From: Alloascoidea hylecoeti
Lineage: Eukaryota
Direction: 5' to 3'
DNA length: 64,000 bases
Assembly: GCA_001600815.1 (NCBI GenBank)
Contig: BCKZ01000003.1
Location: 1,165,474-1,229,473, forward strand
Positions 1-64,000 of the stretch are shown here, in pieces. The position numbers and the translations under genes were made by a program. Positions within the stretch are counted from its first letter, which is position 1. Each line of letters starts with the position of its first letter. Below the pieces are notes generated by a model. The model saw only the letters and a list, made by a program, of their open reading frames with translations, ran no database searches and was not told the DNA's origin.

Positions 1-341
1 TAATATAAATGAGAAATATATAAAATATGATAGGTTTGAAGATAAATAGTTAGTGATTATAATATGAATAACTGGGTTGTTACATTTATGAAATATCAAT
101 CGAAGTATTACAAGCTCTCTATTTATTCATGGCAATTTATATCCTGGAATGAAGTTTAATTATAAGTAAATTAATAATATGAATGATAACAAGATTGCCT
201 ATAAACTTATACCACATACAATAATTATAGTGTAGTTATAGTGTATTTAATTACAACTATATCCTACCATTATTATGAGTAATGATTGCCGGCCGTGGAT
301 ATTGGGGGGCCACATATGCTGACTGTCCCAGATAATCAAAT

Positions 342-675
342 AATTATGTTGTAGGAACTATATTAGCGGCAGAGATTAGCAGTTCCACTCCTAATTCCCT
401 ATGTTAGAAATATTCGGTATTTTCTTTTTCGGCATAAGGGGACTAACGGTTCCGCATCGGGTGATACAATACTCCGTATTTCCTTTGGGTATATTTGGTG
501 GGTTAGTCAAAAATTTGGAGGTTGTTGATCATAGAAAACAAAAAGTTCGGTGTTCAAATAATAGTCGAATGTTCTAACCAAAAGAATAGGAAATACTAAT
601 ACTGAACTTTATTCCTTCTCCCTAAAAAAGAGCTAATTTGGAGTAGAAACACTATATATAATTAGTGCTACATAT
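342..675. mobile_element. Degenerate foldback/MITE-like element, same family as 54420-54735
   Basis: TTATGTTGTAGGA (344-356) is the exact reverse complement of 54713-54725. TTCCACT, AAATATTCG and TTTTCGGC blocks are collinear with the 54430-54550 arm. Internal inverted repeats: GTTAGAAATATTCG (403-416)/CGAATGTTCTAAC (566-578) and GACTAAC (441)/GTTAGTC (502). Boundaries approximate. Confidence 0.5.
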
Positions 676-1558
676 TTATATATGATAGTACTTTATAATT
701 ATTATACGGTGATCAATTAATAGCAATTAATATTACAAGTCCGAATAAATGCAATCTAAAGCTCGAGTATTCTGCGGTTGCATACGTATAAAGTTGTAAA
801 ATATAATGCTAAGATAAATTTTAGTTAATTCTAAAGGTCATGGAATTGCTATTAATTTAAAAAATCAACATGGGAGAAATTTTATTGTCCATAGCCTCAG
901 CTAAAGTCATTTATAGAGGTACAAAAGTCATCGTCATTATAATCATGCTAATGATGAGTGTAATGCATGTTCTGTATTCAATTCAAAACGGTTCGAATTC
1001 ATGCAATTGCAATGGATGGTAGATCAAAGATAAAGATGCACTGCCTGTAGATATATTGTTTGCAGTGGCTATTATAACGTAAGCGCAACAACTGAGATGA
1101 GTTGAACTTTGTAATTCTTACAATTGGTGAAGATAACCGGCACATGTGAGATGCATATAATGGAGGTTACATAATTACCGAGTATTCTATGAAGCTAAAA
1201 TATGTTGAGGAAGCCGTTGAAGACAGAATAGACAGTGACCACATATTAAACAAAGTCATTGAATGTTGATGATGAATATAGAATATAATTATAGAATGGC
1301 CAATTTTAGTATCTCAGAAAGTCCAAAAACGTCACAAACAAGTTAGAAATGGAAATGCAAATTTACTAAATTTAACCACCACCAGGAAAATTATAATAGA
1401 CGCAGACAAAATAATATTAAAAATGTTGTTGCCTTTAGGACCAACTAGAACTTTTCTTGAGATATAAAACTCCACGGTTTCCATCACTGGGGTGCTTTTT
1501 GTTCCTTTCTACCATATATACATTACTTGTCCTAACTCAATCATTAATTACAACTATC

Positions 1559-4500
1559 ATGGCGACTGCAACTATTGATGTCGTTAGACTACTAGAGATA
1601 GTACTAAATGGTGTTAGTGCTATTAATACCAAGGTTAAAGAAGCAAGACAGATGGATAATCGTGTAATCGATTTGTTGGTGAGCTTTACTGAATCTTCTT
1701 ATCGTTTAGAAAAATATAGGACGAAAATTGATAATTTAGATGAAGATGATGCAAGAATGGCTATGAACTTACTAAGGCCGGTCCAAACGCGAATAGTTCA
1801 GGCAAATGAATTATTTTTATATTATTGTGGTGAGGATTTGGACCCAAACACAACCGATGATGCCGATTTTGAATCAAAGGCGCCAAGATTTGTAAAACAG
1901 ACGAAATGGGATAGGGATAGAGAATATCTAACAACTATGGCAGCTGATGTTGTTAAATATACAGATAATTTCATAAAATTTATGGATGATCGGCAAAAAG
2001 AAGTTGATGCATTAAATGATATCCCATGGGATGATGATTTTAAGGTTGGAAGTCTTGCTTCATTTTCAAGAAATATGAGCTTTTCAGGAAGGGAAGATAT
2101 ATTAGATCAAATATCTTCCTTATTAATTGAAACAACTGGTAGAGCTGAAATCATTTTAGAAGGTATAGGCGGAATAGGGAAATCACAAATTGCTTTAGAA
2201 TATGCTTTTAGGTCTGCAAAAATATATGATAGTATTCTTTGGATAGATGCTCATGACAGCCAAAGCTTAAGAACAGGTATTCGAAATCTCTTAGAAAAGA
2301 TTGTTACTTATTATATCACAAAGATCAGTACAGATAACTATGCCGAAATTGGTAAAAAGTTTGGAATGCCATGGCTTGTCGATGCAAACGGAAAACTAAA
2401 AATCAATGATGATTCTAGAGGTAAATTAGTGTTCGTAAAAGATTGGCTTTTTGGATATAAACAAGATAAAGATGTTGAAGATGATATTCAAAAGGCCATC
2501 TTCAATTGGCTTGGAAATCGAAAAAATAAAAGATGGCTTATGATTATTGATAATATGGATGATCCTACATTCAAAACATTAGACGATGTTATTCCAAATT
2601 GTGATTGGGGTAATGTAATAATCACATCTAGGATTGATAGTCTTCCTGAACATGCAACTGATATTCATGTTGATGATCCAGGTATTGATACTGGTGTTGA
2701 AATATTATTAAAATCAAGTGGAAAATCAAAATCAAATTTAAGTGCTAGAGAATTTCAAGCAGTTGAAGGTATATCAAGAATATTAAATAATCATCCATTA
2801 GCATTAGATATTGTTGGTACTTACGTTGATCAAAATTTAATCTCGTTTTCAAAATATCAAGAAAAACTTGATAAAGATCATGGATTACTATTTAGGACTG
2901 ATGATAATATACCCGGTAAAGAAGATATTATTGATTTAACTTATTTGGTAACATACAATAGTTTATCAGAAAATGCTAGACATATTTTGAATCTATTTTC
3001 ATTTTTTGACAATCAAAATATTTCAAAATCAGTTGTTCAAAAACATGGTGTAAAGTTTGCTACATGGCTAAAAGATTCAAAGTCATACAGCATTGGTGTT
3101 CATGAACTATTAAGGTATTCAATGGTTTATGTTAGAAAGGAATCAAAAGATAACTCACTTGCGGTTCATCCAGTTATTCATAGTTGGGTTAGATCACGTT
3201 TGGATCAGAGTCAAACACAGTATTATGCGAGAATGGCTGTTATGATTCTCTCAGAAGTAGTATCAGGGGATGATCCAACTACAGAAAGACGATACTGGCT
3301 TAGTATTTATCCTCATATCACAGCAATTCTGAAAGTTATTCAAAATGTTTTCTTAACTACCTCTGATCAAGAGTTATTGGATGGTATTGAAAAAATAGCT
3401 GCTTGTTTAGTTCAGTTATGTTTTTTTCAAAAAGCTGCAGGACTAATTGAATATCTTCTATCACGTTATAGGGAACTTTATGATTCAGATAATATTGAAA
3501 CTGTTGAAGCTGAAGAAACATTAGCATCATCTTATTATTTTCTTGGAAGATATGTTGAAGCAATTGATTTATATAAGTTAGCATTAAAGAGTCGTGAGAA
3601 AACATTTGGTGTAAATGATCCAGCAACTTTAGCGGATCAAAGAAATCTTGGATCTCTTTACAAAAATATTGGTGATTATCAAAAGTCTTTAAAATTCTTA
3701 CAAGATGTTGTTGCAAGGTCGACCACATCATTAGGTGATACACATTTAGAAACAGTTAAAGCAAGAAAAACTCTTGGACTTCTATATAAAGATATGGAAA
3801 GGTACAAGGATGCTTTGAAGTTATTAACAGAATCTTATGAGAGTTATAAATCATTGTTTGGAGATAATAATCCTGATACTATTGACACTTTATTGAGTTT
3901 AGGAGAACTTTATAGAATACTAGGACAATATGAAGAATCATTTAAATCTTTAAAGAAAGCACATTCTCAGTTTGAAGCAATATATGGAGAAGAACATCCA
4001 GCTACCTTAAAAGCTAGTGAATGTTTAGGAGTTCTAGATTGGAGGCGAGGGGATTATAAATTAGCAAGAGACAGATTAGAAAAATCATTAGGGTTTCAAA
4101 AGAAGATTTTTGGAGATGAACATCCAAAGGTTTTAAAAATCATTGGATATATTGGATCAATTTATCTAAGTTTAGGAGATTATAAAAAATCATTAGAATT
4201 ATCATTACAAGCAACTAAAGGATTTGAGAATTCTTTGGGTAAAGATCATCGTGATACATTACGTTGTGTCTTAACTTCAGGAATGGCATATTTCAATTTA
4301 GAGGAATTTGATGATGCCATGAATATGTTTCAACGTTCATTGATAGGCTTTGAACGCTATCCAATTTCTCAAGATCTAGCATTAACAACACTTAATATCG
4401 GTAGAATTCATCTTGTCAAATATCAATATGTTAAAGCGAAAGAAATGCTAACAGAATCCTATGATCAATTTAATAAATTATTTGGTAAAGCACATCCAAA

Positions 4501-5473
4501 TACTTTAGAAGTCTTAACAACATTAGGATCGTTATATAATGAAATGGGACATACACAAAAGGCTCTGGAAATATTTAAAGAAGTTCTTGATATTTATGAT
4601 AAATCTGAAAATCCAAGACTACCAAATGTTTCAACAACGTTAGATATGATGGGACAAGCTTACACCAAAAATGGTGAATATAATTTTGCACTTGTTAGAT
4701 TTAAACAAGCTCTTGCCAATAGAAAAAAATATTTAGGAGATGAGCATCCAGCTACATTAAGAACAATCAAAGATATTGGCTTTACATATTTGAGTCAAGG
4801 TGAATTTCAAACGGCTAAGACTTGGTTTGAACTTTCCTTAAAAGGATTTAATGATTTAGGGTATGAAAACTCTACTAAATTTGATGCTTTGAATGGTATT
4901 GGTATGGTTTATACAGAAATGGGAAAACCATCAGAAGCATTGAGTTATTTCCAAGAATCAATTAAAGGGTATGAAGAACTTTATGGGTCAAATCATCCTA
5001 AAACAATTGAAGTTTTTGTGAACATTGGTTTCTCATTTGAAAAAATTAAAAAATTGGACAAAGCATTAGAATACTACAATACAGCTCTTAATAAATGCAA
5101 TAATAATAAAACCAACTTTGATAATACGTTGCTTTTGACAATAAATTCTCATATTGGTAGTGTTTATATTCAACAACAAAAATATTTTGATTCTAAAAAT
5201 TTACTAGAAGGGTTGGTTAGAGATTATGAGAATGATTTAGGAGAAGATCATATTGATACATTTAAAACAAAGGAAAAACTTGGTGTTGTTTATGGTAACT
5301 TAAAACAATACAAAGAAGCATTTGAAATTTTAGATGAGGCGCTTAAAAGATATGATGATTTATTAGGATTAAATAATACAGATTCAAAAAGAGTTAAGAA
5401 TTTGGTTAAAACATTCAAAAGAGAGAGACGTGTTGAAAAATTTAAGAACATTCTATTTTGTCGTGGTAATTAA
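1559..5473 (+). CDS. Fungal NLR-type STAND ATPase: N-terminal HeLo-like/SesA-type helical domain + NB-ARC + TPR array (1304 aa)
   Basis: First ATG at 1559 (the track starts at an upstream TTG). NB-ARC motifs: FSGRE, P-loop GIGGIGKS, Walker B WLMIIDNMDD, sensor-1 VIITSR, NHPLAL (GLPL), VHP (MHD). About 15 repeats of ~42 aa carrying FGxxHPxTL-type TPR signatures. Confidence 0.93.
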   Translation: MATATIDVVRLLEIVLNGVSAINTKVKEARQMDNRVIDLLVSFTESSYRLEKYRTKIDNLDEDDARMAMNLLRPVQTRIVQANELFLYYCGEDLDPNTTDDADFESKAPRFVKQTKWDRDREYLTTMAADVVKYTDNFIKFMDDRQKEVDALNDIPWDDDFKVGSLASFSRNMSFSGREDILDQISSLLIETTGRAEIILEGIGGIGKSQIALEYAFRSAKIYDSILWIDAHDSQSLRTGIRNLLEKIVTYYITKISTDNYAEIGKKFGMPWLVDANGKLKINDDSRGKLVFVKDWLFGYKQDKDVEDDIQKAIFNWLGNRKNKRWLMIIDNMDDPTFKTLDDVIPNCDWGNVIITSRIDSLPEHATDIHVDDPGIDTGVEILLKSSGKSKSNLSAREFQAVEGISRILNNHPLALDIVGTYVDQNLISFSKYQEKLDKDHGLLFRTDDNIPGKEDIIDLTYLVTYNSLSENARHILNLFSFFDNQNISKSVVQKHGVKFATWLKDSKSYSIGVHELLRYSMVYVRKESKDNSLAVHPVIHSWVRSRLDQSQTQYYARMAVMILSEVVSGDDPTTERRYWLSIYPHITAILKVIQNVFLTTSDQELLDGIEKIAACLVQLCFFQKAAGLIEYLLSRYRELYDSDNIETVEAEETLASSYYFLGRYVEAIDLYKLALKSREKTFGVNDPATLADQRNLGSLYKNIGDYQKSLKFLQDVVARSTTSLGDTHLETVKARKTLGLLYKDMERYKDALKLLTESYESYKSLFGDNNPDTIDTLLSLGELYRILGQYEESFKSLKKAHSQFEAIYGEEHPATLKASECLGVLDWRRGDYKLARDRLEKSLGFQKKIFGDEHPKVLKIIGYIGSIYLSLGDYKKSLELSLQATKGFENSLGKDHRDTLRCVLTSGMAYFNLEEFDDAMNMFQRSLIGFERYPISQDLALTTLNIGRIHLVKYQYVKAKEMLTESYDQFNKLFGKAHPNTLEVLTTLGSLYNEMGHTQKALEIFKEVLDIYDKSENPRLPNVSTTLDMMGQAYTKNGEYNFALVRFKQALANRKKYLGDEHPATLRTIKDIGFTYLSQGEFQTAKTWFELSLKGFNDLGYENSTKFDALNGIGMVYTEMGKPSEALSYFQESIKGYEELYGSNHPKTIEVFVNIGFSFEKIKKLDKALEYYNTALNKCNNNKTNFDNTLLLTINSHIGSVYIQQQKYFDSKNLLEGLVRDYENDLGEDHIDTFKTKEKLGVVYGNLKQYKEAFEILDEALKRYDDLLGLNNTDSKRVKNLVKTFKRERRVEKFKNILFCRGN

Positions 5474-5921
5474 TTTTTTTTTCTTCCTATGATTATGATT
5501 ATGATCAAAATATACTACTAATATTACAAATACAAATTTGTTTAACCTTTTTCTTTTTTACAATTAATTAATTAGGAATTATGTATTTCTATTCAACATA
5601 TTGATATTTTGCAGTTGACTGTTATATAACTTATTGACTTTTAAATTTATTATGTATTTTTATTTTCATTGACTTGATTCTCTTATTACCAATTTACTTT
5701 ACTTTGTTTATCTTCTTTCTTATGATAGCGTTTGGATATATATTTCTCAAACACTGACATTTTTAATTTAATTTGATTATATACTTATAAATTATGTATT
5801 ATTCTATTTCTATATCAATTGTTATGATTAATCTAACACCAAGCTATGAAGCTAGCATCAACCTTTTATAGTTCCAGTCAAATATCATGTCACCTGTTTC
5901 CCCTTATGTTACTTTGGAAAC

Positions 5922-5950
5922 CCGGGTGAAATATACCAAAAGTTACGGGA
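5922..5950 (+). repeat. Core of dispersed repeat (CCGGGT-N14-NTTACGGGA)
   Basis: Same 29-nt fixed-spacing core at 16872-16900 (+), 10777-10805 (-) and 19928-19956 (-). Confidence 0.5.
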
Positions 5951-6293
5951 AGTGAGGCCTATATATATATGTTTTTATATTATTAGAAAAGTACAGAAGA
6001 AATTAAGTTTTGGTCTTTACGTTTGAAATCTTTAATCTATAACAAGTTATCATTGAAGCTAAGAATTCTAGGAGTTGTGATCTGACTGACTTTTAAGAGA
6101 TTCTTCATTTTTGATTAAGTTATTGATTTTTGTGTATTCGCTATCTCTGACATTCCTAGCTGAGTTTGTATTTTTGTTTTGATATTTTTATTGCTTGCTC
6201 AAAAATGCTCATTGTTATACGACACCCTTTAAAAAGGATTTTTTTTGTTAAATCTTTCCTTCCATAATACCCGTATAGGTTTGATGGATATGC

Positions 6294-7140
6294 TTGTGGT
6301 GAGGATTTGGACCCAGACACAACCGATGATGCCGATTTTGAATCAAAGGCGCCAAGATTTGTAAAACAGACGAAATGGGATAGGGATAGAGAATATCTAA
6401 CAACTATGGCAGCTGATGTTGTCAAATATACAGATAATTTCATAAAATTTATGGATGATCGGCAAAAAGAAGTTGATGCATTAAATGATATCCCATGGGA
6501 TGATGATTTTAAGGTTGGAAGTCTTGCTTCATTTTCAAGAAATATGAGCTTTTCAGGAAGGGAAGATATATTAGATCAAATATCTTCCTTATTAATTGAA
6601 ACAACTGGTAGAGCTGAAATCATTTTAGAAGGTATAGGCGGAATAGGGAAATCACAAATTGCTTTAGAATATGCTTTTAGGTCTGCAAAAATATATGATA
6701 GTATTCTTTGGATAGATGCTCATGATAACCAGCGCTTGAGAGCTAGCATGAGGGCTGCGTTGCAAAAAATAATTACCTACTATATTATAGTTATAAAGGC
6801 AAATACATACTACATAACTATGCCGAAATTGGTAAAAAATTTGGAATGCCATGGCTTGTCGATGAAAACGGGAAACTAAAAATCAATAATAATCACATCT
6901 AAGAAGAATCTTATTCCTGGGCATGCAACTTATATTCTTGTGGGTAATCCAGGTGTAGACACAAGTATGAATATATTAATAAAAGCAAGTCCTAACGAAG
7001 TACATGCAGTTAGAAGTATATCAAAAAGGTTAAATAATCATCCATACGCTTTAAATGTGGTTGCTAATTATGTTAAACAAAATTTAATCTCGTTTTCAAA
7101 ATATCAGAAAGACATCTACTATTCCGGGATGGATGAGCAA
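6294..7140 (+). pseudogene. Truncated, frameshifted paralog of the NLR (end of N-terminal domain + partial NB-ARC)
   Basis: 6294-6725 matches 1825-2256 with only two mismatches seen. Beyond that it diverges, with a frameshift near 6790-6815, a ~210-bp deletion removing Walker B and a ~24-bp deletion. Homology fades near 7110-7140. No native start and no TPRs. Confidence 0.9.
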
Positions 7141-7562
7141 TTATCTGAATTTCGAGCTGTTCAAAATTATGTAAACTTATATGCACTGTAAGGTGTATGA
7201 GAAGTAAATCAGAAAAACAGATTCTCAACACAACCACGAAATTAAAATTAGTATTGGCCGAAATTTAGTCAACGTTAGAAAAGTATTGTATATTTGAAAT
7301 AAAAGTTTTTAAGTGTTATTAGAAATTAATTGACATCAGTTCGTCGTAGCGTGTAACTCTAACAAAAAGATCTTATAAGCAATTTAGAACCACTTGGTGA
7401 TAGATTCCTTAAGTAAGGTTATATAAGATTTTATACTACTCCCTAGTAACTTAAACTGTCTACCTAATGATGATATAGTATTTATTTTAGAATAACGATT
7501 TATAAATTTATACCATATATGCATCTGAGAGTAACTTTAGGCGGATTAAGTTGATTAAGATC

Positions 7563-7675
7563 TAGATACGGATATCCTTGATTCCCGCAATTATACCTTA
7601 GACCCAATCGAGTGAAAAATAGCTTCTGTTCTGTGGAACCAAATATATCGATATCAGAGGTTGATTCTAAGATTC
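7563..7675 (-). repeat. Dispersed repeat copy related to 16820-16962
   Basis: GATTCCCGCAATTATA (7580-7595) is the exact reverse complement of 16930-16945; collinear flanking similarity (CAATCGAGTGAAAAATA vs CAATCAAGTAAAAAATA). Confidence 0.55.
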
Positions 7676-7906
7676 TTGTGTATCCATGTGGGTCAGGCAG
7701 CTAAACTAAATACAGACAACTTCTCACAGAAAGTACATTTAGGAAGATTATAATCGACAGTATAATAATAAAGTAAATTAACAAGTTAATAGTATCATTT
7801 TTTGGTAATCATCCGGTCTGAAACATACTCTATTCTGAAATATACGCATCCCCCACGTCCGAAGAACATTTTGAAATTTGCGGTTTTGTGAATGTCTTAT
7901 TAGAAT

Positions 7907-10297
7907 ATGAATGGTTCCCTTTTTATAGGGCTCCCCAGGGCATTATCTTTAAATATTGCTTCATTCTCTATTTCAAGATCTTTAATATTCTCTTCAAGAA
8001 CTTGTTTGAAATCAAATTATCATAATGTTTTAACAAATTTTGGATCAGTTGCGAGATTTAGTACCTTGAATTTTTACCCAAAAAGGGAAATCTATTACAA
8101 ATCAAGTGTTATGATACAACATCAACATCAACATCAACATCAAAGTAAATATTTATTACCAGATAGTATATTGAACAAGGTATCAATATTACATTTATAT
8201 AATAACTTTCAGATATACCGGAATTTCACTATAAGATCTATTTCAAATAACGAATTAAATAAAAATATTAATGATCCACCATTAACAAAACAGGTACTAT
8301 TGAATGATGATAATAAAACTTTAAAACAAAAAAACTTAACAAAAACAAATGAAATATCGTTATCATTAGATAATGATAATAATAATGAAAATAACAACAA
8401 TAATAATAATAAATCTGGTTGGAATGATATTGTTAGACTTTTTAAAATAGGTCAAAAAGAAATAGGACCAATGGCATTAGCAATTATATTTTTATGTATT
8501 TCATCAGCAATAACAGTTTCTGTACCATTATGTATTGGTAAAATTCTTGATTCTTCATTATCTGAATCAAAATTAATTTTTGGTTTACCATTAAATCAAT
8601 TTTATTATTGTATTAGTATATTTTTTTTAATTGGTGCCTTATCAAATTTTGGTCGTGTTGTTATATTAAAGTTAATAGGTGAAAGAGTTGTTGCAAGATT
8701 ACGTTCATTTATGTTTAAAAAAATAATTACACAAGATTCTGAATTTTTTGATAAAAATAGAGTTGGTGATTTAATTTCAAGATTAGGTGCTGATTCAAAT
8801 ATAGTTGCAAGATCAATAACTCAAAATGTATCTGATGGTTTAAGAGCAATTGTTTCTGGTGTTGTTGGATTAACAATGATGTGTTATGTTAATTTACAAT
8901 TAACCTTAGTTATGATTATTGTTGCTCCACCTTTAGCTATTGGAGCAATGATTTATGGTAAAAGAATAAGACAAATTTCAAAAGATTTACAAGAATCAGT
9001 TGGTACTTTAACAAAAGTTGCTGAAGAACAATTAAATATGGTTAAAACAATTCAATCTTTCAATGGTGAAGTCAAAGAAGTTAAAAAATATAATAATCAA
9101 GTTAGAAATGTTTTTTCAATTGGTAAAAAAGAAGCTTTAACAAGTGGTGTATTTTTTGGTTGTACAGGTTTAGTTGGAAATTTTACAATTTTATCATTAT
9201 TAATTTATGGAACAGGTATGGTTAGTAGTGGAGTAATGTCAATGGGTGATTTAATATCATTTATGATGTATGCTGCTTATACTGGCTCATCAACTTTTGG
9301 TCTATCAAGTTTTTATTCAGAATTAATGAAAGGTACTGGAGCAGCGTCAAGATTATTTGAAATAATTGATACAAATTCAAAAATTCCAACAACAAAAGGT
9401 TTAAAATTAAATAATGCAAAAGGTACAATAATTTTTGAAAATATAAATTTTAATTATCCAACAAGAAAAAATGTTAGAATTTTTAATAATTTAAATTTTA
9501 AAATTCCAATGGGTAGTAATATATGTATTGTTGGTCCTTCAGGTAGTGGTAAATCAACAATTATATCATTACTTTTAAGATTTTATGATCCAGTTTCTGG
9601 TATAATTAAAATAGATGATAAAAACATTAAACAATTTAATTTAAAATCTTTAAGACAAAGATTAGGTGTTGTTCAACAAGAACCTGTTTTAATAAATGGT
9701 ACAATATTTGAAAATGTTGCTTATGGTGTTAAACATGCAACAATTGAACAAGTTAATGAAGCATGTAAATTTGCAAATTGTCAATTTATAAATGAATTTC
9801 CAAATGGTTTAAATACACAAGTTGGTCCACGAGGTACAAAATTAAGTGGTGGACAAAAACAAAGGATTGCAATTGCACGTATAATTATTAAAAATCCTGA
9901 TATATTAATTTTAGATGAAGCAACATCTGCTTTAGATGTTTTATCAGAACGTTTAATAAATAATACATTAAACAAATTATTTTCATCAAAATCAATTACA
10001 ACTATTTCAATTGCTCATAGATTATCAACAATTAAAAAAGCAGAATTAATTATTGTTTTAAATAATAAAGGTGAAGTTATTGAAATTGGTAAATTTAAAG
10101 AATTATTTTCAAATGAAAATTCTGAATTATGGAAATTATTAAATGATAATAATAATACTACTAATCATAATACTATTGGTAATGATGAAATTAAACAAAA
10201 AGAAGAAGAAGAATTATTGTTAAAAGAACAATTGATTGAAGAATTAGAACAACAAAGAGATGAAGATGATCAAAGAGATTTAAAATTGAAACTTTAG
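7907..10297 (+). CDS. MDL1: Mitochondrial inner-membrane half-size ABC transporter (ABCB10/Mdl1 family)
   Basis: Presequence-like N-terminus; TM domain with TQNVSDG and YTGSSxFGLSSFYSELMKG; Walker A GPSGSGKS; signature LSGGQKQR; DEATSALD. Closer to Mdl1 than Mdl2 by recalled motifs. Confidence 0.88.
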   Translation: MNGSLFIGLPRALSLNIASFSISRSLIFSSRTCLKSNYHNVLTNFGSVARFSTLNFYPKREIYYKSSVMIQHQHQHQHQSKYLLPDSILNKVSILHLYNNFQIYRNFTIRSISNNELNKNINDPPLTKQVLLNDDNKTLKQKNLTKTNEISLSLDNDNNNENNNNNNNKSGWNDIVRLFKIGQKEIGPMALAIIFLCISSAITVSVPLCIGKILDSSLSESKLIFGLPLNQFYYCISIFFLIGALSNFGRVVILKLIGERVVARLRSFMFKKIITQDSEFFDKNRVGDLISRLGADSNIVARSITQNVSDGLRAIVSGVVGLTMMCYVNLQLTLVMIIVAPPLAIGAMIYGKRIRQISKDLQESVGTLTKVAEEQLNMVKTIQSFNGEVKEVKKYNNQVRNVFSIGKKEALTSGVFFGCTGLVGNFTILSLLIYGTGMVSSGVMSMGDLISFMMYAAYTGSSTFGLSSFYSELMKGTGAASRLFEIIDTNSKIPTTKGLKLNNAKGTIIFENINFNYPTRKNVRIFNNLNFKIPMGSNICIVGPSGSGKSTIISLLLRFYDPVSGIIKIDDKNIKQFNLKSLRQRLGVVQQEPVLINGTIFENVAYGVKHATIEQVNEACKFANCQFINEFPNGLNTQVGPRGTKLSGGQKQRIAIARIIIKNPDILILDEATSALDVLSERLINNTLNKLFSSKSITTISIAHRLSTIKKAELIIVLNNKGEVIEIGKFKELFSNENSELWKLLNDNNNTTNHNTIGNDEIKQKEEEELLLKEQLIEELEQQRDEDDQRDLKLKL

Positions 10298-10672
10298 AAT
10301 TTACGATACATATATAAATTAGAACTCAACCCTTCATATCCTTTTGTATTCACATCCCTCTAGGAGATTTCAACAATCTTACTTAAATATAGATCCACCT
10401 CTCATCTCAATCTTTCTTATATCCAATTAGTCTTATGATTAAGTTTGTGTTGTAAAATCACCATTTCACTTAAGAAAAGTGGACTAAATTTAATGGTGAT
10501 CCTTCTTTTAGCTGATAAATCCGACAGCCACTTTAATTTCTAAAGATTTCCAAGTAACTCACAGGATTCATACCATCTTAGGATAGTCATTCAATAATCG
10601 AAATTTTGCTATACCTTTAAATATTTCATACCTTTTTAGGATAGTGCCAATTACATAGTTTAGCCATCTACA

Positions 10673-10821
10673 GTTCTTTGACTCCCAATGGTAACTTGCT
10701 GTAGATATTAAAGATTTAATGTACTCACTATGCATATGAATATAGCTAAAAATAAGATTTCCGGATAAACGGTGTATCCCGTAAGTTTTGTGTGCTTTTA
10801 CCCGGCGTTGAGTCTCTCATG
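10673..10821 (-). repeat. Dispersed repeat copy (pairs with 19792-19970)
   Basis: Collinear shared blocks: CCAATGGTA, AATGTACTCACTATG/AATCTATTCACAATG, TAAACRGTGTATCCCG, TTTTAYCCGG, CATG. Confidence 0.6.
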
Positions 10822-11950
10822 CAGACGACATTCTTCACGTATAGGCGCGTCTTCTATAGTTAATTATGTATTAAATTCAATAGCTATAAGATTTTTAGAA
10901 TATATACTATACAGGTAATAAAAAATTACAATAAATATAATATTGAACAATGATAAACTTATGACCTGATTAAAGGAAGGAAAACAATTTGATCTTTCTT
11001 CTGCTTGATGAATTCGAATATAATCATGTTAAAGAATCTTGTTATATTACGTTTGTTTTCTTACTTGGATCCCTAGAGAAATAATATGGGGATGGCAATT
11101 TAAATATTTATTTTAGAATCTTTTATCCTAAAATTTCTCGGAACCCCTATCTCGAGACTCAATTACAAGATAAGAATACCGGTATCCCTTTTCCAGCCCT
11201 TCAGTGTATCTGAAAGTGGCTTCGTGACTTTATTTGCATATTTATTTTCATATATTATACTGTGTTTGGATATCAATTCTCTCTTTTCAATGTTTTCATC
11301 AGTTTTTAATATTAGCTAGATAATGATGAATTAATTAATCATTAATTTAGGAAATTTATCACTTTATTTGGTTCTTTAGCTGAACATGATTCAGCCGAGT
11401 AGTCTAACATAATATCTCCATCACAGTTGCAACGTTAACCAACAAAACACCTGAAAAGAGTTCAATTCTTCAATAGGATAATAACTTGCTACTAATTAAG
11501 ATTTTCGGATTGCTTGAATGACTGCTGCTGAGATTGATGTTCTCCTAATAATTTGGATTACCAATTATTATTAAGTTAAAAATATTTAATTGCATAATTT
11601 GAAGCTCTAGCGATTAATTAATTACGTCGATAAATATATTTGAAGTGTTTGAATTGCCCTCATATACCTACATATACGTAATCGAGCTTCACTCAAGTAG
11701 TACTGTTTGATTGCTGAGGCTTAATTATAGCTCCACCACAATCGTCAGATGCTATTAATTACCGCAAGGTTTGCGGCTGATAATTAATAACTTTAAATAT
11801 ATATATGTTCACTGATAAATTGATTTTGGAGAATTCCATATTTATTGTTTAAAAGTTAAGAAGTCTTTTTACATGTAGCTAATACAGTAGTATTACAATA
11901 GCAATAATTTCATGATAAGTATATTGACCACGATCATTAACATTTGTTGG

Positions 11951-12000
11951 TCATACGCGCTTATACGCGTCTATACGCGTCTATATGCGTCTATACGCAT
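11951..12000. repeat. Five tandem 10-bp units (consensus CTATACGCGT) containing two perfect ACGCGT (MCB-like) sites
   Basis: tcatacgcgc ttatacgcgt ctatacgcgt ctatatgcgt ctatacgcat, about 270 bp upstream of the ATG26 start. Confidence 0.85.
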
Positions 12001-12271
12001 GCTCATAAGTTGTGTAGCAAATCTGGAAATAGTTGAGCATATTGCATATTATATCTCTATTGATAGAATCCTTTTAAGCCCTTATTATAAGTAGTTGTCA
12101 CTATAGATACGGTATGTAATGCAGGTCATTTCGTAAACTTTATTAACACCATCATTTTCATAACTGCCGATATAAAAACAAGCTTTTTCATATGATTATT
12201 TGCAAAGGAAAAAACTATTCAATATTTAAATATTATACCTCAAAGTTAGTTACCCATACAATATTTCAACA

Positions 12272-15200
12272 ATGCCAACAATAGAAGATGTTAAAGACCT
12301 GGTCCAAAAGACTACGAAGGGAAAACAAAGAGATGATGAAAAAGATGCCTGTGTTAGTTTAAGTAGCGGAAGTATTTTAACTATGATGAAACTATTTGAA
12401 GATTCATCCGCAGAATTCGACTCAAATCCAGATCTAGAAGAGAAATTAAAGAAGTATGGTCTTAAAGAGGATCCTGTTAAGCTAAGTGAAGAAGAGCATG
12501 GAGGTGATTTTTCGACAGACAGTATTAATGATAGTTTAGCATCGAGCGATGAAATACATAATCACGATGATGGTAATAACGAAGGTGAAGATAATGATAC
12601 AAATATTGATGATAAAGATGATGGCGAAGACAAAGATAAACAAGATGACGGCACTATAAGTCCAGAATCTAAACTTGATGTTAATGGAGATCCAACTATC
12701 AAAGAGAACGGAGATTCAAAGACTGTATCTATAGGTAAGAAAAGTAAGCAAAATTTTATTCCTAGTAATAAACTAGAATCATCAGTCTTGAAGTATTATG
12801 AAAAATTAGAAGATGCTACATGTATGGTTATTGGAAATAAAACACGATCTTTATGTGAAAAATTAAAGAAACATTTCGAAATAGATCCTCAGGAAGAGTT
12901 TGTAGCTGGTAAGTTCCTACCCATCATTTAATTTTTTTTAAAAATCACTATTCTAATATGCTAATTTTTAATAGAATATTCATCATGGCTTCTACGAGAT
13001 GTTTTAATTCAAGGCCATTTATATCTGACGACTACTCATCTCTGTTTTTTTGCATCCTTGCCCAGATCCCGTGGATCAATTATTTTCAGCTCAAAAATCG
13101 AAAAAAAAGATTCTATTGGTTCAACCAGATACTGGGGAGTTTTAAGTGATACAACATTATCACTTTATACAAGTCCAAGAGATTTATATTTTCCAGCTTC
13201 AAGAATTGATTTAAGAACAATTATAAGTGTTGAACCTTTAAAATCAAATTCTAGAAAATCATCATCAGCAAAACAAATCCTTGAAAATCCATTATCATCA
13301 TCACCGGGAACCCCCAAAACAAGAACAAGAACACCTACAGGAAGTGATTCCTTTTCAGAAGATGAAGAGGATAATCATGGAGTAGAAAATTCTAATTCAT
13401 TTAAAATAACGACAACCGATCAAAAATCAATCATTTTCCAGTGTGATTCAACACATAGTTCAAAAGTATGGATAAATTCATTACAAAAAGAAATTTTTCA
13501 ATCTAAAAATGTTGGTAATTATGTTTTAATTAAACTACCAATTCGTCTAATTATTGAAATTAGTGATACTCCAGCTTTTGATATTGGTAAAATTGCTATT
13601 TTAAAAGTTGAGAATGAGGAAGAAAAGAAATCTACAGATGAATATCATTTTATGTTTTTTCAAAAAGGTGAAGAAGCAATTGAAACCATTCAAAATTTAT
13701 TCGATTTAATACCAGAATCTGAACCACCTATATTTAAAGGGGATATACTTGATACAACTAGAAGATCGATTGATCATTTGGATACTGATGCCAAAAAAAA
13801 AGAAGAGACTGAACTTCATACGTCTTATTCTTTACCAAAGCCGTTGGAACGCCTTAGATCTGTGAATAGAAAGAGAAGATCTGAAACCTGTAATACTGAA
13901 TCTAATGTCAAATCTGAAGTTGGAGCAGAGCGATTTCCAACCCAAGGCCGATTATCAAATCCTGATAGTTTCGATTCCGATTCACAAGATTTGCTTGTAA
14001 CCAATCATGAACAAGAATCACATTCAAAAAGAAATAGATCAGTTTCAGGCTTATTAAAAAATCATTTGTTTCATCGATCTCGACCTTCATCGATAATTCA
14101 ATCACCCTCAGAAGAAAAAGATATTCCAATAGAATATAAAACAGCAGATTCATCTCCTAAGCCATCATCAAGAACATCCACTACTAATAATGAATCTAAC
14201 TCACGTTCATCACCAACCAATAACTCTAGATTTGTTAATATAGATTCGGTAATTAGTAAACTGAGTCATATTTTAGATAAAGATGGTCACGATGAAACAA
14301 ATAAAGAGAAAAATAGTGTTAGTACTGATGAAACAAATGCAAATGTAAAACTAAATAAAAATAATGATTCATCAGATCCAGAAGAAACATCAGATCATTC
14401 AGAAGAACATAAATCTTTTTGGATCACTAGAAAAGTAAATAATTCAATTGATAAAGTTTCTGAGATTTTTACTGGTGGGCCAAAACATTTCACTTCTGAA
14501 GGAAGTGATAAATCATATGATTCACATTATGTATCTAATTATAAAGAAGCAAGTCAAAGTAATGAACATTATAGATCACATTTTACATTACCTGATGAAG
14601 AAACATTAGTTGCTAGTTATTATACAAGATTACAACGAACTGTTATGATACATGGAAAGATTTATCTTGGAGTTGAATATATATGTTATAGAAGTATGAT
14701 TCCAAAAGTTAATATAAAAATGATTATACCATATACTGAAATTGAAAATGTTTGTAAAGAAACAGGTTTTAATTTTGGTTATTCTGGATTGGTTGTTGTT
14801 GCAAAAGCAAGACAAGAGATTTATTTTGAATTTACATCTCAATCAGCAAGAGATGATTGTGAAGATGTTTTAAATAAACAATTAGAAATACAAAGAAAAA
14901 AAATTAAAGAATTTGAAAATCATTCAAAATTTATTGCACCACAAAAAGTTTTAGATTCTGCAAGATTTGGAAATTATAAAGATTTATTAGGTTTACCAAC
15001 AGATATACCAATTATTATTGATGATATAACTTCAAAAGATTTTGTAAAAGTTGCTAATGAATTAAAACCAAAATATCGTTTTACTTTATTAACTATTGGA
15101 TCAAGAGGTGATGTTCAACCATATATTGCATTAGGTTTAAAACTTTTGAAAGAAGGCCATCATGTTAAAATTGCAACACATTTAGAATTTAAAGAATTGA

Positions 15201-16519
15201 TTGAAGGATATGGTATTGAATTTTCTAAAGTAGCTGGTGATCCTGCAGAATTAATGCAATTAATGATTGAACATGGATCCTTATCAATAACATTTTTAAA
15301 AGATGCAATGGGGAAATTTAAGAAATGGATTGATGAGTTATTACAATCAAGTTGGGAAGCATGTCAAGATACTGACATATTAATTGAAAGTCCTTCTGCT
15401 ATGGCAGGTATTCATATTGCAGAAAAGTTACGAATTCCATATTTTAGAGCATTTACAATGCCATGGACCAGAACTAGAGCATATAATCATGCATTTATTG
15501 TTTCTGAAAATAATAGAGGAGGATCTTACAATTATTTGACTTATGTTACATTTGAAACGATATTTTGGAAAGGAATAAATACCCAAGTCAATAGATGGAG
15601 AGTTAATACACTAGGAATTGGAAGAACTAATCTAGATAAAATGCAGCAGAATAAAATTCCATTTTTATATATGATTAGTGCAGTTGTTTTCCCACCAGCA
15701 ATTGATTTTAGCGCTTGGATAAAAGTCACTGGATATTGGGTTTTACCTCCTGATGATAGTTATGAACCACCAAAAGAACTTCTTAAATTTATAGATGATG
15801 CAAAAAGCACTGGTAAAAAAATTATTTATATTGGATTTGGATCTATAATAATTCAGGATCCAATTGCTTTGACCAAAGCAATAATAGAGGCAGTTGAGGA
15901 ATCAGGTGTTGCATGTGTTTTAACCAAAGGATGGTCACAAAAAGCAGTAGATAAAAAAACTTCTGAAGATAATGAAATTGATACTAAAGGTGATGAAATG
16001 TTAAAAGGAAATAAAAATGTTTTTTTAATTCCTTCGATTCCTCATGATTGGTTATTTCCAAGAATTGATGCAGCTATTCATCATGGTGGATCAGGAACTA
16101 CGGGAAGCTCTTTAAGGTTTGGTTTACCTACAGTGATAAAACCATTTTTTGCTGATCAGTTTTTCTTTGCAAATAGGGTGGAGAAATTAGGAGCAGGAAT
16201 ATTTTTGAAGAAACTTACACAAACAACGTTAGCTAAGGCCATCAAACAGGTAACACAGAATGAAACTATGATAAGTAAGGCTAAAGCTATTGGAGAAGAA
16301 ATATTCAAAGAAGAAGGGGTCAATGAAGCAGTTTTAACAATCTATAGAGATTTAGAATATGCTAGATCGCTCACGAAATCCCGAGCTCAAAAGAGTGTAT
16401 TGACTGAGAAAGAGAAGAGGGAATACGAAGAAGAAGAGGAAGAAGAAGCTGATGATGAAGATGATGAAGGTGATAATGTAGATAAAAAAGATGATAATAA
16501 TGGAGACTATTATATATAA
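12272..16519 (+). CDS. ATG26: Sterol 3-beta-glucosyltransferase (GRAM-PH-GRAM-UGT); exons 12272-12908 and 12975-16519
   Basis: Intron 12909-12974 (GTAAGT..TGCTAAT..TAG). Splicing yields EYSSWLLRDVLIQGHLYLT (GRAM). Catalytic motifs IGSRGDVQP, HHGGSGTTG, PFFADQ. Confidence 0.95.
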
Positions 16520-16819
16520 AAATAAGAAATCAACCCTAAAATTCTTTTTTGCTCCGCTTTTAGCCTTTAAAGTTTGCTTATATAATTCTCATATTCAATA
16601 TTTCTTATGTGTCTAATTTTTAGAAACAGCTTACGGGAAGTCACAAGAAATCCACTTTTTAAGATAAATAGGTGTGTTTACATAAGCCATATTTATATTT
16701 TGTTTTCATTTTACTTAACAATCACTTTTGTTCACGTTGTGATTCTCACATATGTGTACCGCGTACTATCCCCTCAACTCAATCAATCTTATATCCAATT
16801 TTAAGAAGACATTGTTGAG

Positions 16820-16962
16820 AGGAATTCTGGGAAATTCAAGCTTTGATTTTGACGTATCTTGCAGGATTAACCCGGGTGAACGTACGCGAAACTTCCGGAG
16901 TTTATTTTTTACTTGATTGAGATTCAGGATATAATTGCGGGAATCTTTGCCTATGTATCTTA
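16820..16962 (+). repeat. Dispersed repeat copy carrying the CCGGGT core and the block shared with 7563-7675
   Basis: CCGGGTGAACGTACGCGAAACTTCCGGAG (16872-16900) and TATAATTGCGGGAATC (16930-16945). Confidence 0.55.
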
Positions 16963-17375
16963 AATATAACATTATCAGTCAAACTCAGTGTTTAGATCAG
17001 TTCCTTTCACGTCTTTCTAAGGTGAAATATATATATTATCATTATGTTGAGAGTTACTAGTATAATCATAATTAAGTTGTAGCCAATATTTTATGTAATT
17101 CAAGTTTATAATATAATTAAACGTACAACAAGATTAATATTGACAATCAAACAAAACACACCAATAAAAGAAAGACAAAGGAATATATTTAATCAGTTGT
17201 CGATCTTCAACATATTAATGTCCTTAAAATGGTCCAAAAGACACCTTTTTATACTATTCCCTACGTCTGCGGCACGTGCGCAATATAACATCATCCAATG
17301 CATATTAATATTTAATCCTCCATGTCTCGTTCTTCTTTCCTTTTCCAACTTCTTCAATTGATCTTTTATTTCTCA

Positions 17376-19421
17376 ATGTCTACTCAATTGCAAAACGGAA
17401 TTCCCGAAATCGTTAGACAAGATCCATGGCTTACGCCTTATACTGATGCTATCAATACCCGGCTTAATCTCGTCAATGACTGGTTGGCGAGATTACAGCG
17501 TGATGAAGGGGGTATTTTGAAATTCTCTGAGGGTTTTAAAAAATATGGTCTCCATGTTCAACCAGATAATTCTGTGGTGTATAGTGAATGGGCTCCAAAT
17601 GCTATCAAAGCATCGTTAATTGGTGACTTTAACAATTGGGATGCATCTCTTAACACAATGAATCAAGATCCTTATGGTGTGTGGCATGTTAAAGTCCCTC
17701 CGACTGGATCTGGTCAAGTGGCGATCCCACACGATTCTAAAATTAAAATTAGATTGACCATACCAGGTGGTGAAGTACTTGATAGACTACCTGCTTGGAT
17801 ATCAAGGGTAACACAAGATCTTTCGGTATCATCCGTTTATGATGCTAGATTTTGGAATCCATCTAAAAAGTATCAGTTTAAAAATCCAAAACCTCCAAAA
17901 CCTGAAAGTATTAGAATTTATGAAGCTCATGTTGGTATTTCAACTCCTGAACCAAAAATTGGTACTTATAAAGAATTTACCGTGAATATGTTACCACATA
18001 TCAAAAAGTTAGGTTATAATACTATTCAGTTAATGGCCATTATGGAACATGCATATTATGCTTCTTTTGGTTATCAAATTACTTCATTTTTTGCTATATC
18101 TTCAAGATATGGTACACCAGAAGAATTAATGGAATTAATTGATACTGCACATGGTCTTGGTTTAACTGTTTTATTAGATGTTGTACATTCTCATGCTTCA
18201 AAAAATGTATTAGATGGTATTAATATGTTTGATGGTACTGATTATCAATATTTTCATTCTGGTCCAAAAGGAAATCATGAATTATGGGATTCAAGATTAT
18301 TTAATTATGGTAAACATGAAGTTTTAAGATATTTATTATCTAATTTAAGATATTATTTAGATACTTATGGATTTGATGGTTTTAGATTTGATGGTGTTAC
18401 TTCAATGTTATATAAACATCATGGTATTGGAACTGGATTTTCTGGTGGTTATCATGAATATTTTGGTGATTCTGTTGATGAAGAAGGTGTCAATTATTTA
18501 ATGCTTGCAAATCAATTAATTCATCAATTATCTTCTAATTATATTACAATTGCTGAAGATGTAAGTGGTATGCCAGGTTTATGTGCAACAATTAAAAATG
18601 GTGGTACAGGTTTTGATTATCGTCTAGCAATGGCTGTACCTGATATGTGGATTAAAATGTTAAAAGAGAAAAAAGATGAAGATTGGGATATTACAAATAT
18701 TGCTTATATATTAACGAATAGAAGATATAAAGAGAAAACAATTGCTTATTGTGAATCTCATGATCAAGCATTAGTTGGTGATAAAACTTTAGCATTTTGG
18801 CTTATGGATAAAGAAATGTATACAAATATGTCTGTTTTATCACCTTTAACTCCAATTGTTGATAGAGGTCTTGCTTTACATAAATTAATTAGATTGGTTA
18901 CACATGGATTAGGTGGTGAAGGTTATTTAAATTTCGAAGGAAATGAATTTGGTCATCCTGAATGGTTAGATTTCCCAAGACAAGGTAATGGTAATTCATA
19001 TCATTATGCAAGAAGACAATTTAATTTAATTAAAGATGAAAATTTACGTTATAAATTTTTAAATGATTTTGATTCAGAAATGCAAAATAAAGAAGAAAAA
19101 TTTGGTTGGTTACATTCAGATCAAGCATATATTTCATTAAAAAATGAATCTGATAAAATTTTAGTATTTGAACGTGCTGGATTACTTTGGATTTTTAATT
19201 TTCATTCAACAAATTCTTATGCTGATTATCGTGTTGGTATGGAAATACCTGGAAAATATAAAATTATTTTAAATACTGATGATGAAAAATTTGGTGGTCA
19301 TTCAAGAGTTGATAATAATACTGAATTTTTAACAACTGATTTAGAATGGAATGGTAGAAAAAATTTCTTACAAGTTTATATTCCTTCAAGAACTGCTTTG
19401 GTTTTGGCAAAACAAGATTAA
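17376..19421 (+). CDS. GLC3: 1,4-alpha-glucan (glycogen) branching enzyme, GH13
   Basis: [48 protein letters not shown]. Start taken as ATG 17376; an upstream in-frame ATG exists at 17322. Confidence 0.96.
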
Positions 19422-19791
19422 CATTTTAGATTAGAATAGAATATCTTATACGAATAGATAAGTGATACATGATGGAGGTTAAGAGGATTATTCATTTTTA
19501 AAATAAAGAGGAATTAAAATATATGCTACCTAGCTATAGGACTATGATAGTAATTATAAACAATAAAATCAATTTTTGGATCACATTTCATTTAATTCCG
19601 GCCATTTTCTTTGAATTAAATAATCACCTTTAATCATATGGTAGAATATTTTTTCGTGAACTTTAATAAGAGAAGGGACGCAGAATGATACAATGATATT
19701 AAGATTGTAAAATGGAATAATCAATACCATAGCTATAACTTAACCAAAAATAAAGAATTCTCTCGAATGTTTACAATCACAATTCTTTTTT

Positions 19792-19970
19792 GTTCTTAGC
19801 TCCAATGGTACATGTAGTTTGTTGTATACTAGATATTTCACTTGTATAATTTGATTATAAGAAATCTATTCACAATGGACTAACTTTTTAAAAATCATAT
19901 CTTCGGATTTAAACTATAAACAGTGTATCCCGGACGTTGTGTGGAATTTTATCCGGGTGTGAGCTCCATG
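19792..19970 (-). repeat. Dispersed repeat copy (pairs with 10673-10821)
   Basis: Shared blocks as listed for 10673-10821; core at 19928-19956. Confidence 0.6.
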
Positions 19971-21813
19971 AGTGTTAATTGTAGTCTCATTGTATCATTC
20001 TGGCACACTAACGTAGCCGAATATACTTAATTCAACAGTTGGTTATCTAGTTCAAAACTTGGCCAAGTTGTTGGTCGCAATTAAGTAGAATGACAGTATT
20101 TAATTCTACATTGTAAGTTCAATTGATGACAATGATTCTATCTAGTTCAATATTAATGAGATGAATATTATTATGCAAAAAAAAAAGAAGTATTTGATCT
20201 TATTCTATTGGTATCTGATGAGGATAATTAAGCAGAGCGTTGCAGATGTTCGATCAGTAATCTTAGACATTTCCCCGCAAATACTCATTGACCAATAACC
20301 ATTACAAGAAAACGTTTAATTAGTATAAATTCAATTTAAACGAGATAAATTTCGTAATTGTTTACTCAAAATAATTATTTCGTAAATCTCAACTAATAAA
20401 CCTCGTCGAAAACTCCCCAATCAATTAGATCTAGAAAGAGATTTGGATTTCCTTTTTTTAGCAATAAATTGATATTTAAAATTCGTGGAGTTAGTCTTAT
20501 AATGTATTCGCTTTTGAGCTATTATATTATACTTAAATTTGAAAGCTAAACCTGGAATTCACATATATATATATCCTTCGACTTCTCATTATTTTAATTA
20601 ATTAATGTATAATTGCTAATGTAAAAGTAATTGATTGATATTAAGATAATGATACGAACTCCTAGACCCGTTTCAAATGTAAATAATCCGATTCTAACAT
20701 TAATTATGAAATCAGGCTTTTATCAGATTATCAAATTTCAACTAATGCTGGAAGAATTAGATTACATTCGATACATTTTTATTTGTATAGAAAAGTTTAT
20801 TTCGTTACTATTAAACAGCCAATATCCTCCAATCAACGAAAAGGTTTTATATATCATTGCATGTTCATTGCATGTGCTAAACGGTTGTATACTTAATTTT
20901 GACTCTGATCTGAAGTGACGCTTCAACAGATTTAAGTTTTTTACCTTAAAAAAAAAAGACTTTCAATTAGCATGAGTATATGCCTAGGTGTAGAACCCAA
21001 GATGATAAAATATTCTGGTAAAGATAACGATAATTATCTCATTTTATAAACATGAAATGAAAGGTATTACAATTGAAAGATATGAGCAATTATCAAACTA
21101 TTGAAAACTGGAAGTTAAAATCAAATTTTAAACTGACTTGGGCATAATCTTATACTTGTGGGTTGTGATAGGCTGAAATCGGTTACGCATGGCCATAAAG
21201 GAACTCTAAAAAAGCACAATAAGTTAAAATTTCATCATGATTGAAAACCGAAAACATAATTTCTTTGAGAAAGAAGAATTGAAGAAATAATTTGTTTTGT
21301 GGCAATTATCCTTCAGAAAAAACACGAGAAGTCGGTATTATTTGGATGAAAGGACAGATGGATGAGATTACATAATCCTCGTAGATTGAAGAGATAACTT
21401 TATTTTGTTTTGTTGTTCCGTTCTCGGAGACACGGCGCTTGTGTTATATTCTACAGAGCTGAACAAGTCCGAGACCGGATTCTATTTATTCTCCTAAATT
21501 CTGTAGAAAGTGAAAAGATTTGTTATTTTTATTAATGATCTTTATAATATTTTATTCCACCTGATCAACTTTTATTCCTGTTTTGGATTTTTTGATCTTT
21601 CATAAATATTTTAATTATTTGGGCAGTTTAATTTTTAATTTTTGGTTTTGTGTTTGTGTTATAAAAATTAAGTTGACTAATCACCCCCAGATTTTTTCTT
21701 TTTTTCCTATAAAAACTTTAGAATTCCCCAAAACTTCCAAACCTGCTTTTTCTTCTCTTTTTAACTCCAACTTGGAATCATTAAAGAAATCTGAATAAAA
21801 AGGCATTTTCAAA

Positions 21814-24242
21814 ATGTTAGCTGCAAGATTTCAATTAAAAAAGGTATTATATCAATCGTCATAATGTAAAACGTATTTTTTTTTAACACTTTTTTTCTTT
21901 TACTCCAGCAATTTGCTTCATTAAATGTCCAAAGTCGACGATCATTAGCAACAGCATCATCTTTAAATCTTGATTCATTAGTTGAACAAAATCTATTAGA
22001 AAAAGGAAATTACATTAATTATAAAAAACATTTAGAAAATGTTAAAATCGTTCAAAATCGTCTTAAACGACCTCTTACATATGCTGAAAAATTATTATAT
22101 GGTCATTTAGATAATCCACATGAACAAGAAATTACTAGAGGAGAATCTTATTTAAAATTAAGACCTGATAGAGTTGCTTGTCAAGATGCAACTGCTCAAA
22201 TGGCTATTTTACAATTTATGTCTGCTGGTATGCCACAAGTTGCTACTCCAACAACTGTTCATTGTGATCATTTAATTCAAGCTCAAGTTGGTGGTATTAA
22301 AGATTTACCAAGAGCAATTGATATAAATAAAGAAGTTTATGATTTTTTAGCTTCTGCTTGTGCTAAATATAATATTGGTTTTTGGAAACCTGGTTCTGGT
22401 ATTATTCATCAAATTGTTTTGGAAAATTATGCTTTCCCTGGTGCTTTAATCATTGGTACTGATTCTCATACTCCAAATGCTGGTGGTATGGGTCAATTAG
22501 CCATTGGTGTTGGTGGTGCTGATGCTGTTGATGTTATGGCTGATTTAGCCTGGGAATTAAAAGCTCCAAAAATTATTGGTGTTAAATTAACTGGTAAAAT
22601 GAATGGTTGGACTTCTGCAAAAGATATCATTTTAAAAGTTGCTGGTATTACAACTGTTAAAGGTGGTACCGGTGCAATTGTTGAATATTTTGGTGATGGT
22701 GTTGAAACTTTATCATGTACTGGTATGGCAACAATTTGTAATATGGGTGCTGAAATTGGTGCAACAACTTCAACTTTCCCATATAATGATTCTCATTTTG
22801 CTTATTTAAAAGCAACTGGTCGTACAAAAATTGGTGAATTTGCAAATTTATATAGAAATAGCTTTTTAAAAGCTGATGAAGGTGCAGAATATGATCAATT
22901 AATTGAAATTGATTTAAATACTTTAGAACCTTATATTAATGGTCCTTTTACACCAGATTTAGCCACCCCTGTTTCAAAAATGAAAGAAACTGCTATCAAA
23001 AATGGTTGGCCATTAGAAGTTAAAGTTGGTTTAATTGGTTCATGTACAAATTCTTCTTATGAAGATATGACAAGATCTGCATCAATTATTAAGGATGCTG
23101 CAAAATATGGTTTAAAATCAAAAGCAATTTTCACTGTTACACCAGGATCTGAACAAATTAGAGCAACAATTGAAAGAGATGGACAATTGGAAACTTTCAA
23201 TGAATTTGGTGGTATTGTTTTAGCAAATGCTTGTGGTCCATGTATTGGACAATGGGATCGTCGTGATATTAAAAAAGGTGATAAAAATACAATTGTTTCT
23301 TCATATAATAGAAATTTTACTGGTAGAAATGATTCAAATCCTCAAACCCATGCTTTTGTTGCATCACCTGAATTAGTTACTGCTTATGCAATTTCTGGAG
23401 ATTTAGGTTTTAATCCATTAACTGATACTTTAAAAGATAAAGATGGTAATGAATTTAAATTAGCTCCTCCACATGGTGTTGGTTTACCTATTAATGGTTA
23501 TGATCCTGGTGAGGATACTTATCAAGCTCCACCTGCTGATAGATCACAAGTTAATGTTCAAGTATCACCAGAATCTGATCGTTTACAACTTTTAACTCCT
23601 TTTAAAGCATGGGATGGTAAAGATGTTTTTAAATTACCAATTTTAATTAAATCTTTAGGTAAAACAACAACTGATCATATTTCTCAAGCTGGTCCATGGT
23701 TAAAATACAGAGGACATTTACAAAATATTTCCAATAATTATATGATTGGTGCAATTAATGCGGAAAATGGTGAAGCAAATAATATTAAACATCGTTATAC
23801 TGGTGAATTTGATGGTGTACCAGAAACTGCTATTAAATATAGAGATGCTGGTATTAAATGGGTTGTTATTGGTGGTGATAATTTTGGTGAAGGTTCATCT
23901 CGTGAACATGCTGCTTTAGAACCAAGATTTTTAGGTGCTTTTGCAATTATAACAAAATCATTTGCTAGAATTCATGAAACAAATTTAAAGAAACAAGGTT
24001 TATTACCATTAAATTTTGTTGAACCTGAAGCTTATGAAAAAATTAATCCTGATGATGAAGTTGATTTAATTGGTGTTACAGAATTAGCACCTGGAAAAAA
24101 TTTAACTTTAAGACTTCATCCAAAAGATGGTTCTCCTTCTTGGGAAACTCCTTTATCACATACTTACAATGCTCAACAGATTGAGTGGTTTAAAGCTGGT
24201 TCTGCATTGAACAGAATGGCTGCTTTAGCTGCTGCTAAATAA
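21814..24242 (+). CDS. ACO1: Mitochondrial aconitase; exons 21814-21843 and 21909-24242
   Basis: Exon 1 [10 protein letters not shown]. Intron 21844-21908 (GTATTA..TTTAAC..CAG). Exon 2 in frame with [38 protein letters not shown]. Confidence 0.96.
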
Positions 24243-24650
24243 ATTACTACGTATACTACAATATATAAAACTTATACAATACAATTGTGATTACAATTAC
24301 AATTGATTAATAAATAATAGATTTTTTTAGTCTTAATTATAATGATCTTAGTTTTGTATATATATGTAGTAAAGTTGTTGTAAAACTGTCTGGACCTACA
24401 CCATTTGCGTGTCCACGGAATTTAAATGGAGTGAATAGTAGAAATTTAGGTGCTGTTCTTCTCAATATTTCTTACCAGCCACCTTACAAAAACTTCTCCA
24501 ATTTAAGTTATAAATACAAAACTTTAAATAAAAGAGAAGAAATATCACTCTTTGTTATTTCATATATTTATAAATATATTTTTGATCCCCCTTTTAAAAT
24601 TTAAAATCAGATTTATTATTACAATAAATATTTACAAATCTTGAAGAAAA

Positions 24651-25790
24651 ATGCCACACGCTTGTAGAGGAGTTACAAAAACAGATGAACCATGTAAAGT
24701 GAAAATAGCAGATTCAGATTCTTCTGATTTTTGTCGTTATCATAAATCTCAAGAAAATGGTTATGCTCCGAATGTTCCTGGAGGAGGATCGCCAGAGAAG
24801 AATTCAAATTCAAAATCTCCTAAATCTAACAGAAGATCATCATCACCAAAATCAACCACAAAAGTGAAAACAACAACTAATAAAAAAATATCATCTGTTT
24901 TTAAACATAAACCTAAAAATTCAAATGATTCAGTTTATTCAAATGATGGTTCACCAAAATCAAAATCAAAATCAAAATCAACTACAAAAGTGAAAACATC
25001 AACCACAAAAGTGAAAACAACTAAAAAAACTAATAATTCAATTAATGATTCAAATGATACTGAACATTATAGTAGCAAACCTGGTTATATTTATTGTTAT
25101 ACTTTATCACATTTAGTTGCTCCATCACCAGAAAAAGTCCCATGGTTAAACGTTGCAAGTGGTCCAAGAACTCCATCATTATCAAAAAATGATAAAGAAA
25201 ATTATGATTGGGAACATTTTGATCCAAAAAAACAAATCATGATTAAAGTTGGAGTTACAACAAATCATATATCAAAAAGATTACAACAATGGAAATCACA
25301 ATGTTCACATGATTTAACCCAATTATATCCTGATGATGATATAATTGAAACTGTTATAAATTCAAGAATTGGTACAAGTATTTATACAATTGATAAACTA
25401 TTTAATAAATTAACTTTAGGTGGATCAAATGGTAGAATAATAAGTGAATTAACAGGTGTTAAAAATAAATTTAATTTTTTTGATTCTTATGATAATATTG
25501 AAAGAGGTTTTAGATGTGATCAAGCTTATAAAGCTGAACAATCAATTCATCAGAAATTAGGTGATTCTTATGGTTCTGGAAATGTTTTATGTGAAGCTTG
25601 TAGTAAATCAAATAAAGATGGGAAATTAAGTATTCATACTGAGTGGTTTATTATTCCAAGAACTGATTTAACTAAAGTATTTGCTTTAATTAATGAAGAA
25701 TGTACAAAATTTAATACTGTTGAAGATAATGGGAAAATGAGTTTTATTTATAAAGATCCTGTGGGGAATAAAATTGAAACTGTTACTTAA
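24651..25790 (+). CDS. T5orf172/MUG113 (GIY-YIG-like) domain protein with N-terminal Cys/His motif and Lys/Ser-rich linker
   Basis: CRGVTK..CK..FCRYH; PGYIY; IKVGVT..KRLQQW..QC; AEQSIH; CEAC..HTEWF; repeated STTKVKT units. Confidence 0.75.
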   Translation: MPHACRGVTKTDEPCKVKIADSDSSDFCRYHKSQENGYAPNVPGGGSPEKNSNSKSPKSNRRSSSPKSTTKVKTTTNKKISSVFKHKPKNSNDSVYSNDGSPKSKSKSKSTTKVKTSTTKVKTTKKTNNSINDSNDTEHYSSKPGYIYCYTLSHLVAPSPEKVPWLNVASGPRTPSLSKNDKENYDWEHFDPKKQIMIKVGVTTNHISKRLQQWKSQCSHDLTQLYPDDDIIETVINSRIGTSIYTIDKLFNKLTLGGSNGRIISELTGVKNKFNFFDSYDNIERGFRCDQAYKAEQSIHQKLGDSYGSGNVLCEACSKSNKDGKLSIHTEWFIIPRTDLTKVFALINEECTKFNTVEDNGKMSFIYKDPVGNKIETVT

Positions 25791-26359
25791 ATTAAAATTT
25801 TTAAAAAGATAGATATCCTTTTAAAAAATTTTAATATTTTACAATTCAATCAATCAAGTACTATAAAAATTAAAAAAAAAAAAAAAAAATACAAATGGGT
25901 GGGGTTTTATTTGCAGCGGTTATTGATATCATTTATAGAAATATAAGCAGTCACTCCATGTTTTCTGTTGTGATGTTATTAGTTATAAATATTCTAAATT
26001 AAAATGTTTATGTCTTAAGTCTTTTGACTATAAATTCGTATATTTAAATCCACTAAATTGTGTCCAAAAATAGAGAAATAAATCGTCGAATGTGTGGATT
26101 TCTATTGGTATAATTCGGCGCAAAAATCAATTCAAATTATCAAAGAATATCAAATAATCAGCTATTAAATATACACCATTCATAATAGCTATAATCAATA
26201 CAATATATCAAATAAACGTAATTAATATACGATATTTCAAATAACTGTTCATATATATATTTAATATAATATTTTGAATTACTAATACAAATTTTCAAAT
26301 AAAATATAATCAATACACATTACTTCAAAATCATCGTATAATTAATACAATATTCAATT

Positions 26360-27008
26360 ATGGATCAAAGAAATCTACAAAGTCAAGAGCTGATTTCCAG
26401 TGTTCGTACACGAATTGTCCCTGAACATAACCAACAACCCCAGAGAAAATTAAATTAATTCAAACTTTAACATAATAAGAAGAGAAAATCAAGATTTAAT
26501 TCCTCAAAATACAAAGAGATGGTATGGAACATTCCAAAGGAAATACCTAAATTATTGTAAAGATAAACTTAAATGAATTATATCCGGAAAAGGTTTCAAG
26601 GGAAAGATTAATGAGCTACTTGTACTATAGAAAAGATCAAGGAAAGAAAATAAAATTAATTGAGAATGGTCAAGTTATCTCCAAAAAACTTCCCCTCAGT
26701 TTTCAAACTGTGGACCAAATTGTAGCAGCGGTAGTTAGTTTATACCATAAACATTTCATTAAAGTTCAAGAAACTTTTGTTAACATTTTTAAAGAATTAT
26801 AAATCAGAGATGTCGTCTTTAATTCGAACTCAACAAAGTCTTTTATCAGTGCCATTTCTGTAATTTTATTATCACAGCCAGACATATGAATAAGGGTATT
26901 TCTAATGAAACTCTATGTTTGGAGATTTTAGAAGATGCATGCACTAAACAAAATGTCTCCGTATCTCAATTTATGGAAAAGAAGTTAATTCCAGATGAAC
27001 TGAAATAG
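26360..27008 (+). mobile_element. Degenerate, internally deleted Crypton-like (tyrosine-recombinase DNA transposon; Ndc10/Gcr1-related) relic
   Basis: Across frameshifts: PQNTKRWYGTFQRKYLNYC / YPEKVSRERLMSYL / PLSFQTVDQIVAAVVSLY, resembling the CryptonF N-terminal region. C-terminal KGISNETLCLEILEDAC..SVSQF resembles GCR1_C. Catalytic core absent. Confidence 0.55.
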
Positions 27009-27419
27009 GACACCAATCTATTTCATATTTTATATTTTTTGCTTTTAAATTTAGTAATGTATAAGTAATCTATAGGTATAGTAAATATTTATAATAATAA
27101 TGTGTGGATGTGTGTTAACGATTTTTAGAAGTTAGCTTTTATAATTTAGCATAGTGCTACGTGCTTTGCTTTTCAATCAAATTTAAATATACTCATTTAA
27201 ATATCCTAATTTTTCATATTTCTATTATAAAATGGGTGGTTTATGACATGCGCTGGTATAAATCAAATTCTGAAGTTTAGATAAAAGCTCTCCACTTGAT
27301 GTTTCATGAGTTGACTTCAAAGTTCAACATCAGTGTTGAATAATTTGACTTCTTTCAGTTGTTGGTTCACCCATGATAAATAGATGTTGATATCCTCCAA
27401 CAATTAGAATATCATGTAG

Positions 27420-27531
27420 TTAAGCGGTTTTATGGTGATTCAAACCATAGAGTTCTTTATCATCCTTAATTGATTCATCAATGTAGTTTAAGGCTTCTGG
27501 TTGTTTCTTCATTTCTCACTAATGCCATCAC
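27420..27531 (-). pseudogene. Decayed TPR fragment of a third NLR paralog
   Basis: Minus strand 27515-27420 reads EMKKQPEALNYIDESIKDDKELYGLNHHKT vs NLR 4916-5005 EMGKPSEALSYFQESIKGYEELYGSNHPKT: 19/30 identical, ungapped. Confidence 0.75.
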
Positions 27532-28927
27532 CACCATCAGTTCAACATACAAGTTATGAAGATAGAAATCAAAAATCATCCCAAAGGATCAAATATTAAC
27601 AGGTAGGTTTTACTTTACCTGTCCATAAATATCTATAATTTTCCTACATATTTTTGTTTGCGTGGAACAGGTGAACACTTTTCTCTAGATCCGTGAATGA
27701 AATTGAAGAAAGAAAAAAAATTAGATATGCGTGGACATATCCATTTGAAGTTCTTCCTAAGAATCTTACTTATATATCAATATTGAGAAACAAAACGATA
27801 ATTATTATTGTAATATCTTTCGAAGTGGTGATTTATTTATTACTGTTTCAGACACCTCCTTGTGTTCGTAAACTTCCTGAGAATTTCAATAAACGATTTT
27901 GTAGGATAATAATATTGCAATGAATTTCTTGGATACAAGCTTAAACAACCTTCGAGTTCTGTGTACTTCCTATAGATAGGTTTTACTTTTCTTTTAGTAC
28001 AGGGTCTTAGGCATTATGATGGGTAATTAAAGAGTTATAATGATTAAAGAGGTTAGTATAAATGTTTCATAATTATAACCATTCTGTGTGTGTGCAAAAA
28101 AAAAAAGAAAAAAGATGAATTAAATATATAAACTAAATCAGACAAAATCTAAAATGAAAAATGAAATTTAAAACAATAGTAAATAACTTCGATTCAATTT
28201 TTAAGTTAACTATTACAACGTATATAAATAAATGAAATAGTATTATAAAATGGTAAAATATGTTTTAGTATTACTTTTCTTTAAAAAAAAAAAAAAAAAA
28301 AAAAAATTCTATAAAATGATAATAGATATGCCACTGAAAACAATATAAAATATAATTTGTATAAATAGAATAGATTTTAAAACCAATTCATAATGCAAAA
28401 ATAAAATAAAAAAATGTATCAAACAAAAAATCAGATCATATATATAATATAGTTGTAAATTAAAGAAAGTGTAAAGATAAAAAGATGAATGATATATAGC
28501 AATAGTAATAATGGTAATAATGCTTAAATATAGAGTATAAAAATATGTTTTTTTTTTCCTTTATGGATATAATTTGTATGCATTTTTTCAATTCTATTAA
28601 TATATCAATTCATAATATGCAGATGATCATTGCATGATAAATAATAGGAATCTCGTTTTAATATATTCTGAATTCAAATGAAAATCATGAAAATTGTTGG
28701 GGGATAGTTGTTGGCTGCCTCAGAGGATGATGATATCAATGGGTGATGCTGAGTTGATTGGATTGGTTTCAATTGATGTAAATTATGAAGTGATTAAACT
28801 TGATGATTAGTATGTAAAAGATAAAAAAATTAAAGAGTGGAGATCATAAGTTGTTAATATGATAATTAAAATTCAAACAAATAAATAAGAATAATAAAAA
28901 AGAAAAGAGGATTATATTGTGCTATTT

Positions 28928-29761
28928 TTAGAAGAGTGGAGAAGATTCTAATATATTAATCTGCAAATGTGAATTTGAATTTTCATTTGATTTAAATTGT
29001 TGTTTCATATTCATAAATAGGTTTAAATCTAAAGTTTGTTCCCTTGGATATTTATAATGTTCAAGTTCTTCAATACCATCAAGACTCAAGAAATTATTAT
29101 CATATAGTGGAGGTAAAACTGGAGGAGCACTTAGAGTATTCATTGAGTTAATTGAAGCTTTTGATTTATGAACCATTTGATTTGCTATGGAAACCATTGG
29201 AAGACTGTAAATTGAAGATAGGGAGCTTGTGCTTGGCTTGTGGGTGTAGGTGTGGAATTCCTGGAGCGGATGGAGGGACGGGGAAAAGAAGAGGTCGGGG
29301 ACGTTTGTGGAGGAAATGGAAGACGAGGAACGGGACCTGCTGCGGGTAATTGGGTGTTCTGGGATTTCGTAGACAGGCAGCTTGGATCCGGAAGACCTTC
29401 TCATCCCACACTCTCTTGTGGCGGTTGGAACCATTCTCGGCTTAGCGGTTGCATGTTGAATTTTAGGCTGGGCAATGTTGAAAAGAGAAACTGCTGAATA
29501 ATTGTAGACAACTCTAAACCATCGCTTAATACCGATATTTCTAAAGACCAACACGTAGTAATATATCACCAGTAGACCAGCTATGGTGAAAAGTAAGAAA
29601 TCCGCATGTTTCAGCAAGAAAATATGAAACGCGGAGGCTCTTAAACCTTTATCAAAAGGATATTTGAAAAGACCATTATAGGGGAGAACGAAATTGATGA
29701 TACCAGTATCTCTGTAGGCATGCTCTCTGAGCAGAACCAAGTCATGGGGAGGTGGAATCAT
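28928..29761 (-). CDS. Hypothetical 277-aa protein with one predicted TM segment and a Ser/Pro-rich tail
   Basis: ATG-started ORF; hydrophobic FLLFTIAGLLVIYYYVLVF; more GC-rich than its surroundings; family not recognised. Confidence 0.55.
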   Translation of the reverse strand: MIPPPHDLVLLREHAYRDTGIINFVLPYNGLFKYPFDKGLRASAFHIFLLKHADFLLFTIAGLLVIYYYVLVFRNIGIKRWFRVVYNYSAVSLFNIAQPKIQHATAKPRMVPTATRECGMRRSSGSKLPVYEIPEHPITRSRSRSSSSISSTNVPDLFFSPSLHPLQEFHTYTHKPSTSSLSSIYSLPMVSIANQMVHKSKASINSMNTLSAPPVLPPLYDNNFLSLDGIEELEHYKYPREQTLDLNLFMNMKQQFKSNENSNSHLQINILESSPLF

Positions 29762-31505
29762 TTCTGTTAGTTATCGAAGTGAAGGGGATAGAAGGAGAAA
29801 AAGATGGAAATTAAATAACTTTTATACTATCATTAGATGAGCTAAGGATGAGTGCTGGTTGGTTTCAAAAATGCATACCTGCATACTATTTACTTCCATA
29901 ACCTAATCGAGGATCAACATTAATCTTGAAATCTGGAAGAAGTCTATTAATCTAGAAAGTTAAGCTTGCTACAGCCAAAGCCAACTATTTACAGTGTCAT
30001 GGAGCTCTGTACATCAGCACTGGCAGTTTATTTGGTGTTACAACGGTAACTAAAATTACACTTCGTCCAAATTGCCAGTTTTGTTTTATCGATCTCTGAC
30101 AACTTTTATACGAAGGCTTTTTGACATCGACATTCTGAATCATCACTGCACAACGCTGACACGTATCATATCTAGTGTATCCCTGGATCAGCTGTATTTG
30201 AAACAAGCTGTAACATCTCAATTGAAAAGTCACTGAATATGCATTTGTATATTAAAAGGGGTAGTTACGCATAACACCAAAATCCATTTCTGATCCATAT
30301 CGTTTGGTATCTTTTATTTCAGTGCCATTGCAACTGCTCAACTGCCATATTCTGTATAGTATCCTATAATATTAATCAAAAGATTCAAACCGAAGAAGCT
30401 TAGGTCCTAGTGACTACTGAACAGTTTCTACCGAGCTCGAGCTCTTAATTTCTGCCATGTGATGCACTATTACCCTAAATATTCGACCACTTATTATATT
30501 ATCTATTCCGCTAGGTGATACCTTAGACATTCATCTACCTCTCCAACTAATTTTTGTTCGCCTATATATACTTTCCTCTGTTTCCCATGCGAGGAAAAAT
30601 TAACTGTAATAGTTAAAGTTAAATGGAAGGGAAATTATCGGTGATAACACTGACAATAGTGACAAGTATGACGATTTTACAAATGATTTTGGTCCAACTG
30701 CTTTTTAATTTTCAGTTTTACACAGCATTATAATGGATATAGAGTTTTACTAATTAACTTCTCGGTTCAATTATAAGGCTTCTTATTTATTTAATTGCAA
30801 CTGAACAACTCATGATCAAGTTTTAATATTAATTTATTAAAACAAAATGTTAAAAGAGGCGGATTTGTCAACATAAACATTCAACTGCAGCTGTATGAAT
30901 CTGTAAATACAATTACGGACGTATTACTGATCCATTTTGCCTGTAATGTTCAATGTGCTCAAAATATATCGTAGTTTGAAATCGCTACAATTTAATTCTA
31001 TGGTGCTATAAGATATCATCGTTAATTTTGCGACAATATTGCAACTGACATTGCAATAATGCTGAATGTATGGGTATATGTTTAAGCTTAATTATATTAC
31101 CTATATAGGCTATAGCTTTTTATATGAGACAACAGATGCAAAATCAATCTTTAAGGCATACATTTGTTTATTTTGATGACATATAAGGTCATAATTGGCA
31201 TAATTGGCATATAAGGTAACTTAAATGCGTACGTAAATACATATACGGTCCTCTAAAAATTATAGAACCCATATTCAATTGCAATAATATAAAAATATTC
31301 CTAAGATGTAACTACAATTTTGTCTAACCTCTAATTAAAGACATCAGCGTCATAGCTAAGAATCTTACCATCGCAACCATTTTATAACCATTGGAATGCA
31401 ACATTTCCAATTGCTTTTTAGAAAACATAAAGGCGGGAGAAAAAGTATAAATAACTCATTATTCTCCATCTTTTTCATATCAAATAATAACAAATCCCAT
31501 CAAAA

Positions 31506-31940
31506 ATGAGATTTTCTACTTATAATGTTATCGCCTTAAGTCTTTTGACTTCCTATGCTTCAGCAACCGGTTTACTTGCAACTGCCTCAGGAGCTAATTC
31601 TTTATATGATAGTCTTTCCCTCATAACTGATTCTTCTGATATTGTTATCGGTAAAGGAACTCCAATTGATGCAAAATTTACATCAGATGGTAAAGTTCAA
31701 GTTTCAAGTGAAAAGTCTTATTATCTCGATGTAGATTCAAATCATAAATTAATATATTCTTCAGATGGTTCAGGTAGTTCAATAACTGGTTGGTCTTTTT
31801 CTAAAAATCGTTTAACTTTAAATGGTGAAGATAATGGATTAGCTGTTGAGAATGATGATGGAAGTTATAATGTTTATTGGTCTTCGAATAAATCTGATGC
31901 ACCAGATGGTGCATTTAAAATTTCTGTTCTTGTTACCTAA
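31506..31940 (+). CDS. Secreted cell-wall protein, Cwp1/Rhd3(Pga29)-like, without a GPI tail
   Basis: Signal peptide; GLLATASG, FTSDGKV, GWSF..NRLTLNG, DGSYNV pattern; TATAAA at 31446. Confidence 0.65.
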   Translation: MRFSTYNVIALSLLTSYASATGLLATASGANSLYDSLSLITDSSDIVIGKGTPIDAKFTSDGKVQVSSEKSYYLDVDSNHKLIYSSDGSGSSITGWSFSKNRLTLNGEDNGLAVENDDGSYNVYWSSNKSDAPDGAFKISVLVT

Positions 31941-32099
31941 ATGGCTTAAATTGATTTCATAAAAATTATAACAATTATGTGTAAGGGAACTAATATTTAT
32001 ATATTCTAATATCCAACTCTAATATATTCAGAATTAATGATTTATATTTAATACATGTACTTCAATTTAATCTTTAGGTTGGTATTTTATTATATCCAA

Positions 32100-32400
32100 T
32101 TCTGGATTAAAGTTTCCAAGCTTTTTTGGACACATTGTACCACACCAAAACAAAATACCTTCTTTTCAGATCCATATAAAACAAGGTAATCAAACCCGAT
32201 AAATATGAAATTCATCCTTTTAGCATGATCAGTTTGAGAAAAATTCTTCTAAGATTTAGTAACATTGTTTTCTTACAAAGCCATTGTTGTTAATTTCTGT
32301 TTGTGTTTGTAGCTGTATTCTTATAAACCTATATCAACTTCTTTCTGAAAGAGACCTTTGATGAGATTCTTGAGGGTTTTACATTCAAGTAGGATGACTT
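32100..32400 (-). mobile_element. Possible heavily decayed Tc1/mariner transposase fragment
   Basis: Minus-strand frame with stops reads GL*EYSYKHKQKLT...FIFIGFDYLVLYGSE, spaced like Tc1 GLxxxxxxKKPxLT...IWSDESKFNLFGSD. The catalytic SDE is not retained. Confidence 0.3.
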
Positions 32401-32854
32401 TAACACATCTATTCATAAAGCCGGGATCGTGTTCATATTAAGGGCGCCAACACTAAATACAGAATTTATACTTTGATCTTATATACAGTAATAGAACTAT
32501 TGAATTTACGGAAGCTTACCTATCATTTTATTCAGTGGCTGGCCATAATACCATCATTTCTGTTTAGTAACCTTAACCCGGAACCGGTTGTTCGTAGGGC
32601 CCAAAGTTAACGTAAAAAACATCAATTTATATAAACCCAAAATCTTGATTAAATGGCCAATTCTCAAGGAAATACTACTAATTTTGTAAGCTTAATTTTG
32701 GATATAAACAACTATTGGGGGTGTATTTCTCTCTGACTTCATTAATAACAAAAACTAATTTAAAATATTCAATATTCCAGTCTTGTTAAATATAATTATG
32801 AAAGGGTATCTCAGATTAAAAAAAAAAAGGGGGGAAAATGTGCTTACTATAGTT

Positions 32855-34657
32855 TTAAATGTCCTCTATAATTCCTGCACTGGTTTCAGGTATAGGTAAG
32901 TAACCAATTCTTTCTCTTATTTGTGAACCATTAACATTATTTGCAGAATTAGAACCTTCATCATTCTCATTGTCATTTTCATTGCCGTTTCCATCTTCAT
33001 TGTCATCATCAACAATCCCAGAAGCATTAAAATATCCATAAATACTTAAAAAAGTTAAACTCCACCATGCAATTTCAACACAACTATGAGCTTGACTATA
33101 CGCCATAATAAGACCCCAACAAATTGGTCCAATTGATCTTGCTAATGCAGAAGCAGCCTGCACAACACCATTAACAGTTCCTAAAACTTCTCTTTTTTTA
33201 ACTGATCTATTTGTTAAAACTGATATTTGAGGAAATGCAAAAGCATATAATATTGTTTTCCAAAAAACAATTGTAAAAATATAAAAATATTGTTTATGAT
33301 ATGATTCATTACCAGATAATAATAAATAAGGCATTATTAAATATAAAAATGGAAGTTGAAATAATACAATTTTAAAAGGTTTTAAAGTACCAAATTTTAA
33401 ATCAACCCATGGTGTTAATGTTAACATTGTTGAAATTCCAACTAATCCATTACATGATAAAATAAAACCAACATCTGCTGAATTGAAACCTAAACCTCCT
33501 ACTAGTGTGAAAGGAAAGTGTGATCTTAATGTTTTATCATTTGGATCATTTGGATTTAAGTATGCAATACTTGATGATAAAACAACAGGTAATAATTCTT
33601 CAAAAACGGTTATACAAAGAGATAACATGGCAGTTTGCATAATTATAATATTTACTGCTGGTGTAAAGATATCTGACCAATTTTCCTTATATGGTATTTT
33701 TTGTTTTGTTATTGTATTACGTTCTTCATCAATGATGATAATATGTGATGAAGTACTAGATTCTGAACTATTAGATGTTGAGCCATAATTGGCCTGTTCA
33801 ATGGCTCTGTTCCTGGTTTTAGGTATTAAAGTAGTATTATCATCATCATCCTCATCATACTCTTCTTCTTCTGTTTCTTCATCACTATGATATGCTTTAA
33901 ACCCAATGAATTTTTTAATCTTATTACCAATTTCACGGCCAATATCTCGTTTACCCTTAGCACTCTCCAAAGTTTCTTCAAGAAAAAATAAAGCAAAAAG
34001 TGATCCAATTACTACTATCCCAGAAACTATGAAATTTGGTAATGCATAAGGATATTTTCTAAAAAAAACTGAATCTTTGAATAAAAATGGTAAATTTTCA
34101 ACAGGATTTGCCATATAACCTCCTATCATTGGTCCAATAACACATCCAACTTGCCATAATAATGGCATTACAGTAAACGCTAGTGGTTGGTGTTTTCTTT
34201 CAACTGCTATTTCTCCAATCATTGTTCTCAAGACTCCAACATTACCGTTAAGTAAACCAGTTATACACCTTGCACCAATAGCCATGTAAATATTTGTAGA
34301 TAGGCCGAACAAAAGCATGCCTATTATGGAACCAAACATACCTGTTAAAATGATTGGTTTTCGACCATATTTGTCAGACATTCTACCCCAATGAATACCC
34401 GTTAAAACCTGACAAAAAGCAAAGCATCCAGAAATATAACCAGCATATGTTGCTATTTCTCCTTCATTTTTAGCACAATGAAAATCCCGTACCATAAAAA
34501 ACAGATATGGAAATATAGATGTGAAAGCTATTGGTTCTGCAAATCGAACTAATGCAATGACAGCTATTTGACCTATTGGGAAACCATCAAGTTGATCTTT
34601 GAATGATAATTTTTGAGGCTTTTCATCAGTTTTGTTTTTTGTTGTCGATATAACCAT
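32855..34657 (-). CDS. MFS transporter (DHA1-like, YCR023C/ZIFL-type), copy 1
   Basis: RFAEPIAFTSIFPY; motif A WGRMSDKYGRKP; GLLNGNVGV; GPMIGG; long central loop; TM pattern. Confidence 0.9.
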   Translation of the reverse strand: MVISTTKNKTDEKPQKLSFKDQLDGFPIGQIAVIALVRFAEPIAFTSIFPYLFFMVRDFHCAKNEGEIATYAGYISGCFAFCQVLTGIHWGRMSDKYGRKPIILTGMFGSIIGMLLFGLSTNIYMAIGARCITGLLNGNVGVLRTMIGEIAVERKHQPLAFTVMPLLWQVGCVIGPMIGGYMANPVENLPFLFKDSVFFRKYPYALPNFIVSGIVVIGSLFALFFLEETLESAKGKRDIGREIGNKIKKFIGFKAYHSDEETEEEEYDEDDDDNTTLIPKTRNRAIEQANYGSTSNSSESSTSSHIIIIDEERNTITKQKIPYKENWSDIFTPAVNIIIMQTAMLSLCITVFEELLPVVLSSSIAYLNPNDPNDKTLRSHFPFTLVGGLGFNSADVGFILSCNGLVGISTMLTLTPWVDLKFGTLKPFKIVLFQLPFLYLIMPYLLLSGNESYHKQYFYIFTIVFWKTILYAFAFPQISVLTNRSVKKREVLGTVNGVVQAASALARSIGPICWGLIMAYSQAHSCVEIAWWSLTFLSIYGYFNASGIVDDDNEDGNGNENDNENDEGSNSANNVNGSQIRERIGYLPIPETSAGIIEDI

Positions 34658-36692
34658 TTTTTATTTTTTTTATTTTATTTGGGATGAGTTATATTTGATA
34701 TATAAAATTTTCTTTTCATATATATTGCGCGATATCACGCACTGAAGATATTTTTATAATTAAAAACTTATCGTTTCGATTACTTAATGAGGAATGCCTT
34801 TAATCAAATATAGAAAATTTACCGGCGTTAAGCGTTAATAAGCATTATAATTATTAATAAGTTAAATATGAATCATGAATCATGACTCATGAAGTATTAA
34901 AGAAGAATTAAAGCCAGTGAATATTGATCGATATAATAAAAAACAGCGAATAAAGTTATTTAGTTTTTATTTACTTCGATAGTGAAATACTATCAACTGT
35001 TGGAAATACATGAAATTTATTATAGTTTGTTACCTTAGGGAATCTTTTAAAATCTAAGGTAGTATATGCGTCACCATACATATGATAGGAAGATCTCTAT
35101 TCCTACTTTAATTTAGAAGTTGAGATTGATATAGAAAGACATCTAGACTACATTCATTAAATTGTGATAATATAGAATAAATGAGTATCAAATGAGATAA
35201 AAGCAATTTTATTTACAAAGATTAAAAACACCCATGACAAAATAATAACAATGTGTCTGGTTGATTTCGGCATGTCTTTTAATATATTTAGCAATGATAG
35301 AGGTATACTATCCGTGGAATTATGAAACATTATTGGCGCATATATTCGTGGGAATAATAATGCAATTATAAATTGTTAACGTTTAATTGTAATTCTTTCT
35401 TCGTTTGAAAAAAGCGGAAGTTTGAATAGCAAAGTTTTGGTAATACAAAGAAATTATTCTCGATCAGGATCTCGTATGCGAAAGTTATTCAGCTTAGTAC
35501 CTATAAACACATGTAACAAAGCATACGAATTCTACGTTTTACTGTGTTATGGTTATACCGATAATTTGCCTCCACCACTTGCTAAAGATTTCAACCTCAT
35601 TGCTGAATTCAAAATTAACCTGAAACACATTAACAAATCGAACTTAGTTATAAATAATATAATATATTTATGGCAATTTACATAATATATGAATTTGTAA
35701 GTTATACTATTGGCGGCGTTATTACATCGACATTAAAAAGAGACAAAAGAAACCAGGGAAAGTTTAAATTAAACAATTGTAATATTCTTAATATGCTGAT
35801 AATACATACCATTAATATACCCCGTATTTCAGTAAACTCTGTGTGTAAATACATAATGATCAGTATGAACTTTTATTATGAAGGGAGTCTGTAGATGATT
35901 TCCATGTTGTAATAAGCTTATGGAATTTAAATGATATAACTCATATTATTGTGACTTGCTAGTTAATTATAATTCCCACACACATCCGAACTTATGTAAC
36001 TTTTATGAAATTTGAACCATCTGAAATTTCTTAATAAGATTATAATGAATAAACGAACTCATGATCCGTTTTCTAGAACATTGTAAATGTTAAAGAATAA
36101 AGGAAAAATGCTAGCGCTTATCTATTAACCAACCAATTAGTTAATTGCAACTTATCACCATTTGGTTTTCAAGCTTTAAATAGATCTGATAATAGTACCA
36201 TATGGAGTAGGGAAAGTGATCTAGAGTGAATTAAACTTTACATTAAGAAACAATTGCGAGAGAAACGGATAATTTTTACAGATTTATACCCCCCTTTTTT
36301 TGTTATACGATATATTACCTAAAAAAATATATTTACTACAATATAAAATTATAGCACACGTATATGTACTACGTAGTTTTTGATATTTATACATGTATAC
36401 ATTGCATAGTATATAGCGTGTTAAACCGCCGTGTTTAAACTTGCAATTGGACGCAAAATATACGGAGATCTAAATATGAACAAAATGTTATATTCCGTGT
36501 CTAATTTGAATTTGATACTTAATCTTTTTGCTCATCTTATATCCTAAGTATGATTATGTTATATTTATCTCCAATTTCAATGAATATTTGTTGGATGTGT
36601 TGACGAATGCACATTCAACAGATCAAAAAATTAATATTAATGTGTTATATTTTCAGTTTCAAATTTCCAAAATCTTTTGACCATATAGTTAA

Positions 36693-38387
36693 TTATAAAG
36701 AATCTGAATTGATGTTTGAATCATTTGAATCCTCTTCATTCCCATTATCAGCAATTCTTAAGGCATTAAAATATCCATAAATACTTAAAAAAGTTAAACT
36801 CCACCATGCAATTTCAACACAACTATGAGCTTGACTATACGCCATAACAAGACCTCCACCAATAGGTCCAATTGATCTTGCTAATGCTTTAGCAACTTGA
36901 ACAACACCGTTAACAGTTCCTAAAACTTCTCTTTTTTTAACTGATCTATTTGTTAAAACTGATATTTGAGGAAATGCAAAAGCATATAATATTGTTTTCC
37001 AAAAAACAATTGTAAAAATATAAAAATATTGTTTATGATATGATTCATTACCAGATAATAAAATATATGGCATTATTAGAAATAAAAATGGGAGTTGTAA
37101 CAATACAATTTTAAAAGGTTTTAAAGTACCAAATTTTAAATCAACCCATGGTGTTAAAGTTATCATTGTAATTATTCCAACCACTCCATTACATGATAAA
37201 ATAAAACCAACATCTGCTGAATTAAAACCTAAACCTCCTACTAGTGTGAAAGGAAAGTGTGATCTTAATGTTTTATCATTTGGATCGTTTGGATTTAAGT
37301 ATGCAATACTGGTTGATAACACAACAGGTAATAATTCGTCATAAACAGTTCCACAGAGAGATGATATAGCAGTTTGCATAATTATAATATTCACTGCTGG
37401 TGTAAAGATATCTGACCAATTTTCCTTATATGATATTTTTCGTTTTGTTGCTGTGTTTCGTTCTTCATCAACAATGATAATATGTGATGAAGTACTAGAA
37501 TCTGAATTATTAGATGTTGAACCATAATTGACTTGTCCAATGGCTTTATTCCTAGTTTTTGATATTAACATAGCATCATTATCATCATATTCTTCTGCTC
37601 CTTCTTCTTTTTTACTATGATATAGTGTAAATCCGAGAAATGTTTTAATCTTATCACCAATTTCACAACCTATATCTCTCCTATCCTTAGCACTCTCGAA
37701 AGTTTCTTCAAGGAATGAAAAAGCAAAAAGTAATCCAATTACTACTATCCCAGAAACTATGAAATTTGGTAATGCATAGGGATATTTTTTGAAAAAAATG
37801 GTGTCTTTGAATAAAAATGGTAAATTTTCAACAGGATTTGCCAAATAGCCTCCTATCATTGGACCAATAACACATCCAACTTGCCAAAATAAAGGCATTG
37901 TAATAAATGCTAATTGTTGATGTTTTCTTTCAACTGCTATTTCTCCAATCATTGTTCTCAAGACTCCAACATTACCATAAAGTAAACCAGTTATACACCT
38001 CGCGCCAATCGCCATGTAAATATTTGTAGATAGGTCAAATAGAAGCATGCCTAAAATAGTGCCAAACAGACTCAATATAACTACTGGTTTACGACCATGC
38101 TTGTCAGACATTCTACCCCAATGAATACCCGTTAAAACCTGACATAAGGCAAAGCATCCAGAAACATAGCCAGCATACGTTGCTATTTCTCCTTCATTTT
38201 TATCACAATGAAAATCCCGTACCATAAAAAACAGATATGAAAATATAGATGTGAAAGCTATTGGTTCTGCAAATCGAACTAATGCAATTACAGTTATTTG
38301 GCTTATTGGGAAATCTTCTAATTGATCTTTGAATGATAAACTTTTAGTTTTTTTGTTGGGTTTGTTTTTTGTTGTCGATATTACCAT
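36693..38387 (-). CDS. MFS transporter, tandem paralog of 32855-34657 (copy 2)
   Basis: Collinear high identity with copy 1; ATG at 38387; intact ORF with a shorter acidic C-terminal tail. Confidence 0.88.
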   Translation of the reverse strand: MVISTTKNKPNKKTKSLSFKDQLEDFPISQITVIALVRFAEPIAFTSIFSYLFFMVRDFHCDKNEGEIATYAGYVSGCFALCQVLTGIHWGRMSDKHGRKPVVILSLFGTILGMLLFDLSTNIYMAIGARCITGLLYGNVGVLRTMIGEIAVERKHQQLAFITMPLFWQVGCVIGPMIGGYLANPVENLPFLFKDTIFFKKYPYALPNFIVSGIVVIGLLFAFSFLEETFESAKDRRDIGCEIGDKIKTFLGFTLYHSKKEEGAEEYDDNDAMLISKTRNKAIGQVNYGSTSNNSDSSTSSHIIIVDEERNTATKRKISYKENWSDIFTPAVNIIIMQTAISSLCGTVYDELLPVVLSTSIAYLNPNDPNDKTLRSHFPFTLVGGLGFNSADVGFILSCNGVVGIITMITLTPWVDLKFGTLKPFKIVLLQLPFLFLIMPYILLSGNESYHKQYFYIFTIVFWKTILYAFAFPQISVLTNRSVKKREVLGTVNGVVQVAKALARSIGPIGGGLVMAYSQAHSCVEIAWWSLTFLSIYGYFNALRIADNGNEEDSNDSNINSDSL

Positions 38388-38649
38388 TTTCAATTATCAC
38401 GATCGTAATATATCTTAGCTAGAGCTTTATTACAGAACAGAGCAATTACATAAGTAATCATGTAACTACGGAATTTCTTGTGATAGGGCTTATTATAAAG
38501 CTGATTAATAAACCAATTATAAGACTTCTTGGGTATGTTTACGAGTTTCGTATTATATGCCAAGATATCTGCGCCTTTGGTTTATAAATTATAATCTAAT
38601 TTAGATTTTAAAAAAATCGTTCAAAAATTATCACTCCCGGCTTTCTTCC

Positions 38650-39982
38650 GGGCACTTTTTAAGCTAATCAGCTTCAACAGGACAACAAATAGATTTCAAA
38701 TCATAATTTTCCAAATTAGTTTCAATTTCCTAGTATTTTTCAGAAATAGTAGTAAAGTGGACACTGGAAAGTTCATAAATTTCGTCAAAGGAATCACTTA
38801 TAATATTTTTGTTAAATTCCTTAAATTCCAACATATCATCTTCGTTAGGATCTTCTGCATCGTCAGAGACTTCATCATCTGAATCCCATTCATATGGATA
38901 TTACACATCAATCACTTTAAGATTAACATGTTTTTGAGACTTTATAATTTCAATGTCCGTTAAAGTCACCGTATTAGTAATTTTCGGCATTTTCTGTGAA
39001 ACTGTAACTTCAAGTTCAGATGTATTTAATTCCAGAACATCTTCTTCTAAAAGATCTATAGCCATCATCACATTAGAATCTTCTAAGTTAAATTCAGATG
39101 CAACATCTGATTCAGTTTCAGGTTTATTAATAATTTCCTCTTCCAACTCATACATACAATTGTGAAATCTCAAACATTTCATCACTTTCAGAAGACACTA
39201 CCTCTGAATCCGTATTTTCAAACTTAGATTCTTTGATTCCAGAACCTCTTCTTTAATAACATCCTCGATTTCTACCTTAGCCATACCAGTATCAACTTTT
39301 CGTAATTCTTTAGATAAAATTCTACTTTTCCCTATTCCACCTGTTTCTCCTCGATTGTTTGAGGAGTTTCCCAGTCCATCAATCTCTTTACCTCCTCCAT
39401 AAAATCCTTCTTATTACAGAACTCCATTATTGAATAACTCACATTGTCAAATATCTCAGCCGAAGTTTTTCCAATTGGAAGAACACCTTGACCGTTTATC
39501 CAAGATATAAGTTCTATATCACATTTCCCAATTTATCTTCTAAACCAATCGCATTCAATAATTTTCTAAGAGCCATCCTATATGTTAATGTCTCATTTTC
39601 TACTAACTTCTTGCTGAAAAATACAATTAGTTCTCCAAATTCCATCCATGTAAACACATTCCTAGCCTTCACAAGCCTTTTCAAACTCTCTTTAGAATAA
39701 TCAATAACTGGCTTTTTCTTTTTGCCATAATTTTTCTTCAATGATTTTAATAACAAAGGAGCATCCTCCTCGTCATAGCCATCTAACAACGATACCCTAC
39801 CTCAACATGAATAAGGTATTTTATCCATCTTTTCTTCATAAAATATTTCCGACTTCCCCCACCCATAGGCCTTTACGTGCCTTTCAAACACTTCAACAAG
39901 AGGATCAACATTTCCAAAAGAAAAAGGGGTAAAGTTAGAAATTGACTAGCCCATCCCAACATTTAGAATAATCGTCAGTCAT
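38650..39982 (-). pseudogene. Degenerate Ty3/gypsy-like gag plus acidic downstream region; no pol seen
   Basis: ATG at 39982, then PFSFGNVDPLVEVFERHVKAYGW..LLDGYDEEDAPLLLKSLKKNYG, resembling fungal gypsy Gag N-termini. Multiple stops and frameshifts. Lies directly downstream of the PBS. Confidence 0.6.
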
Positions 39983-40127
39983 TTTTATTTTTATTTTATT
40001 GTATTTTTAATGATTTTTTTTATAGAAATTTTTTTAATATCAAAACAATTTAAATTAAAGTATAAAAGAAATATATCTTTATGTAGTGTACGACAAGATC
40101 GCAAGTAACACGATTTTAAACAGAAAG

Positions 40128-40434
40128 TCCTCCCCGAGGTCGCCACTATGTCGTCACACCACTTAAATATAAGTTAAAGGGTGAGACTACAACAACTTTC
40201 CTGATAATGAGAGAGACTGCAGATCACTTGTTTATACCAACACTCAATAACCGGTAACTGGAATAAGCAATAGTCCTTTTAACCCAGATACTCAATGCTT
40301 AACTCTCACTCAAGTTAGGAGTGATGGTTAATCAAAGATATCTTCTTGATCTTTTCTAGTAAAAAACGGGTAGTTCGTTTACTAAAAGAATGACTTTAAC
40401 AATAGCTACCATCCCGGAACTTGCTGTCAAAACA
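40128..40434 (-). mobile_element. 5' LTR (about 40149-40434) and tRNA primer-binding site (40128-40145) of a truncated LTR retrotransposon
   Basis: Minus strand: TGTTTTGAC...GTGACGACA termini, TATAAA followed by a CT-rich tract, then tag-TGGCGACCTCGGGGAGGA, complementary to a tRNA 3' end (..CGAGGTCG-CCA). The distal LTR end is uncertain. Confidence 0.65.
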
Positions 40435-40823
40435 TTAGTGTTTGAGGCGGCAGCACGAGATGCATCCACAAGCCACTCTGATCCAGCCAATCACATCACA
40501 GCTAAGAACAGAAAAAATAAAACCACGAGTAAGCTAATTCCGCGAAATTTTCTTGACTGGAAACAATTAAGCCGATAATATAAATATAAAACAAAACAAA
40601 AACAAAAACGAATAAAATATAGAAAATAGGAAAAAAATGAGATCGTCAGATATCGCCCGATGTGAAGATGCTTAATTTATAAATCTAATATGGCGTAGTT
40701 TTAATTTTTCGTTTTCCGATGTTACCCGACCCGATATAAAAGTGATTTCTTTTGATTTATTTGTTTGTTGAAATATTCCCTGTTCTTCCCTTTTTTTGTC
40801 TTTACACGAATCCCTTTTCCAAT

Positions 40824-41480
40824 ATGGTAAAGATTCTTACTCCAGAGCAGCTAGAAGCTCATAACCATTATTTATATGTTCATGCCTTCAAGGGGTTCAC
40901 TATTGGTTGTGTTGCGTCATTAGGTATCTACAGATTTGTTTCAAAGCGGTATCCAGCGTTCAATAAGTTACCATACACTTTGAAAACTTTTACGGCGATT
41001 GTACCACCAATCGTCGGTGTTGTTACTGCCGGTGAAGCTGCTTCGATTCGTTTTGATAAAATAGTTTATAAGAGTGGTGAATACTCTGATGAGGCAATTA
41101 AAGAACAACTTAGAATTAAACGTTTACCTATATCAGAACGTCTTACGGAATATGTAATGGCTAATAAGTTTACAATGATAACTGGTGCTTGGGCTGCTTC
41201 TATGTGGGCCTCATGGGAATGGGTTAATAGAGATAAAATTATGACCAAATCACAGAAGATCGTCCAAGCAAGAATGTATGCTCAGAGTTTGACTGTTATT
41301 TTAGTGTTAGGTTCTGTTTTATTGACAGTCTATGAAGAAGAGAGGCATCCAGAAAAGTATGGTGGAAAGACTACAGATAATTCATGGAAAACTATATTAG
41401 AAGAAGAGGAAAAAGAGGAGGAAGAAGCAGCAGCAGCTTTATCCAAGTCTAAAAAACCTATCTTACAAAAAGCAGAATAG
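40824..41480 (+). CDS. RCF2: Respiratory supercomplex factor 2 (HIG1 domain)
   Basis: MVKILT..H; AWAASMWASW; QKIVQARMYAQ. Reb1-like TTACCCG at 40722. Confidence 0.92.
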   Translation: MVKILTPEQLEAHNHYLYVHAFKGFTIGCVASLGIYRFVSKRYPAFNKLPYTLKTFTAIVPPIVGVVTAGEAASIRFDKIVYKSGEYSDEAIKEQLRIKRLPISERLTEYVMANKFTMITGAWAASMWASWEWVNRDKIMTKSQKIVQARMYAQSLTVILVLGSVLLTVYEEERHPEKYGGKTTDNSWKTILEEEEKEEEEAAAALSKSKKPILQKAE

Positions 41481-41806
41481 ATAGATACTCTATTTTTTAT
41501 GGAAGTTTTATATGGTTTTGTTTTATGAGATACCTAATTGTTAGTTGATCAGCGTTTATAAGTTATACTTCTCTATTTATATACTCTGAGCACCTTTTTT
41601 AATAATAATTTGAGATAGATTTTATTTGATTTTGGTACTTAATTAATGGAAATTGTATTTCGTTGTTTTTTGTATTTGTATTGTAATAAATGGGTTATAT
41701 GTTCATTAGTAATTATATATAGGAATACATAATCTTGATATAAGGTAGACATTAAAGTGAGGGAATTTCATAAAATAATTTGCTCAAATATGCTTATTGT
41801 GGGTAG

Positions 41807-42292
41807 CTAAGGGCTTGTAGTAACAGTCTCTTTTTTTGCATTTTCTACAGTTAGTTTAGAGAATAATACTTGATACCACTTCTCTCGAAATTTTGGGGAT
41901 AATTGCATTAATAAAGCTTCTGTTGTTTCGTATATCTTTTCATCAAATCCATCGGTATTAATAAGACTCTTCGAAAAATCAACGGGTAATCTCTTGAACT
42001 AATTGTATTAGAATTTAAATAGTTAGTAAAAATATCAATATCCTGCTTAATATACTAAGGAAAATATACAAGAACTTACACTCCATCCAGCAGAACTGAC
42101 AGATAGTAGAAATTTATCACCTTCATGGGTTTCTAGTTGAATCAATTGCTTATCACTTTCCTGATCCGAATACTTCGTACTCGACAAAACATTACCAGAC
42201 ATAGTGGAAACAATATATATTGATTTCACTAACCCATATTTTGAATATTCATTAACAAGCGCCTTATATTCAGCAGAAGCATAACTTTTCAT
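41807..42292 (-). CDS. GSKIP (DUF727) domain protein; exons 42292-42080 and 41998-41807 (134 aa)
   Basis: Intron 42079-41999 (GTAAGT..TACTAAC..TAG). Spliced protein has IQLETHEG..LSVSSAGW and YETTEALLMQLSPKF..LFSKL. Confidence 0.8.
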
Positions 42293-42502
42293 TTTTAAGC
42301 CTGGTACAAAAGATAAAACTCATTGATCCTATATATTAGTTATATGCTTATGTAATCAAACTGCTTTAACCACGACAAATAATATACAGTTTTTAAACGT
42401 TTTGAATATAAATTTATAATGTATTCTCTTCATTATTTATTATTAATAACAATTATGTGATTATATACACACATTACATAACGCTTTAACAATTAATATT
42501 AA

Positions 42503-43200
42503 CTAATGACCTCCTCTTCTTAGTCTTCTCTTTCTGCTTCTTTCAATCTTAGCATGTCCTTCTTCAGTATCACTAACATCCAATTTAGTACCTCTGATAT
42601 AGTAATGCCTTGTTCTTTGAGGTCTCTTGACAGGTCTTTGAATAATTTCAATTTTGTCAATATTTGGATTAAAAACAGAATATCTCATTTCAACACCAAT
42701 TGATGATGTTTTAGTTCTCAATAAAACATTTGAATCAACTAATCTTTTTCTAATAGATATAGCAATACCCATAAATATTACTTTTGATTTTAATGTAATT
42801 TTAATAGCATCACCTGCTTTCATAACTTCACTTTTTTTACCATATATTAATTTTCTTCTCCATCCATCAGGATCATATTTATCAAAAAATTGATTGTTGA
42901 TTTCGTCAACTGCTGAAAACCCTTTTTTATAATCTTCTTTGGGTCGAGTATAAACAGGAATAATAGTTTCTTAACACAAACAAACAAAAAAAAAGAAGGA
43001 AATTTAACATTAGTTTCATTCTATAATCATTCAAAGATTTGAAAATTTAAAAACATACTTTTCTTAACTGGAAGTGTGAAATTAGCAGTTTGTGTTATTA
43101 TCATAGGTTTCATAATTGATGTTGCTGATGGTACCAGTTTTGAGGCCAAGAGACCCGAACTCCTGATGATACTTTGCACACCTTGAAGTCTTGAAAACAT
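42503..43200 (-). CDS. IMG1: Mitochondrial ribosomal protein bL19m; exons 43200-43059 and 42969-42503
   Basis: Intron 43058-42970 (GTATGT..ACTAAT..AAG). Spliced product has a presequence, DPDGWRRKL, KAGD, GVEMRYSVFNPNI, YYIRGTKLDV. Confidence 0.9.
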
Positions 43201-43375
43201 TGACCAACAATTGAAATTTACCAAATTCAATTTGGTGAACAGTAGATTTTGCATGTACTGTTATATACGCCCATGTGCGTATATTACAGCACATACAATG
43301 TTTATTTACAAATTAAAAAAAAAGAACAGTAATACATACATAATTAAAGAAAATATATATAGATTTGTTAATTCA

Positions 43376-44296
43376 ATGTCACAAAATTTGAATAAAAGTA
43401 TAATAACAACAGGCTCAAAGGCTCCAATGATATCTCGTTTATTTAACAGGAAATTACCTGAGTTTGTACCACATGATAATCATAAAGAAGAAGTTATGAG
43501 TTCGATTATAAATGCTAGCCCAAAGGAGAATAAGTTAGAAACCACTGTGGATATTAAAAATAAGGTAAATGATAACAACTTTGATAATGAAAATGATACT
43601 GACAATGAAAAGAAAGTTATAAAGAAACGAAAAGGTGGTGAAAAGAAAAAAAGAGTGGTACTAACTTACGAAGATGATGAAGAAGAAGAAAGTATAATAA
43701 TAAAGAGCAAATTAAATAGCAAGAATAAAAAGAAGAAATTCAAGGTATCATTAAAAGGTGATTCAAGTATAGATATTTCATTCATTAAAACAAAACAAGA
43801 AATACGAAAAGAAGAAAAACTAAGAGAACAAATCCGACAAGAATATCTTTTAAAACAAGAAGAAATTAAAAAAAAACAAATTAAAATACCCTTTGTTTAT
43901 TATGATGGAGTTTCAACACCATCAAAATTAGATATTAAATTTGGTGATCAAATATGGATTTTTTTAGAAAATGCAAGAAAAATTAAAAAAGAATTTCATC
44001 GTTTAACAGTTGATGATATTATATTAGTTAAAGATAATATAATTATACCACATAATTATGAATTTTATTATTTTATTCATCATAAAATTAAAACTAAAAA
44101 AGGTTTATTATTTGATTTTAATAATATTGATGCTTCACAAATTTCAAGTACAAAAGTTGTTCAAAGATCTTGGTATGAAAGGAATAAACATATATATCCT
44201 GTTTCTTTATGGACTGAATTTGATCCTGAGGAAGATTATGTTAATAGAGTTGAAAGAGATGGAAATGGTAATGTACTTTTTAATCAAGATATATAA
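43376..44296 (+). CDS. XAP5/FAM50 family nuclear protein
   Basis: IPFVYYDG, GDQIWIFL, IIPHNYEFY, TKVVQRSWYERNKHIYP..W. Start uncertain (43376 or 43427). Confidence 0.88.
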   Translation: MSQNLNKSIITTGSKAPMISRLFNRKLPEFVPHDNHKEEVMSSIINASPKENKLETTVDIKNKVNDNNFDNENDTDNEKKVIKKRKGGEKKKRVVLTYEDDEEEESIIIKSKLNSKNKKKKFKVSLKGDSSIDISFIKTKQEIRKEEKLREQIRQEYLLKQEEIKKKQIKIPFVYYDGVSTPSKLDIKFGDQIWIFLENARKIKKEFHRLTVDDIILVKDNIIIPHNYEFYYFIHHKIKTKKGLLFDFNNIDASQISSTKVVQRSWYERNKHIYPVSLWTEFDPEEDYVNRVERDGNGNVLFNQDI

Positions 44297-44469
44297 TTAT
44301 AAATTAATTAAGTTTTAACCACTAGTGAAAAAATAAATAATAAAAAATAAAAAAATAAAAGAAACATCCATTATAGTATTAATGTATAAACAAATCATAA
44401 ACAAATTTAAAATAAACTAAAAAAACATAAAATATGAGGAAATGGTACGAAGTAATATGAGAATGCAAT

Positions 44470-45270
44470 TTAAAACTTTGGTTTTCTTTTTCTTCCTGTA
44501 AATTTACTATCTTTTGCAACCTTATAACCTCTTTTCCTCATTGTTTCTTTCTTTCTATCAATATATTCACGTCTTGTTTCTTCACCTTTCCTCTTTTTAT
44601 GAGCTCTCTTTGGTTTAGATTCATTTACAACACCTTCTAAATTAAGTTGATCAGAAACAGATTCAGCATGACCAGCAATAAGAACAAGATAATATTTCAT
44701 ATTTTTCTTTTCTGTACCATCAATTACTAAACCACCATTAAAACCAGCTAATTTAGCAGCTTCTTGAATATGATCTTTTTGTGTATCATTCATTGGATAA
44801 AACTGTCCAACGAATTTACCACCTCTTTTTAAACTTGAGAATAAAGTATTAAAAAAATGTAATAAACGTTTTTTAGGATTATTATTAGTTGAATCAGCAT
44901 TACATAACCATTGAATAACACTAATACTAATAGCAGCATCAAATGTTCCAGCTCTAAAAGGTATTCCTTGACCTATATCAGATAAAAATAAATCCCCTTC
45001 AACTTCTCTATCTAAAGCTTCACCAAGCATTGAAGGAGCAATATCTAAGCCTACCCATGTATGTTTCTCTTCTGTTAATATTTCACCAGATAATCCAGAA
45101 CCACAACCAATATCTAAAACGTGTTGATATGGTGGTAAGTTTAATAAATCCAAAGCTCTATAAGTCATTTCAGCTTGAATATGTTGAATACGGGATGAAG
45201 AAGTATACTTCTTTGCCTCCGAATCTCCATAAAAGATTTCTGGAGGAGCCGTTTGCTCTGGTCTAGACAT
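44470..45270 (-). CDS. BUD23: 18S rRNA m7G methyltransferase
   Basis: MSRPE..APPEIFY, LDIGCGSGLSG, QWLCNAD, C-terminal SKFTGRKRKPKF; ATG at 45270. Confidence 0.96.
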   Translation of the reverse strand: MSRPEQTAPPEIFYGDSEAKKYTSSSRIQHIQAEMTYRALDLLNLPPYQHVLDIGCGSGLSGEILTEEKHTWVGLDIAPSMLGEALDREVEGDLFLSDIGQGIPFRAGTFDAAISISVIQWLCNADSTNNNPKKRLLHFFNTLFSSLKRGGKFVGQFYPMNDTQKDHIQEAAKLAGFNGGLVIDGTEKKNMKYYLVLIAGHAESVSDQLNLEGVVNESKPKRAHKKRKGEETRREYIDRKKETMRKRGYKVAKDSKFTGRKRKPKF

Positions 45271-45345
45271 TATAATAATAATAAAAAATTTGTGTTTAAT
45301 GGAGTGAAAAATCCTAAAGAAATAATTTTGATTTAGCAAAAATGT

Positions 45346-45925
45346 ATCACGTGATACATCGGTTCTTAATTTCTTTCGGCCACTTGACAGGCAAATATTC
45401 GTCGTTATTTTGAGCTTCTTATACTGTCACGTGTGACGAAATAATCAATTCCAGATATGGGCGAAACTAAGTGTATTGCTTATATAATATTTCATATGGA
45501 ATAAAATTTCAGAAGAATTTTACTGTAATATTCACATTTTGAACTTCTTTTGCATTAATTATTATAATGAGCCTTATTAATTATTTTAGTATGGAAATGG
45601 TTTCAAGATTCCGATTCCCGATAGCTGCGATTTTGAAGCATGTAGTGACATTATGGTCATTGATTGTAAGTTCTTCCTTAGACGCGGGATCCATCGTGGA
45701 TCCACGGCAAAGTTTAAAGGTTTGTCAGATAAAAATCAGAATAAAGATAAAGGATTTCCCGGGTGACACTTTCCCCTGAAAATATGGAGAATATGTGGAT
45801 AGATTACACTTGATTTCTATATCTATATTAATAGACGATTGGACTTGCAATTGTATGTTATGGAGAATACGATAAACGATGTAAACGAGAGCCGGAGAAA
45901 CCTTCTCCCCAATTTTCCACGTGAC
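45346..45925. promoter_or_regulatory. Three CACGTG E-boxes (Cbf1/bHLH-type) in the divergent BUD23-ARE intergenic region
   Basis: ATCACGTGAT 45346-45355; GTCACGTG 45426-45433; CACGTGAC 45918-45925. Confidence 0.5.
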
Positions 45926-46333
45926 GATGAATGATTCATTGTTGTTTTGTCTATATTCTACAAATCTGAGAATAATCGCCTACTCACACACAAAAATGTC
46001 GCCTGGGGCATGCCAATGTGCATTCCTCGGTCTTCAGACTCTTCACAAAAGATTCAATCCGCCTTCGTAAAAAAGTTCCTCCTGTACGTACCGTGTAAAA
46101 TGTAAATAAGACCGTTAAAATGCTAGGTTCTTCAACCAATGAACTAAGGAGTTATCGCCTGGGTGTATTTTTTGTGTGAATGAATATTAATCCTGTTTAA
46201 ATTTTTGTCACGAATCCACATTAAAGTTATCAGTGTGTGTAATCGGTTAGGGTAACTTCTGCATCCGAACTCTTATAAAAGCCGAACTGACCCATTCTCA
46301 GAAAACTATTCACGTAACAACACAATTAAAAAA

Positions 46334-48037
46334 ATGACCAGCTATTCCTCAGGCTCAGTCTACACTGAAAAACAGGGCTTACTTCCATCTGATATCCCCC
46401 TCACAGATCCTTCTAAACTCTCTGCTGGAGATAGGTCCGATACAGAAGCTAGTCTCAGTGAATATACAGTTCAAAACTTGCCTTCAGGGCATCGCAGTCT
46501 GTTACAACTGGACAACGAATTCGATGATTCAAGTGAAGACGATTTTCAGAAAAAAAAGCAAAAATCTCAAGATATATCAAACATTACTAATGGTGAAATA
46601 TTAAAAATCCATATAGATGATGTTAGTGATGACGGCGGGAAAACTAATAAAGATGTTATTATACAAGCAAAAAGAGAACGTTTTGTGAAAAATGGTAAGC
46701 TACGTTCCAGATTTGCCGATGTTAAATTCATAGACACAACTTCAATTTTGGATAGTAAAACAAGTCAAAACTCTGATTTTAGAGGGTTTTATACATTATT
46801 TTGGCTTGGTACTGCTTTATTTGCTATAAGTACTTTTGTTAATCATCATCAAATTCATGGAACCCTTATTGATAAAGATTTATTAAATATCTTAAGTAGG
46901 GATGTTATAGCAGTCCTTTCAACTGATATTTGGATGTATGTTTGTACTTATTTTGGTTTTTTTTTACAATTGGCGTGTAAAAAAAATTTAATTGATTTTA
47001 ATAAATCTGGTTGGATTATTCAAAATTTATATCAAACAAGTTTCTTTTTTTTCTTTTTATGGTGGGCATATTATAAAAATTTCCCATGGATTGGTAGAGT
47101 TTTTTTAGTATTACATTCATTAGTTTTAATAATGAAACAACACTCTTATGCTTTTTATAATGGTTATTTATGGAGAATTTATAATGAAAGACGTTTTAAT
47201 AAACAAAAATTATTAAAATTTGGTCCACAACTTGATTATGATGAAACAAGATTATTAAAAGATTCAATTAAATTTTGTGATTTTGAATTAAAATCTCAAT
47301 CTGTTATAACTCCTTTCCCATCAAACTTAACTTTTTCAAATTATTTCATGTATTCAATGTTTCCTGTTTTAGTTTATGAGATTGATTATCCAAGAACTGA
47401 AAAAATTAGAATTGGTTATGCTTTAGAAAAATTTTGTGCTATATTTGGTGTTATCTTTTTAATGATTATGCTAGCACAAAATTATATGTTCCCTGTTGCA
47501 ATGAAATCTCTTGCTTTAAGAGATACTCCATTTTTAGAAAAAGCTAGAATTTTCCCTGTTATATTGGTTGAAATGGCTCCACCATTCCTATTAATGTACC
47601 TGCTTGTTTTTTATTTAATATGGGATGCTATACTTAATGAAGTTGCTGAATTAACACGTTTTGCTGATCGTGATTTTTATGGTGATTGGTGGAATTGTGT
47701 TACATGGGATGAATTTGCAAGAATTTGGAATAAACCTGTCCATAAATTTTTATTAAGACATGTTTATCATAGTAGTATTTCATCATTATCTGTTTCAAAA
47801 CATACTGCTACATTATTAACTTTCTTATTATCTTCATTGGTTCATGAATTAGTAATGTTTGTTATATTTCAAAAATTAAGAGGTTATCTTTTAGTATTAC
47901 AAATGCTTCAATTACCATTAGTTATGATTTCAAGAATGAAACTTTTTAAAGATCAAAAATTATTTGGAAATATTATATTTTGGATTGGAATTTCTTCAAG
48001 TCCATCTCTTGTTTGTCTATTATATCTTACATTTTAA
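46334..48037 (+). CDS. ARE2: Acyl-CoA:sterol acyltransferase (MBOAT)
   Basis: MKQHSYAFYNG, FYGDWWN, WNKPVHKFL, HE catalytic motif. ARE1 and ARE2 cannot be distinguished. Confidence 0.9.
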   Translation: MTSYSSGSVYTEKQGLLPSDIPLTDPSKLSAGDRSDTEASLSEYTVQNLPSGHRSLLQLDNEFDDSSEDDFQKKKQKSQDISNITNGEILKIHIDDVSDDGGKTNKDVIIQAKRERFVKNGKLRSRFADVKFIDTTSILDSKTSQNSDFRGFYTLFWLGTALFAISTFVNHHQIHGTLIDKDLLNILSRDVIAVLSTDIWMYVCTYFGFFLQLACKKNLIDFNKSGWIIQNLYQTSFFFFFLWWAYYKNFPWIGRVFLVLHSLVLIMKQHSYAFYNGYLWRIYNERRFNKQKLLKFGPQLDYDETRLLKDSIKFCDFELKSQSVITPFPSNLTFSNYFMYSMFPVLVYEIDYPRTEKIRIGYALEKFCAIFGVIFLMIMLAQNYMFPVAMKSLALRDTPFLEKARIFPVILVEMAPPFLLMYLLVFYLIWDAILNEVAELTRFADRDFYGDWWNCVTWDEFARIWNKPVHKFLLRHVYHSSISSLSVSKHTATLLTFLLSSLVHELVMFVIFQKLRGYLLVLQMLQLPLVMISRMKLFKDQKLFGNIIFWIGISSSPSLVCLLYLTF

Positions 48038-49149
48038 AGATTAATCATATTTAAAATGTTTATATAAAGGTTTTAACTACAAAACCTAAAGGAATATTAT
48101 TAATTTGAATAATAAAAATAAAAAATTGTGAAGTTTTGGTTGGAGGATAAGGCTAGCTCTTGAATTCGGTTGATTTTAATTTTCCTTATAGGAACTCTTT
48201 TTTTCTAAAGCTACGGATGCTCATAGCATATCATTATTGCAATTTATGGTTTTGCTTTCATTTCTTCTGTTTTCCTGTATACCTTTCGATTAACAATTAT
48301 TATGCTGGATATAATTTTAAGATTAAATTATATCATGGCCATTTGTAAAAATCGTTTTTTGATTTCTCTTTGTCAGCTTGTTTTAAAATTTTTTTTCATT
48401 ACTAACTACGTATATTATTATATATATCTTACTGGTTAATACCATATATAATTATTTTTTTAGATTTGATCTACTGGTATAAAATTTTGCTCTTCAATAA
48501 ATAAATTTGTGTATAATCTTAAACTCAATATGTGTCGGATCAATTAAAATGGTCTTACTTCACAATGAAATTGGACTTTTATTGATTAAAAATATACGTA
48601 TATTATTGGATAATTTTTTATTAACATTTGATTGATTCGCAATAATAACTGCAAAAGATTGGAAATTGTTTACATCGTTTGATAATCATTAAATCTCAAT
48701 CTTTTCATTGATTTTTCCCTACCTATAAGTAGTAATAACTATAGACTATTTACCTTATCAATATACCGGTATCCTTGGTCAACAACCTACAGCCTTAATT
48801 TAGATATAATAACCTCTCCATTACACTTCTAAAAGAAATTTCTAAGAAAGCAAAAATGTTTTCAATATCCTTTGGCTGTGTATCATCACTGGGTATGAAT
48901 CATGTATAAGTTATAGAACCCAAATTTAAATAATGGCTGCAACCCCATAAATATTAAGTGGCAAATGTGTTTTTAAATAAATTTTAAAAAAAATATTGAA
49001 CACATTGCAACTAAGTTCCTAAACATAATACTTATTCTATGAATTTCAAGGATACTCATCGCTTGTGATTCAGAATCACAATTTTCTTCTAACCATAAAA
49101 ATAGAATTTTCTTCATATTTTAAATGAAACGGCTGAATATGAATTAAAC

Positions 49150-50370
49150 TTCTTTGGGTAAATCTGCTAACGCTGGACTCGCATCAATTGACCAATAACT
49201 GGCCAATTTTCATCTGTTAAACAAATATTTAATCTGTATACTTTTTAAAAATCATATAAAATACTTTTATACATTTGAAAAAAGCTACATTTTCCTTCTT
49301 TTTGTGTGGATAATGGAAGAGTTCAAATTCTGGTCTATAACATATATCATTCAAAATTCTAGAAGATTTCCCTGCAAAATCAATGACAATCTTGCATGTT
49401 GTTTAGCCATGCATTATAAACAAAATACATGATTCTAATTTCTCTAAACACAATTGCAAGTTGTAATTGAGAGTCTTTGAGACATCAGACTTCTAGAAGT
49501 TGTGGTTTCAAGATGGCCATATCTACCGATCACGGTATCTAATGCATTTTGTTTCTACTCACGTTGAAATCCTAGATAAAACATATGCATACATAGTAGA
49601 TATCCAAGATGTACAGTGCCTTTATAATTAGCGACATGCACAATCAAGGACTAATAGCTCATCAACAGCTTCAGATCTGGATGTGAACTCGAATCCTGTG
49701 GGAAGTAAAAATGTTGTATTTCCAGTCAAGTTTATATATAGTCCTATATTAATCGATGGAGTGTTCCAGGAACCGCTGATTATTACTGCTTGTGATGTCA
49801 AATTTTCAGCCCAAGAAAGGAATGTAAATTTCCAGCTGCCGATAAATTTGAGGTGGGTTAATAAAGTCAACTTATAAAAACATTTTCTGTCACACCTGAC
49901 CCTTATGATTATCAAACTAACGCTAGTGATATTAAAAAACCCGAATCCAAAGATATTTGGAGTAAATGGGACCCTCAATATAATTGGGAAACAGGAAAAA
50001 CCATCTATGAAAGGGTTATTAAATGTGAATTACCTTCATTTTCTATAAGGTCTTATACTTCCTAATTTTGGTATTTACCAATTAGAAAGATATTATGTAT
50101 TAAAGGTTAATTTCTCATTTGTATCTTAGCCACAGACACCCAAAATAAGTTCGACAGACATCAATGAAGTAGCAAATGTTACCAACCAAAAGGAAAACTT
50201 GGCCTAAAGTGGTTGAATATCAGTCATTGGGGTGATATTAGTGGTAACGATAAGAACGAAAGTACTTGTGCTAGCACTTCTTCTCCATACTTAATCAAAA
50301 AGAAAGAACGATATTGAGGTCTTCTTTCCAAATACCTTTTAATGTTTTAGTGAAGCCCCAATTTACATGA
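49150..50370 (+). pseudogene. Decayed coding region, possibly an arrestin-fold (ART/Bul1-like) pseudogene
   Basis: Broken frames with protein-like composition, including LILPNFGIYQLERYYVLKVNFSF (50052-50120), similar to the PxFxxxxxxRxYxLxV end of fungal arrestin C-domains. Confidence 0.35.
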
Positions 50371-51804
50371 TACTTCTATATAATACCTAGGCCTAATTAT
50401 AGTATGAAATACTATGCATTTTATATGGCTTAATATAAGTTATAAGTTATAGAGAAAGTTATTGAAAATGAAACATTTTATCAACAAATATAAGGATATG
50501 AGGGCCGTATAAAATTAAACTTATTTTTATCATAAATAAGGACTTATATAATGAAGTGTAATAATAAGAATATACATTAGACGTGAGAACCTGATCATAA
50601 GCAGATAGTACTGATGGTGTTTATATATGAGCTAATACTCTTATAAATCAAAACTTTTTGATACCCTTAATTATATTTACAGTGTCTACAGTTGTTTCAT
50701 TGATATAAAATGTATCTATTTACCAAAGCTATATATTATATTGTATTTTTATAATCATATGTGTATATAAAAGTGATATTGCGATGAGGACTATTTTGAT
50801 ATCAAATTTAACGATCAATGTATCCATATGCATATTTATTTTTGGTAACTATAACAAATTCAATTAATAAACCACCCTCATATTTATTTGAATTTATAGA
50901 TTTATTACCCTTTTAAGTGTCTATATCAACCTTCATATCGTCGAAGAATGATATTTCCCGTCGGGAAATTTTTGGTTTTTCGTGAATTTAAGTGAACAAA
51001 TCTTCAATTTCTGTAAGAATCAAATATACACACACATAAAAACATTGTAATTGATTTTTAAAATCCTTCATTTCTCCTGAAACACAAATTAACATCATCT
51101 AGTAAGTATCAAATACATCGAGAAAGGTAGATGTGCTATTATTAATTTTGAAAATGAAAAAATACTAAATGAAGCATTCCATTTTCTAACAATAATGATA
51201 TAAGTACTAGTAGAAAAAGCTATATGCTCCCTTAATTATTCAACTTTAAGTGTTAATTTAGGTAAAAATCAAAATCAAAATGAAATTATGTATTAGCTTA
51301 AGAGATCTATATGATGAAGACATTTATGAGGGCACTGAGACAAAAGATCGTTTCTTTAAAAGTTTAACAAATGAAGATCTAATTTCAAGCATTGTATCGA
51401 TATCTGGTGCTTGGCAAACCAAAGCCATGATGTTGAAAAATTCAATTGGGGTTTCAATGTAAGTAAAGTAAAGCTATGTTTATGTGTATAACTCACTCTT
51501 TTTATGTGTAGGTCCTATATCTAGAGATACGATAATGCCAATTTTATCTTCTGTGCAATAAATCAGGTGAATATTTTGAATGTAATTAGGAACTATTCAT
51601 TAATATTAATTTAGATTCAGATATAATATATTATAATTAGATATCAAAGAAGCTATAAAACTTATATTATACGGTAAAATAGATCATATAATTAGTATCC
51701 ATGCCGTATAGATTTTTTAATTATAGATATAGAACTTTATATGATCAGCTGCAATATAACAAAAAAAAAAAAAAAAAATGACAATTTCAAATGAAGATTA
51801 AAGA

Positions 51805-52632
51805 TTAAACCCATGACCATTCAATAGTAATTCTACCTTCAGCCTCATCAGCGAGCTGATCAAAAGCTGCAGGTGAAAAGTCCAAGTCGTAATAATCGCA
51901 ACCAGTACATCTATCAACTACCTTGACAGTAACAGATTTGCCATCATGAGTTGCCTTGATTTTCTTACCACAGAATGGATTATCGTTTGGATTAGGTGTG
52001 GCTTCAGAATCAAATAAACCATGGGAAATAGCAACAATGTAATCATTATCATCATTATCAAAACCGCAAGAGCCAAGACCTGGATTGTAATAAGTACCAT
52101 CGCCAGAGTATGTGTCCCCATCAGAACTAGAACTGCTAGATGATGAAGATTGAGAAGAAGCTGCAGCTGTAGAGGTTGTTAAGTCTTTGGTAGATGTTAC
52201 CTCGGAAGTAGAACTAACCGAATCTGTTTCAGAAGAAACGATAGTACTTGTAGTAATGCTGGCCACAGAGCTAGATATAGCACTAGATTTTGATGCTGTC
52301 TCTACAGATGTAGCAGAATTTCCTGAAGAAATGGCCTTCATAAGAGCCTTAGCAGCTTGAGTTGTAGCTTTTGCAGAGCTTGAATGTTCAGTGGAAGTAG
52401 TGGTTGCAGTGGAACTAGTACTCAAGCTTGTGACACTGTCGGCTTCAGTGATAGTGGTATCACCCTGAATGGTTGAAACAGTATTTCCATTAGAGTCGAC
52501 AAGAAGATGCACATACTTAGTAACAAAAACAAGATTTCTTTTATGGTTATGACCATGACCGAAATCAATTGGGATTGCCAAAGCGCAAGATGCAATAAGA
52601 GCGGCGGATACCATTGATGCTAATTGAACCAT
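51805..52632 (-). CDS. Secreted RlpA-like DPBB (expansin/loosenin-like, Asp f7-type) protein with Ser/Thr linker
   Basis: Signal peptide, His-rich HGHNHKR Kex2-like site, S/T-rich stalk, GDGTYYNPGLGSCG, VVDRC, LDFSPAAF. Confidence 0.88.
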   Translation of the reverse strand: MVQLASMVSAALIASCALAIPIDFGHGHNHKRNLVFVTKYVHLLVDSNGNTVSTIQGDTTITEADSVTSLSTSSTATTTSTEHSSSAKATTQAAKALMKAISSGNSATSVETASKSSAISSSVASITTSTIVSSETDSVSSTSEVTSTKDLTTSTAAASSQSSSSSSSSSDGDTYSGDGTYYNPGLGSCGFDNDDNDYIVAISHGLFDSEATPNPNDNPFCGKKIKATHDGKSVTVKVVDRCTGCDYYDLDFSPAAFDQLADEAEGRITIEWSWV

Positions 52633-54419
52633 TTTATAAAATTTAAAAGGATTGAATGTAATGTAAAAGTGAAAAAATGAGAAGTATAATAGTAATATAT
52701 AATATTATTATCTATAATGAATGATAATATAGAAAAATTGGTTAAAGGAATGAATCAATTTAACTTTGTTTGATGATGTAAAATAAAATTTAGTAAGAAT
52801 CGATTGTCTTTTATATCTTTTATTTTGATGCTATTGAAATATATAAAAGCTTAAGTTCCTTCAAAGTTTTTCATGATATATGCATATGATTTAGTCTAGA
52901 TCACCAGATATCATCTTATTGAAGTAGAAGATAGTTTTAATTGCAGTAATTTATTATATAAGCACATATTACTCTATAAGCCGGAGAAAACTTTTCAGAG
53001 AGTTTTGTTTCAAGATTATATGTATTCTTGATATGATATCATGCATGTATATTTATACATGGGGTAAACATTGTAGGCAGATAGATTTATTTTCAGCAAG
53101 TTTGGAAAATTAAGCATATATATCTGCCGGTTTGAAGTAAAGGATCTTATATTAATATTGATCACACTATATATTATATCATATATGGCCTCTAAATGTA
53201 AGTTTCAATAATAAATAGATACTCCCACCGGAAGAAATCTAGATCCTTTTCCTAAGCTTGTCTCATCGAATATGGCGCAAGAATTTAAAAAAGTTTTCTA
53301 AAATTTTTATGATAAATCTTATTGATGCATATGTAATATCTAACGTTATACTCTACATAAAATGTTGTAATATCTACACAACGTCATATTATATAAGATA
53401 TTGTAATAAAGCAATGGTCTAGAAAACTTAGAGATAGTCTTGTGAAACAAATTCAATTATTCTAGTATCTCAAGTCAATGTTATACTTAAAGCTTGAGCT
53501 TCTACAGGGAGTTTTTATGTCCCTGTAACATGCAGTTGTAGTGAAACTACTACTTCTCGCGTATATACGATGCAGTCATATATGATTAACTAATATTGCA
53601 TTTGAAATTACGAGCTAGATGGTGGTGATCGAGCTAATACTTGAGGGTAAAAGGATCATAAGCGAATTTTTATTGCACCATAATTATATTCCCTTCATAG
53701 AGGGTGAAAGACATAATAACTACGTCTAACAACCGCGAGTTCCGCAAATCGTCTCTTCTGAACGACGCCAAATGCTTGTATAGTCTTTTAAAAAAAATAT
53801 AAGTTTCTCCCATGTCTCACCTACGATGAGTACTTTTTATAAGCTTATAAGCAATAAATAAATTCGTTAAATTTCAATAAATATTAATTTTGTAGTTAAG
53901 TGCACACGGTTTTCAATCCACTCACCCTACATAGAGCCCACTATACCATCTAAATAATCCACAGCCGTATAAGATATTGTCACTCTACATTAGTTATTAT
54001 ATCTATAATACATGTACGGTACATCTAGATCTTCTGGCGAGTATTACTATCATCAAACATTGGTCTGGACCTAGATAAAAAGATTCATACATACAATCAA
54101 TTAAGAATCTAATGTTAGATATGGCTAGATCCAGAATTTTGAAGAAATATGCCGTTTCAAGTTTGTTAGTCGCTCTGAAGTAGATATCGATTATATTAAT
54201 ATTAACGCTTGTTAGATTATATAACAATTCTCAGGAATTTGAATCATAGGTTAGGTCTACTAGCTATAGACTTTTATATATTTTATGATAAGATAATTAC
54301 CATGGCCATATAGCATTGACACATCAGTTTTAGAAATGGTAATAATGTAGAAACTTATAAGTTATAATTACATAGCTTAAATTAATATAGAAGAGCAAAA
54401 CCCAAGTATCTATAACAAA

Positions 54420-54735
54420 TGCGTATACAACATTATATCTGCAACAATATATTATAATATTGATGACCTTCTACCTTACACAGTGATTCCACTTAATTTA
54501 AGCCATACAGCTTACTAAATATCGCTTATTTCCATAACTAATTTTCGGCCTCACTATTAATATTGTGTGTATGGTACTATACATATGCAGGGATATGAAA
54601 TTTATGAGCAATTTCGGGTGCTAAGCCCGGCCGAAAGTTAGTTATGGGGAGGGCCGATGATTATTAACCTACATGGCTGAGCATATAAGTGGAAAAACAG
54701 CAAGAGTCAAAATCCTACAACATAAAGTTAACGCA
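54420..54735. mobile_element. Foldback/MITE-like element with long imperfect inverted arms
   Basis: CCATAACTAATTTTCGGCC (54532-54550) pairs with GGCCGAAAGTTAGTTATGG (54629-54647) at 18/19. Also TTCCACTTA (54487)/TAAGTGGAA (54686), AGCCAT/ATGGCT and TGCGT/ACGCA. May extend to ~54375-54785. Confidence 0.65.
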
Positions 54736-54952
54736 ACCAAATTAATAGGAAAGTATAGATATTATGTTAATTCGAGAAATTTAACGGAGTAAATAGAGGG
54801 TAAAAGGTGTAATGTTGTATTACAAAAGAACATATTAATTAACCAATTTAAGTATGAGGAAATCCATTAAAACGCGATTTTCTCAGCACAAACGATAATT
54901 ACATTTACAAAGGTTATATATATTAGTCCAGTCGATTAGAGGAGTCTAAGAA

Positions 54953-56663
54953 TTATACTATGTAATAGCTATCGGCTGTCAATTTAGATACTTTTGTAAA
55001 AGGAACAGATTCATCACCATCTTGTGATGAAACAATATTTGATACATCAACTTTTCCAAGAGATGAAGTAACTTCATCATCAGTTTTAACTTCATTAAAT
55101 TGAACTTGCATTGGGAAGAAATCTTCCTCTTCTGTAGCTTCAGCTGTGAAAGCAAACGATCCAGAAGTTGTTTCATCATCATTTCGATCAGCACTTCTTA
55201 TTGTCCAAACTAAATGATCATCCTGTTGTGAATAATCTTGATTTTCTTCTTCACTTGTAACATGAACATTTGCTGATGTTAATGGAATGAAAACATGAAT
55301 ATCATTCAATGATGATTCAAAACCAGGTGCTAATTCATATTCAATAGTAACTTCAAAAAAACCAGGATCAGGAGATGATAACCAAACTGTAAATAGTATA
55401 GGAACAATACTTGTATCGTCCTCCTTTCGTGAAGCTTTCCATCTCAAAACACCCAAACTTTGATTATTGGATGGGAATGGTTTCTCGGAATTTTTCAATC
55501 CAATAATATGAGTTTTGTTGAATGCAGCACGATCAACGTGAGGATGTGTCTTGTATTGTGCGCCAACAGAACTACCATCGGCTTTGGCGATTAATTTGAC
55601 ACAAGCAATATCAGGATCAGCAATACGTAATTGTAATGTTCCTTTCACTTCAGAAGACTGAACACTTCCATCACGAGCAATTTGGGCAGAAACTTTTTCA
55701 ACAATTGAAACTAAAATACCATCATTTGGTACTTCTTCAACCTCTGGACTTTGATTATTATGTGCAGAAGTAGGTTCTGGAGTTGGTTCGGCTTCTTGAA
55801 CTGCTGGAGCACCAAAAGATGCAAGTAATCCTTCATTTTCACCTTCATTATAAATATTGTTCTTCTTTTTACCTAATTGCAATCCTTTACCACGAGGGGC
55901 AGATCTAGGTTTAGTTGGAACAGATGATGCAGGTGGTGAATGATAAGATTCAGTAGGAGAATATGAAGGAGTATTAGATGAAGAACCAAATGAAGAATTA
56001 TTTCGTCCAAATCCACCACTTGAAGTATCAATATTACTTCGTCTAGCAGCAAGCTCCTTTTGTTGTATTTCTTTAGCACGTCTTTTCCGTTCTTCAGTTG
56101 CTTCCAATTCTTTATTTCTTTCTATAATTTCTTGGATTTTCTCTTCATGACTGTCCATTTCAAGGTAGGTTTCAACTTGATCTTTGGTAACATTTTCTCT
56201 ATAACCCAATGTAATGACTTCATCAAAGGCACTGAGAACTTCAAAAGCATAATCAAAAATTACTTTCTCATCAATTGATCGAACTAAAGTGGTAACCACT
56301 TGAGATAATAAATGTAAAGTATCTATATCTTGCAAAATATTGGATTGACGATTGGTTATCAATACGATATACAATGCTTCCAAAGGTTGATAAACATAAC
56401 GAACATGTTCGTCTTCAACAGTTGTATGTTGGGAACTGGAACTTGTAAGTTGCGGGAAAGTAGATAATAATGCGGTTACTCTCTCTTTTGTCATATCTCG
56501 AAATTGACGAGAGAGAATCGGTTTACCACTTCTAGTACATATTGAGGCAGCAAGGACAACCTACAATTGGTGATAATATTTCTCAGTTAGTAAACAGCAG
56601 AAAATATTGAAATTTATCCTCCACCCTGATTTCCCTCAATTTTTTGGATCTCTGACTTACCAT
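54953..56663 (-). CDS. RET2: Coatomer delta subunit; exon 1 is the ATG only (56663-56661), exon 2 is 56560-54953
   Basis: Intron 56660-56561 (GTAAGT..TACTAAC..TAG) gives MVVLAASICTRSGKPILSRQF; SNILQDIDTL; MDSHEEKI; mu-homology domain. Confidence 0.96.
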
Positions 56664-56795
56664 GTTTGTGAAGTCTTCTCGTGGAGATTTAACGATGAGT
56701 GTATCCTGAACACGGTGTTCACCAGCTGAACAGTTCGTCCCTGCGTATATTTCAGCATGCAACACAAGAATAGGTTTATTCACTGAGGAGTCAGG

Positions 56796-57030
56796 ACGCT
56801 CGGGTGGGATTATGTAAAACTATACGAATTTATAAAGTATGGGAAATTCTTAGAATGCCAATATATCCATCATCCTCGTCGGTACTCAGACAGAGTCGTA
56901 GCCCCAATTAGGTCCTCCATAATGGCCATTCCACACTATAACGAAAGTGTTACCCGCAACTAGGATCACGATTTGTAAGCAATATGTATATATTAGAGTA
57001 GACTTACATAATCCTGCTTGAGCTGAGCGT
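56796..57030. repeat. Long-range inverted repeat (foldback) in the RET2-UTP20 divergent promoter
   Basis: GCTCGGGTGGGATTATGTAA (56798-56817) pairs with TTACATAATCCTGCTTGAGC (57004-57023): 16 Watson-Crick plus 4 G-T pairs, with weaker pairing continuing inward. Confidence 0.6.
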
Positions 57031-57100
57031 TACCTTAAAAAAACTTTTTGAAAATTTAAAAAATATAGTACTCGATAAAGAAAAAAATATTTGAAGAAAT

Positions 57101-60100
57101 ATGGTAATAAAGAAAGCTACCACTGCCTCTTCTAGGAAGCACGCTGTATGTACTCATATCCGACTTGACTTTTCTGTTTGCATCTGTTTAACATTCCAAA
57201 TATCCATTTAGTTCAAAAGTTTTAGAGACAGAGTTGACTCTATAAAAATTGAGCCAGCTTTGAATTTGGGGAAAAAACCTTCCGATTTCGTTGAAATAAG
57301 TTATTTTTTAACAGCCTATACACATTGGAAAGATGTTAATATTTCAGGAGGATTCAAAGATTTTTCAAAGGAAGTGAAGGACTTAATACAAACTCTTCCT
57401 CAACTGATTTATCACCAGGATGAACTGTTTGACTCCTTATGTACTTTTATCAATAATAAGGAAATTTATTCTCTCGAACCATTACTAGAGTATGTTATCC
57501 AATATCCTTGTGTTTTATTATTTGGATTCAGCTAACATTTCAACAGCATGCTTTCACAATTCTGTCACGATTTAGGCCCAGATTTCATGAAATTTTTCAA
57601 CAAATCGATTGAGCTACTATCATCACTTGTTTTAGACCCTGAGGTATCTTCAAACTCGGATGCTTTGGAATGGACTTTTAACTGCATGGCATACCTTTTT
57701 AAATACCTTTCAAGATCATTAACAGGAGATTTGGTTCCAATTATAAAACTATTGACTCCTTTATTAGAGCTAGAGAAAAAAGACTATATTTCACGGTTTG
57801 CTGCAGAGTCATTATCTTTTTTAATTAGAAAATTAAAACAGGAAGCCTTGGAAAATTCTATATCATATACTTTCAATTATGCAAAAGATTCCTTTACAAC
57901 AAATTCAGTTTTTAGAAGGTCAATAGTAACAATGTATGCAGAATCAATGCAAAGTATTTCACAACATTTACACTCAAAAACTTCAACAATATTAAAGACT
58001 ATATTATTACATTGTCGGCTACACGATGAATTTGAAATAGGAATTGCTCAAGATATTATATTGCTCTTATTGGGCCATGCTAAGGAGAAGCATGCTGCGG
58101 TGGTTTACCAAGTATTCCACAAAATTTATAAAGATTACCATTCAAAAGATGATGTCAAATTCAACATATTCTTACTCTTCACATTAGTGTTTGCAGAAAG
58201 TGGTAGCAAAGTTCCCGACTGGAATATAATATCAGAAGACTTACTTGAAATATCATCCTTGGTCACCACAGAATCTTCATCTGATATACAATGGACTTTT
58301 ACCAAAAGTGTAGGTATATTTGTAAGGAATTGTGAATTGGTGATCTTGGTAAAGTCAAAGACACATACGACCCTATTTGAAAAAGTTGAACAATTAAACG
58401 AAGGAAGTGCATTTTTACCTTTTGCACATATAGTCAGCAAACTTTCTAGAAAAAGGTTTCAGTCTCTATTTGGCCGTTGGGTACAGGGCTATATTAATAA
58501 TAATTGGTCTACACATGGAACTGAAATATTTATATTTTTACAACAATTTGAATTGGATGGGGGAATCCCTAGTTTGAATGATTTAACTATTCCAATTTCT
58601 TTTGCACAGGATATATTAAATTATTTAGAATCATTTAAGGCTGAAGATAACGATACAGACAGTAAAAGAGAACTATACTGGAGGTTAAAGATGCTCAAAT
58701 ATGCACCAAGTACCGAACCATTCCAACAGGAACTATCTAAAGTGTTGTTAAATCTACTGGAAAACACATTTCTTCTAACTTCAATCACTAATAAGTTTGA
58801 TATCGATATTTGTGGAATTATTTTGGAGTATCTACCTGCAATAGATAACTTTCCAGTAGAATCATTCCTTGGAACTTTAGAAGTTTATAAAACTCGAGTT
58901 TCTTATTTACGTGGATTATTTCAATATTTGAAGGTATCATCGAAGTCCACCAATGAATCGAAACATGTCTTTAATTCCTATTTTTCAAATATTATTGAAT
59001 CATTGACTTCAAATCTTACATCTGCTAATCAAGAAATGCGATATCTATCGCTTCAAATCATATCAGAATTATATTCTATTTCTCCTTCTCATGAAATCCC
59101 CCAGATAGTGTCCGAATGTCGTATATTCGAGGAAATTCCTGTTACAGTTACCACATCAAGGGACTTACAGATTAGATTAAGGAATATTGCCGCAGAATTC
59201 AATAATACTGAATTAACTCCATTGATAGCAAAAATTATTCCAAAATTCTTGTTTGGTATTGTTACTAATAATATGAACCCAATAACTGAAGGAGCACAAG
59301 ACGCTATTGTCACTATTAGTGGTAAACACAGTGATGAAATAATTTGGACCCAGATAAATGAATGGATGAGTCAAATTTCAGACCCTAAAATTGACAAATT
59401 ATCCTTTGATAATGGTGATGCAATAATGGATGACACGGATAAAAATAATGATAGTGGGATAATAAATTTTAATTTCAATAATTTCAATAGTCAAATGGTA
59501 AACACTATTGATAAGTACGTGAATTTCCCTAGATCTTTGTATGAAATTACCTGTGATAATTTTCCAGATAAAGATTTAGCACTACTACGAAGCCGGGCTA
59601 TAAGTGTTCTCATTAAACTACCTTCTTTGGCAGAATCACATTCAGCATTATTAACAGATTATATTCTTGATGATTCATGGTCAACAATTTCAAAAAATGG
59701 TCTATTAAAAGTTTTTTCCAAATTTAAGAAATTAACAAAAGTTAAACGATGGGATGAATTAAATGATTACATTTTAACTGCTTTATCAAGTGTTAATGCA
59801 CCAATTCAAAACTTAGCATTGAAATGTATCCTTCAAGCAAATGGATATTTAAAGAAATATGAAGATGACTTTAAAAATTTATTGGATAGTAAAGCCTTTA
59901 GTGATGAACTTATTAAATTTGTCGAAGTTCAAACCCCTGAAGATGAAGAGAAGGTGATACCAATATTAATTCGAATTCTGTTCGGAAGAGTGCAGACAGC
60001 AAAAGCTGGTGGTACAAAACAAAGAAGGAAGTCTGCAATTATATTGAATTTAGGAAGATATAAAAGTTTAGTGCGTCCATTTATAAATTTGATTTCCGAA

Positions 60101-63100
60101 AAAGTGGGTCACCAAGGTTTCTTTATTTCTGATGGCATAGATTATAAGCCAAGAGAGTTTGATGCCTCTACCGAAATTATTGAACAGTTATTAAGACGAC
60201 AATCCGGTTTTGTTAATCTGTCTAGTGATATAATTGATGCTATAGGGAAATCTCTCAAAATCACCTTGACAGAGTTAATCCAGCCTTTACTTTTCACTCT
60301 ATTCGTTGCTCAAAAAACCATAAATTTATCCCTAGATGAAGCAACGGATGAAAAGAACCTTGATAAAATCGCAAGGGCAAATAGGTCAACTGGTATGAAA
60401 AACTTATCAGATTTATTTTCCATTTTACCAGAGTATGATTGGGACCAATACTTTGAGCACTGCATTTATTCACAACTTGTACTTCCTAGATTACCAAATT
60501 TTTCAACCGAGAATTTACAACAACCTTCAGCTTTAATGAAATTAATAGCTTCATGGGCATTGACTAAAAACTACTATCACTTTTTATATTTTGAAGACTT
60601 TAAAACTGTCAAAGCAATCATTGGATGCATTGGAAATCCTCATGTCAAGGACAATGTCTTATTTCTTTCTGTTACTTTTGCTTCCAACTTATTAAAAGCA
60701 GCTATTGAGACTCCAACAGATGAAAATTTAAGTGTACTATCGAAAATAATTTCTGATGAAATACTCAATTGTTTACCAACACTTTTCAATACCCGATGCA
60801 CAACACGGGACATTAGTAGACAATTGGTTAATATGTTTTTAACTTTAACAGAAGGAAATTTTTCAGTGGATTCAGTTACCAAGAACAAGATTATTTTAGC
60901 AGCTAGAAATGCTTTAGAGAGACGAGCTAATGAAATAGACAACTCAACCAAGGTTCATATTATTAAGGCTATAATGGCAATGATTGATACTGATGTTGAA
61001 GATATCACAAAACTTATTGAAACAACTTCTAAAATTTTACGATTTTCAAAAGATAAAAACTTGAGAAATGCAGCGGTTAATTTGCTTAAAACCATCGCAG
61101 AACATTTCCATATTTATAGGGAAGTTTCTGATCTAATTGAAGCATTAAATTCATATTCTCAAAGAAGATTAGACGAGCCTGATTTTGATAGACGTCTTGA
61201 AGCTTTCACTTTGATCAATGAAGATAAATATAAAGCATTTAGTACTGAAGAATGGTTACCAATTCTTTATTCTGCCTTTTACTTCCTGGAAGATGAAGAA
61301 GAACTTCCTTTTAGACGAGGTTCAAATTTAATCATTCAAAGATTTATTTCTCGTCTTATTGAAGAAGATGAAGAAGGGTCTAAACAATATGTGAAATTAT
61401 TCGTTGCAATTGGTATTGCTAATCTCAAAAAAGGTGTTCACCACAAGTCTGAAATCATTAGGACAGAGTACATTTCCATATTGTCTTATTGGCTCTCAAA
61501 TTCTAAATGGTATACCGAACTAGATGCTATGAAAGTGTTACTGTTCGAAGATGACGAATCAAACTTTTTCAAAAACGTATACCATGTTCAAGTTGGTCGA
61601 AGACAAAAGGCCTTACATAGACTTGGATTGGTTGCCTGTGAACTCTCACCTGTAATGATTTCACATTATATTATTCCCGCTATCGAACCTATGGTTCATT
61701 TTGTCGGTGATAAGAGACCTGTAGCTGTTGCAACTATCGAAGCTATTGGGCAACTGGTATTGAATATCAATTGGGCCCAGTACAAAGATGTTGTTCGAAG
61801 ATACGCTTCATCGATACAAAAACCTGACCTCTTTAAGGATATTGTTTTACTTCTTGTTAGTGTTTCTCACAGTCTAATGGTTTCCGCTCGACAACAGTAC
61901 TCCGATACTGAAGATGACACAGAAATGTCAGGAGAGACAGAGGGAAAGAAAGAATACAAAGGAATCAGGAACTTACCGAGTCATTCAGATTTGGACAATT
62001 TTATCACTAAGCAAATTTTGCCTCCATTAGCAAAACTATTAAGATCAAGAGATGAAGAGACACTAGTCGATAGAATTCCTTTGTCAGAAGCAATGTCTTA
62101 TTTTGCGGCATCTTTATCTCCAGATATAATCACTAGTACGTTGCCAGGAATCTTAACCGATACTTGTCAAATTTTACGAAGTCGTTCTGATGTATTGCGT
62201 AATGCTGTTAGAGCTTCATTGGCTAAGATTAGTCGTATTTTGGGTCCTACATATCTCCTTTTCATTCTAAAGGAATTAAAATCAGCTTTGAAAAGAGGAT
62301 CACAAATTCATATACTAAGTTTCACGGTCCACTATATCCTGGTCGCCAGCAGTGAAAATATAAAACATGGTGATTTGGATCCATGTGCTGAAATCGTTGC
62401 AGACATTATTATGAAGGATGCTTTTGGAGCAGCTGGTAAAGAGAAAGATGCAGAAGGATATCGAACTACGATGATTGAAGTTAGACAAAATAAGAGTTAT
62501 GACACAGCTGAATTGATTGCGTCAAATGTTAGCATTTCAAAATTCAAAGTTTTATTTGAACCTATTAGATATATATTATTGGAAAGGTTATCACTTAAAA
62601 CTGAAAGGAAAATTGATGAGATTATAAGGAGATACTCTTTAGGTCTATATCATAATGAGAACTCATCAAACATTGAAGTTTTGAAACTTTGTGATGAAAT
62701 TTATAAGTCTTCAATAAAATCACCAGATGAAATTCAAAATAGGAGGAAAAAAGAGGTGGACGAGAACAAAGAACATTTCATAGTAAGATTGAATGCCAAA
62801 GCTGAAAGAGTTGAACATTTAAAGGCTCAACAATTGCTGATTCTACAAAGGCTTGCCTTCGATATATTGAGATCGATATTATCAAGACACGTTGAATTAA
62901 TTACAGAATCTAATATATCCACATTTATGCCATATCTTCATTCTAGTTTAAGAAGTGAAAATGAAAATGTTATAATTTCATCTCTTAAATTATTAACGCT
63001 CTTAGCAAAGAAGGCGCAATTCACGTATGACGGATTTGATGGTTCTTTGAAGGGTTGCTCAAGAGAGACAATTGTTCTTATTAAAGATTGTCCAACAACA

Positions 63101-64000
63101 ACTACAGAATTATCACAGAACTGCTTGAAATTTTTATCAACTATACTTCGACATCGTCCTTTAGTTGAAATAAAAGAAAACACAATTATATTTGTAATTG
63201 AGAAGATTAAACCAGATTTACAAGAAAAAGATCGTCAAGGTTTAGCATTTACATTCTTAAGAGCGGTGTTATCACGAAAATTTATCATTCCTGAAATTTA
63301 TAAAACAATGGAACCAGTTTCAGAAACAATGATTACAAGTCACACAAAAGAAATTCGTGATATGTCAAGAAGTGTTTATTTTCAATTTTTAAGAGAGTAC
63401 CCTCAATCATCTAGTCAACTTGAAAAACATTTTAGATTTTTAGTTTCGAATTTAGAATATCCTTCACAAACTGGTCGTGAATCAGTTATGGAATTATTAC
63501 ATTTATTTTTAGTTAAATATTCAGATGAAATGATTCTCAAGATGTCATCTTCTTTCTTTGTTGCATTGGCAAATGTTTCGGTTTGTGATGATGCTAGTAA
63601 ATGTCGAAAAATGGCTTCTAGTTTATTAACCACATTATTTAAACGAATGGGTAAACAAAATATGGGAGACATAGAAGAGATGTGTTCTGCTTGGATTGAT
63701 CAGAATTCAAATACCCTATTAACGAGATGTGGGCTTCAAGTTTACAAGATTTATGTTACAGAATTTGGAGTGAAAACAGATCAAAAATTAGATAAATTGG
63801 CTTTTCAAAGGATTACACATTGTCTTGATGAATCAAGAAGTAATTCTACAGCAGATGTCGAATGGGAAGTTTTGTATACTTGTTTAATTACTTTTGGTAA
63901 AATGGTTGAAGTTCTACAAGTAGAAGGTGTTGGTTCACAATTCAAAAATATTTGGGCCAATGTTATTGTCTGTTTACTGTATCCACATAGTTGGGTTCGT
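57101..64000 (+). CDS. UTP20: SSU processome HEAT-repeat protein Utp20, 3'-truncated by the window; exons 57101-57145, 57212-57489, 57547->64000
   Basis: Introns 57146-57211 (GTATGT..TTTAAC..TAG) and 57490-57546 (GTATGT..GCTAAC..CAG). FKSFRDRVDSIKIEP, QFCHDLGPDF, LKRGSQIHILSFT; LLYPHSWVR is in frame at the window end. Confidence 0.95.

Follow-up and report, generated by a model that had tools for sequence, protein, structure and literature searches.

An intact NB-ARC-TPR gene of the NLR type in the genome of a deep-branching budding-yeast lineage

The window, by which we mean the whole 64,000-nucleotide stretch of DNA analysed, harbours an intact gene that we regard with high confidence as a genuine, host-encoded NLR-type gene of the NB-ARC-TPR class. 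It represents a known kind of NLR in an unexpected lineage, the Saccharomycotina, described in published surveys as NLR-lacking: in line with the sequence-only reading, none is counted in 38 Saccharomycotina genomes (PMC4986451), and the literature that we searched yielded no report of a Saccharomycotina NLR. On balance, we favour the interpretation that the gene encodes a resident, apparently functional NLR-type STAND receptor of a deep-branching Saccharomycotina, belonging to the fungal NB-ARC-TPR family and operating by the mechanism proposed below.

The gene (P0001) starts with ATG, ends with TAA and contains no internal stop in translation, as had been claimed from the letters alone. Alignment shows that its start methionine is common to the homologs P0305 and P0308, and P0002 is collinear with the window protein across amino acids (aa) 270-1299. 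The gene and its parts are as follows:

1559 to 5473, plus strand: NLR-type gene, a single ORF of 1304 aa with no intron needed
1559 to 2035, plus strand: N-terminal domain, aa 1 to about 159 (about 155 aa), predicted four-helix bundle (AF2 model), putative effector (cell-death) domain
2054 to 2953, plus strand: NB-ARC nucleotide-binding module (NBD and helical domain), aa about 166-465 (Pfam, AF2, Foldseek)
2162 to 2185, plus strand: Walker A / P-loop GIGGIGKS, aa 202-209 (translation)
2954 to 3214, plus strand: winged helix of NB-ARC-TPR proteins (DUF7779), aa 466-552, with VHPVIH (MHD-like) at 535-540 (Pfam)
3500 to 5383, plus strand: 15 TPR_10/TPR_12-type units of 42 aa, aa 648-1275, putative sensor/autoinhibitory domain (Pfam, autocorrelation)

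Fungal NLRs are defined by an N-terminal effector, a NOD and C-terminal repeats (PMC4986451). The window protein has this tripartite architecture, with an N-terminal four-helix domain, an NB-ARC/winged-helix module and a TPR array laid out in a single polypeptide, and Pfam finds no DNA-binding or enzymatic domain in it.

The NB-ARC part of this layout is carried by motifs and fold, with the Pfam NB-ARC score close to its cut-off. The winged helix is recognized by Pfam at 39-41 bits (DUF7779, cut-off 27), and the NB-ARC family (PF00931) scores 19.6 bits with the whole protein against a cut-off of 23.5, rising to 23.7 bits with isolated aa 168-580; close relatives reach 37.6 (P0006), 34.6 (P0007), 46.4 (P0321) and 41.7 bits (P0323). 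Besides the P-loop, the translation contains Walker B (LMIIDNMDD, aa about 327-335), the sensor/RNBS-B arginine motif (GNVIITSR, aa 351-358), a GLPL-like motif (NHPLAL, aa 410-415) and the MHD-like motif, and the set is complete. A Walker A class motif occurs in 58 of the 61 relatives checked (P0003-P0064 minus P0056 and P0063, with the variant GLPGVGKT of P0046 scored as present), and, across the 71 rows of alignment A2, positions G48, K49, D172 and R199 hardly vary. The AF2 model of the central module built from the 71-row alignment is confident (pLDDT 87.4, pTM 0.84), and Foldseek retrieved 150 PDB matches at E <= 0.001, with Apaf-1 occupying ranks 1-4 (E 1.8e-12 to 4.8e-11, TMq 0.62-0.65), followed by resting-state NRC2, CED-4 and the ZAR1 and Sr35 resistosomes, the best PDB matches all being NB-ARC proteins. 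No PDB sequence relative of the window protein was found by phmmer. The central module is thus modelled with the NBD, helical and winged-helix fold of Apaf-1, CED-4 and plant NLRs, and the description of a complete NB-ARC-TPR STAND protein holds for motifs, Pfam TPR/DUF7779 matches and model alike.

The estimate of about 15 TPRs also proved accurate. Pfam scores the whole protein at 350.4 bits for TPR_12 (PF13424) and 250.4 bits for TPR_10 (PF13374), each in 8 stretches, the strongest autocorrelation peak of the repeat region lies at a lag of 42 aa, and a self-built profile delimits 14 units that become 15 with one filling aa 1149-1191. The units share a mean identity of 24% (maximum 38%), and the array is therefore old and non-homogenised. 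Hypervariable fungal NLRs are proposed to gain new specificities quickly; the TPR units of the window protein differ from theirs in being little alike among themselves.

The N-terminal domain was the one part of the "HeLo-like/SesA + NB-ARC + TPR" title that did not stand as given. With the N-terminal 197 aa Pfam returned no family, even at E <= 10, and hence neither HeLo (PF14479) nor SesA (PF17107) nor PigL_N (PF17111, formerly HeLo-like N), and HeLo is likewise absent from P0305 and P0308 (Pfam, E <= 0.01). By Pfam the window protein is not a member of HeLo, under which we do not file it, nor of SesA or PigL_N, and since its N-terminus lacks a Pfam family, "HeLo-like/SesA-type" is a label that we infer rather than observe. 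A single-sequence AF2 model (pLDDT 69) predicts helices at aa 2-28, 34-59, 62-91 and 110-153, the first being hydrophobic/amphipathic. In VIA-align this model matches the Sw-5b N-domain (Z 11.1), Rx-CC (10.6), AtMLKL3 (9.9), MLKL (9.3-9.4) and NRG1 CC-R (8.8), all below the Z of about 13 under which, by the tool's own warning, matches are common for helical bundles in general; NLR CC domains and MLKL bundles lie within the top 21 matches, interspersed with generic bundles. The HET-S HeLo structure is not among the best 50 VIA-align matches listed, and Foldseek gave no PDB match at E <= 0.001. In an Atlas feature search the nearest clusters are SesA (0.86) and PigL_N (0.82), with MLKL_N at 0.76, and for P0308 they are two HeLo clusters (0.86 and 0.84) and SesA/PigL_N (0.83 and 0.82), all scores being below 0.9 and only 5 of the 10 best matches agreeing for P0308. 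Profile comparison by hhalign of three yeast-type with ten HeLo N-termini gave a short match (E 0.019, 43 columns) to the C-terminal HeLo helix, and with six SesA N-termini E 0.11 over only 15 columns; window aa about 101-145 are the sole part that aligns to HeLo, at its last part, and a phmmer match to P0003 reaches 17 bits, with the linker contributing most. The domain is kept in P0305 (64% identity) and P0308 (42%), and a true HeLo domain precedes NB-ARC-TPR in 12 of the 20 relatives scanned by Pfam (3 of 8 and 9 of 12 in two sets). The fold and language-model matches, though weak, point to the MLKL/CC/SesA/HeLo group, and the HeLo domains of many nearest relatives lend support to "HeLo-like/SesA", which we treat as a lead and not as a family assignment.

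An N-terminus without a family, with structural matches generic for helical bundles, would also suit a STAND signalling ATPase whose job lies outside immunity, such as a MalT- or AfsR-type regulatory scaffold in which the N-terminus serves as a coiled-coil interaction module. MalT and an archaeal/bacterial STAND-TPR protein do figure among the fold matches (8bob, E 3.6e-6; 6mfv, E 4.6e-8), and bacterial XRE-HTH and FxSxx-COOH-system NB-ARC-TPR proteins are sequence relatives, but apoptosome and resistosome proteins lead the fold matches, Pfam shows neither a DNA-binding nor an enzymatic domain, and by a wide margin the nearest kin are fungal proteins whose N-termini are HeLo, PNP_UDP or alpha/beta-hydrolase, the architectures found in fungal NLRs. 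We consider the non-immune job unlikely and retain the receptor reading.

That the host is a Saccharomycotina, as the sequence-only reading had assumed, was borne out by a check of housekeeping genes. Among the best 44 matches of a UTP20 search, 13 proteins carry an organism name, and every one is from a budding-yeast genus (the lineage of Babjeviella was verified for this tally), and the first non-yeast match is Tirmania, where the score falls from at least 554 to 503 bits. In the UTP20 tree the window lies within a 21-row Saccharomycotina clade (SH-aLRT 100), and in the GLC3 tree it groups with Lipomyces, Trichomonascus and Sugiyamaella (SH-aLRT 97), on its own long branch within Saccharomycotina in both; these are single-gene quick trees in which no close relative is sampled, the best identities being 38-41% (UTP20) and 71% (GLC3).

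The genes adjoining the NLR are ordinary fungal housekeeping genes, and two further elements lie on the same side of it:

6288 to 7116, plus strand: degenerate tandem partial copy (pseudogene piece) covering aa about 88-285 and about 353-437 in three reading frames (blastn)
7201 to 7600, no strand assigned: dispersed repeat of high copy number, with the NLR locus on one side and the ABC transporter gene on the other (word depth in runs)

By blastn, 6288-6893 matches 1819-2413 at 91.6% and 6887-7113 matches 2616-2867 at 70.6%. Within the first match, 1848-2256 and 6317-6725 differ at 1 of 409 bases, beyond which identity drops to about 58%, followed by an 11-base insertion; such a near-identical tract is the pattern expected of gene conversion. 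The repeat bin has a summed word depth of 307, 118 and 86 in runs X1, X3 and X4, versus about 21, 9 and 9 in adjoining bins, and its sole match elsewhere within the window spans 43 bases. A further TPR remnant, isolated and 30 aa long, occurs at 27426-27515.

As the repeat and the duplicated tract separate the NLR from the first housekeeping gene, and assemblers can misjoin at such places, we weighed whether the NLR stems from a contaminating filamentous fungus or was misassembled onto yeast DNA, and judge this very improbable. Its composition is host-like: G+C and codon style agree with those of the neighbours, as the earlier reading had noted of the AT-rich codon style (GC3 0.172, inside the neighbours' span of 0.07-0.29), and the amino-acid make-up is of the AT-rich type, with a FYMINK fraction of 0.317 versus 0.21-0.29 in Pezizomycotina relatives. 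Moreover, unitig depth is alike for the NLR and the ABC gene in X1 (23.3 vs 21.4), X3 (9.74 vs 8.65) and X4 (7.81 vs 9.3/6.4), each run coming from a different study and two sharing an organism code, and beyond its possible source the stretch is present in runs of two other studies, one being a wood-decay metagenome. A misjoin at the repeat would shift the NLR inside the same genome rather than take it out of that genome.

On the origin of the family, exhaustive searching by HMMER with aa 1-600 returned 14,278 matches at E <= 1e-3, 41 of them at E <= 1e-30. Two AT-rich-type loci come closest (41-64% identity), both seemingly damaged; the next-best 20 representatives looked up comprise 16 from Rhizina undulata, followed by Ascobolus, Wilcoxina and Kalaharituber (Pezizomycetes) and Orbilia. 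An organism-named Saccharomycotina protein was not found among the 63 matches of a homology search with the window NLR. The NB-ARC phylogeny with Pezizomycotina and bacteria that the sequence-only reading had proposed places the yeast pair inside the fungal radiation when rooted on the bacterial outgroup, in a set of 17 rows that takes in the Rhizina expansion (SH-aLRT 97) and is sister to an Ascobolus/Orbilia/Melanomma group (SH-aLRT 98), and a second tree agrees. A constrained tree in which the 28 remaining fungal rows form a group that excludes the yeast pair is worse by 20.6 lnL (p-AU 0.044, a marginal value for a group named after the tree had been seen).

Together with the survey count and the occurrence in decaying wood, these placements make it quite possible, if somewhat short of probable, that the family reached this lineage by an ancient horizontal transfer whose donor was a filamentous ascomycete resembling Pezizomycetes or Orbiliomycetes, e.g. 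a neighbour in decaying wood, rather than by descent from the ancestor that Saccharomycotina share with Pezizomycotina; its function would be the same as in our preferred reading. Any transfer would be old, because the yeast-type loci have diverged to 41-64% identity. However, the best Pezizomycetes/Orbiliomycetes relatives are only 29-38% identical (150-228 bits across aa 1-600), the stem branch of the yeast pair measures 1.33 changes per column, the composition is fully host-like, and a tree in which the yeast pair branches as sister to all 21 rows of the HeLo-type subfamily, kept as one group, is not rejected by the AU test (p-AU 0.154). As ancient paralogs abound in NLR families, nesting alone is no proof of transfer, and the NOD trees neither require nor exclude it.

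The homologs and the tandem copy also bear on whether the gene still works. P0305 and P0002 are called as separate ORFs of a single 12,078-base contig that overlap out of frame, split by a frameshift-like break, and in P0308 the P-loop is degenerate (GNNNISQRQ) and the protein stops at 423 aa, so that, with the tandem fragment, the small yeast-type NLR family looks decayed. The intact ORF might then be a relic, the last unbroken copy of a decaying family whose receptor role is lost, a view that the TPR piece would also fit. We find this improbable: 3912 bases have stayed open at a genomic G+C of about 30%, at which stop codons readily appear, the catalytic motifs are all intact, the central module is confidently modelled as Apaf-1-like, and runs X1, X3 and X4 list zero sequence differences within the ORF. 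In addition, the near-identical tract, if due to conversion, would mean that the locus is still recombining, and the P0305/P0002 breaks could be assembly errors.

NLR-type receptors in filamentous fungi serve non-self recognition and cell death, and it is from such relatives that a comparable role may be extended to the window protein. By the scheme that we propose, modelled on Apaf-1, plant CC-NLRs and fungal HeLo/HeLo-like NLR systems, the NB-ARC module would rest in an ADP-bound state kept closed by the TPR array and the winged helix. Recognition of a ligand by the TPR array, be it an allelic partner or a molecule signalling non-self or danger, would trigger nucleotide exchange and oligomerisation through NB-ARC; the clustered N-terminal four-helix bundles would then act as effector, most likely by insertion of the first amphipathic helix into a membrane, and the cell would be killed or arrested. 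Sensing of a ligand, oligomerisation, attack on a membrane and a role in immunity or allorecognition are thus proposed by analogy, and we give the protein an even chance of working as a cell-death or defence switch in this manner.

Among known systems, bacterial NB-ARC-TPR proteins (the TPR protein of the Streptomyces FxSxx-COOH system, XRE-HTH- and TIR-NB-ARC-TPR proteins) share NB-ARC, DUF7779 and TPR_10/12 with the window protein at 21-30% identity, but have other N-terminal modules and form the outgroup in the trees. The modelled central module best matches Apaf-1 in its ADP-bound, closed form (TM 0.64-0.65), yet Apaf-1, CED-4, ZAR1, NRC2 and Sr35 are just 13-18% identical in sequence, and the sensor of the window protein consists of TPRs instead of WD40 or LRR repeats. 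The Rx-CC, NRG1 CC-R and Sw-5b N-domains resemble its bundle within the generic helical range (Z 8.8-11.1). MLKL and the HET-S/HELLP-type fungal pore-forming domains provide the functional comparison for the N-terminus; the MLKL executioner domain has four long helices as in the modelled N-terminus, but the kinase-like domain of MLKL is not present in the window protein. SesA-NB-ARC-TPR proteins (P0028 and P0048, from Fusarium and Podospora) share the overall architecture, but in the NOD trees their NB-ARC modules group apart, in a clade of their own. In contrast, the HeLo-NB-ARC-TPR proteins of Rhizina undulata and other Pezizomycetes/Orbiliomycetes, such as P0003 (RUND412_000939), P0307 (KAL7271330.1), Ascobolus RPA74722.1 and Orbilia KAK6337134.1, fall with the window NLR into one starred clade. 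They differ in having N-termini of about 220-300 aa with Pfam HeLo at 32-75 bits, compared to about 155 aa and no Pfam match in the window protein, and in belonging to filamentous hosts with many paralogs rather than to a Saccharomycotina in which one intact copy was seen, but they share with it the three-part plan, the NB-ARC motifs, DUF7779 and TPR_10/12.

The gene at 1559-5473 (+) is a single open frame of 1304 codons running from ATG to TAA, and its translation, the NB-ARC-TPR protein P0001 (to which all residue numbers refer), carries a complete and uninterrupted series of nucleotide-binding motifs:

NB-ARC motifs read from the translation of P0001
aa 202-209, GIGGIGKS
aa ~327-335, LMIIDNMDD
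aa 351-358, GNVIITSR
aa 410-415, NHPLAL
aa 535-540, VHPVIH

Pfam analysis of whole P0001 returned TPR_12 (350 bits) and TPR_10 (250 bits), each in 8 stretches, the winged-helix family DUF7779 (39 bits, aa 466-552) and an NB-ARC score of 19.6 bits, below the 23.5-bit cut-off; the isolated piece aa 168-580 scored 23.7 bits. The C-terminal half shows a 42-residue periodicity and holds 15 TPR units (aa 648-1275), 14 of them found with a self-built profile and one filling the gap at 1149-1191, so that the open frame, the unbroken motifs and the roughly 15 TPRs described in the sequence-only reading were all recovered. Mean pairwise identity between the units is 24% (maximum 38%), a dissimilarity that speaks against membership of the fast-diversifying class of fungal NLRs and fits a receptor with stable specificity. 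An intron-split or longer gene model was rejected, since three homologs begin at the same start Met and the ORF is collinear with its relatives. CTG codons are rare (22 of 1025 Leu-box codons in 16 window ORFs), too few to settle CUG decoding; the two in the NLR, at aa 591 and 1003, both lie opposite Leu in the relative P0002 (see below), and reassignment would alter at most these two residues. A separate 277-aa ORF without a Pfam match, at 28928-29761 (-), has 4 CTG and 6 CTC among its 32 Leu-box codons, a usage that is odd for the window, and may therefore not be a real gene.

A phmmer search against PDB sequences found no solved relative of aa 160-600, the one match being at chance level (E 0.19). 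We therefore folded this central module with AlphaFold, using a 71-row alignment of its relatives, and obtained a confident model (pLDDT 87.4, pTM 0.84) whose best PDB matches are NB-ARC proteins throughout (150 matches at E <= 0.001). ADP-bound Apaf-1 is the top match (E 1.8e-12 to 4.8e-11, TM 0.62-0.65), and resting NRC2, CED-4 and the resistosomes of ZAR1, Sr35 and NRC4 are also among the best. Because these fold matches are joined by the motifs and by relatives that pass the Pfam cut-off, P0001 is assigned to the NB-ARC clade among STAND ATPases even though its own Pfam score is borderline.

With aa 1-600 as query, a word-seeded search gave 63 matches, and exhaustive HMMER over 1.84 billion representatives gave 14,278 matches at E <= 1e-3 and 41 at E <= 1e-30. 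The three best are NCBI-derived proteins: P0002 (1045 aa, 59% identity over aa 270-1299), P0305 (274 aa, 64% identity over aa 1-250) and P0308 (423 aa, 41% identity over aa 5-358, with a degenerate P-loop, GNNNISQRQ). P0305 and P0002 share one 12,078-base contig, and the tail of P0305 is an out-of-frame reading of the stretch where P0002 starts; they thus represent a single gene interrupted by a frameshift-like break, which is either real or an assembly error. All three have a FYMINK fraction of 0.32-0.37, AT-rich-type like the window protein, compared with 0.21-0.29 in Pezizomycotina relatives, and they are either paralogs in the window genome or orthologs in a related one. Searching JGI metagenomes with the P0002/P0001 alignment yielded only one locus (L001), a distant TPR protein of 28% identity. 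The next 20 representatives looked up, 28-38% identical to the query in the HMMER table, all come from early-branching Pezizomycotina classes, 16 being from Rhizina undulata and the others from Ascobolus, Wilcoxina and Kalaharituber (Pezizomycetes) and from Orbilia. A true HeLo domain precedes NB-ARC-TPR in 12 of 20 Pfam-scanned relatives (3/8 and 9/12), and other relatives have alpha/beta-hydrolase or PNP_UDP domains at their N-termini; all three are usual fungal NLR architectures.

The N-terminus of P0001 had been read as HeLo-like/SesA-type. Even at E <= 10, Pfam offers no family for residues 1-197, and P0305 and P0308 are likewise without a HeLo, SesA or PigL_N match in Pfam. A single-sequence AlphaFold model (pLDDT 69) predicts four long helices (2-28, 34-59, 62-91 and 110-153), for which Foldseek found nothing in the PDB at E <= 0.001. 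The top 21 rows of a VIA-align comparison, a method independent of Foldseek in which Z below ~13 is common for helical bundles, include the N-domain of the NLR Sw-5b (Z 11.1), Rx-CC (10.6), AtMLKL3 (9.9), MLKL (9.4 and 9.3) and the CC-R domain of NRG1 (8.8), intermixed with generic bundles (IncA, gamma-tubulin complex proteins and designed proteins among them). Language-model features put the domain nearest to the SesA (0.86), PigL_N (0.82) and MLKL_N (0.76) clusters, and the 42% identical domain of P0308 nearest to HeLo (0.86 and 0.84), SesA (0.83) and PigL_N (0.82), scores that, all being below 0.9, are leads only. By hhalign, the three yeast-type N-termini aligned to ten HeLo N-termini at E 0.019 over 43 columns, aa 103-145 falling on the last HeLo helix, and to six SesA N-termini at E 0.11. 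Thus, the earlier label finds an echo in weak fold and language-model leads and none in family matches: the domain cannot be filed in the HeLo, SesA, PigL_N or MLKL families of Pfam, and is probably, judging from the model, a four-helix bundle and a divergent member of the HeLo/HeLo-like/SesA/MLKL group.

From the architecture, motifs and fold we infer a switch whose resting state would be closed and ADP-bound, as closed Apaf-1 and resting NRC2 give the best superpositions with the model. Like other NB-ARC receptors, the protein would sense a ligand, here through the TPR array, and then exchange nucleotide and oligomerise, which would bring the N-terminal bundles into action by induced proximity. 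Membrane damage with cell death or growth arrest is the most likely output, because the nearest relatives carry HeLo and the bundle weakly resembles CC and MLKL bundles.

We next consider the host, which had been taken for a budding yeast from its neighbouring genes. For UTP20 (57548-63997), all 13 organism-named proteins among the best 44 matches (554-779 bits, 32-40% identity) are from budding yeasts (Babjeviella, two Scheffersomyces, Candida maltosa, C. arabinofermentans, C. oxycetoniae, Hanseniaspora, Millerozyma, Saccharomycodes, Eremothecium, Lachancea, Kazachstania and Ogataea), and the first other fungus in this search is Tirmania at 503 bits. A 29-row UTP20 tree places the window sequence within Saccharomycotina (clade SH-aLRT 100), on a long branch of its own whose position among the sampled orders the tree leaves unsettled. 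The closest relative of GLC3 (17322-19421) is at most 71% identical, and a 34-row tree groups the window protein with Lipomyces, Limtongia, Trichomonascus and Sugiyamaella (SH-aLRT 97). The window has ~30% G+C and a GC3 of 0.17, TAA is the usual stop, and there is at least one short intron (in the aconitase gene). Together, the placements of UTP20 and GLC3, the composition and the intron bear out a Saccharomycotina host, which appears from these sequences to be without a closely related named genome in the collections searched. Within 21815-22242 (+), the aconitase gene has an apparent ATG at 21815 and a ~64-base intron at about 21845-21908 (GTATTA...CAG) followed by a long exon; its 5' splice site is GTATTA, not the GTATGT typical of Saccharomyces. 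Next to the aconitase gene lies one whose 379-aa product carries a T5orf172/MUG113 (GIY-YIG-like) domain (24651-25790, +). At 43253-44296 (+) lies a gene for an XAP5-domain protein, a family not known from Saccharomyces cerevisiae, which is consistent with a host from beyond the familiar yeast families. Two MFS transporter paralogs with the same Pfam pattern stand in tandem at 32855-34657 (-, 600 aa) and 36693-38387 (-, 564 aa).

Could the NLR come from a contaminating organism? Its G+C (0.307) and GC3 (0.172) are within the range of its neighbours (GC3 0.07-0.29). The stretch 1400-10300 is nearly complete in two runs of one sample, which may be the source, with word shares of 0.94-0.97 across runs, and it is also present in a run of another study labelled with the same organism code and in a wood-decay metagenome of a third. 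No RNA run was listed for it, which speaks neither for nor against expression. Unitig depth over the NLR is close to that over the ABC transporter gene, the next housekeeping gene downstream, in sequencing runs X1, X3 and X4; run X5, from the study of X3, was left out (0.09 share, a few ~200-base pieces, depth 2-3).

Unitig depth over the NLR and the ABC transporter gene
X1: NLR 23.3, ABC gene 21.4
X3: NLR 9.74, ABC gene 8.65
X4: NLR 7.81, ABC gene 9.3 and 6.4

Comparison of the run contigs over window 1-12000 listed no sequence differences within the NLR ORF. Given the matching composition, the equal depth and the identical ORF, contamination is very unlikely. The interval 6031-7387 is not bridged by any one Logan contig; pieces end at 6031, 6081-6346, 6697-7222 and 7387, and these ends coincide with a duplicated tract and a high-copy repeat. 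The join between the NLR and the ABC gene is thus carried by the source assembly only, which is a gap in cover and no sign of a misjoin. The two features in this interval are:

6288-7116 (+), degenerate tandem partial copy of the NLR in three frames, directly downstream of it
7201-7600, dispersed repeat, depth about 10-14x that of its flanks in three runs

The degenerate copy is missing the first ~87 codons, the Walker B region and all sequence past about aa 437. Its portion 6288-6893 is 91.6% identical to 1819-2413, and 6887-7113 is 70.6% identical to 2616-2867. Within the former, 6317-6725 has one difference from the intact gene in 409 bases, and beyond this tract identity falls to ~58% before an 11-base insertion, a mosaic that looks like gene conversion between the live NLR and an old pseudogene. 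A neighbouring 157-aa ORF noted earlier (6406-6879, ATG start) is part of this relic. The repeat, at which short-read contigs break, has no ORF and no Rfam or tRNA match, its only other match in the window being one of 43 bases (16903-16945), and it may be what is left of a transposon or LTR; tRNA and Rfam scans over the whole window found nothing. A lone 30-aa stretch at 27426-27515 (-), 63% identical to the TPR unit at aa 1120-1149 and located in a 3-kb region free of long ORFs, may be a relic of another copy. These are signs of a small, partly decayed NLR gene family in the lineage.

To place the central module, we built two trees that include Pezizomycotina homologs, one with FastTree (71 rows) and one with an IQ-TREE mixture model (34 rows), and used bacterial NB-ARC-TPR proteins as the root. 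In these, the yeast-type sequences group together (98, 100) and share a starred set with the Rhizina expansion and a clade containing a PNP_UDP-NB-ARC-TPR protein; the Ascobolus/Orbilia/Melanomma HeLo group stands next to this set, and outside these come the groups of SesA type, of Kalaharituber and of Hirsutella. AU tests did not reject a single clade of the 21 other members of the HeLo-type subfamily (p-AU 0.154) and marginally rejected one of all 28 other fungal rows (p-AU 0.044), a group named post hoc from the tree. With 1.33 changes per column the yeast stem is long, identity to Pezizomycetes is low, composition is fully host-like and the yeast-type loci are mutually only 41-64% identical, so the event of origin is old. 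Vertical descent of one ancient paralog that the rest of the subphylum then lost fits these data and has about an even chance of being right. Ancient transfer from a Pezizomycete-like fungus into this lineage fits them too and is a serious possibility, at somewhat under even odds. The earlier suggestion that the gene was either retained or acquired thus keeps both its branches, and its location in Saccharomycotina holds. Tentative, and on balance unlikely in its full form, is the proposal that the NLR is a vertically inherited survivor of the repertoire of the common ancestor of budding yeasts and filamentous ascomycetes and still serves as a ligand-triggered cell-death switch in a wood-dwelling member of Saccharomycotina. 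If this were true, the rule that yeasts have no NLRs would reflect repeated loss, not primary absence, and an NLR immune or allorecognition pathway would become tractable in the budding-yeast subphylum, near mycology's best genetic tools. If the gene is instead unexpressed or dying, it would record a late stage of NLR loss and still inform the history of the family.

The gene bears on whether the budding-yeast ancestor had NLRs, and on whether the four-helix N-terminus, which has no family assignment, is a further member of the HeLo/SesA/MLKL executioner group; Saccharomyces offers an NLR-free test bed in which the domain or the whole receptor could be expressed. In published surveys and reviews, no NLR match is recorded in any of 38 Saccharomycotina genomes, with loss in unicellular fungi proposed (PMC4986451), the absence is restated (PMC5658179, PMC9119436), and ~36,000 fungal NLRs include none from unicellular yeasts (PMC9815663). 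These papers use this absence to tie NLRs to multicellular, hyphal life (PMC4986451, PMC5658179, PMC9119436, PMC9815663), an idea with which a hyphal host would agree and which a unicellular host would break. Full-text searches of open-access papers and bioRxiv preprints brought up no description of an NLR in Saccharomycotina. The resident intact NB-ARC-TPR gene, its sister loci and its relics are a concrete exception to an NLR-free Saccharomycotina, and P0001 is thus a further member of the known NB-ARC-TPR family, in a lineage said to lack that family.
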